Origin: Nitrospiria bacterium
Lineage (GTDB): Bacteria > Nitrospirota > Nitrospiria > DATECO01
Direction: 5' to 3'
Assembly: GCA_035286865.1 (NCBI GenBank)
Contig: DATECO010000170.1
Coordinates: 1 to 32,997, forward strand
Length of the DNA stretch: 32,997 nucleotides
In this document: positions 1-32,997 of the stretch, in pieces
Layout of the letters: every line of letters starts with the position of its first letter
Numbering within the stretch: the first letter of the stretch is position 1
Made by a program: the position numbers and the translations under genes
The notes under the pieces: generated by a model
Seen by the model: only the letters and a program-made list of their open reading frames with translations
What the model was told of the DNA's origin: nothing
The model's database searches: none

Positions 1-935
1 TGGACACTCCCCAATCTCAGAAACTCCGCCTTTTCCAGCCCTGGGATCATCCGAAAGACCCGTTTTTGCTCTGGCCATTTCAGCTTGGTTTGAAACCCTA
101 CCATGTTATAACAGGAACCGAATAGATCCTCCTGCCTCAACTGGACCACCGCGAAGGGGCGTCCTCCAGTCCGAGGATCCACCAGGCCTACTGGCTTCAT
201 CGCGCCGAACAACAGTGTCTGTCGACCCCGTTCCGCTTGGACCTCAATAGGGGTACAGCCCTCGAAATAAGGGATCTTCTCAAAGGCTCTGAGGGGGACT
301 TTTTCCGCAGCCAGCAAGGCCTCATAGAAACGGTTATACTCCGGCTCATTCATGGGGCAGTTGACATAATCAGAGCCTCCCTTATTGTATCGGGAGGCCC
401 GAAAGATCATCTCGTAATTGATCGTTTCCCCATCCACAATGGGAGATATCGCATCATAGAAGTAAAGATGTTCTGCCCGGGTAAATCGTCGCAGGTGGTT
501 GGCCAGGGCATCCGAGGTCAAGGGGCCGGTAGAGATGATCTTGGGGACCCCTTCCGGGGGCTCGGACAACTCCTCTCGGTGAAGATCGATGCCCGGATGG
601 CTTTCGATCTCCTTGGTTACCTTCCTTGCAAATTCCTCACGATCCACCGCCAGGGCAGATCCGGCAGGTACCTTGCATCCCTCTGCGATCCTCAGGATAA
701 TGGAATTCATCCTTCGCATCTCTTCTTTCAAGAGCCCGGACGCATTGAGGATATCCACCGAGCCCATGGAATTACTGCAGACCAGCTCGGCCAGATGGCC
801 AGTCTTGTGCGCCGCAGTGGGCCGATGGGGTCGCATCTCATAGAGGGCCACCCGTATCCCGCGCTGGGCCGCTTGCCACGCCGCCTCACAGCCGGCCAGG
901 CCTCCCCCGATGATGACCAAATCTGCTGTGGCCAT
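1..935 (-). CDS. trmFO: Methylenetetrahydrofolate--tRNA-(uracil-5-)-methyltransferase TrmFO (Gid), 5' part only; C-terminus lies beyond the left edge
   Basis: Absent from the ORF track because it runs off the window. Minus-strand translation from ATG at 935-933 reads [59 protein letters not shown]. This is an FAD GxGxxG N-terminus very close to TrmFO/Gid. The frame stays open to position 1 (...[19 protein letters not shown]). It also fits the classic dprA-topA-trmFO synteny. The plus ORF 237..962 is its antisense shadow. Confidence 0.85.
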
Positions 936-1083
936 TTTAATTTTAACTTTCCCCGCTCATGACTGATCCCTGCATACTGCGCCTGTATGGGTAAGGACAT
1001 TTTAAATGAAACCAGGGAAACATTCAAGTCTTCGAAGATCCTGGAGGCAATCAAGGCGGGATGATCGCAATAGAGCTGCTGCT

Positions 1084-3411
1084 TTAGGGCGATTCTTTAT
1101 ACCCGCATTCCTTCTCAGGGCACTGCACGCGGGTCTGTTTGCTCTTGCGATCGTATCTTTCCACGAGATAAGGGACCTTACATTCTGGACAAGGCCGAGG
1201 CAGTGGTCGATCCCAAAGGGCAAAGTCGCACTGTGGATAACGACCGCAGGCGAAGAAGACCTTCCCCTTTTTCGTTCGCTTCTCGGTCAGGTCCCCGCCA
1301 CAGTCTGGCCTTGGACATTTCACCCCTGTGCTCACGGCCTTGGTAAACTTGCAGTCAGGATACCGGGAACAGGCCACAAATCTTCCAAACCGCCCATTCT
1401 TAATCACCATGGGGCTTCCGCAGCGCTCGCAGAGATCGGAGGTGCTGGTCTCCTTTTGGACGACCGAGATATCCCCGGACTCATCCTCCATAAATTCTTT
1501 GGTGTTCCGACACCCCGGGTAGCCTGTGCAAGCTAGAAATCGGCCATTCCTGCCCCAGCGGATCACCATCGGCAACCCACATCGATCACAAGCGATCTCA
1601 GTAGGGATCTCCTCCCGCTTAAGATCCCTCATCTCAGACTGGGCCTTTTCCAGACGTTTGTGAAAAGGTTCATAGAAATCCCGCACGGTGTCTACCCATC
1701 GCTTGTCGCCCTCCTCGATCTCATCCAGTTCCTCTTCCATCCGGGCGGTGAACTCCACGTTTAGTACATCCGGAAAGTGGGTGACTAAGAGCTCATTCAC
1801 AATACCCCCCAGCTCGGTCGGTTTGAACCGGGCTTCCACCTTCTCCACATATTTGCGATCCTGGATGGTAGAGGTGATGGTATGGTAAGTACTGGGGCGA
1901 CCGATGGCCCTCTCCTCAAGCTCCTTAATTAATAAGGCTTCATTGTAACGTGGGGGAGGCTGGGTGAAGTGTTGTTTGGGCTTCAGGGCGATCAGCTCCA
2001 GCCGTTCCCCCTCTTGCAGGGCGGGTAAGATCCCTTCCCCCTCTTGTTGCGCAGGGGCGCCTCCATCCTCCCCCTCCTGGCCCTTCACCGACCCGTCTGG
2101 GGTGTCCGCCTTAGGCGGATTTGTTGCCCCGTTGTCTTGGCCCTCTACATAGACCACCGTGAAGCCCGGGAACTTGGTCACGGTCCCAGTTGCGCGAAAG
2201 AGATACTCTCTCGCTGCGATGTCTACCCGGGTCACGTCCAGGATGGCCGGGTTCATCTGGCTGGCCAAAAACCGATTCCAGATCAGCTTATAGAGCTGAT
2301 AGTGATCCCGGTGCAAAAACGATTTGAGTGCTTCCGGATCCCGATGAACGGAGGTGGGCCTGATCGCCTCGTGGGCATCCTGAGAGCCCTTTCTGTTTTT
2401 ATAGATGTTGGGATGCTCGGGTAAATAGTCCTGGCCGTATTGGCTCTGGATAAATTCTCTGGCCTCCTGTTGGGCCTCCGGTGCTAGCCGGGTGGAGTCT
2501 GTGCGTAGGTAGGTGATGAGACCCACCGGCCCTTCTTCTCCTATTTCCACCCCCTCATAGAGCTGTTGGGCAAGCATCATGGTCCTTTTGGGGCTGAACC
2601 TGAGCTTTCTGGCCGCTTCCTGCTGGAGCTGACTGGTCGTAAAGGGGGGAGCCGGATTTCGTTTCTTTTCCTTGCGCTCGATCTGCTGTACAACATAGGT
2701 TAATCCTTGCAGGCCCTCCACCCGCTGGTGGGCCTGGGCCTCCGTTGAGATCTTGAGTGGCTGGCCCGCGATTGAATGCAATCGGGCCTCGAATGGCGGG
2801 GGAACTGCCCTTGAGAGTTGTGCGGTGATAGACCAGTATTCCTCCGGGACAAAGGCCTTGATCTCTTCTTCCCTCTCACAGATGAGCCGCACCGCGACGG
2901 ATTGTACACGGCCGGCACTTAAGCCCATCCTCACCTTTTCCCAAAGTATGGGGCTGATCTTGTAGCCCACAATTCGATCCAGGATCCGCCGGGCCTGTTG
3001 GGCATTGACCTTCTTCTGGTCGATCTTTCCGGGCTGGGCCAGGGCTTTTTTTACCCCCTTCTCGGTGATTTCATGAAAAAGCACCCGATAGATCTTGTCC
3101 TGTTTCCCATTTAATTCCTCGGCAATATGCCAGGCAATGGCTTCCCCCTCCCGGTCGGGATCGGGGCCCAGGTAGACCTTGTCAGCTGCCTTGGCCGCCT
3201 TCTTGATCTCATCCAGGATCTTCTTCTTTCCGCGGATGATAACGTATCGGGGTTCAAAATTCTTATCAAGGTCCACCCCGAACTTGCTCTTCGGCAAATC
3301 CTTGATATGGCCGACTGAGGCCATCACGTTAAAATTTTTCCCCAAATACTTCTTGAGGGTCTTGGCCTTTGAGGGGGACTCGACAATGATGAGAGACTTG
3401 GACATATTCAA
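1084..3411 (-). CDS. topA: DNA topoisomerase I (type IA) with four C-terminal C4 zinc ribbons
   Basis: 775 aa. TOPRIM N-terminus LIIVESPSKAKTLKKYLG and DPDREGEAIAWH. Active-site tyrosine context GLITYLRTDST. Four CxxC...C..C zinc-finger repeats at the C-terminus. Confidence 0.97.
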   Translation of the reverse strand: MNMSKSLIIVESPSKAKTLKKYLGKNFNVMASVGHIKDLPKSKFGVDLDKNFEPRYVIIRGKKKILDEIKKAAKAADKVYLGPDPDREGEAIAWHIAEELNGKQDKIYRVLFHEITEKGVKKALAQPGKIDQKKVNAQQARRILDRIVGYKISPILWEKVRMGLSAGRVQSVAVRLICEREEEIKAFVPEEYWSITAQLSRAVPPPFEARLHSIAGQPLKISTEAQAHQRVEGLQGLTYVVQQIERKEKKRNPAPPFTTSQLQQEAARKLRFSPKRTMMLAQQLYEGVEIGEEGPVGLITYLRTDSTRLAPEAQQEAREFIQSQYGQDYLPEHPNIYKNRKGSQDAHEAIRPTSVHRDPEALKSFLHRDHYQLYKLIWNRFLASQMNPAILDVTRVDIAAREYLFRATGTVTKFPGFTVVYVEGQDNGATNPPKADTPDGSVKGQEGEDGGAPAQQEGEGILPALQEGERLELIALKPKQHFTQPPPRYNEALLIKELEERAIGRPSTYHTITSTIQDRKYVEKVEARFKPTELGGIVNELLVTHFPDVLNVEFTARMEEELDEIEEGDKRWVDTVRDFYEPFHKRLEKAQSEMRDLKREEIPTEIACDRCGLPMVIRWGRNGRFLACTGYPGCRNTKEFMEDESGDISVVQKETSTSDLCERCGSPMVIKNGRFGRFVACSRYPDCKFTKAVSTGVKCPRPDCGGDLTEKRTKKGKVFFACGRYPQCDFALWDRPLPRPCPECKVPYLVERYDRKSKQTRVQCPEKECGYKESP

Positions 3412-3435
3412 AAACTCCTTACGGTTCTTAAGGTA

Positions 3436-4548
3436 TCAGTTCCGAACATAGAGATGGCCGCTCAAATGTTTAACAGTTCCCTTGAGCTCAAGTTGCAGTA
3501 AAACTCCGCTGACCTGGGCAGAAGGAAGACGGCTCTGGGTAATAAGTTCGTCGATGTGTCTGGGCTCATCGGAGAGCATTTCATAAAGGGCCGCCTCGAT
3601 CGGCTCCAGATCGACCTGTTGCCTCTCGCGGACCACTCGTCCGCCACCCTCCATCTGGGGGTTAAGTTCCTCCAAGATGTCCTGGATATCCTCCACCAAT
3701 TTGGCCCCGGCCTTGATCAGCCGATTAGTGCCCAGGCTGTTAGTCGCACCAAGATTGCCGGGAATGGCGAATACCTCCCGGCCCTGTTCCAGCGCACACT
3801 GGGCTGTGATGAGGGACCCGCTCCGCTCGGCGGCCTCCACCACGAGGGTTCCTAGGGAAAGTCCGCTGATGATGCGGTTGCGGTGTGGGAAGTGGGCTGG
3901 CAACGGGGAAGTCCCCAGCGGGAATTCAGAAATCACCGCACCGCGCTGAGCAATCTTCTCACGCAGTTCTGCATTTTCAGGGGGATACAGATTATCCAGG
4001 CCACACCCCAAAACCGCGATGGTCCTGCCCTCAGCAGCCAGGGCCCCCAAATGGGCAGCACTGTCAACCCCTCTGGCCAGGCCACTCACGATCGTAAATC
4101 CGTGGGCGGAGAGTTCACTGGCTATCCGCTCGGCGGTCCGTATCCCATAAGGGCTGGCCTTACGGGAACCCACGATGGCCACCGCCTGGTTGTCGGAAGG
4201 CAGAAGCTCGCCTCTGATATAAAGAATCGGGGGCGGGTCATTAATGGCCGAAAGCGATTTCGGATAGCCCGGATCCTTCAAGGTGATCACCGTGATACCC
4301 TCTCGCCTGAGCTTCTTCACTTCGGCCTGGGCCTGGTGTTGGGCAGAGGGCTTCTTGAGTGCCCCGGCCAGGTGCTCTGAGAAGCTTGCCCGCTCCATGA
4401 TCTCATTCATCGAGGCGGAAAACACTGCCTGGGAGGAGTCAAACACCTCCATCAGTCTCTTAAGAGCGGCGTCCCCGAGCCGCGGGATCTTTTTTAACGC
4501 TAGCCATCCGATCAGTTCTTGGTCAGACATAAGGACCTTCGCGGGCAA
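3436..4548 (-). CDS. dprA: DNA-processing protein DprA (Smf)
   Basis: 370 aa. Rossmann-like DprA core motifs VAIVGSRKASPYG and GLARGVDSAAH, FAIPG, and a C-terminal winged-helix-like tail. Sits directly upstream of topA. Confidence 0.93.
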   Translation of the reverse strand: MPAKVLMSDQELIGWLALKKIPRLGDAALKRLMEVFDSSQAVFSASMNEIMERASFSEHLAGALKKPSAQHQAQAEVKKLRREGITVITLKDPGYPKSLSAINDPPPILYIRGELLPSDNQAVAIVGSRKASPYGIRTAERIASELSAHGFTIVSGLARGVDSAAHLGALAAEGRTIAVLGCGLDNLYPPENAELREKIAQRGAVISEFPLGTSPLPAHFPHRNRIISGLSLGTLVVEAAERSGSLITAQCALEQGREVFAIPGNLGATNSLGTNRLIKAGAKLVEDIQDILEELNPQMEGGGRVVRERQQVDLEPIEAALYEMLSDEPRHIDELITQSRLPSAQVSGVLLQLELKGTVKHLSGHLYVRN

Positions 4549-4651
4549 AGGTTTTCAAAAATTTAATGATATCCATCTAAGTCCAACCTGTCAAGGAGCG
4601 ATGATGATAGGAGGGACAGAAGCGGGGCTCATAGACAGCTTTTGCAATTGA

Positions 4652-6181
4652 TTACAACGCGACAATATCATATTGCTCGAGGTGCAAGCTCTGGTCCGCT
4701 TTGATGACGATCTTCTTATGGAATTGGCGTTCTAAATCCTCAATGCCCTGACGTTCCTCATCATAGAGGAGGTTAGCCACATTGGGGTGGACTCCAATGA
4801 TCATCTTTTTCTCCCTGGGAGATAGACCTAGCCGGCGGATCTCCCGAAAGATTTCGTAGCACACCGTGGTGGGTGACTTGGTGTTTCCCCGCCCTTCACA
4901 GTACGGGCAGGGGTCGCAGAGGATCCGGAGCAGGTTCTCACGGACCCGCTCGCGCGACATCTCGACCAGCCCCAATTCTGTGATCGGGAGGATATGGGTC
5001 CTGGCACGGTCCTGGATTAAAGCCTCCCTCAGAGTACTATAGACCTTTTCCCGGTTCTTCTCCTTTTCCATATCGATGAAGTCAATGATGATGATCCCCC
5101 CAATATTTCTCAATCGGAGCTGATAGGCAATCTCCTTGACTGCCTCAAGATTGGTCTTGAGGATGGTTTCTTCTAGGTCACGTTTTCCCACGTACCGTCC
5201 GGTGTTCACATCGATCACCGTCAGCGCCTCGGGATAATCGATCACGATGTAACCGCCTGACTTTAGCCACACCTTTTTGCTTAGGGCCTTGGAGATCTCG
5301 ATTTCGATTCCAAAGGCATCAAAGAGGGGCTCCTCCTTCTCGTACAACTCCACACGGCTGCTGAGCGATGGCAGATAGGTCTCCACAAACCCCTTGATCC
5401 GCCCATGCTCCTGCTTGGAATCGATAATCAGCCGTTCTACCCGGGAGGTGAAAAGATCCCGGACGATCCGGAAGGCCAGATCAAGATCGGTATGCAGGAG
5501 GGCAGGAGCGCCCACACCCTCCTTTTTGATCATGATGTTTTGCCACAACCTCTCCAGGAACTCCATGTCGGACCGGAATTCTTCCTCGGAGAGCCCCTCG
5601 CTCACGGTCCGGATGATGTATCCCACACCGGGTTTACGCATTCCCAGAATCATCTCCTTGAGCCTGGCCCGTTCCTCATCACGCTCAATCCTCCTGGAGA
5701 CGCCCACATGGTTGACGGTGGGCATATACACCAGATAGCGGCCCGGAAGGGAGAGATAGGTGGTCACCCGGGGACCCTTAGTCCCCCTGGGTTCCTTGGA
5801 GATCTGAACGACGATCTCCTGCCCCTCTTGGAGAAGATCCTCAATCGTGTGGGAATTTCCCTTCCCACGCCTTGGGGGTTCGGGTTCTAGCTCGATCTTC
5901 TCATCCTCTTCCTCATCGATCGGAGGGGCCTGCTCCTCTGTCTGATCGGCCATGTCCGCCACGTCTGCCACATGAAGAAAGGCGGCCCGTTCATGACCGA
6001 TGTCCACAAACGCGGACTGCATCCCTGGCAACACCTTGACTACGCGTCCTTTGTAGACATTCCCCACAATCCCATGATCCTTTTTCCGATCGATAAAGAG
6101 CTCAGTGAGGATCTTATTTTCCAGCAGCGCGACCCGTGTCTCCTCTTTTGTGGCATTGATCACAATCTCCATAGAAATCAC
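4652..6181 (-). CDS. rng: Rne/Rng-family endoribonuclease (RNase G-like)
   Basis: 509 aa. S1 domain GNVYKGRVVKVLPGMQSAFVDIG. Catalytic DNase-I-like region with IIIDFIDM. Zn-link CPYCEGRG. GTG start at 6181, preceded by AAGGA. Confidence 0.9.
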   Translation of the reverse strand: MISMEIVINATKEETRVALLENKILTELFIDRKKDHGIVGNVYKGRVVKVLPGMQSAFVDIGHERAAFLHVADVADMADQTEEQAPPIDEEEDEKIELEPEPPRRGKGNSHTIEDLLQEGQEIVVQISKEPRGTKGPRVTTYLSLPGRYLVYMPTVNHVGVSRRIERDEERARLKEMILGMRKPGVGYIIRTVSEGLSEEEFRSDMEFLERLWQNIMIKKEGVGAPALLHTDLDLAFRIVRDLFTSRVERLIIDSKQEHGRIKGFVETYLPSLSSRVELYEKEEPLFDAFGIEIEISKALSKKVWLKSGGYIVIDYPEALTVIDVNTGRYVGKRDLEETILKTNLEAVKEIAYQLRLRNIGGIIIIDFIDMEKEKNREKVYSTLREALIQDRARTHILPITELGLVEMSRERVRENLLRILCDPCPYCEGRGNTKSPTTVCYEIFREIRRLGLSPREKKMIIGVHPNVANLLYDEERQGIEDLERQFHKKIVIKADQSLHLEQYDIVAL

Positions 6182-6259
6182 TCAGTCCTTTGAATTCCTG
6201 TTTTTCGACCTTTCAATTATAACAGCCCAAATCCCAAACCACAAACCACTCCACCGTTT

Positions 6260-7375
6260 CTAGTAAAAGAGCATGAACCGACGCATCTTCACATTCATGA
6301 TGAGGCCAAGCAGGGCCATGGTGGTCACCATCGACGAGCCCCCATAGCTCATCAGGGGCAGCGGGAGACCTACCACAGGGGTCACTCCCAGTGTCATCCC
6401 AATGTTAATGGCTAGATAGAAGACCAGAATAGCCACTGCCCCCCCGGCGAGGAGCGCCCCGAGAGGGTCTTTGGCCTTGTACGCTGCCTCCACCCCCCAC
6501 AGGAGGAGTGTCAGGTAGAGCCCCAACAGTATGATCACGCCGATAAATCCCCACTCCTCGGCAAAGACCGCGAAGATAAAGTCTGTATGGCCCATGGGAA
6601 GAAATTTGAGCTGGCTCTGGGTCCCTTCAAGGAACCCTTTCCCTATCAAACCGCCGGAGCCGATAGCGATCTTGGATTGGATGATGTGGTACCCCGTGCC
6701 CAGAGGATCGGCCATGGGGTTTAAAAAGGTCAACAGACGATCCCGCTGATAGTCCTTCAGGGAGTGCCAGAAAAAATGCCAGAAAAAAGGAAACAGCATC
6801 AGCGAGACTAGAAATCCGAAGATCACCAACCGAGACTTTGGGCCCACCAGAAGAACCATCACCATAAACATAAAGCTGATGGCCAGCGCCGTTCCAAGAT
6901 CCGGCTGTTTTAGAACCAATAAGACCGGTGCCGCGACCATCAGGATCGGGATCGGTAACTGTGTCAGGCCCAGACCATGCCGGCTGGAGCGCCCAGAGAA
7001 GTCCTTGGCCAGTACCAACAGCAGGGACAGCTTCAATAGTTCTGAGGGCTGAAGGTCAAAAAAGCCCAGAGAGATCCACCGCTGGGCCCCCTGGCCTACC
7101 CTTCCCACAAGATCTACAATTACGAGAAGCCCAAGGGAGATTCCGTAAAAGAGGTAGGCGTAGCGGCATAGGTTGTGATAATCGACCAGAATGATCCCCA
7201 AGAAAAACGCAAGGCCAAGGCCGATCCAGAAAAACTGTTTGAGATAGAGGGGAAATCCGGCCGTTTTTTGAGGTGCGGTCACACTATAAATGCAAAGCAG
7301 ACCGATCCCTGCAATGAGGAACATGACCAGGAAGAATTTCAGATCAAAGTTGATGATAAGACGCCGGTCGATCAC
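6260..7375 (-). CDS. rodA: Rod-shape-determining SEDS protein RodA (peptidoglycan glycosyltransferase)
   Basis: FtsW/RodA/SpoVE family motifs QPSELLKL and GHTDFIFAVFAEEWGF; about 10 predicted TM segments. The track ORF extends to 7450. I place the start at GTG 7375 (VIDRRLIINFDLKFF), which has AGGAG 10 nt upstream. The longer form would overlap mrdA by 107 nt. Confidence 0.88.
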   Translation of the reverse strand: MIDRRLIINFDLKFFLVMFLIAGIGLLCIYSVTAPQKTAGFPLYLKQFFWIGLGLAFFLGIILVDYHNLCRYAYLFYGISLGLLVIVDLVGRVGQGAQRWISLGFFDLQPSELLKLSLLLVLAKDFSGRSSRHGLGLTQLPIPILMVAAPVLLVLKQPDLGTALAISFMFMVMVLLVGPKSRLVIFGFLVSLMLFPFFWHFFWHSLKDYQRDRLLTFLNPMADPLGTGYHIIQSKIAIGSGGLIGKGFLEGTQSQLKFLPMGHTDFIFAVFAEEWGFIGVIILLGLYLTLLLWGVEAAYKAKDPLGALLAGGAVAILVFYLAINIGMTLGVTPVVGLPLPLMSYGGSSMVTTMALLGLIMNVKMRRFMLFY

Positions 7376-9182
7376 GTTTGATAAACTCCTCGATGACCAT
7401 TCTAGCAATCGGCGCGGCTGCAGATCCGCCGTGCCCCCCATGTTCCACAAGCGCCACGACCACGATTCTCGGATGATCTAATGGGGCCAGCGCCACAAAC
7501 CAGGCATGATCCTTGAACTTCTTGGGCGTGTTTTCCTCGTTCATCCAAGGCCTTATCCCTACCACCTGAGCCGTCCCAGTCTTTCCGCCGATGTCTACCA
7601 GCTTTGTGGAGGCTGCTCTGCCTGTCCCATGATCCTCTGAAACCACCCCCCCCAGCGCGCGATACAGTGTGGCGATGGTCTGCTCACGAAGCTCAATCAT
7701 CCCTGTCAATACCGGCGAGGATTCACCGAGACTCCCCTTGGGCCCTTTCATTTCCTTAAGGATCCTTGGCTGATACTGGTAGCCATGGGTGGCAATGGTG
7801 CTCACCACCATGGCCATTTGCAAGGGCGTCACTGTAATATAGCCCTGTCCTATAGCAGCCGAGAGCGTCTCCCCGGGGTACCAGGGCTCCCCTCGTGCCG
7901 TCTGCTTCCAGGCGGTCGTTGGGATCAGCCCGGACTTTTCGGAGGCGAGTGGGATCCCTGTGGGGCGGCCCAGGCCGAAGCGCTTGGCATACTCTGCCAG
8001 GGTATCAATCCCAAGGCGTCTACCCGCCTCATAGAAGAAGACATCACAGGATTCTACGATGGCCCGGTGCAGGCCCACCACCCCATGGCCACCCTTCTTC
8101 CAGTCCCGATATAGACGTTTTCCAAACCTCAGCCCTCCACTGCAGTTCACGGTAAAAGAGGGGGGAATCACATCGGTTTCGAGGAGTGCAGTGCTGACCA
8201 CAATCTTGAAAACCGACCCAGGGGGGTACTGCCCCTGGAGGACGCGGTTGTTCATCGGGTGGCGGGGGTCTTCAGCCAGGGCCTCCCAGGCGGCTGGGGT
8301 CAATACACCCGAAAGGAGGTTTGGATCAAAGGGCGGGTGACTCACCATGGCCAATATATCGCCCGTCCAGGGGTCCAGGGCCACCACCGCGCCTGAGCCT
8401 TCCCCTAGGGCAGCTTCTGCTGTCCGTTGTAGGTCAAGATCCAGGGTTAGGTAGAGGTCATTCCCTTTAATGGGCTCCTGTACCCTTAATATGCGGCGTT
8501 CATGCCCCTGGACATCCACCTCGATGCTTTTTTGACCCTGTTTGCCCCGAATCCAGGCATCATAGGTCTTCTCCACCCCATACTGGCCCACGATGCTTCC
8601 GGGTGAGATATCCAGGTAAGTTCTCTGATCAAGCTGTTCTGGAGAGACTTCGCCCACATGTCCAAGAAAGTGTGCGGCCAGGCCACCATGAATATAATTC
8701 CGCTTGACCTCCGCCTCAATCCTCACCCCAGGAAGGTCCGGGAAGTGCCCCTCGATCAAGGCCGCCTCTTTAAGGGTAAGATCAGTTTTGATCTTGAGGG
8801 GCCTTGAGGGGGCAAGGTTTTTTTTAGCCAAGACCCTCTGATTTAACTCATCCTTTGAAACCCCAATATATCTACTGAGTCTCCCGAGTGTATCCTCAAG
8901 ATCGGGAATATCTTCCAGGACTAGGTAGAGGTTAAAGCTGGGCGTGTTGTTGACCAGTAGGTTTCCATTGCGATCATAAAGAAATCCCCGTGGGGCAGTA
9001 ATCTCAACCAATCGGGCCCGATTATTTTCCGCCATCCCGCGGTAATAATTTCCCTGAAAGACCTGGAGATACCAGGCCCGTGCAAGCAGAAAGCAGAGCA
9101 CCAGCAGGACAAATCCTGCCAGCCATGCCGCCCTATTTCTGATCTCGCCGGCCTCTTCCTGAAGATATGAAGTATCATTCAT
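7344..9182 (-). CDS. mrdA: Penicillin-binding protein 2 (elongasome transpeptidase)
   Basis: 612 aa. N-terminal TM anchor, SxxK box GSVFK, and KTGTA box. Lies between mreD and rodA. Confidence 0.93.
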   Translation of the reverse strand: MNDTSYLQEEAGEIRNRAAWLAGFVLLVLCFLLARAWYLQVFQGNYYRGMAENNRARLVEITAPRGFLYDRNGNLLVNNTPSFNLYLVLEDIPDLEDTLGRLSRYIGVSKDELNQRVLAKKNLAPSRPLKIKTDLTLKEAALIEGHFPDLPGVRIEAEVKRNYIHGGLAAHFLGHVGEVSPEQLDQRTYLDISPGSIVGQYGVEKTYDAWIRGKQGQKSIEVDVQGHERRILRVQEPIKGNDLYLTLDLDLQRTAEAALGEGSGAVVALDPWTGDILAMVSHPPFDPNLLSGVLTPAAWEALAEDPRHPMNNRVLQGQYPPGSVFKIVVSTALLETDVIPPSFTVNCSGGLRFGKRLYRDWKKGGHGVVGLHRAIVESCDVFFYEAGRRLGIDTLAEYAKRFGLGRPTGIPLASEKSGLIPTTAWKQTARGEPWYPGETLSAAIGQGYITVTPLQMAMVVSTIATHGYQYQPRILKEMKGPKGSLGESSPVLTGMIELREQTIATLYRALGGVVSEDHGTGRAASTKLVDIGGKTGTAQVVGIRPWMNEENTPKKFKDHAWFVALAPLDHPRIVVVALVEHGGHGGSAAAPIARMVIEEFIKRDRPASYHQL

Positions 9183-9194
9183 CGTTTTCTATTT

Positions 9195-9764
9195 CTATGC
9201 TTTTTTCTCAACTCTGGTGGAAGAATTGCTGCCTCTCCCCAAAGCGGATAAGGCGGGGTTCCTTAACCACTCTTGGGCCGTGCTCTGTTTAGGCAGAAAT
9301 CTTCTTGAGAGAAACCAAAAAAGACAGCACCCCACCAGCCCATCATAGATGGCCTGGGGGAGCATGATCTGGCTTAAGAAAACCAACAAGTCTTCTGGCT
9401 CCGAGGTGATATAGGACACGAGCAAAAAGACAAGCCCCTGGATAACAGAGCAAAGGGCGATGATGACGCCCGTGAAAATTACACTCACATTCATAAGGGT
9501 TCGACCGAGAAGCCCTGCCAGAAATCCGAGGGTCAGCTTGGTGACAAGGTGAATCCCCCATACTCCACCGGACATTAAATCCATTAAATATCCCAAGGCC
9601 AACCCTGTCATGACGCCCCGCACCTCACCCCCGAATATCCCGAAAAAATAAACCACAATCAATGCCAGATCCGGCTTTATTCCCAGAATAGTGACTTCCT
9701 CCAAGAGGGTGGTCTGGAAAAGGATCAAGGAAATAAGACCCAAAATATATAATACCGGTTTCAT
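9195..9764 (-). CDS. mreD: Rod-shape-determining protein MreD
   Basis: 189-aa polytopic membrane protein. ATGA start/stop overlap with mreC. Canonical mreBCD position. Confidence 0.8.
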   Translation of the reverse strand: MKPVLYILGLISLILFQTTLLEEVTILGIKPDLALIVVYFFGIFGGEVRGVMTGLALGYLMDLMSGGVWGIHLVTKLTLGFLAGLLGRTLMNVSVIFTGVIIALCSVIQGLVFLLVSYITSEPEDLLVFLSQIMLPQAIYDGLVGCCLFWFLSRRFLPKQSTAQEWLRNPALSALGRGSNSSTRVEKKA

Positions 9765-10633
9765 GGCCTCAAGATTACCAAAACTTCTTCAATCTTTGCA
9801 AAATCCACCGTCGGTTTAATCCGTACCACCTGGAACAGCGCGTTCTCTTTCTTCTGGACCTCCAGGACTTGCCCAATCATCATCCCCTTTGGAAAGATGC
9901 CGGTCAGTCCCGAGGTCAGAATCATGTCCCCCGCCCCCACCTCCGAAAGGATTGGGAGATATTTCATCCGGGCGAGCCCCCCCTCCGTCCCCTCTACAAG
10001 TCCTTCATCCCGTGTCCGCTGTACAAGTGCAGCGATGGAGCTGTTTTGATCTGTTAGCAACAGGACCTGGGAGGCCTCGGGTGTCGTCCGGATGACCCTG
10101 CCGACCACACCGGCCGGTGTGATTACCCCCATGTCCACTCCAAGGCCATCCTGTTCTCCCTTATTGATCATGACTGTTTTGTGCCAGTTCGTTGGATCCC
10201 GGCCCACCACCCTTGCTGCGGTCAATTTAATTGGAGAGGTATTTTTTAAATCGAGGAGCTGCTGGAGACGACTGTTCTCCAAGGCTAGCTCTTGTAGACG
10301 GAGATTCTCAGCCTGAAGTTGATGTAACTGCTCCACGAATCTCTGGTTCTCCCTCCTTGCCTGGACCAAGGCAATATATCCTCGCCACACGTCTCCAACT
10401 TCCCCGGTCAGCGCCGTCAATCCTGTTTGAAAACGGACCAGGAGACTGCTTATCGGTGCACCGATAAAGTGAAAGGGCCTCTTCTGCAAACTCGGTGATA
10501 ACACGATCATCACCGCCACAAGAGACAGCATGAGGATCAACCATTTTCTATGGGTCAGTGCTGTACGAAGCATGATAATTGTTCGATGTAGGGGGGCGCG
10601 CAGATGGACTAAACAGGGTCCTCCCGTGCCCAT
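9761..10633 (-). CDS. mreC: Rod-shape-determining protein MreC
   Basis: Single N-terminal TM, a coiled coil (QLHQLQAENLRLQELALENSRLQQLL), then beta-rich domains. Start is uncertain: ATG 10573 (MLRTALTHRKW...) gives a more typical N-terminus than ATG 10633. Confidence 0.87.
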   Translation of the reverse strand: MGTGGPCLVHLRAPLHRTIIMLRTALTHRKWLILMLSLVAVMIVLSPSLQKRPFHFIGAPISSLLVRFQTGLTALTGEVGDVWRGYIALVQARRENQRFVEQLHQLQAENLRLQELALENSRLQQLLDLKNTSPIKLTAARVVGRDPTNWHKTVMINKGEQDGLGVDMGVITPAGVVGRVIRTTPEASQVLLLTDQNSSIAALVQRTRDEGLVEGTEGGLARMKYLPILSEVGAGDMILTSGLTGIFPKGMMIGQVLEVQKKENALFQVVRIKPTVDFAKIEEVLVILRP

Positions 10634-10702
10634 CGCCCCGCTCTAGAACTGGCCATCCGCCAAGGGCGGACATGTCCCTACTCTGTTTGATGTGGAAGCC
10701 TT

Positions 10703-11755
<1,053 letters not shown>

Positions 11756-11828
11756 CTAGCGGATTCGAGCGCTGGCCCGCCTGAGGCGGGCTGGCCCGAA
11801 GGGCCGCGATAGCGCAAGAATAATTTGT

Positions 11829-12263
11829 TTATCGCTCCACACCCACGTCCAGGGCCTCACGCTCCAAGACCTGAGTCCCTGCGAGTTCATCTCCGATCCT
11901 CAAGCCCAGTCCATTACCGATAATCAGCAACCCTTCAAAGGCAAATATGGCTCCGGTAAGGAGCCAACCCACATAGGGGATTAAAAACAGGAAATAGCCC
12001 ACGGCCAATGGAAAATTACGAATGATAGACTCCCTGAAGGTACAGACGGACCGTGTGGCCGGTACAAAAGTCTGAAGCCCGATCAGCCACTTTCCTAGGC
12101 TTTTCCCCTGGGGAAAGCCATCGGCGATGAGAAGATACATCATCCCTGCGATAAAACCGATCCGGGGTGTAATCTCATACAAGCCGGCCACGATCAGTAA
12201 GTCGATAAACTTGGCAATGAACCTGTTGAGAGCACTTGCCTTGGGAAACAGATTTTCGGGCAT
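11829..12263 (-). CDS. RDD-family small membrane protein
   Basis: 144 aa. N-terminal NRFIAKFIDLLIV followed by GKSLGKWLIGLQ, which is RDD-domain-like. Three hydrophobic segments. Confidence 0.6.
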   Translation of the reverse strand: MPENLFPKASALNRFIAKFIDLLIVAGLYEITPRIGFIAGMMYLLIADGFPQGKSLGKWLIGLQTFVPATRSVCTFRESIIRNFPLAVGYFLFLIPYVGWLLTGAIFAFEGLLIIGNGLGLRIGDELAGTQVLEREALDVGVER

Positions 12264-12452
12264 TAAAACTGAGGCCTCGGCCCTTCATCATTACGGATCA
12301 ATGGACTCATGAATACATACCAACTTCTTATTATAGGTGAAAGTCCGGTTTTTTTCAACAGACCTAATGGCTCCAACCCAGATTGATTTTTTCCCCCGTC
12401 TGCAGTAAAATTAAAAATTAATGTTGATGCTGTCAATCAGAGGGGGTCAAGA

Positions 12453-13157
12453 ATGCTCAAGCTATTGAGAAAAGGGGCCATTGAGAATGTCTGGTTTTAT
12501 CGGATTATCATGATTGTGATTTCACTGGCCTTTGTAATCACAATGGGCTGGTGGGGTTTTCAGGGTTCCTCGGCACAACCTGTTGTTGCCAGGGTGGGTG
12601 ATGTCCCTATTACTCTTGAACAATATCAACAGGCCTACGACGGCATGTATAAATTTTACCGTGATCTTTTCAAGGAGAAATTCAATGAAGACCTTGTCAA
12701 ACAACTGGACCTCAAGAAAACCGCAATTCACAATCTCGTCGAGAAACAGCTGTGGCTCTTGGCGGCCCAGCAAATTGGAGTAGAGGTCACTGATCAGGAG
12801 CTATCAAATTTTATCGTTCGGCAACAGGCCTTCCAGCGTGAAGGGAGGTTTAATCCAGAAGTGTACCGCCGGGTACTGGCGCTCAACCGTTATACCCCTG
12901 AGGTCTTTGAGCGGCTGCAAAGGGATGACCTAGCCGTAGAAAAGGTGAAAGTCCTTCTCAAGGCCTCAGTCACCGTGACAGACATCGAATTACAAGAGAT
13001 TCAGGCCCAGCCTAACTTCCCGCCCGCGACCGCCCCACCAGCAAATCAGGAGCATCTGCAGGGCCTGCTTCTGCGTAAGCAGCAGATGGTCCTGGAGACC
13101 TACCTCAACTCCTTAAGGGCGCAGATCCCGATCTCAATCGATGAGAAGATGCTCTAG
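12453..13157 (+). CDS. SurA N-terminal-domain / PpiD-like periplasmic chaperone without a PPIase domain
   Basis: 234 aa. N-terminus MLKLLRKGAIENVWFYRIIMIVISLAFV (signal anchor), followed by a helical chaperone-like region typical of PpiD/SurA N-domains. No rotamase motif is present. Good SD (AGAGGGGG) before the ATG. Confidence 0.6.
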   Translation: MLKLLRKGAIENVWFYRIIMIVISLAFVITMGWWGFQGSSAQPVVARVGDVPITLEQYQQAYDGMYKFYRDLFKEKFNEDLVKQLDLKKTAIHNLVEKQLWLLAAQQIGVEVTDQELSNFIVRQQAFQREGRFNPEVYRRVLALNRYTPEVFERLQRDDLAVEKVKVLLKASVTVTDIELQEIQAQPNFPPATAPPANQEHLQGLLLRKQQMVLETYLNSLRAQIPISIDEKML

Positions 13158-13200
13158 GATATCCTGAGGAGTTTTACATTCTGCGGCAAGCGATCCTAAT

Positions 13201-13767
13201 CTAATTGAGGAGGATCTTCTTGGCCCACAGATGACTGGGGAGCCGCAGACGATCTAGGTCATGGCGTATGTAGGCTAGTCCCAAAACACAGAGTTCAAAG
13301 TGCTCGGAGAGCTTTCTAAAGAGGGGCGCAAACTTTCGAAAGTCGCTAGACACAAACTCCGAGACAATCCGGTAGGACCACTTTCCCACCTTCGTATAAT
13401 CCATCAACACGTCCGGGTGGGAGATCAAGCTTGACGTCTTAACGCGTTTGAGATACTCAGGGAAGATTCCCATCATAAACAAGGTGTAATCACCGATATG
13501 TCGGTAGGTCTCTCTTTCCCGCTCCCTGGTCCCAGCAAGGGTCTGGTTATCGCCCTCTAACAGCATCTCCGCTACCTCTTTCAACTGCTTCCCAGAAGCG
13601 CTCTTGAGTCGGTACAGATTCTCGATATGAATAAAGTCGACGAGGAGGTCCGAAATATATTTAATAACGTGGGCATCCGGCCAGCCCAGGCATTCATAAA
13701 AATTTTTTTCGGTGAGTGCCCCGAAGAGTTTTCTCAAAGAGTGTTGATCTGAAATGGGTACAGTCAT
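13201..13767 (-). CDS. Hypothetical protein, 188 aa, no motif recognised
   Basis: Clean ORF with its own sigma70-like promoter. Predicted soluble and helical. No family recognised by eye. Confidence 0.5.
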   Translation of the reverse strand: MTVPISDQHSLRKLFGALTEKNFYECLGWPDAHVIKYISDLLVDFIHIENLYRLKSASGKQLKEVAEMLLEGDNQTLAGTRERERETYRHIGDYTLFMMGIFPEYLKRVKTSSLISHPDVLMDYTKVGKWSYRIVSEFVSSDFRKFAPLFRKLSEHFELCVLGLAYIRHDLDRLRLPSHLWAKKILLN

Positions 13768-13812
13768 GGGAGATCTGCTCCTGCAGATTGGGATTAAGCT
13801 ATTTTCTTATAT

Positions 13813-13841
13813 ATTATAATCGGTATTCAGGATTTCGACAA
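13813..13841 (-). promoter_or_regulatory. Sigma70-like promoter TTGTCG-N17-TATAAT for the 188-aa ORF
   Basis: On the minus strand, -35 is at 13841-13836 and -10 at 13818-13813. The spacer is exactly 17 nt, and the site lies about 45 nt upstream of the ATG at 13767. Confidence 0.45.
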
Positions 13842-13899
13842 GGCTGTCTTCGAGAGGGTCTGGCTTATCCAGCCTGAACACAGAAAAAGTAATGGCTTG

Positions 13900-14811
13900 C
13901 TATTCTATGCCGATCGTGTCCAGGGGGAGTTTCATCAACGAAAGGGGATTGACCCGTGCCCCATTAATTCGCATGCCCCAGTGCAGGTGAGGTCCTGTGG
14001 CCCTCCCCGTAGCCCCTACTCGGCCAATGGTCTGTCCCTTAGATACTTGTTGGCCTTCCTTCACCCTCACCTCGGAGAGATGAAAGTAGGTCGTGAATAG
14101 GCCTAAACCGTGGTCGACCACAATGCTCTTCCCACTGAAGAAGAAGTCCCCTGTCAACTTCACAATGCCGTCGTTAGAGGCGGCAATCTCCGTTCCCTCC
14201 GGGGCATAGATATCCTCACCACTGTGGGGGTTTCGTGCCTGACCGTTAATGACTCGCTTGAGGCCGAAGGTTCCGGCCATCTTTCCCTCGACCGGAATCA
14301 TGAATTGACCTCTCCAGAGTTTTTTCGCGGTAACACCAGAAAGATTTTCTATCATCTGCTGCTGCTCTGCCTCTACCCGTTGCAAGGTTTCTTCATCCAA
14401 GTCCACGCTCTCCCTGGGGAGGGTGAGTTGCTGAACTCCGAATTTGGCTCGATGAACTTTGAGTCGGTAGCGTCGGACGGTCCGTGCCTTTGAACCCTCC
14501 AGCACCTGGACCTTCAACTCTTCCTGGGCCGGTCCATCGGCTAGGTCGATGCCGATCAATCCCCCATATCGGCCCGCAAGGTCGATTTTAAAAAAAGGGA
14601 TTGTATGATCGCGGAATTTTCCCAATACTACAGGATCCGGTTCTTTTACGTTTACCGTTACAAACAAAATCTCCCCGGCTTTAGCCTCTAGAAGGGAGCG
14701 AGGGTCTGACTTCGCCAGCGCCAAAAGCGGGTGAATGATCCCGTCGGACCCTCCGATCCATAGAAGGATAATACCTACGAGGGCTGCAGATATGAAACGG
14801 CGCCTCAACAT
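13900..14811 (-). CDS. M23/LytM-family peptidoglycan metalloendopeptidase (exported)
   Basis: 303 aa. N-terminal signal peptide. LytM catalytic motifs HSGEDIYAP (HxxxD) and GPHLHWGMR (HxH). Starts 18 nt after the pafA stop. Confidence 0.88.
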   Translation of the reverse strand: MLRRRFISAALVGIILLWIGGSDGIIHPLLALAKSDPRSLLEAKAGEILFVTVNVKEPDPVVLGKFRDHTIPFFKIDLAGRYGGLIGIDLADGPAQEELKVQVLEGSKARTVRRYRLKVHRAKFGVQQLTLPRESVDLDEETLQRVEAEQQQMIENLSGVTAKKLWRGQFMIPVEGKMAGTFGLKRVINGQARNPHSGEDIYAPEGTEIAASNDGIVKLTGDFFFSGKSIVVDHGLGLFTTYFHLSEVRVKEGQQVSKGQTIGRVGATGRATGPHLHWGMRINGARVNPLSLMKLPLDTIGIE

Positions 14812-14829
14812 ATTGGGGTAATCGCTGTG

Positions 14830-16215
14830 TTATCGGCTAGAGACGGCAGAGCCGGAGAGGAGTTCGTCCACCCTTTTGTTGGTCGAGGAGAAAGGGTCCA
14901 TGCAGAGGATGGTCTCCTCCCAGTATCCATTTAATTTCAGATAGGTCCAGTCCACGGTATAGGAACGGTTTCTTTCCTTCGCGAATTTGATGAAGTCCCC
15001 CCTCACCTTAGCTCGGGTAGTCTGGGGAGGGGTGGTCATTGCCCTTTGGATATCATCCTCCGAGACGATCCTTTCAATCATCTCCTGCTCAGTCAAGAGG
15101 TAGTAAAGCCCGCGGGTCCGCTTAACATCGTGGTACTGAAGATCCATCATGGCGATCCTGGAATCATCCCACCCACAGCCTTTTTTTTCCATGTAGGATA
15201 ACATCAATTCTTTCTTCGTGACCCAGTCTATCTGTGCCGAGTTTTGCATGGGATCTTCTTCCATCTTGTCAAGCGCATCCTTCCACTTTTCCATAATGTC
15301 CTGCACCTCCTCATCCTCATCGAGACTCGTCTTGGTGATATATTCATCCAGGCGCTCTAAATAGATACGTTGCACCTCTATTCCGGTTAACTCCCGGCCA
15401 TCCTCCATCTTCACTCGGCGCTTCAGCGTGGTATCTCTTGAAATTTCCCGGATAGCCCGGACAGGATCCTCCAGTTCCACCCCCGACACGAAGGATCCAT
15501 CCTCGATCATGGAGAGGATGAGGTTGGTGACCCCCACTTTGAGATAAGTCGCGTATTCAGACATGTTGGAGTCCCCCACAATGATATGCAGGCGCCGATA
15601 TTTTTCGGCATCTGCATGGGGTTCATCCCGAGTGTTGATAATGCTCCGGGAGGAGGTGGTCGATGAGGAGGTCTTCTCATGGATATGCTGGGCCCGCTGA
15701 GACAAGAAATAGTGGGCCTTGCCGGACACTTTGAGCACCTTCCCGGCGCCAGCATAGACCTGCCGGGTCACGAAATAGGGGATGAGTTGCTCCGTCAACT
15801 TCCAAAAATCGAGGTCCCTGCGCATCAGATAATTCTCGTGACACCCGTAGGTATTGCCCATGGAGTCGGTGTTGTTCTTAAAGATATAAATGTTTCCCTC
15901 CAGCCCTTCTTCTCGCAGCCGTTTTTCAGCGACAGGCAGGCAGGCCTCTAAAAGGCGCTCTCCGGCCTTGTCATGGACCACAAGATCGAAGAGGTTGTCA
16001 CATTCTGGTGTGGCATATTCGGGATGACAGCCGGTATCCTGGTAAAACCTTGCGCCATTGATGAGGAATGCATTGGAGGGCCAACTATTGGGAATGAGGC
16101 CTTCAAAGATATAGCCCAGGATCTTTTCCATGGGCAGGTAGACCCGTCCATTGGGGGAGAAGATTAACCCATACTCATTTTCCAGGCCATAGATACGAGG
16201 TTTCATCGCCTTCAT
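14830..16215 (-). CDS. pafA: Pup--protein ligase PafA
   Basis: Glutamine-synthetase-like Pup ligase/deamidase family. N-terminus MKPRIYGLENEYGL...FLINGARFYQDTGCHPEYATPEC resembles mycobacterial PafA and lacks the Dop loop. Located downstream of prcA, as in actinobacteria. The track start is 16230; ATG 16215 sits one nt after the prcA stop. Confidence 0.85.
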   Translation of the reverse strand: MKAMKPRIYGLENEYGLIFSPNGRVYLPMEKILGYIFEGLIPNSWPSNAFLINGARFYQDTGCHPEYATPECDNLFDLVVHDKAGERLLEACLPVAEKRLREEGLEGNIYIFKNNTDSMGNTYGCHENYLMRRDLDFWKLTEQLIPYFVTRQVYAGAGKVLKVSGKAHYFLSQRAQHIHEKTSSSTTSSRSIINTRDEPHADAEKYRRLHIIVGDSNMSEYATYLKVGVTNLILSMIEDGSFVSGVELEDPVRAIREISRDTTLKRRVKMEDGRELTGIEVQRIYLERLDEYITKTSLDEDEEVQDIMEKWKDALDKMEEDPMQNSAQIDWVTKKELMLSYMEKKGCGWDDSRIAMMDLQYHDVKRTRGLYYLLTEQEMIERIVSEDDIQRAMTTPPQTTRAKVRGDFIKFAKERNRSYTVDWTYLKLNGYWEETILCMDPFSSTNKRVDELLSGSAVSSR

Positions 16216-16216
16216 C

Positions 16217-16909
16217 TTAAGACTCACCACTCTTCTTTATCAGTTCACTAATTTCTTCAGGTATAAACCGCTTAAACTTCCTCCCCTGTCTGGTTCGATC
16301 CAGGGCCGCCACCTCTAGGCCATTGGCATTGATGGCCTGATTGGTTACTCCCCCCAGGGCCTCTATAGAAAGCTTCAGCACCTCTGTCACTCCAGAGGCA
16401 CCCTTGTAGTGCTCCTTGAGAAAGATTATCAGGGCCTCCGATCTCCCGCCGATGACGGTAAATCCCTTCTCGTCATAGATGCTTCCATCAAATGTGATCC
16501 GGTAAATCTCATTGGGGTGGTCCTGTTCCCCCAATCCCACCACCAGGATTTCCACCTCCAGGGGTTTGACATCCTGGCTGAAGCTGGTTCCCAAGGATTG
16601 GGAGTAGGCATTCGCCAAGGACCTGGCCGTAACATCCTCACGGCTGTAAAGATATCCCTTGAGATCAGCATGCCGAATGCCTGCCTTCCGGAGGTTTTCG
16701 AATTCGCTGTATCTGCCCGCCCCTGCAAAGGCAATGTTGTCGTAGATCTCCGAGATCTTATTGAGCGCGCTGGGATTGTCAGCCACCAGTAGGATTCCGC
16801 TGCTGTACTCCATGGCAATGCTGGACCGACCCTTGGCAATGCCTTTCTTAGCATACTCGGCCTTGTCCTGCATGATCTGTTCTGGTGAAACGTAATAGGG
16901 CAGAACCAT
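16217..16909 (-). CDS. prcA: 20S proteasome alpha subunit
   Basis: 230 aa. N-terminus MVLPYYVSPEQIMQDKAEYAKKGIAKGRS, typical of bacterial PrcA. TAATG overlap with prcB. Confidence 0.92.
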   Translation of the reverse strand: MVLPYYVSPEQIMQDKAEYAKKGIAKGRSSIAMEYSSGILLVADNPSALNKISEIYDNIAFAGAGRYSEFENLRKAGIRHADLKGYLYSREDVTARSLANAYSQSLGTSFSQDVKPLEVEILVVGLGEQDHPNEIYRITFDGSIYDEKGFTVIGGRSEALIIFLKEHYKGASGVTEVLKLSIEALGGVTNQAINANGLEVAALDRTRQGRKFKRFIPEEISELIKKSGES

Positions 16910-17739
16910 TAGGCCACACGCCTCCTCTCTATAATGATGTTATAAACTTGCTTGATCCTCTGCTCATCCACATCCTGGATGCCCTGGCGGGTCACCATCT
17001 TGATCGTGGGATAGATCCCGCGGATGAGGTCAGGACCGGCTGTGGCCACGTCTTCTTCAGAGGCATCGTAAAGCGCCTCTAAGGCCAAGGCAACCGCCTC
17101 ATCCTCTGTCATATCACGTTTATAAGACTTTTTCATGGTGTTGCGGGCGTCCTTCCCGCCGGAACCGGTTGCATAGTATTCTGTCTCTTCGTACCGGCCT
17201 CCTGTAATATCATACTTAAAAATCCGCCCTTCTTGGCGTTTTAGGTCATAGCTGACAAAGATAGGAATTACAATGAGACCCTGCACGGCCATCGCAAGAT
17301 TGGCCTTCACCATCTGACCCAATTTATTTGCCTTTCCATCTGTGGAAAGTTTTGCGCCCTCTAGCTTCTCGTAGTGCTCAAGTTCAGTCTGAAAAAGTCT
17401 GGCGAGTTCGATACAGGGGCCCGCCGCTCCGGCAATAGCAATGGCTGAGTACTCATCCGCCTTATAAACCTTTTCGATTCTCCGGGCCGACACCTGAAAG
17501 CCCTCCGTAGCCATACGGTCTCCTGCGATGATGGCTCCGTCCCCGTGACGAAGGGCCAGCACCGTGGTTCCCCTGGGGATTAACGGGGGTCGCTCAAAGG
17601 ATTCGCTTAGTGTCGGTTCTGCCTTCAAGAACTGGAGTGGGGGAATACCCGATTTCTGGACCTGCAGCAGATGGGGATAATGGGAGGAGAGATACTCAGA
17701 GAAACTAGAGGTTTGATCCTCGAGAGGAAATGCACACAC
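16909..17739 (-). CDS. prcB: 20S proteasome beta subunit with propeptide
   Basis: 276 aa. A propeptide of about 56 aa, then LIPRG|TTVLALRHGDG, the Ntn-hydrolase catalytic Thr. GTG start immediately after the pup TAG. Confidence 0.92.
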   Translation of the reverse strand: MCAFPLEDQTSSFSEYLSSHYPHLLQVQKSGIPPLQFLKAEPTLSESFERPPLIPRGTTVLALRHGDGAIIAGDRMATEGFQVSARRIEKVYKADEYSAIAIAGAAGPCIELARLFQTELEHYEKLEGAKLSTDGKANKLGQMVKANLAMAVQGLIVIPIFVSYDLKRQEGRIFKYDITGGRYEETEYYATGSGGKDARNTMKKSYKRDMTEDEAVALALEALYDASEEDVATAGPDLIRGIYPTIKMVTRQGIQDVDEQRIKQVYNIIIERRRVA

Positions 17740-17940
17740 CTACTGTCCTCCTTTTTGAACGTAGTTCTTCACAAACTCCTCGGCGTTTTCCTCCAGAACA
17801 TCATCGATCTCGTCCAATAGCTTGTCGATATTTTCCTTAATCTTTTTGCCTTTTTCGATCACCTCGGGATTAGCGCTCACATGATCATCACGCTTGCCCG
17901 GTTCACGCCTCTTGTCCTTCTTTTGGTCCTGTCGAGCCAT
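17740..17940 (-). CDS. pup: Prokaryotic ubiquitin-like protein Pup (C-terminal GGQ)
   Basis: 66 aa. Disordered basic/acidic N-half, helical Mpa-binding segment DKLLDEIDDVLEENAEEFVKNYVQKGGQ, ending in Gly-Gly-Gln. Confidence 0.9.
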   Translation of the reverse strand: MARQDQKKDKRREPGKRDDHVSANPEVIEKGKKIKENIDKLLDEIDDVLEENAEEFVKNYVQKGGQ

Positions 17941-17964
17941 ACCCTTTTCTCACCCCCTTTATAT

Positions 17965-18073
17965 GTGGGGACCCATGCTAGGATTCGTTAACCGTTCTAC
18001 GTTAAACGTTAATCGTTCTGAAACTCCCACGATTAACGAATCACGATTCACGAATAACGTCCCATGTCCCCAC
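17965..18073. repeat. Dyad-symmetric element with two inverted arrays of 7-nt-phased CGTT / AACG repeats (dop-pup spacer)
   Basis: CGTT begins at 17986, 17993, 18000, 18007 and 18014. ACG begins at 18029, 18036, 18043, 18050 and 18057. A 10-bp perfect apical stem pairs 18007-18016 with 18029-18038 around a 12-nt loop. An 8-bp basal stem pairs GTGGGGAC 17965-17972 with GTCCCCAC 18066-18073. Confidence 0.8.
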
Positions 18074-18131
18074 GCCCCGCGCTCTCCGCCTTAGGCAGAG
18101 TGGCCATCCGTTTTAGGCGGACAAGCCCTTG

Positions 18132-19613
18132 CTAAGACACAATCTGCTCCAAAAGCTCATCCACCGTGGAGGATTGCTCTAAGATGCTCCCCACCAGTTC
18201 CTGGTTCCCCTTGAGGGGCTCCATGAGGGGAACCCGCTTGATAGTGGTATTGCCAATATCAAAGAGGACTGAGGTCCAGCTTGCAGCATAGACCTCCTTG
18301 GGAAACTTTTTAAGACACATTGCTCTGAAGTAGGCCCGTGTGTCAGAGGGGGGGACCTCCCGTGCGCGAACAACATCATCCTGGGTCACAATGGTCTCCA
18401 CATAGTTGCCTCGTTCCAGGGCGTAGTAGAGTCCACGATCCAGCCGGAGGTCGTGGTACTGTAAATCCATTAACGAAATCCTGGGGTCGTCCCAACCACA
18501 CCCCTTCCTCTTCATATAGGAAAGCAGGAGTTCCTTCTTGATGATCCAGTCCAATTCACGAGAGAGCTGCATGGGTTCCTCTTCGAGCCTATCCAGGACA
18601 TGACCCCATTTACCCAGCACATCCCGCGTTATCTCATCGGCGCCACGTGAAGCGCAGTACTGCGCGGCGGCATTGAGATACTCCCTTTGAATCTGGATGG
18701 CGGTGAATTCCCGTCCGTCCCGGAGCTTAACTCTACTTCTTAAGCTGGTATCCCGGGAGATTTCTCGGATAGCCCGGATGGGATCCTCCAGCTCTAGGTG
18801 GGGAATCCCGTGGCCCTCCTCCAGAAGGGACAGAAGCAGCATCATGGTCCCCACCTTAAGATAGGTTGAATATTCCGACATATTGGCGTCGCCCACGATA
18901 ATATGCAGCCTGCGATACTTCTGCGGATCGGCGTGAGGTTCATCACGGGTGTTCATGATCGGGCGTTTCACCATGGTGTTGAGGTCTGTGATCACCTCAA
19001 AGAAATCGGCCCTCTGTGAAATCTGGTAGGAGGTGGCTTCGGTCCGATTCTCCGCACCCACCTTCCCCGAGCCGGTGTAGATTTGGCGGGTCACCAGGAA
19101 CGGGACAAGAACCTCCACAAGGCGCTCGAAGGGCAGTGACCTTGAGACCAAATAATTTTCATGATAGCCATAACTATTGCCCTTACCATCCGTATTATTT
19201 TTATAGACGAGAAACCGGTCAGGTCCGCCCCGCAGCCGGCTGGCCACCTCCCGGCACAGATCCATGATTCGTTCCCCGGCCTTTTCATAAGCCACGAGGT
19301 CGCGGGGATTGGTACACTCCGGTGTGGAATACTCCGGATGGGCCCCATCCACATAAAGGCGGCCCCCGTTGTGAAGGAGCTTATTGAGCAGCTTATTGTA
19401 TTCTGGCCCGGGTCTCTCCTTTTCCCCCTCCACCTCAAAGCCCCTGGCATCCAGTAATGGATTTTCATTCTCATAGTCCCAGATGGCATGGTTCGAGGGC
19501 AGGTGAGGATAGCTGTTAATCAGCAGGATGGAGTTGGACACGGGGTCCTGCGCCGTAAGGTCTTTGGTAGTGATCCCGAATTCGGTCTCTGTCCCTAGGA
19601 CTCTCTTGATCAT
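18132..19613 (-). CDS. dop: Pup deamidase/depupylase Dop
   Basis: 493 aa, same fold family as PafA. It carries the Dop-specific loop [17 protein letters not shown] (compare mycobacterial Dop WDYEVESPLRDARGF). Lies between arc and pup, with an ATGA overlap onto the arc stop. Confidence 0.87.
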
Positions 19614-21379
19614 AAATAGTGCCCTGGGCTGATGTTCTCGATCTGGCGAGAATCGGCGGACTTGCCACCCATCGTGCGTGCGTGGACGATCTTCTCACCT
19701 TTGCGACCCGCGATCCTGGCCCAGTCATCGGGATTAGTGGTGTTGGGTAAGTCTTCATGTTCCCTGAACTCATCTCGGATGGCGCGGATTAAATCTTCAG
19801 CTTTGATTCCCTTTTCGCCCATCGAGATCGCGCGCTTGATGGCATATTTTTTGGCCCGGGCCACGATCCCCTCGATGAGCGCACCGCTGGAGAAGTCCTT
19901 AAAGTAGAACATCTCCTTTTCACCATTGGCATAGGTGACCTCCAGGAACTTGTTCTCATCCGCGGTGCTGTACATCTCCTCCACAGTAAGACCGATCAGG
20001 CGCTGCACCATCTGGAGGCGATTGCCTTGTCCCTGGGCAAGCTCATCCGCGTGATAGGGGAGGTCTTCCGTCAGGTACTTGGAGAAAATCGCATGGGCTG
20101 ACTTCTTATCGGGGCGTTCGATCCTGATCTTTACATCGAGTCGCCCTGGACGGAGGATGGCAGGATCAATGAGATCCTGGCGGTTACTGGCCCCAATCAC
20201 AATGACGTTTCGCAGCCGTTCAACCCCATCGATCTCGGAGAGAAACTGAGGGACGATGGTCGATTCGACATCCGATGAAATCCCGGTCCCGCGGGTCCTG
20301 AATAGGGCATCCATTTCGTCAAAAAATACAATAACGGGCAAACCCTCCTCAGCCTTCTCCTTGGCCTTTTTGAAGACTTCCCGGATCTGCCGCTCGCTCT
20401 CGCCTACATATTTATTCAAGAGCTCGGGTCCCTTGACATGTAGAAAAAAGCTGCGGATATCCTTGCCGGTCCGGCCTGCCAGTTTTTTTGCAATAGAGTT
20501 GGCCACCGCCTTGGCAATCAGCGTCTTGCCACATCCCGGAGGCCCGTAGAGCAGGATCCCTTTGGGAGGAAGCAGACGATGTTCTGCGAAAAGATCCGGA
20601 TGGAGAAAAGGAAGCTCCACCGCGTCCTTGATCTGCTCGATCTGCTCATCGAGGCCACCGATATCCTCATAGGTCACATCAGGCACCTCCTCCAGGACTA
20701 CCTCTTCTACCTCTGACTTCGGGAGTTTCTCCAAAAGGTATCCCGATCGGGGATCAAAGAGCAAGTGGTCTCCCACACTCAGTTTCTCTTTGAGCAAGGG
20801 ATCCGCCAGTTCGGCCACTCGTTCTTCGTCCGCCCTGAGCGTCACAATGGCCCGGTGATCTCCCAGGAGGTCCTTGAGACGAACCACCTCACCCTGCATG
20901 TCAAAGTCGCAGGTCTCCACAGCATTGAGGGCCTCGTTGAGGATGAGCTGCTGGCCTTTTTTTAAGGTATCAATCCGAATCTCAGGATGGAGGTTGACCT
21001 TCATTTTCCGGCCCGCGATGAACACATTCACCGTGCCATCCTTATTCCCGCTCGAAAAAATGGCATACGTTGAGGGAGGTGCAGTGAGCTTTTCAATTTC
21101 CAGTTTGAGGGCCTCGATCTGGGCCTTGGCCTCCTGCAGAGCCGAAATCAGCTTCTCGTTCTGCCGGTAGGCCTGTTCCAATTGTGTCCTGGATTGCCGA
21201 AGATCGCGGGCCTCTTCCTCCAGGGACTTGATCTGCACCCTCAACTTTTCGATCTCCCACTCATACTCACGAGTCTTTTCTTCAGGGGAGGGATTCCCCC
21301 CGGACAGCTGGTCAGAAAGTTTTTTCATCGTGCTCCTGAAAGGATTGAGCCTGCCCTGATTTTTTTTAGATTCCCCCAT
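19610..21379 (-). CDS. arc: Proteasome-associated AAA+ ATPase ARC/Mpa
   Basis: N-terminal coiled coil, OB domains, Walker A GPPGCGKT, Walker B IVFFDEMD, and C-terminal ...GHYL (proteasome-docking YL tail). The track start is TTG 21403. ATG 21379 has AAGGAG 5 nt upstream. Confidence 0.93.
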
Positions 21380-21444
21380 CGTGTCTCCTTTCCGCCGGCC
21401 CAAAATAAAGGTTTCAGAATCTCATGCGAGATCCTTATAATTTT

Positions 21445-21473
21445 ATTTTATCATCTCAATCTATAACGGTCAA
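21445..21473 (-). promoter_or_regulatory. Sigma70-like promoter TTGACC-N17-TAAAAT upstream of arc
   Basis: On the minus strand, -35 is at 21473-21468 and -10 at 21450-21445, inside an AT-rich stretch. It is followed by the inverted repeat ATCTC-N4-GAGAT (about 21421-21434). Confidence 0.4.
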
Positions 21474-21660
21474 CTGTTTATATATTTTTATAGCTTCTTA
21501 TATCATCGAGGCCGAGTCACGAGATGCTGCTCTCTCTTTTTTAGAGATGAATACCCATCGCGAGCGCGAGTGAGTGTGGACAGGCCCCGCTGACGCGCCA
21601 GATCACAATGATAGGAAAACTTCGATTCTCGGAACAAATCAGGAGGAGCTCTCTAGCGCG

Positions 21661-22320
21661 TTAATGTCTGTCGTGACAGCGCTCCAGTTCAGTGATCAGG
21701 GCTGCGGCAGCCTCCTTCGGGTCCTCAGCCATGAGTATAGCGGAGATTAAAGCTACCCCATCTGCCCCCGCGCTTCGCACGTCCTGGACACTTTTCCTCC
21801 GGATCCCGCCCAGGGCAAAGAGGGGTATCTTTATATGGGCCCGCACGGTTCTTAGCACATCGAGACCGAGGGGTGCTCCATACTGGGTCTTGGTCGGGGT
21901 CTCATAAATCGGGCCCAGGGTAATGAAATCGGCCCCTTCTCCTTCGGCCCGTTTGGCCTCCTCGAGGGAATGTGTTGAGACACCGATGAGTTTAGCATCG
22001 CCGAGGACTTTACGAGCTATCCGAGTGGGTACACTATTGGATGGGAGATGGACCCCGTCGGCATCCACTGCCAGGCAGATATCCATGCGGTCATTGATGA
22101 GAAGCCGGGCTGGAACCTTGGCCGTCAACCCTCTCATGGCCTGAGCCAGAGAAAGGAGTTCCCGTGTGGGGAGATCCTTTTCCCTGAGCTGGACGACTCT
22201 AACTCCCCCGGCAAGCGCCGCATCGACCACCTGGGGCAGAGGTCTCCCTTGTGTTTGAAATCGATCTGTAATGAGGTAAACGGGCGGGTGAAGGAGAGCG
22301 GTTCTCAAAACCTTATTCAA
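21661..22320 (-). CDS. thiE: Thiamine-phosphate synthase
   Basis: 219 aa. VYLITDR, VQLREKD, and a TIM-barrel ThiE pattern. No ATG is available: an in-frame stop lies immediately upstream, so the start must be TTG (22320 or 22308). 8-nt overlap with thiG. Confidence 0.9.
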
Positions 22321-23092
22321 TCATGCCTTCTATCGGGCTGCTGGCCGTAGCATATAACTTCTTGGGGATCCTTCCTGCCAGATAGGCCTGTCGTCCCGCG
22401 ATGACGGCATACTTCATGGCCTCAGCCATCCGGATCGGATCCTTAGCCCCGGCGATCCCAGTATTCATAAGGACCCCATGACATCCGAGTTCCATTGCAA
22501 TGGTGGCATCGGACGCGGTGCCCACCCCTGCATCCACGATCACAGGCACCCTTACCGTTTCCAGGATAATACGTATATTATAAGGATTGCGAATTCCTAA
22601 CCCGGACCCAATGGGGGCGGCTAGAGGCATCACCGCTGCGCAACCGATCTCCTCGAGACGCTTAGCCACCACGGGATCATCATTCGTATAGGGCAGCACG
22701 ATGAAGCCCTCCTTTACCAAAATCTTGGCAGCCTCCAGCAGTCCGGCCGTATCGGGGAAAAGGGTCTTCTCGTCCCCGATCACCTCAAGTTTGACCATAT
22801 CCGAGATTCCTGCAGCCCTGGCCAGGTGCGCTGTCCTGATGGCATCCTGCACGGTGTAACATCCCGCTGTGTTTGGAAGGATCTTGTAGACCTTGGGATT
22901 GATGTAATCGAGAAGATTTTCTTTGGTGCGGTCCAGAACATTAACCCGCCGGACCGCCACGGTGATCACATCTGCCCCTGAGGCTTCAGTGGCCTTCTGG
23001 GTTTCTATAAAGTCCTTATACTTCCCGGAACCGACAATGAGACGGGATTTGAACTCAATCCCCCCTACTACCAGCCGGTCATGGACGTCCAT
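22313..23092 (-). CDS. thiG: Thiazole synthase
   Basis: [12 protein letters not shown] and VKLEVIGD (Schiff-base Lys region). ATG 23092 lies one nt after the thiS TAA, with GGAGG inside the thiS tail. The track's longer form (23116) overlaps thiS. Confidence 0.95.
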
Positions 23093-23093
23093 T

Positions 23094-23300
23094 TTATAAT
23101 ATTCCTCCCCCCACAAAGCCTATCACTTCGACCTGATCCCCCTCTTTAAAGAAGGTGCTCTTTAAGTCGTGTCGATCTATAATCTGGAGATTGACCTCCA
23201 CCGCCACGCGATCCGGATTGATCCCGACCTCCTCCAGTAGCGATGATATCGTCGTGGACTCTGTCACTTCACGAGCCGCCCCGTTCAGGACGATTTTCAA
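23094..23300 (-). CDS. thiS: Sulfur-carrier protein ThiS (beta-grasp) with a two-residue extension after the GG terminus
   Basis: 68 aa. [12 protein letters not shown]...[15 protein letters not shown] is typical ThiS throughout, but the frame reads GTG GGG GGA GGA ATA TTA TAA, so Ile-Leu follow Gly-Gly. TTG start with AGGAG 6 nt upstream. Confidence 0.85.
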
Positions 23301-23323
23301 AATGATCTCCTGGAATTAGCCTC

Positions 23324-23353
23324 ATTATAGGGGATTCAGAGAATCCTTGTCAA
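23324..23353 (-). promoter_or_regulatory. Near-consensus sigma70 promoter TTGACA-N18-TATAAT for thiSGE, with a palindrome in the spacer
   Basis: On the minus strand, -35 is at 23353-23348 and -10 at 23329-23324. The spacer contains the perfect inverted repeat GGATTC-N3-GAATCC (23332-23346). The predicted leader to the thiS TTG is only about 17 nt. Confidence 0.5.
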
Positions 23354-23651
23354 TAAGACCTCCAGACCCATCCCTAGAAGCTCAATATATAATAATGGAG
23401 AGTTTCTCCGGTTTAATCCAGCCTAAATTTGCCTCCTGTTTCCTTACTTTCAAGGTGAATCTTCTGAAGGTTTTCTGAGGAAGAGGGATCAGGAAGAGTC
23501 ATCTAAGGCTTTAGCGCAACTCTTTGAAAGGTTTGATCTCTTATAAGCCAGCGAGTTTAGGGCCAATTTAGATATCGATCGATCTGGTGGCCTTCTCGCA
23601 TGCAAAAATTTTGGATTGCAAAATATTCGGAAAGATGATAAATATATAGAT

Positions 23652-24107
23652 ATGTTAATGCAGATGAAGGTCCGGGGTCTGATGTTTGACCCTTACAGTA
23701 ACGCCTATATCGTCATCCTCCGAGATGAGGACAATACCGAGGTCCTTCCCATTTGGGTCGGAAAGGCGGAGGCCAATGCCATCAGCTTTGCCCTGGAGGG
23801 AATCTCCACCCCCAGGCCCATGGCGCATGATCTTATTAGAAATACGCTGGATGCCCTCAATGCCAAATTGATTAGTGTAGTGGTCACGGATCTTCGTGAC
23901 AATACCTATTTCGCCAAGCTCCACTTGCAATACAAAGACTCAGAGTATACGGTGGATTCCCGACCCAGTGATGCCATTGCCCTGGCCCTGCGTGCGGATT
24001 CCCCAATTTTCGCCAGCGAGGAAGTGATCCAAAAGCACAGCTCTGAGGAATTGGATCGCTGGCTGGACAACTTAAGGCCCGAGGATTTTGGAAAATACGA
24101 TGCCTGA
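23652..24107 (+). CDS. DUF151 / bifunctional-nuclease (BFN) domain protein, copy 1
   Basis: The core VLPIWVGKAEANAISFALEGISTPRPMAHDL...DNTYFAKL...VDSRPSDAIALALRADSPIFASEEV matches the BFN/DUF151 family (Thermotoga TM0160-like). Start is ambiguous: TTG 23616 in the track, or ATGs at 23652, 23658 or 23664. Confidence 0.85.
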   Translation: MLMQMKVRGLMFDPYSNAYIVILRDEDNTEVLPIWVGKAEANAISFALEGISTPRPMAHDLIRNTLDALNAKLISVVVTDLRDNTYFAKLHLQYKDSEYTVDSRPSDAIALALRADSPIFASEEVIQKHSSEELDRWLDNLRPEDFGKYDA

Positions 24108-24816
24108 TACCCGCTTCTCATCAACGGCGATGGTGACGATGCCGAAAAGGCTTGCCACAACAGGCCTCATGAACGGACATATTGTACGCAAGGCAATGCA
24201 AGCGTATCTCAATGAGAATGTCTTCATGGGGATGGTCCTGTCGTGCGTAGAGGTGTACAAGAAGGAGTGCTTCGGTCTGCTCTTGGGTTATCGGACCCCG
24301 GAAAAGTACATCGTGGAACACGCCATTCCCTATCAGACCGTGCGGCGTGGACATAACTGGGCAGAGCTCAGTCACGATAAGTGGAAGGTCATTCAGGAAA
24401 TCCTGAAGAATTTTCCAAAACTCGATGTCCTGGGGGATTTTCACTCGCACACGATGTATCGAGATATCAAGGCACAGGTCTCCCTCAGCCGTGACGACAT
24501 CGAATACATGGACCCGCAAGATCTTCAGATCGTCATTGCGGTGAACGAAAAAAAGCGGACCCGGGATTGGTCCTTGAATTCGGATCGCACCATTTCCGGG
24601 TCCATCGATCGGTTCTATTTTAAGATTGCCGCCTACTATTTTGATCACCCATCGGTCAAGGATTTTCACCCGCTGTCCTCCATTGCCACCTTAGGCGGGG
24701 GAGCTTCTGGCGGGCAAGCTGGGGCAGGAGCACGCCAGAATGGGAACGGAGGGCGACCAGGCCGGCCTAGGATGGCCGATATTCTCTGCCCATTTGTAAT
24801 GGGATATAAATCATAA
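24100..24816 (+). CDS. JAMM/MPN+ (JAB) metalloprotease-like protein with a Gly-rich C-terminal tail
   Basis: ECFGLLLG (catalytic Glu context), then GDFHSHTMYRDIKAQVSLSRDDI, which fits H-x-H-x12-S-x-x-D. All JAMM ligand and catalytic positions are present, with a longer-than-canonical spacer. ATG 24100 lies inside the last codons of BFN copy 1 (ATGCCTGA overlap). The tail is LGGGASGGQAGAGARQNGNGGRPGRPR. Confidence 0.65.
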   Translation: MPDTRFSSTAMVTMPKRLATTGLMNGHIVRKAMQAYLNENVFMGMVLSCVEVYKKECFGLLLGYRTPEKYIVEHAIPYQTVRRGHNWAELSHDKWKVIQEILKNFPKLDVLGDFHSHTMYRDIKAQVSLSRDDIEYMDPQDLQIVIAVNEKKRTRDWSLNSDRTISGSIDRFYFKIAAYYFDHPSVKDFHPLSSIATLGGGASGGQAGAGARQNGNGGRPGRPRMADILCPFVMGYKS

Positions 24817-24936
24817 TTGCGGCCGCACCTCAGCTTTACGGTAAGGGGTCGGGGCTGGCGGATTAGAGGACCGTGCAATTCGGGGAGAGGACACATCCAC
24901 GATCTGTCGTACGAGGCAATGGAGAGATAAATAAGA

Positions 24937-25392
24937 ATGGAAGTCAAGCTCAGCGTGCATGGAATCCTCTCTGACTCGGCAAGTGAGGCACAAATCATCA
25001 TCCTCCGAGACGAAAAGGCGGTGGAGATTCTTCCCATCTGGGTAGGGGTGGCCGAGGGGAATGCCATCCGGTTTGCCATTGAGGGCATTATGTCGGCCCG
25101 TCCACTGACCCATGACCTCCTCAGGAACCTCATCGAGCATCTGAGGGTAGAGGTTTTGAAGGTGGTCATCACCGAGATCCGAAATAATACCTACTATGCG
25201 ACAATCTTTATGAAGCATGATGGGGCCAGCTTGACGATTGATGCAAGGCCCAGCGATGCGATTGCCCTGGCCCTGAGGAGCAAGTGTCCGATTTATGCTG
25301 CCCCAGAAGTCCTCAAGAGAAAATCCCAGGAGAATTTAGATGCCTGGCTGGAGCGTCTTAAGCCAAAAGATTTTGGCAAGTACGATGCCTGA
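24937..25392 (+). CDS. DUF151 / bifunctional-nuclease (BFN) domain protein, copy 2
   Basis: ILPIWVGVAEGNAIRFAIEGIMSARPLTHDL...NNTYYATI...IDARPSDAIALALRSKCPIYAAPEV. About half of the residues match copy 1 in a gapless manual alignment, and the C-terminus DFGKYDA is the same. Confidence 0.85.
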   Translation: MEVKLSVHGILSDSASEAQIIILRDEKAVEILPIWVGVAEGNAIRFAIEGIMSARPLTHDLLRNLIEHLRVEVLKVVITEIRNNTYYATIFMKHDGASLTIDARPSDAIALALRSKCPIYAAPEVLKRKSQENLDAWLERLKPKDFGKYDA

Positions 25393-25451
25393 GCCCTGCG
25401 GCCAGGTGTAGGATTTCAATTCTCGAGAAAAAGAACGGAAGATCCGGAATC

Positions 25452-26066
25452 ATGCGAATGCGGCCTCGGGGCAAAATGGACTGCCGGCTTTTTTTATTTT
25501 TTTTATTTCTGGGTACAGTGCCAATCTCATCAGGGTGGGCGGAAGGGGAGTCCATCTTAGAGCGAGGGAGTCACAGTGTCTCAAGACCCGTACAGGAGGT
25601 GGTCCAGGGGGCCCTCCAGGCCCTCAAGGCTGTGGTGGACTTGTGGAGAGATCAAAAGTTTGATGACCTTTATGAGTTGGGAACGGTACAGTCCCGAGGT
25701 CAATTCTCAAAAGAGCAGTTCATCGAGCTGATGAAAAACAGCAACAAAAAGCTTCAGTGCTGCTGGGCCACCATGCAGGACCCAGAGGGATTTCTTGAGT
25801 CACCCACCCAGGTCGCTGTACAGGCTAAGCTGGGTTATGAGAACTTTCAGAACACAAAGTACGCCACCCCGGATCGGGATGCTGAATCGGCCCAATGGGT
25901 AATTTCGTCCAGTTTTGATTCCCAGACCTTTCTGATGGTTCTGCAACAGGAGAGGTGGCGGATCGACCTGACCGAGATCCTTCTGGCCAGCGGCTACCAT
26001 CAAGAAGGCGTGGGATTGACTGGAATGGATGGCCAGGCATCGGGCTTTGCCAGTGATAAGCCCTGA
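25452..26066 (+). CDS. Exported hypothetical protein (signal peptide; possibly an NTF2-like fold)
   Basis: The N-terminus ...MDCRLFLFFLFLGTVPISSGWAEGE looks like a signal peptide. The real start may be the third ATG at 25476. No catalytic motif recognised. Confidence 0.5.
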   Translation: MRMRPRGKMDCRLFLFFLFLGTVPISSGWAEGESILERGSHSVSRPVQEVVQGALQALKAVVDLWRDQKFDDLYELGTVQSRGQFSKEQFIELMKNSNKKLQCCWATMQDPEGFLESPTQVAVQAKLGYENFQNTKYATPDRDAESAQWVISSSFDSQTFLMVLQQERWRIDLTEILLASGYHQEGVGLTGMDGQASGFASDKP

Positions 26067-26074
26067 TTTTTATC

Positions 26075-26102
26075 TTGACTTGTAAAGAATTTTGAATACA
26101 AT
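26075..26102 (+). promoter_or_regulatory. Possible promoter TTGACT-N16-TACAAT for rplM-rpsI
   Basis: -35 at 26075-26080 and -10 at 26097-26102. It overlaps the track's TTG start (26092), which argues for the ATG 26119 start of rplM. The implied leader is very short. Confidence 0.35.
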
Positions 26103-26118
26103 AAATTTATCCTTCAAA

Positions 26119-26565
26119 ATGAAAACACCTTCGATTAAGGAAACGTCCGTTAGCCGAAAATGGTATGTGGTGGATGCCGAAGGCCAGATCCTGGGGAGGC
26201 TGGCCTCCCGTGTGGCGTCCCTATTGCGGGGAAAGCACAAACCGATCTTCACCCCTCACGTGGACACCGGAGACCATGTCGTCGTCATCAATGCCCAGAA
26301 TATACGCCTGAGCGGAGATAAACTGAGGAGCAAGATTTACTACCATCACAGCGGCTACCCGGGAGGGCTAAAGTACACGACCGCAGGGATGCTGAAGAGT
26401 TCCAAGCCGGAACGCCTGGTCCATTTCGCAATCCAGGGGATGCTTCCCAAGAACAAGCTGGGTCGGGCGATGATCAAAAAGCTCCGGATCTACGCAGGGG
26501 CCGATCATCCTCATCATGCCCAGCGACCAGAACCCTTGATGGCCAGTCAAAGGAAAGGCAAGTAA
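26119..26565 (+). CDS. rplM: 50S ribosomal protein L13
   Basis: [52 protein letters not shown] is a canonical L13 N-terminus. Confidence 0.95.
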
Positions 26566-26568
26566 GGG

Positions 26569-26961
26569 ATGAGCAGCGTGCAGTACCACAACACCGGGAA
26601 ACGCAAGAATGCGGTGGCCCGTGTCTGGCTAACGCCTGGGCAGGGAAGCATCAGCGTGAATCAGCGGTCCCTGGAGGATTACTTTCCTCGGGAGATCTGG
26701 AGGATGCAGGTTAAACAACCCCTCGAGCTGTGCGGTCTCATGGGACAGTATAATGTTATGGCCAATGTCTATGGGGGAGGCCTGACGGGACAGGCAGGGG
26801 CGATCCGGCACGGGATCGCCAGGGCCCTTCTCGAAGTGGATCCGAAATTAAGGGGCCGGTTGAGAAAAGAAGGGTTTCTCACGCGGGATTCGCGGATCAA
26901 GGAGCGCAAGAAATATGGGCAGAAAGGTGCTCGGAAGAGGTTTCAGTATTCTAAGCGGTAG
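26569..26961 (+). CDS. rpsI: 30S ribosomal protein S9
   Basis: 130 aa. [12 protein letters not shown]...[19 protein letters not shown]...[18 protein letters not shown]. Confidence 0.96.
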
Positions 26962-26985
26962 TTGTGGGGTCAAGACTCCTTTGTA

Positions 26986-27018
26986 AAGGAAGGCGCCTTG
27001 GCCTTCCTTTTTTTATTT
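26986..27018 (+). terminator. Rho-independent terminator after rpsI
   Basis: AAGGAAGGC (26986-26994), loop GCCTTG, GCCTTCCTT (27001-27009), followed by TTTTTATTT. Confidence 0.75.
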
Positions 27019-27057
27019 CCAATTCTAGTGTGAGTCAGTGGGACCGAGGAGGTTAAC

Positions 27058-28101
27058 ATGATCCGGGTGGCGGTGGTCGGAGGCAGCGGATATACGGGGG
27101 CAGAATTGCTCCGACTTCTCTGCCAGCATCCCCAGGTCAGACTCACCGCCGTAACTTCCGAGCAGTCGGTGGGCAAGGGGGTGGGTGAGGTCTTCCCCTC
27201 CCTTCAGCATCGGCTCTTGCTTGCATATGAGGTCCTGGATGTAACAACGATCTCCCAGAAGGCCGACTTTTTCTTTGTGGCCCTTCCCTCAGGCTCTGCG
27301 ATGGAGCCGGTGGCCCAGCTGGTGGAGAGAGGGAAAAAGGTGGTAGATCTCTCGGCCGACTATCGCCTACGGGATGCCCAGCAGTACCAGGAGTGGTACC
27401 ATCAACCCCACCGTTACCCATCGCTTTTGGATCGTGCGGTCTATGGCCTGCCGGAAATTTATCGTGAACAAATCCAGACGGCCCATCTGGTGGCCAACCC
27501 AGGCTGTTATCCGGTCACAGTGATCCTGGCCCTGCTTCCGATCCTCAAAAACGGCCTCATGGACCTGAACCGGCCTATCCTGATTGACTCAAAATCCGGC
27601 ATCTCGGGGGCCGGGAGAACCCCAGCCCTGACCTATCATTTTCCAGAAATCCAGGAGGGGGTGATGGCCTATGGGCTTGGCCAGCACCGCCACATCCCAG
27701 AGATGGAGCAGGAACTCTCCAGTCTGGCCGGAGGGGCCGTGAAGGTCACCTTCACCCCCCACCTGATCCCCATCAACCGAGGAATTCTCAGTACAATTTA
27801 TCTCTCCCTCAATCCATCCATGGAGACTCAGTCCCTGATCAATCTCTATAGGGACTTTTACAAGACCGAACCTTTCGTGCAGGTCCTGAATAGCGGTCTC
27901 TCGCCCAATCCGCATCACGTAAGGGGCTCCAATCTCTGCCAGATCGGGATCCTTGTGAATCAACGTACAGGGGTGACCGTCTTGCTCTCTGCCATCGACA
28001 ACCTGGTCAAAGGGGCAGCCGGACAAGCCATACAAAATATGAATCTGATGATGGGACTTGATGAAATCCTGGGACTCGGGTCCCCCGGCCTTTTTCCATA
28101 A
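27058..28101 (+). CDS. argC: N-acetyl-gamma-glutamyl-phosphate reductase
   Basis: 347 aa. MIRVAVVGGSGYTGAELLRLL NAD(P)-binding N-terminus and catalytic Cys context ANPGCYPV. Confidence 0.95.
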   Translation: MIRVAVVGGSGYTGAELLRLLCQHPQVRLTAVTSEQSVGKGVGEVFPSLQHRLLLAYEVLDVTTISQKADFFFVALPSGSAMEPVAQLVERGKKVVDLSADYRLRDAQQYQEWYHQPHRYPSLLDRAVYGLPEIYREQIQTAHLVANPGCYPVTVILALLPILKNGLMDLNRPILIDSKSGISGAGRTPALTYHFPEIQEGVMAYGLGQHRHIPEMEQELSSLAGGAVKVTFTPHLIPINRGILSTIYLSLNPSMETQSLINLYRDFYKTEPFVQVLNSGLSPNPHHVRGSNLCQIGILVNQRTGVTVLLSAIDNLVKGAAGQAIQNMNLMMGLDEILGLGSPGLFP

Positions 28102-28148
28102 ATGATCCGGCGTCCGGCTCTGCCGGCGACGGGCGGGGGCGCGGGGGC

Positions 28149-28170
28149 ACCTGCCTGCCGGCAGGCAGGT
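28149..28170. repeat. 22-bp perfect palindrome ACCTGCCTGCCGGCAGGCAGGT in the GC-rich argC-argJ spacer
   Basis: Read directly from the sequence. A weak T-tract (CTTTTCCCTTTGT) follows 8 nt downstream of the palindrome on the plus strand. Confidence 0.8.
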
Positions 28171-28231
28171 CGGAGGACTTTTCCCTTTGTGTAGCCGCAC
28201 GGGCCCCCGCATAATATAGGACAATTCGCGC

Positions 28232-29443
28232 GTGCAGCGTATCCGTGGTGGAATCACCTCTGTGCCGGGCTTCCTGGCCTCCGGAATCCATGCCGGGATC
28301 AAGAAGGATGGAAGGCTGGATCTTGCCCTAATCTATTCCGAGCAGGAATGTGCCCTCTCCGCCGTGATGACCCGAAATCGCTTCAAGGCGGCACCCCTCC
28401 TGCTAGACATTCAACACCTCAAGACACCTAAGGGTCACGCGGTAATCATCAATAGTGGCAATGCGAATGCCTGCACTGGGCGGCAAGGATATCAGGATGC
28501 CTTGGAAATGGCCAGGCTCACCGCGATGGCGTTGGGGATTGCACGCCGGCGCGTCTGTGTAGCCTCCACAGGGGTGATCGGCCAGCCTTTGCCGATGGAT
28601 CGAATCCGGAGGGCGATCCCCCTGGCTGTAAAGGGCCTGAACCGCCGGGGTGGATTGAGAGCGGCCCAGGCCATCATGACCACAGATACCTTTCCCAAGA
28701 CGCTCTGCCTGGAAACCCGCTTGCTGGGACGCAGGGTCCGCATCGCCGGGATGGCCAAGGGCGCCGGGATGATTCATCCCCGCATGGCCACACTATTGGC
28801 TTTCGTTGTGACCGATGCCAAGATTTCCGCTGGACTGCTACGGCTGGCCCTCCGGAAGGCCACAGATCGCTCCTTTAACATGATCACGGTGGATGGGGAC
28901 ACCAGCACGAACGATATGGTGCTTTGTCTTGCAAATGGAAGGGCCATGAATGAACCGATCCGGCGCCACTCACAGGCATTTGACCAATTTACCCATTGTC
29001 TCACTATCCTGTGTACCGATCTGGCCAAGTTGATCGCGAGGGACGGGGAAGGAGCCACCAAGTTGATTGAGATCAATGTCCTGCGAGCGCAAGACCCCCA
29101 GCAGGCCAAGGGCATTGCCTTTGCTGTGGCACAGTCCAGCCTGGTGAAGACCGCCTTTTTCGGGGAGGATCCCAACTGGGGGCGGATCATGGCGGCCATT
29201 GGGGCCTCTGCCGATGGATCCCGCATCCGACAGGACAGGATCGATATCTATTATGGTGAAATCCGGGTCACCCATAATGGGACCGGGTGTGGAAAGGGGG
29301 CCGAAGCCAGGGCCAGGGCCTATCTGAAGCGAGACGAAGTCTGCCTGACCATCAACCTTAAAAACGGAAAAGAGGCTGCCCGAATCTGGACCGCCGATCT
29401 CTCACCGGAATATGCCCGAATCAACGCCTCCTACCGCGCCTGA
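28232..29443 (+). CDS. argJ: Bifunctional ornithine acetyltransferase / N-acetylglutamate synthase
   Basis: 403 aa. GITSVPGFLASGIHAGIKK and self-cleavage site context HPRMATLLAFVVTDA. GTG start. Confidence 0.95.
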   Translation: MQRIRGGITSVPGFLASGIHAGIKKDGRLDLALIYSEQECALSAVMTRNRFKAAPLLLDIQHLKTPKGHAVIINSGNANACTGRQGYQDALEMARLTAMALGIARRRVCVASTGVIGQPLPMDRIRRAIPLAVKGLNRRGGLRAAQAIMTTDTFPKTLCLETRLLGRRVRIAGMAKGAGMIHPRMATLLAFVVTDAKISAGLLRLALRKATDRSFNMITVDGDTSTNDMVLCLANGRAMNEPIRRHSQAFDQFTHCLTILCTDLAKLIARDGEGATKLIEINVLRAQDPQQAKGIAFAVAQSSLVKTAFFGEDPNWGRIMAAIGASADGSRIRQDRIDIYYGEIRVTHNGTGCGKGAEARARAYLKRDEVCLTINLKNGKEAARIWTADLSPEYARINASYRA

Positions 29444-29445
29444 TG

Positions 29446-29474
29446 TTGCAAAAGTTGATCGAGTATGCTATGGT
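29446..29474 (+). promoter_or_regulatory. Possible extended -10 promoter TTGCAA-N17-(TGc)TATGGT for rpsB-tsf-pyrH-frr
   Basis: -35 at 29446-29451 and -10 at 29469-29474 with TG at 29466-29467. This leaves a leader of about 130 nt before rpsB. Confidence 0.4.
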
Positions 29475-29607
29475 TTTGAAACTTAAGCTTTAAATCACAC
29501 ACGCCCACAGATGCCGGAAGGGGTGTTCCTCGCCGCCTGCTGCGGATAGAGGGATGTTTCCGGGAGAAGATGGGGGCGGAGGCAGGAACCCAGAAGGAGG
29601 AATATCC

Positions 29608-30375
29608 ATGTCAGTGATTTTGATCAAGGAATTACTGGAGGCGGGGGTCCATTTTGGTCATCAGACCAAACGCTGGAACCCCAAGATGAAGAGGTATATC
29701 TTTGGAGAGCGAAACGGCATCTATATCATCGATCTCCAGAAGACGGTGAAAAAGTTTCAGTTGGCCTACGATTTTACTAAAAGCACGGCCGCCGAGGGGC
29801 AAGCCATCCTTTTTGTGGGGACAAAGCGCCAGGCCCAGGAGATCATCGAGGAAGAGGCCAAACGCTGTGGGATGTTTTATGTGACCCACCGATGGCTGGG
29901 GGGCATGCTCACCAATTTTCAGACGATCCGCAAGAGCATCGAGAAGCTCAAGAAACTGGAGGCTGGCCGAATCGATGGGACCTTCGAACGGCTCCCCAAA
30001 AAAGAGGTCATCAAGCTTGAAAAGGAACGCGAACAGTTGGAAAAAAACCTGGGGGGAATCAAGGAGATGACCAACCTTCCGGGGGCCGTTTATGTGGTGG
30101 ACACCCGGGTGGAGCGGACCGCAGTGCTTGAGGCCAGACGGCTCATGATCCCGATTGTGGCGATTGTGGACACGAATTGTGACCCGGAGGAGATCAACTA
30201 TCCCATCCCGGGCAATGATGATGCCCTCCGGGCCATCAAACTGATTACCGCGAAGATTGCAGATGCAGTGATCGAGGGGCGGCAGCGCCCCAGCCAGCAG
30301 GTCGAGACTATGGCCGATCTTAAACAGGCCTTCCCGGAGGTCGAGGCTGTAACCGGAAACACGCAACCCTCCTAA
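29608..30375 (+). CDS. rpsB: 30S ribosomal protein S2
   Basis: [30 protein letters not shown] 29608 is preceded by GAAGGAGGAATATCC. The track's upstream extension (29554) is implausible. Confidence 0.96.
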
Positions 30376-30400
30376 CAGACTAAAGAGGAGTGATCACGCA

Positions 30401-31006
30401 GTGGCTGTGGATACTGCCCTGGTCAGAGAGCTCAGAGAGCGGACCGGAGCCGGTATTATGGAATGTAAGCAGGCCCTGGCCCAGTCCCAAGGAGATTTAG
30501 ACAAGGCAGCGGACTTTCTCCGGCAAAAGGGAATGACCCTGGCGGCTCAAAAGGCCGCCAGGACGACCACGGAGGGGCTCATCTGGGCCTACATCCATCA
30601 GGGGGGTAAGATCGGTATCCTAGTGGAGGTGAACTGTGAGACTGATTTTGTGGCCAGGAACCCTGAATTCCAGGACTTGGTGAAGGACCTGGCCCTTCAG
30701 ATTGCCGGTGCCGATCCCCCAGCCCACTATGTCTATAGAGAGGATATCCCCGCACCCGTCCTGGAAAAGGAAAGAGAGATCTTTTATGCACAGGCCAGGG
30801 CCCTTGGAAAACCAGACAAGGTGTTAGAGCAGATTGTCCAGGGCAAGATCGAGAAATTTTATACAGAGAGCTGCCTGTGGGAACAGCCCTTTATCAAAGA
30901 CCCGGAGATGAAGGTCCGCGATCTTGTCAGCCAGAAGATTGCCAAAATGGGTGAGAACATCCACATCCGACGATTTACTAGATACCAGCTGGGTAAAGGA
31001 GCCTAA
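30401..31006 (+). CDS. tsf: Elongation factor Ts (short form)
   Basis: 201 aa. [23 protein letters not shown]-like N-domain. GTG start. Confidence 0.93.
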
Positions 31007-31013
31007 TCATCCC

Positions 31014-31727
31014 ATGACGCAGCAAAGCTATAAGAGAATTCTTTTAAAAATCAGTGGGGAGGTGTTGGCCGGTGAGCGGGGTTACGGCATAGAACCCCAG
31101 GTGATGGACTTTATCGCGGATGAAATAAAAGATATCCAGGACCTCGGGGTGGAGGCCGCGGTGGTTATCGGGGGAGGCAATATCTTCCGAGGTATTGCGG
31201 CAACTACGAGTGGTTTTGAGCGGACCACGGCCGATTACATGGGGATGGTGGCCACGGTCTTGAACGCCCTGGCGCTTCAAAATTTTCTAGAACAAAAGGG
31301 GATCATGACGCGGGTCCAGTCCGCCATCGAGATGAAGGCCTTGGCCGAGGGTTATATCCGCCGCCGGGCCATTAGGCATCTTGAAAAGAAACGGGTGGTG
31401 ATCTTTGCGGCAGGGACAGGCAATCCCTACTTTTCGACTGATACGGCGGCTGCACTGCGGGCCATGGAGATCGGTGCCCAGGTGATCCTTAAGGGGACAA
31501 AGGTGGATGGCGTCTTTGAGAAAGACCCCTTAATCGATCCGAGGGCCAAAAAATTTGATCGGCTCACATTTTTTGAGGTGATCGAAAAGGGCCTCAAGGT
31601 GATGGACGCCACGGCCGTGACCCTCTGCATGGATAACAACCTCCCCATTATCGTCTTTAATCTCAAAGAAAAAGGGAATATTAAACGCATATTGCAGGGT
31701 GAAAAAATTGGAACCCTGGTTTCATAA
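31014..31727 (+). CDS. pyrH: UMP kinase
   Basis: [18 protein letters not shown]...[13 protein letters not shown] 31014 lies just after the tsf stop. The track's longer form overlaps tsf. Confidence 0.95.
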
Positions 31728-31750
31728 GATCACGAATGTATTGAGCGCAG

Positions 31751-32308
31751 ATGTTAAGCGAACTTAAAACTAAGGCGCGAGAAAAAATGGATCAGGTCTT
31801 AGAGCACCTGCGCAGGGATCTTGCCGGGGTGAGAACCGGTCGGGCCTCCCTCGCACTGCTCGATAGCATCCAGGTGAGCTATTATGGTTCCCCTACTCCC
31901 CTCAAGCAGGTTGCAGCCCTAGCCGTTCCCGATCCCCGTCTCATCACGATCCAGCCGTGGGAGGTGAGTTTGATCCCGGAGATCGAAAAGGCGATCACCA
32001 CTTCCAACCTGGGCCTGAATCCCACCAATGACGGAAAACTGATCCGCCTGACCATTCCATCCCTGACCGAAGAGCGGCGCAAGGAACTGGTCAAGCAGGT
32101 CAAAAAGATAGGTGAGGACACGAAGGTCCGGATTCGCAACGTCCGACGAGACACCAATGAGGAGATCAAAAAATTCTTGAAGGATTCCAAGATTTCAGAG
32201 GATGATCAGCGAAAGGGCCAGGATGAAATTCAGAAGACCACGGATCAATACATTACAAAAATTGATGAGATGATCAAGAAAAAAGAGGCAGAGGTCTTGG
32301 AAGTTTAA
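31751..32308 (+). CDS. frr: Ribosome recycling factor
   Basis: 185 aa. Canonical RRF length and pattern (LDSIQVSYYGSPTPLKQVA...IRNVRRD). Confidence 0.96.
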   Translation: MLSELKTKAREKMDQVLEHLRRDLAGVRTGRASLALLDSIQVSYYGSPTPLKQVAALAVPDPRLITIQPWEVSLIPEIEKAITTSNLGLNPTNDGKLIRLTIPSLTEERRKELVKQVKKIGEDTKVRIRNVRRDTNEEIKKFLKDSKISEDDQRKGQDEIQKTTDQYITKIDEMIKKKEAEVLEV

Positions 32309-32320
32309 GAGGAAAAGTCT

Positions 32321-32737
32321 TTGCTCACTACCATACGGCACCTCCTGAAAAATGGATTGATCTTCTACCTGGTTTTGTGTTCCCTGCTTCTCGGCTTTTT
32401 CACCTCTGACAGCATGGCCATTCTCATCCCTTCCGTACTCCCCGGGGCCCAGGGAAGTTCGGTAACCCATCGGCAGAGTGAACTTGAGCGGATCCAGGTC
32501 CTCTTGGAGTCCAAGCTCATCAGCCAACGGTTAAGTGATTTAGGTCTCACCGTTGATGAAATACAGGCGAGGCTGGCCCAACTGACGGATGATAAAATCC
32601 ATCAAATTGCCCAGCGTCTGGATAGTCTCCTAATTGGCGGGGATGCACTGGGAATCGTCATCGCCCTCCTGGTTGTTGCGATCCTGGTGGTCATTTTTCT
32701 CCAGATCACCGGGCACAAAATCATCGTCACCAAATAA
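32321..32737 (+). CDS. Small bitopic membrane protein, PA2779-like
   Basis: 138 aa. N-terminal signal/TM, helical middle, and C-terminal TM GIVIALLVVAILVVIFLQI. Paired with a downstream C39-like peptidase, as in the PA2779/PA2778 gene pair. The family assignment is from memory only. Confidence 0.45.
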   Translation: MLTTIRHLLKNGLIFYLVLCSLLLGFFTSDSMAILIPSVLPGAQGSSVTHRQSELERIQVLLESKLISQRLSDLGLTVDEIQARLAQLTDDKIHQIAQRLDSLLIGGDALGIVIALLVVAILVVIFLQITGHKIIVTK

Positions 32738-32759
32738 ACCACAGCACAGAATGGCCCCA

Positions 32760-32997
32760 TGACCCTTTCACGGTCCACCATGAGTGGTCTTGCCCTTTGG
32801 ACTTTATTTCAGATATCGGGTTGTTCGCATACCTACCCGATAGACCTGGCTGGGAGATTGGGAGAGAGATCATTGTATGTGGAGGGCGTTCCCTTTTATC
32901 CCCAGAAAGAGTATCAATGCGGCCCTGCGTCACTGGCGGCGGTCCTCAATTATTTTGGACAAGCGGTTTCGCCCGAGGAGATTGCCGAGGCCATTTA
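32760..32997 (+). CDS. Lipoprotein cysteine peptidase, C39-like (PA2778-like), N-terminal fragment running off the right edge
   Basis: Not in the track because it is open at the window end. Translation: MTLSRSTMSGLALWTLFQISGCSHTYP...VPFYPQKEYQCGPASLAAVLNYFGQAVSPEEIAEAI. It has a lipobox (ISGC) and the catalytic-Cys motif YQCGPASLA of papain-like C39/BtrH-type peptidases. Confidence 0.6.

What the first reader, a model, noticed from the sequence alone, without database searches (positions are those of the whole stretch)
23094..23300. ThiS encoded with an Ile-Leu extension beyond the Gly-Gly terminus, divergent from a JAMM protease gene
The ThiS reading frame ends ...GFVGGGIL-stop (GTG GGG GGA GGA ATA TTA TAA). 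ThiS/MoaD-type sulfur carriers need a free C-terminal Gly-Gly for adenylation and thiocarboxylate formation, so this protein should need C-terminal trimming. Known precedents use JAMM enzymes. QbsD removes the two residues after GG of QbsE in Pseudomonas thioquinolobactin synthesis, and Mec+ acts on CysO in Mycobacterium. The only JAMM-like gene in the window starts 800 bp away (24100-24816), across the divergent promoter region. No thiF/E1-like gene is present in the thiSGE cluster. That the JAMM protein is the ThiS-maturing protease is an inference, not something shown by the sequence.
Basis: partly seen in the sequence, partly recalled or inferred. Interest (0 to 1): 0.65.

Follow-up and report, generated by a model that had tools for sequence, protein, structure and literature searches.

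The report
Capped ThiS beside an unrelated JAMM
The thiamine sulfur-carrier gene here really does encode two extra residues after its essential Gly-Gly end, a trait shared by most Nitrospirota, but the nearby JAMM protease belongs to a different conserved gene cassette and its position gives no evidence that it trims ThiS.

Summary
thiS (23094-23300, minus strand) encodes a canonical 66-residue ThiS followed by Ile-Leu and a stop. It is not an artefact. Three independent metagenome assemblies carry the identical junction, and relatives without the G-run are also extended. The cap is a lineage trait. All 15 closest orthologues, all 10 species-level Nitrospirota genomes with thiS-thiG-thiE-mpa synteny, and 109 of 114 further Nitrospirota-type ThiS clusters carry 1-51 hypervariable post-GG residues. 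One of these is cultured Nitrospira tepida (GGG-SL). GGG itself is invariant, so trimming before adenylation is the sound inference.

The JAMM link is not supported in cis. The divergent neighbour of thiS is a BFN-domain gene, and the JAMM is the second gene of a translationally coupled BFN-JAMM-BFN cassette. That cassette occurs in 52 of 74 JAMM loci. thiS lies next to it only in the window's own narrow clade. Of 26 capped thiS loci in other species, 25 have no JAMM within 10 kb. The JAMM looks catalytically intact, so action in trans cannot be excluded.

This is a new member of a known kind, the capped sulfur-carrier proteins. Interest is modest.

The parts
23094..23300 (-). thiS coding sequence (TTG start, 68 codons plus TAA): a capped pro-ThiS
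   Evidence: ORF and translation. PF02597 and the TIGR01683 equivalog score above their cut-offs, and both matches end at G66.
23097..23102 (-). Cap codons ATA TTA (Ile67-Leu68), following Gly64-Gly65-Gly66 (23103-23111)
   Evidence: Sequence. Orthologues carry different caps at the same place: IL, II, IV, LS, FNA, LNTQ, LDTNEASR, TKSNHGYE.
23103..23108 (-). GGAGGA: the Gly65-Gly66 codons, which also form the likely Shine-Dalgarno sequence of thiG, 10 nt upstream of its ATG
   Evidence: Junction read as ...GGG GGA GGA ATA TTA TAA A ATG GAC. Uncapped relatives show the same geometry, with the thiG ATG 8-13 nt after the GG codons. The Shine-Dalgarno role is inferred.
22313..23092 (-). thiG (thiazole synthase). 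The likely start is ATG 23092, one base after the thiS stop.
   Evidence: PF05690 at 373 bits. The match starts at residue 17 of the longest ORF, which fits a start at MDVHD.
21661..22320 (-). thiE (thiamine-phosphate synthase), overlapping the end of thiG
   Evidence: PF02581 at 205 bits.
23324..23353 (-). Promoter-like site TTGACA-18-TATAAT (12 of 12 matches) just upstream of thiS
   Evidence: Consensus scan. This is a consensus match only. No TPP riboswitch or any other Rfam family was found in the window.
23616..24107 (+). BFN-domain gene 1 (the likely start is ATG 23652). This is the true divergent neighbour of thiS.
   Evidence: PF02577 at 138 bits. Orthologues start at MLxQMKVRGL.
24100..24816 (+). 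JAMM/MPN+ metalloprotease-like gene. Catalytic codons: E56 24265-24267, H115 24442-24444, H117 24448-24450, S130 24487-24489, D133 24496-24498. It overlaps the BFN1 stop codon by 8 nt.
   Evidence: Prok-JAB scores 24.5 bits, just under its cut-off of 25. E, HSH and D are invariant in 24 homologues. The AF2 model (pLDDT 75.8) matches CSN5, Rpn11, BRCC36 and CsRpn11 with probability 1.0.
24937..25392 (+). BFN-domain gene 2, the third gene of the BFN-JAMM-BFN cassette
   Evidence: PF02577 at 130 bits. The cassette is conserved in L007-L011 and in about 45 metagenome loci.

Best explanation
thiS here encodes a capped pro-ThiS: the normal 66-residue sulfur carrier plus a short, functionless C-terminal cap (Ile-Leu). 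The cap is a lineage-wide trait of Nitrospirota ThiS, not a peculiarity of this genome.

It is encoded by the few bases between the Gly-Gly codons and the thiG start. The Gly codons (GGAGGA) probably double as the thiG ribosome-binding site. The thiS frame simply reads on to the next stop instead of stopping directly after GG.

ThiF-type adenylation and thiocarboxylate formation need the free carboxylate of the last Gly. The cap must therefore be cut off after translation by a peptidase that recognises the ThiS fold and its GG end, not the cap sequence.

That peptidase is not identified by gene position. The neighbouring JAMM belongs to a separate, translationally coupled BFN-JAMM-BFN cassette. 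That cassette was placed next to thiS only in the narrow clade that contains this window.

What is shown: the cap, its conservation as a trait, the junction geometry and the cassette. What is inferred: that the cap is removed, and by what.
For: 1. The cap is real. Three independent assemblies have the identical junction, and relatives without the G-run are still capped.
2. It is a lineage trait:
   - Among 80 species-representative genomes, 53 end at GG-stop, 26 are capped and 1 is a ThiS-ThiG fusion. All 10 genomes with thiS-thiG-thiE-mpa synteny are capped.
   - 109 of 114 further Nitrospirota-type ThiS clusters are capped, including cultured Nitrospira tepida (GGG-SL).
3. G64-G65-G66 are invariant while the cap varies in length and sequence. 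That pattern fits a removed, unconstrained tail.
4. The junction geometry is the same in capped and uncapped genes. The thiG ATG lies 8-13 nt after the GG codons.
5. The JAMM belongs elsewhere:
   - BFN-JAMM-BFN with overlapping stop and start codons occurs in L007-L011 without thiS.
   - 52 of 74 non-duplicate JAMM loci have an adjacent BFN gene.
   - Of 47 loci with at least 1 kb of upstream sequence, only 7 have thiS, and all 7 are from the window clade.
6. Capped thiS usually has no linked JAMM. A family HMM and a JAMM-motif scan find one within 10 kb in only 1 of the 80 ThiS loci, and that locus is on the same contig as L001. The N. tepida-type locus has none.
7. Precedent that capped carriers are trimmed: QbsE-CF/QbsD and CxnE/CxnF (PMC5925218), and capped PtmS2/PtmS3 (PMC6006322).
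Against: - No protein-level data exist, so removal of the cap is inferred only from ThiS chemistry.
- The JAMM is catalytically intact and has the fold of enzymes that cut after Ubl Gly-Gly. All characterised decapping enzymes are JAMMs. It therefore remains a reasonable candidate acting in trans in the lineages that have it.
- I could not build genome-wide presence/absence tables for capped ThiS against this JAMM family. Matching by assembly accession failed.
- The claim that complete Nitrospira genomes lack this family rests on an indirect reading of contig lengths in the hit table.
Confidence: 0.62

Rival explanations
1. One reading: the JAMM at 24100-24816 is the dedicated ThiS-maturing protease and removes Ile-Leu to expose Gly-Gly, as QbsD does for QbsE.
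For: - The JAMM catalytic residues are intact.
- The MPN fold is close to Rpn11, CsRpn11 and bacterial Ubl-deubiquitinases.
- The gene starts 800 bp from the thiS start, and this layout is kept in 7 related loci.
- There is precedent for capped carriers paired with JAMM enzymes (PMC5925218, PMC6006322).
Against: - Adjacency is confined to one narrow clade in which the JAMM is at least 69% identical.
- Elsewhere the same cassette lies next to hem/ccsA or other genes, with no thiS.
- Its conserved, translationally coupled partners are BFN-domain proteins, not a Ubl or an E1.
- 25 of 26 capped thiS loci have no JAMM within 10 kb.
- N. tepida has capped ThiS, yet no cluster among the top 120 JAMM-family hits lies on a contig longer than 0.71 Mb. 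This last point is an inference.
- thiS has its own promoter-like site.
Confidence: 0.18
2. The extension is a sequencing or assembly error in the G-run, or a miscalled stop, and the real protein ends at Gly-Gly.
For: A G6 homopolymer lies directly at the Gly codons.
Against: - The junction is identical in three independent metagenomes.
- Capped orthologues exist with non-homopolymer Gly codons.
- 109 of 114 related clusters are capped.
- An indel in the run would shift the frame of the Gly codons and the cap, not simply remove the cap.
Confidence: 0.01
3. The cap is not removed. Capped ThiS is inactive as a sulfur carrier, or serves another role, and thiazole sulfur comes by another route.
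For: No ThiF gene was found in the window ORFs scanned. No direct evidence of processing exists.
Against: - GGG is strictly invariant.
- thiS stays tightly coupled to thiG and thiE in every lineage.
- The cap is hypervariable, which is the opposite of a functional addition.
- ThiG chemistry needs ThiS-COSH (established knowledge).
Confidence: 0.06

Closest known systems
QbsE/QbsD (Pseudomonas thioquinolobactin) and CxnE/CxnF (chuangxinmycin): capped sulfur-carrier proteins with a JAMM in the same cluster
   Same: Each is a small beta-grasp sulfur carrier with residues after the Gly-Gly: CF in QbsE and SEAARAEESR in CxnE (PMC5925218). The cap must be removed before adenylation.
   Different: In those systems the JAMM, the carrier and usually the E1 form one conserved biosynthetic cluster. 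Here the carrier is the primary-metabolism ThiS of a thiS-thiG-thiE operon. The JAMM belongs to a BFN cassette and is next to thiS only in one clade. No E1 is nearby.
Capped PtmS2 (GG-MV) and PtmS3 (GG-C) of Streptomyces platensis with the JAMM PtmS1 (PMC6006322)
   Same: The paper states that capped carriers typically need a protease.
   Different: PtmS1 is clustered with PtmS2 as a two-gene cassette. No such cassette accompanies Nitrospirota thiS.
Canonical ThiS (TIGR01683; for example E. coli and B. subtilis)
   Same: The core is full length, the Gly-Gly is invariant, and the gene sits directly upstream of thiG, whose start is 8-13 nt after the GG codons.
   Different: The canonical gene stops immediately after GG. 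This one reads on for two codons.
Rpn11/CSN5/BRCC36-type and prokaryotic JAMM/MPN+ peptidases (CsRpn11, Cap3, bacterial Ubl-deubiquitinase 8tyx)
   Same: The fold matches, and so does the E...HSH...S..D metal site.
   Different: - The spacing is HSH-x12-SxxD, not x7.
- Pfam scores fall just below the cut-offs.
- There is no sequence-level PDB relative.
- The conserved partners are BFN (PF02577) proteins.
- The family has a Gly-rich linker and a conserved C-terminal RPxxAxILCPF motif.

Membership tests
ThiS (PF02597 / TIGR01683 equivalog) | The sequence matches the family model above its curated cut-off over the full length. | tested here: met
   PF02597 scores 51.8 bits (cut-off 22.5). TIGR01683 scores 67.1 bits (cut-off 37.45) and covers profile positions 1-64 of 64.
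ThiS (PF02597 / TIGR01683 equivalog) | The gene lies next to thiG, its functional partner. | tested here: met
   The thiG ATG is one base after the thiS stop, and thiE follows.
ThiS (PF02597 / TIGR01683 equivalog) | The encoded protein ends in a free Gly-Gly. | tested here: not met
   The encoded end is GGG-IL. The Gly-Gly is present but capped. The mature end cannot be tested here.
Capped sulfur carrier with a cognate cluster-encoded JAMM (QbsE/QbsD type) | Residues follow the Gly-Gly of the carrier. | tested here: met
   The cap is IL here, and 1-51 residues in relatives.
Capped sulfur carrier with a cognate cluster-encoded JAMM (QbsE/QbsD type) | The JAMM gene is conserved in the same cluster as the carrier across lineages. 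| tested here: not met
   Only the window clade shows adjacency. 25 of 26 capped loci lack a JAMM within 10 kb. 40 of 47 JAMM loci with upstream sequence lack thiS.
Capped sulfur carrier with a cognate cluster-encoded JAMM (QbsE/QbsD type) | An E1-like adenylating enzyme is present in the cluster. | tested here: not met
   No ThiF/MoeB domain was found in the window ORFs scanned against Pfam. The ORFs at 26092-31727 were not scanned.
Capped sulfur carrier with a cognate cluster-encoded JAMM (QbsE/QbsD type) | The JAMM cleaves the carrier exactly after Gly-Gly. | not testable with these tools
   This needs biochemistry or mass spectrometry.
JAMM/MPN+ metallopeptidase | The metal-binding and catalytic motif E...H-x-H...S-x-x-D is present. 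| tested here: met
   E56, H115, S116, H117 and D133 are invariant and S130 is nearly invariant in 24 homologues. The spacing is x12, not the canonical x7.
JAMM/MPN+ metallopeptidase | The sequence matches the Pfam JAB or Prok-JAB model above its gathering score. | tested here: inconclusive
   Prok-JAB scores 24.5 bits against 25. JAB scores 20.1 bits against 22.5. Several close homologues carry precomputed PF14464 hits.
JAMM/MPN+ metallopeptidase | The protein has the MPN fold. | tested here: met
   The AF2 model (pLDDT 75.8, pTM 0.72) matches CSN5, Rpn11, BRCC36 and CsRpn11-ubiquitin (6fnn_B) at Foldseek probability 1.0 and E-values near 1e-6.

The most novel reading that the evidence does not exclude
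Nitrospirota as a group make thiamine through an obligatorily capped pro-ThiS, and the decapping enzyme is not encoded with the pathway. Two possibilities follow. Either the BFN-linked JAMM described here is a housekeeping decapping enzyme for sulfur carriers, acting in trans in the lineages that have it. Or an unrecognised peptidase does the job, which would make proteolytic decapping a previously unnoticed, possibly regulatory, step of primary thiamine biosynthesis in a whole phylum.
Probability: 0.2. Interest if true: 0.55.

Novelty: new member of a known kind. Interest (0 to 1): 0.33.

Why it matters
Capped sulfur-carrier proteins and their JAMM decapping enzymes are known mainly from secondary-metabolite clusters. 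Here the cap sits on the primary-metabolism ThiS and is nearly universal in Nitrospirota, including cultivable nitrite oxidisers such as Nitrospira tepida. I found no description of this in the papers searched.

It implies an extra, unassigned proteolytic step in thiamine synthesis in an environmentally important phylum. It also warns against assigning that step to a JAMM merely because the two genes are neighbours.

Separately, the BFN-JAMM-BFN cassette is a conserved three-gene unit of unknown function.

Tried and rejected
- **Artefact hypothesis.** Rejected by independent assemblies and by capped relatives with no homopolymer.
- **Cluster representatives as a frequency estimate.** 116 of 148 were capped. 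I set this aside because the 148 are only the best-scoring representatives, not a random sample, and I suspect representatives favour longer members. The genome scan replaced it.
- **Search for any gene family enriched near capped thiS.** Only phylogenetic synteny came out: mpa, dop, proteasome genes and ftsEX-M23-S41. No cytosolic protease candidate emerged. The S41 peptidase has a membrane anchor and sits in a cell-division cluster, so I dismissed it.
- **Generic JAMM-motif scan of all ThiS loci.** It found only the known family.
- **Pairing JAMM-bearing assemblies with ThiS loci by accession.** No overlaps were found, so no genome-level co-occurrence test was possible.
- **L039.** It has a BFN gene beyond the Pup cluster, but that gene is solo and has no JAMM.
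- **Distant JAMM homologues (about 37% identity, probably Acidobacteria by the label of one hit).** They lie next to an ABC ATPase, cysS and ddl. They have no Ubl, no E1 and no BFN, so they say nothing about the substrate.
- **Sequence search of the PDB with the JAMM profile.** No significant hit.
- **NCBIfam.** No model matches the JAMM or the BFN proteins.
- **Rfam.** No TPP riboswitch or any other RNA family in the window.

Full report
**Observation**

The minus-strand ORF 23094-23300 starts with TTG behind an AGGAGA ribosome-binding site. It encodes 68 residues ending ...[11 protein letters not shown], with last codons GTG GGG GGA GGA ATA TTA TAA. Pfam ThiS (51.8 bits) and the NCBIfam thiS equivalog TIGR01683 (67.1 bits, cut-off 37.45) match it end to end, and both stop at Gly66. 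It is therefore a bona fide ThiS with two residues beyond the family's C-terminus.

The next gene is thiG. Its ATG at 23092 lies one base after the thiS stop. thiE follows.

- The G6 run is at 23107-23112.
- The gene divergent from thiS is a BFN-domain gene (PF02577; 23616/23652-24107). The JAMM (24100-24816) is the second gene of that operon and overlaps the BFN stop codon by 8 nt.
- No ThiF/E1 domain appears in the window ORFs I scanned against Pfam. The ORFs at 26092-31727 were not scanned.

**The extension is not an artefact**

Three loci from different metagenomes (L092, L093, L096) carry the identical junction. Relatives whose Gly codons are GGT GGA GGC or GGA GGG GGC have no homopolymer, yet they read on for 2-8 codons (LS, LNTQ, LDTNEASR, TKSNHGYE).

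**How widespread is the cap?**

- All 15 closest orthologues (63-97% identity) are capped. Their caps are 1-8 residues long, with 11 different sequences. Homologues at 44-52% identity end at GGG.
- I scanned one genome per species and kept the best 80 ThiS loci with 10 kb flanks. Of these, 53 end at GG-stop, 26 are capped and 1 is a ThiS-ThiG fusion.
- The capped loci are concentrated in Nitrospirota. All ten loci with thiS-thiG-thiE-mpa synteny are capped. The Thermodesulfovibrionia-like loci with the VNFVGGG ending and no mpa are mostly uncapped.
- A profile search with Nitrospirota ThiS returned 114 new clusters, of which 109 are capped. The first cap residue is usually Ser or Ala.
- One of these is ThiS of cultured Nitrospira tepida (68 aa, GGG-SL), found on a 4.73 Mb contig.
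- Cluster representatives gave a higher capped fraction, 116 of 148. I treat that figure as unreliable because the 148 are only the best-scoring representatives, not a random sample, and I suspect representatives favour longer members.
- Throughout, GGG is invariant while the cap is hypervariable.

**Origin of the cap**

In capped and uncapped genes alike, the thiG start lies 8-13 nt after the GG codons, and the Gly codons form a GGAGG-type Shine-Dalgarno sequence. The only difference is where the first in-frame stop falls. In this window the cap is the six bases ATATTA in that spacer. In longer caps the thiS frame overlaps the start of thiG. In the N. tepida-type locus a 34-nt spacer follows the stop, so overlap with thiG is not required.

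**The JAMM**

The protein scores just below the Pfam cut-offs (Prok-JAB 24.5 bits against 25). In 24 homologues, E56, H115-S116-H117 and D133 are invariant and S130 is nearly so. The spacing is HSH-x12-SxxD. No sequence-level PDB relative exists. An AF2 model (pLDDT 75.8) matches CSN5, Rpn11, BRCC36, the Caldiarchaeum Rpn11-ubiquitin complex, a bacterial Ubl-deubiquitinase and Cap3 at probability 1.0. It is therefore a plausible active MPN+ peptidase.

**Is the JAMM linked to thiS?**

- Orthologues at 55-61% identity, from three other assemblies, sit in the same BFN-JAMM-BFN cassette. The stop and start codons overlap and rplM-rpsI usually lie downstream. Upstream are hem/ccsA or other genes, and no thiS.
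- A metagenome scan added 80 loci. Among 74 non-duplicate JAMM loci, 52 have a BFN gene adjacent. Of 47 with at least 1 kb of upstream sequence, only 7 have thiS, and all 7 belong to the window clade.
- In the other direction, a family HMM and a generic JAMM-motif scan find a JAMM within 10 kb of thiS in only 1 of 80 species-level loci. That locus is on the same contig as L001.
- The N. tepida-type locus reads ftsEX-M23-S41-HHH_8-thiS-thiG-thiE-mpa-dop-prcBA-pafA, with no JAMM and no BFN.
- None of the 120 best JAMM-family clusters lies on a contig longer than 0.71 Mb, although complete Nitrospira genomes are in the same database. This suggests those genomes lack the family. That is an inference, not a direct search.
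- thiS also has its own consensus promoter-like site. No riboswitch was found.

**Interpretation**

ThiF adenylation and ThiG chemistry need the free Gly carboxylate. This is established knowledge, and the published view is that capped carriers typically require a protease (PMC6006322; QbsE/QbsD and CxnE/CxnF in PMC5925218). The invariant GGG and the unconstrained cap fit a tail that is removed.

Nothing in gene position identifies which peptidase removes it. The JAMM's adjacency is clade-specific synteny between two separately conserved blocks. One block is BFN-JAMM-BFN-rplM. The other is thiSGE with the Pup-proteasome genes. The JAMM could still act in trans where it exists. I put that at roughly 0.18. 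I put 0.62 on 'real capped pro-ThiS, decapped by a peptidase that this neighbourhood does not reveal'.

**Novelty and score**

Capped sulfur carriers are a known kind. A near-universal cap on the primary-metabolism ThiS of a whole phylum appears not to have been remarked on in the papers I could search. I rate it a new member of a known kind, with interest about 0.33.

Noticed in passing
window 23616-25392; L007-L011, L097-L147, L172: A three-gene BFN-JAMM-BFN cassette (PF02577 - MPN+ - PF02577) with overlapping stop and start codons is conserved across Nitrospirota: 52 of 74 JAMM loci have an adjacent BFN gene. rplM-rpsI usually follow. Both BFN paralogues end in WLExLKPEDFGKYDA. The function is unknown, and I found no paper linking BFN/DUF151 with JAB.
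   Followed up: partly
window 14830-23300; L012, L013, L016, L018, L019, L027, L031, L032, L039, L040, L175: thiS-thiG-thiE lies directly beside the complete Pup-proteasome cluster: mpa, dop, pup (17740-17940, ending GGQ), prcB, prcA and pafA. This holds in every capped species-level Nitrospirota locus and in no uncapped one. It is probably phylogenetic synteny.
   Followed up: partly
L044:10001-10984: A Magnetococcales genome encodes ThiS fused in frame to ThiG (GGG followed directly by MEPRQQ...RFASRLLVGTGKY...). This fusion would also need cleavage after Gly-Gly.
   Followed up: no
L021, L048, L052, L057, L062 (ThiS-like genes): A group of ThiS-like genes in 'Nitrospirae' MAGs has no adjacent thiG. 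Most of their caps (four of five) end in Gly-Asp: CIRLKGD, CAPCVGD, SLPRGFSMGD, SLSFGLPMGD. This may be a different sulfur-carrier paralogue.
   Followed up: no
window 23324-23353 (minus strand): A perfect 12-of-12 sigma-70 consensus site (TTGACA-18-TATAAT) lies just upstream of thiS. No TPP riboswitch or any other Rfam family is detected anywhere in the window.
   Followed up: partly
window 24670-24816: The JAMM has a Gly-rich, low-confidence linker (pLDDT below 50 for residues 193-218). A short C-terminal motif, RPxxAxILCPF, follows and is conserved even in homologues at 37-45% identity.
   Followed up: no
window 25452-26066: A 204-residue ORF with no Pfam family lies between BFN2 and rplM. 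It is conserved in the window clade (L001, L003, L092, L093, L095). A 198-residue ORF with no called domain lies between the JAMM and BFN2 in L010.
   Followed up: no

Follow-up and report, generated by a model that had tools for sequence, protein, structure and literature searches.

A JAMM/MPN+ peptidase gene inserted in a DUF151 tandem: an undescribed gene pairing conserved in one branch of Nitrospirota

Results

Three genes lie together on the forward strand of the window, the 32,997-nucleotide stretch of Nitrospiria DNA analyzed here: BFN1 (23652..24107), which encodes a DUF151/BFN-domain protein of 151 amino acids (aa); a JAMM/MPN+ metallopeptidase gene (24100..24816, with its ATG at 24100; 238 aa); and BFN2 (24937..25392), which encodes a second DUF151/BFN-domain paralog, also of 151 aa. 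A first-pass annotation, made from the sequence without database searches, had described two DUF151 paralogs around a JAMM open reading frame. The frames and coordinates hold as claimed, and both flanking proteins match the PF02577 profile (BFN_dom; DUF151, COG1259), BFN1 scoring 138.6 bits and BFN2 129.7 bits against a gathering cut-off of 27. The start codon of the JAMM gene does sit inside the final BFN1 codons: the two genes share 8 nt, ATGCCTGA (24100..24107, forward strand), made up of the JAMM start codon together with the last BFN1 codons and stop (TGA, 24105-24107). This overlap is conserved in a sub-clade and, judged from sequence, is consistent with translational coupling.

Downstream on the same strand follow a gene for a predicted exported protein of 204 aa (25452..26066), which lies outside the module and is without family assignment (no Pfam or NCBIfam match above noise), and then rplM-rpsI (26092..26961; Pfam Ribosomal_L13 and Ribosomal_S9), after which come argC, argJ, rpsB, tsf, pyrH, and frr. 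On the reverse strand, thiS (23094..23300), a candidate substrate gene, is divergent from BFN1 at a distance of 352 bp; upstream of thiS lies a sigma-70 promoter of perfect consensus, TTGACA-18-TATAAT (23324..23353, reverse strand). Positions 21000-27000 gave no Rfam match and, in particular, no TPP riboswitch 5' of thiS. A complete Pup-proteasome block, mpa-dop-pup-prcBA-pafA (14830-21403), is found 2.2 kb away.

DUF151 proteins are spread across bacteria, archaea, and plant plastids and have a unique fold without an agreed function; in actinobacteria, their genes occur in the context of garA and MerR-type genes. BFN1 and BFN2 are identical at 78 of 151 positions (52%) with 0 gaps (E = 2e-63), in line with the earlier manual estimate of about one-half identity in a gapless alignment. 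BFN1 is the slowly evolving copy, with 70-87% identity across class-level relatives, and BFN2 is the faster-evolving copy. The C-terminal tail of BFN1 reads WLDNLRPEDFGKYDA. The DFGKYDA tail that the first-pass annotation had singled out does end both proteins, but it reflects a motif of the wider BFN family and is not a mark of this pair: inspection by eye finds WLExLxPEDFGKY(K/D)(M/A) in most of 62 distant BFNs, and a strict regular expression matches 33 of them.

By sequence, BFN1 matches TM0160 among PDB entries (E = 6.5e-29). Its AlphaFold2 (AF2) model (pLDDT 86) matches 1vjl/1sj5 in Foldseek at E ~1e-14 with TM scores of 0.78-0.85, and the same search returned no fold other than that of TM0160 at E < 0.01 and no known nuclease fold. 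A miaB gene lies directly upstream of BFN in 45 of 64 distant BFN loci. In Nitrospira, yggX is a neighbor of BFN.

Cor of Mycobacterium tuberculosis, the sole bacterial DUF151 protein to have been assayed, is a dimer without DNase or RNase activity, and the nuclease activity of plant DUF151 protein has been ascribed to a co-purifying nuclease (PMC3870250). DNase and RNase activity of plant DUF151 proteins (BBDs) has been reported (PMC7249048). Other members have been seen to bind proteins: a Halobacterium DUF151 protein binds CheA (PMC3579733), and plant DUF151-UVR proteins were trapped on CLPC1 (PMC8889267). The "nuclease" label is doubtful for bacterial DUF151 proteins. By analogy with Cor and TM0160, the BFN proteins are probably dimers.

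The middle gene is of the JAMM/MPN+ type, as first proposed from its motif and now also from its predicted fold. The JAMM catalytic elements (24265..24498, forward strand) are complete, comprising E56 in ECFGLLLG (24265-24267), H115 (24442-24444) and H117 (24448-24450) of H115-S-H117, and S130 (24487-24489) and D133 (24496-24498) of S130-R-D-D133. E56, H115, H117, and D133 never vary across an alignment of 83 homologs, at least 90% of which also have S130. The pattern, HxH-x12-S-x2-D, has a spacer 5 residues longer than the canonical x7; in the AF2 model, S130 and D133 are placed at the N-terminus of helix 131-136, after the HxH strand 109-119.

Profile scores of the JAMM protein are 24.5 bits for Prok-JAB PF14464 (cut-off 25) and 20.1 bits for JAB PF01398 (cut-off 22.5), and many close homologs have precomputed matches to one or the other. 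The AF2 model (pLDDT 79 overall, with the core mostly >90) has an MPN core at approximately residues 33-185, preceded by a variable, disordered N-terminal extension (residues 1-32). Foldseek with this model gave 153 PDB matches at E <= 1e-3, and the top ones are all MPN/JAMM proteins; BRCC36, Rpn11, CSN5, a bacterial Ubl-deubiquitinase, and the Caldiarchaeum Rpn11 homolog are among the matches (E ~1e-6 to 1e-5). The single JAMM sequence found nothing meaningful among PDB sequences, and a profile search found weak CSN5 and JAMM1 matches (E ~0.1-0.2). The homolog search recovered 265 homologs. The subfamily is distinct and small, at about 610 clusters at 50% identity, and its 150 best representatives (80-263 aa) show no domain fusions, each having a single matched stretch except for one fragment.

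The "Gly-rich tail" that had been counted toward the distinctiveness of the module is instead a disordered, lineage-specific linker of low complexity (residues ~186-220; 24655..24759, forward strand), which falls in gaps in most homologs and has pLDDT <50 for residues 196-216. After the linker comes a conserved C-terminal motif, RPxxAxIxCPFxxGY (residues 222-236; 24763..24807, forward strand). Within this motif, Nitrospirota and Acidobacteriota members nearly always share A226, I228, and P231, and residues 227-229 are predicted to add an extra strand to the MPN core (pLDDT ~95).

An in-frame ATG located 8 nt (11 nt in locus L005) before the end of the BFN1 stop codon occurs in 13 of 22 related loci. 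In those 13, the frame is open to the JAMM core across a variable spacer of 61-124 nt, and in several of them the overlapping ATG is the sole possible JAMM start. Because the position of this ATG is kept, the sequence favors a JAMM start at 24100 over the alternative in-frame ATG at 24193 (M32). The spacing between JAB and BFN2 is 12-27 nt in L001, L006, and L007; elsewhere, it rests on longest-ORF starts, which do not fix the true spacing.

We surveyed the gene neighborhoods of the JAMM subfamily at 74 loci from species-representative genomes, 24 of them from Nitrospirota and 50 from other phyla. A BFN gene lies directly beside the JAMM gene in 24 of 24 Nitrospirota species representatives that carry the subfamily: 17 loci are arranged as BFN1-JAB-(lipoprotein)-BFN2, with a BFN2-type ortholog downstream, a contig end truncates 2, and the other 5 have the order JAB-BFN1-like. 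The adjacency, which might have been peculiar to this genome, is therefore shared by all surveyed JAMM-bearing Nitrospirota species. JAMM orthologs of Acidobacteriota and other phyla are without a BFN neighbor, and no BFN gene lies within 6 kb of the JAMM homolog at any of the 50 loci from other phyla. Outside Nitrospirota, we found no universal partner of the subfamily; neighbors vary by clade and include genes for an amino-acid ABC ATPase and VWA proteins or for an MglA-like GTPase and an outer-membrane protein.

The adjacency holds in at least three genomic contexts and in two gene orders, and it persists where JAMM identity is as low as ~51-57%. The contexts include hemA-ccsA on one side with rplM-rpsI-argCJ on the other; CN_hydrolase and HhH-GPD on one side with SMC on the other (L001); bS22 upstream with deoxyhypusine-synthase-like, agmatinase, and arginine decarboxylase genes downstream; and, in this window and L085, thiS-thiG-thiE-mpa. 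All Nitrospirota adjacencies could have descended from a single ancestral JAB-BFN pair. Among the papers covered by a literature search, none links the two families, in keeping with the earlier statement that no DUF151-JAB system has been described. The DUF151-JAMM pairing is real and undescribed, and its arrangement is conserved in one branch of Nitrospirota.

The BFN1-BFN2 tandem is the older unit, and the JAMM gene is an optional insert into it. By synteny, the tandem heads the rplM-rpsI cluster in most relatives. The genus Nitrospira has it without a JAMM gene, as do 13 of 16 environmental BFN1 loci; this JAMM-less tandem is the commoner state, and the BFN pair can dispense with the JAMM gene. 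What the first-pass annotation saw as a cassette with duplicated flanks is thus this older tandem. The slot between BFN1 and BFN2 also holds an unrelated lipoprotein gene, with or without a JAMM gene, and position in the slot alone does not prove shared function because such an unrelated gene is accepted there too. BFN-JAMM operons mix functions, since in L083 the BFN gene overlaps a polyamine gene.

The exported protein immediately downstream, once offered as a further hint of a module, proved to be a lineage-specific neighbor found only in the closest relatives; a homolog was matched by search only in L005, and L085 has a 188-aa gene in the same position. Neither the 204-aa exported protein nor the lipoprotein was accepted as part of the module: both are lineage specific and without family assignment, and no mutual similarity was detected.

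Discussion

Our leading explanation, held tentatively and with a little less than even confidence, is that the JAMM protein is an active peptidase that is co-expressed and probably partnered with BFN dimers, as part of a translation-linked, Nitrospirota-specific operon. A gene for a small stand-alone JAMM/MPN+ zinc metallopeptidase would have become embedded in the older DUF151 tandem that heads the rplM-rpsI cluster. BFN1, JAMM, and BFN2 would be co-transcribed, with production of BFN1 and the peptidase coupled, and the peptidase would be catalytically active, its target being a peptide or isopeptide bond in some protein. BFN1 and BFN2, probably as a heterodimer, would bind the peptidase to target or regulate it and would have no nuclease role, a model drawn because the JAMM enzymes closest in structure (Rpn11, CSN5, and BRCC36) rely on a partner subunit. 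The module would most likely be linked to translation, given that BFN genes sit with rplM-rpsI, bS22, and miaB.

A somewhat unlikely alternative is that JAMM is an independent housekeeping peptidase whose gene was inserted a single time at a permissive intergenic site of a strongly expressed housekeeping cluster and was thereafter inherited vertically, so that adjacency to BFN would reflect shared transcription at most, with no common pathway or complex. Such a history would fit the prevalence of the JAMM-less tandem (Nitrospira and 13 of 16 environmental loci), the lipoprotein gene that occupies the slot with or without JAMM, the lineage-specific exported protein after BFN2, the non-BFN neighbors of JAMM orthologs elsewhere (amino-acid ABC ATPase, VWA, and MglA-like GTPase), and operons of mixed function, as illustrated by the BFN gene overlapping a polyamine gene in L083. 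It fits less well with an adjacency that outlasts at least three flanking contexts, in both orders and down to ~51-57% JAMM identity; this long-kept order counts against the alternative because gene order without selection rarely lasts so long. Moreover, JAMM is never away from BFN among the 24 JAMM-bearing Nitrospirota species, and the start-codon overlap is kept across spacers of variable length.

Partnership between the proteins could also take the form of an undescribed JAMM-BFN1/BFN2 complex in which DUF151 would be a non-nuclease adaptor; the protein substrate that it docks onto or delivers would have a link to translation or to sulfur insertion. We consider this proposal unlikely as a whole; it is drawn from the gene contexts with miaB, bS22, rplM-rpsI, YggX, and ThiS, and the family-wide C-terminal GKY(K/D)(M/A) tail would act in it as the docking motif.

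The nearby thiS gene raises the question of whether JAMM might instead act on ThiS, or on some other carrier of the ThiS/MoaD type, by trimming the residues that come after its C-terminal Gly-Gly, the position next to BFN being secondary. Adjacency of thiS is limited to one narrow lineage (this window, L005, and L085), thiS is divergent and not in an operon with the JAMM gene, and other JAMM-bearing lineages are without thiS within 6 kb. We consider this reading quite improbable. The glycines of ThiS must be C-terminal, and the protein encoded here, 352 bp from BFN1, ends in VGGG-IL, two residues past the glycines; TIGR01683, which it matches at 67.1 bits, ends at the last Gly, residue 66 of 68. 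The ThiS of the closest relative ends in GGG-TKSNHGYE. Variable extensions of 1-8 residues are present in 23 of 23 closest ThiS homologs, and most distant ones end at GGG, in a word-based search that did not take in Manganitrophus or other JAMM-bearing lineages. An extended thiS and a JAMM gene share one contig in this window, L005, and L085, and contigs of equal length point to the same arrangement for P0254/P0012 and P0261/P0002. Trimming would expose the glycine that has to be adenylated and turned into a thiocarboxylate, the role of QbsD toward QbsE; for JAMM enzymes that remove post-GG residues of sulfur carriers, QbsD/QbsE is the precedent, and CxnF/CxnE has been proposed (PMC5925218). 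Against this, L086 encodes an extended ThiS with no JAMM gene in the 5.3 kb of contig upstream of thiS, and no E1-like ThiF/MoeB gene lies within the window.

The first-pass annotation had suggested either maturation or deconjugation of a ubiquitin-like protein (Ubl) or the resolution of protein adducts on nucleic acid by DUF151 nucleases together with a JAB isopeptidase, and we regard this as highly improbable. The window, cassette included, has no Ubl, E1, or E2 gene, nor was one found within the cassette or close to it at any related locus; because none accompanies the module, we infer that it is not a ubiquitin-like conjugation system, even with an intact JAMM motif and deubiquitinases as the nearest structures. 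The adduct-processing idea could draw on the plant DUF151 DNase and RNase activity reported in PMC7249048 and on the HhH-GPD glycosylase and SMC neighbors in L001. It is unsupported because Cor, the only bacterial DUF151 protein assayed, showed neither DNase nor RNase activity (PMC3870250); in addition, the BFN fold matches TM0160 alone and no known nuclease fold, and DNA-repair neighbors are not conserved. The Pup-proteasome genes of the window form a separate conserved block with its own depupylase, Dop, and a link to them was rejected: the mpa-dop-pup-prcBA-pafA block travels with thiSGE, independently of the cassette, and is also present where no JAMM or BFN gene is nearby. A defense-system reading was likewise rejected, PADLOC having returned two sub-threshold generic JAB matches and no system match.

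Under our leading explanation, a conserved, translationally coupled partner would offer a rare experimental way into the DUF151 family, and the adaptor proposal, if true, would provide the first mechanistic handle on this widespread family. The dominant neighbors of DUF151 genes, namely miaB, genes for ribosomal proteins, and yggX in the case of Nitrospira, point away from "nuclease" and toward translation or Fe-S/sulfur chemistry. The value of the pairing is limited because the JAMM link extends over only part of a single phylum, the BFN pair can do without the peptidase, and the mechanism is one that we infer.

Comparison with known systems

Like the stand-alone Prok-JAB peptidases (Pyrococcus JAMM1 [5ld9], Mec+, and QbsD), the JAMM protein is a single-domain protein with an MPN core of ~150 residues, and it shares their Glu, HxH, and SxxD residues and, by prediction, their MPN fold. 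It differs from them in its 12-residue HxH-to-S spacer, its conserved RPxxAxIxCPF strand, and scores marginally under the Pfam gathering threshold, and its gene shares no operon with one for a ThiS/MoaD-type Ubl or E1. In QbsE-QbsD, CxnE-CxnF, and CysO-Mec+, as here, a JAMM gene is found near a ThiS-family carrier with post-GG residues; in our case, however, the carrier gene is divergent and adjacent in one lineage only, and the conserved partner of JAMM is BFN, not the carrier.

The idea of a partner-controlled peptidase is taken from Rpn11-Rpn8, CSN5-CSN6, and BRCC36-KIAA0157, which are the best Foldseek matches to the JAMM model (E ~1e-6) at an identity of 11-16%. In place of the MPN- paralog of these eukaryote-type deubiquitinases, the candidate partner here is a DUF151 dimer, and this JAMM is not known to act on a ubiquitin-like substrate.

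Within the DUF151 family (T. maritima TM0160, Cor/Rv1829, plant BBD1/2, and UVR2-4), BFN1 and BFN2 are full-length members with the shared signature motifs and the TM0160 fold. They are without a UVR domain, in contrast to the plant UVR2-4 members, and, unlike the other members listed, they form a conserved tandem of two diverged paralogs. Their genomic context is rplM-rpsI together with the JAMM gene, whereas in most other sampled bacteria it is miaB.

A conserved BFN-JAMM gene association

The association of DUF151 (BFN-domain) genes with a JAMM peptidase gene is real, conserved, and undescribed, and it has a narrower scope and less of a cassette character than the first-pass annotation had proposed. 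As claimed there, three ORFs follow one another on the forward strand of the window: BFN1 (23652 to 24107), a JAMM-type ORF (ATG at 24100, ending at 24816), and BFN2 (24937 to 25392). BFN1 and BFN2 are unambiguously members of the Pfam family BFN_dom/DUF151 (138.6 and 129.7 bits, respectively; cut-off, 27), and their proposed paralogy is borne out by 52% gap-free identity over the full 151 residues, with profile scores far over the cut-off. Their sole solved sequence relative is TM0160 of T. maritima.

We searched an alignment of the JAMM protein against 185,579 species, each represented by a single genome, and scanned the flanks of the 74 resulting loci for BFN genes. All 24 Nitrospirota loci (JAMM identity, 51 to 70%) have a BFN gene directly adjoining the JAMM gene, so the adjacency is not unique to this genome; the 50 loci outside this phylum (Acidobacteriota, WOR-3, “Deltaproteobacteria,” and others) all lack a BFN gene within 6 kb of JAMM. 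JAMM neighbors in those phyla differ by clade, being either an amino-acid ABC ATPase and VWA proteins or an MglA-like GTPase and an outer-membrane protein. The Nitrospirota arrangement takes several forms: BFN1-JAMM-BFN2, as in the window; BFN1-JAMM-lipoprotein-BFN2, in Manganitrophaceae-like and related lineages; and JAMM followed by a BFN1-like gene, with ribosomal protein bS22 encoded upstream and polyamine genes downstream. Wider flanks also vary by lineage: thiSGE-mpa in the window's own, while elsewhere the genes lie between hemA-ccsA and rplM-rpsI-argCJ, between CN_hydrolase plus HhH-GPD and SMC, or with bS22 and polyamine genes.

In the JAMM-BFN lineage, bS22 is a 32-aa, highly basic ORF (NF047430, 46.9 bits) about 20 nt upstream of JAMM (L083:652-750, L018:2564-2659, L021:5867-5962, and L023:5880-5975). 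The BFN stop there overlaps a deoxyhypusine-synthase-like gene, the first of a downstream set that continues with agmatinase and pyruvoyl arginine decarboxylase genes.

The window, from an uncultured Nitrospirota genome, is a housekeeping region in which we found no mobile or defense signatures (PADLOC matches were all at noise level). Its reverse strand carries, in order, topA, dprA, rng, rodA, mrdA, and mreDCB, then a complete Pup-proteasome cluster (pafA, prcA, prcB, pup, dop, and mpa) and thiE, thiG, and thiS, the cluster with the thi genes spanning 14830 to 23300. Diverging from thiS on the forward strand are BFN1, JAMM, BFN2, and the gene for a 204-aa protein predicted to be exported, followed on the same strand by rplM, rpsI, argC, argJ, rpsB, tsf, pyrH, and frr. 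The pup product (17740 to 17940, reverse strand) ends in GGQ and the mpa product in GHYL; the thiSGE-mpa-dop-pup-prcBA-pafA block recurs in two related loci, L085 and L086. Upstream of thiS is a sigma-70 promoter of perfect consensus (TTGACA-18-TATAAT; 23324 to 23353, reverse strand). The thiS leader yielded no TPP riboswitch (no Rfam match at E ≤ 0.1), and no forward-strand promoter match comparable to that of thiS was found upstream of BFN1.

The JAMM protein and its start codon

First-pass assignment of the middle ORF to JAMM stands on motif and fold, although its profile scores fall just below both Pfam cut-offs (Prok-JAB, 24.5 against 25; JAB, 20.1 against 22.5). Across 83 aligned homologues, E56, H115, H117, and D133 never vary, and S130 is kept in at least 90%. 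The AlphaFold2 model (mean pLDDT, 79; core mostly >90) best matches, in the PDB, BRCC36, Rpn11, CSN5, a bacterial Ubl-deubiquitinase, and a Caldiarchaeum Rpn11 homologue. S130 and D133 sit in the canonical position at the N-terminus of the helix after the HxH strand, and the loop preceding them is 5 residues longer than the textbook x7. Motif, predicted fold, and S/D placement together identify the predicted product as a JAMM protein. The peptidase forms a small, distinct, stand-alone subfamily of the JAMM/MPN+ superfamily, with about 610 clusters at 50% identity, and its 150 best representatives all fall between 80 and 263 aa in length. The “Gly-rich tail” once ascribed to it is not terminal: residues ~186 to 220, predicted to be disordered, align to gaps in most homologues, and beyond them lies a conserved, confidently modeled C-terminal strand (RPxxAxIxCPF) that is shared with Acidobacteriota members and is thus not BFN specific.

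The octamer ATGCCTGA (24100 to 24107, forward strand) contains both the JAMM start and the BFN1 stop, from which coupled translation had been proposed. Of the 22 loci with BFN1 upstream, 13 have an in-frame ATG placed 8 nt (in L005, the nearest relative, 11 nt) ahead of where the BFN1 stop codon ends, with the open frame continuing to the conserved core through a variable leader of about 20 to 43 residues that is predicted to be disordered; at least 6 of the 13 lack any methionine ahead of the core and hence must use the overlapping start. JAMM begins at the core, 30 to 100 nt after BFN1, in the other nine. These patterns indicate that coupling is real in the window's sub-clade but not universal. 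The leader, which occurs only in lineages whose start overlaps the BFN1 stop, is basic and rich in Ala, Pro, and Thr; it occupies 24100 to 24195 in the window and has equivalents in L001, L005 to L009, L012, L015, L017, L029, L030, and L085.

The BFN pair as backbone

By search, close orthologues are much more numerous for BFN1 than for the JAMM protein. In the genus Nitrospira, yggX-BFN1-BFN2-rplM-rpsI-argC-argJ-rpsB reproduces the window's synteny without a JAMM gene. Among 80 metagenome BFN loci, 16 are BFN1 orthologues; BFN1 directly adjoins BFN2 in 13 of these, one is BFN1-JAMM-lipoprotein-BFN2, one is BFN1-lipoprotein-BFN2 without JAMM, and one is cut by a contig end. The tandem BFN pair is thus the conserved backbone, with JAMM and lipoprotein genes as independently variable slot occupants, and the idea of a duplicated flank designed around the peptidase falls away. 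In a neighbor-joining tree rooted on TM0160, BFN1 forms a tight clade apart from the long-branched BFN2 sequences, and the single BFN of JAMM-BFN lineages falls beside BFN1. The exported protein, previously cited in favor of a module, has a homologue by search in L005 only, and a 188-aa gene occupies its position in L085.

The slot lipoprotein (~195 to 219 aa; lipobox, e.g., LLFFGC) lies between BFN1 (or JAMM) and BFN2 in several lineages, with and without JAMM (L019:6600-7259, L020:6655-7248, L096:677-1321, L087:5048-5689, and L011:5693-6274), and matches no Pfam or NCBIfam family.

The DFGKYDA tail is a family trait rather than one of the cassette: WLExLxPEDFGKY(K/D)(M/A) is visible at the extreme C-terminus of most of 62 distant single-copy BFNs (under a strict regular expression, 33 match) and in JAMM-less Nitrospira. 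It spans 24063 to 24104 and 25348 to 25389 in the window and commonly ends in GKYKM in metagenome BFN loci (L103 to L166). Outside the Pfam domain and modeled with low confidence, it looks like a putative docking motif.

In the PDB, the BFN1 model matches TM0160 only and no known nuclease fold. Mycobacterium tuberculosis Cor is a dimer that gives CO resistance and showed neither DNase nor RNase activity, and its authors blamed the plant DUF151 nuclease result on a nuclease that had co-purified (PMC3870250). A DUF151 protein from Halobacterium binds CheA (PMC3579733), and plant DUF151-UVR proteins are trapped on the ClpC1 unfoldase (PMC8889267). Immediately upstream of BFN in 45 of 64 distant single-copy metagenome loci is the gene for the tRNA methylthiotransferase MiaB, mostly spaced by −67 to +15 nt (e.g., L153:2630-3976, then BFN at 4001-4495; one example scored 493.6 bits with TIGR01574); no paper in the literature searched links DUF151 and MiaB. 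In 17 JAMM-less Nitrospira-type loci, BFN1 is immediately preceded on its own strand by a YggX-like gene (Iron_traffic, oxidative-damage protection; L079:4555-4866, L081:4458-4736, and 15 others). Taken with rplM-rpsI and bS22, this gene context would suggest a role in translation or Fe-S/sulfur chemistry rather than in nucleic-acid cleavage. Also seen were parA-parB, often after BFN in miaB-type loci, and a TusA gene nearby on the opposite strand in several YggX-BFN1 loci.

Model and alternatives

We tentatively favor a model in which BFN1, JAMM, and BFN2 would be co-transcribed as one operon and the JAMM protein, made in step with BFN1, would be an active Zn peptidase. The BFN proteins, probably as a BFN1/BFN2 heterodimer, may serve as its binding partners or targeting subunits, a partner dependence analogous to that of Rpn11, CSN5, and BRCC36, and the target would be a protein substrate in a translation-linked setting. 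That DUF151 acts as a peptidase adaptor in a translation-linked or sulfur-insertion-linked process is a doubtful proposition; if true, it would offer a first mechanistic way into this widespread family.

Alternatively, JAMM may be an independent peptidase whose gene was passed down in a permissive slot, as the dispensable JAMM gene, the promiscuous slot, and the missing BFN linkage in other phyla would suggest; we judge this rather unlikely, as the BFN-JAMM adjacency lasts through changes of context and gene order and through deep divergence.

Trimming of a ThiS-type sulfur carrier by JAMM seems improbable. The ThiS gene lies 352 bp away (23094 to 23300, reverse strand), and its product ends in VGGG-IL; that of L005 (4917-5141, reverse strand) ends in GGG-TKSNHGYE. 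Extended termini are also encoded at L085:8001-8213 and L086:5294-5506, and each of the 23 closest ThiS homologues has a variable extension of 1 to 8 residues, whereas most of the distant ones end in GGG. Judged from these termini, ThiS is encoded as a precursor whose maturation must require some C-terminal peptidase, for which the neighboring JAMM protein is a candidate; JAMM enzymes are known or proposed to trim such extensions (QbsD/QbsE and CxnF/CxnE; PMC5925218). However, the thiS adjacency is limited to one lineage with divergent genes, JAMM genes in other lineages have no ThiS gene nearby, and in L086, which has an extended ThiS, the contig carries no JAMM gene over the 5.3 kb that lie upstream of thiS.

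The earlier suggestion of Ubl conjugation or nucleic-acid adduct processing is very improbable, as every accessory component is missing (no Ubl, E1, or E2 gene across the window) and Cor makes the nuclease label doubtful.

As the first-pass annotation held, a link between DUF151 and JAB domains is described in no paper in the literature searched. Compared with described operon types, the JAMM-BFN locus is not a Ubl-E1-JAB, CBASS, Bil, Pup, or sulfur-carrier operon; what is new here is a putative prokaryotic JAMM peptidase operon with a conserved candidate partner family.
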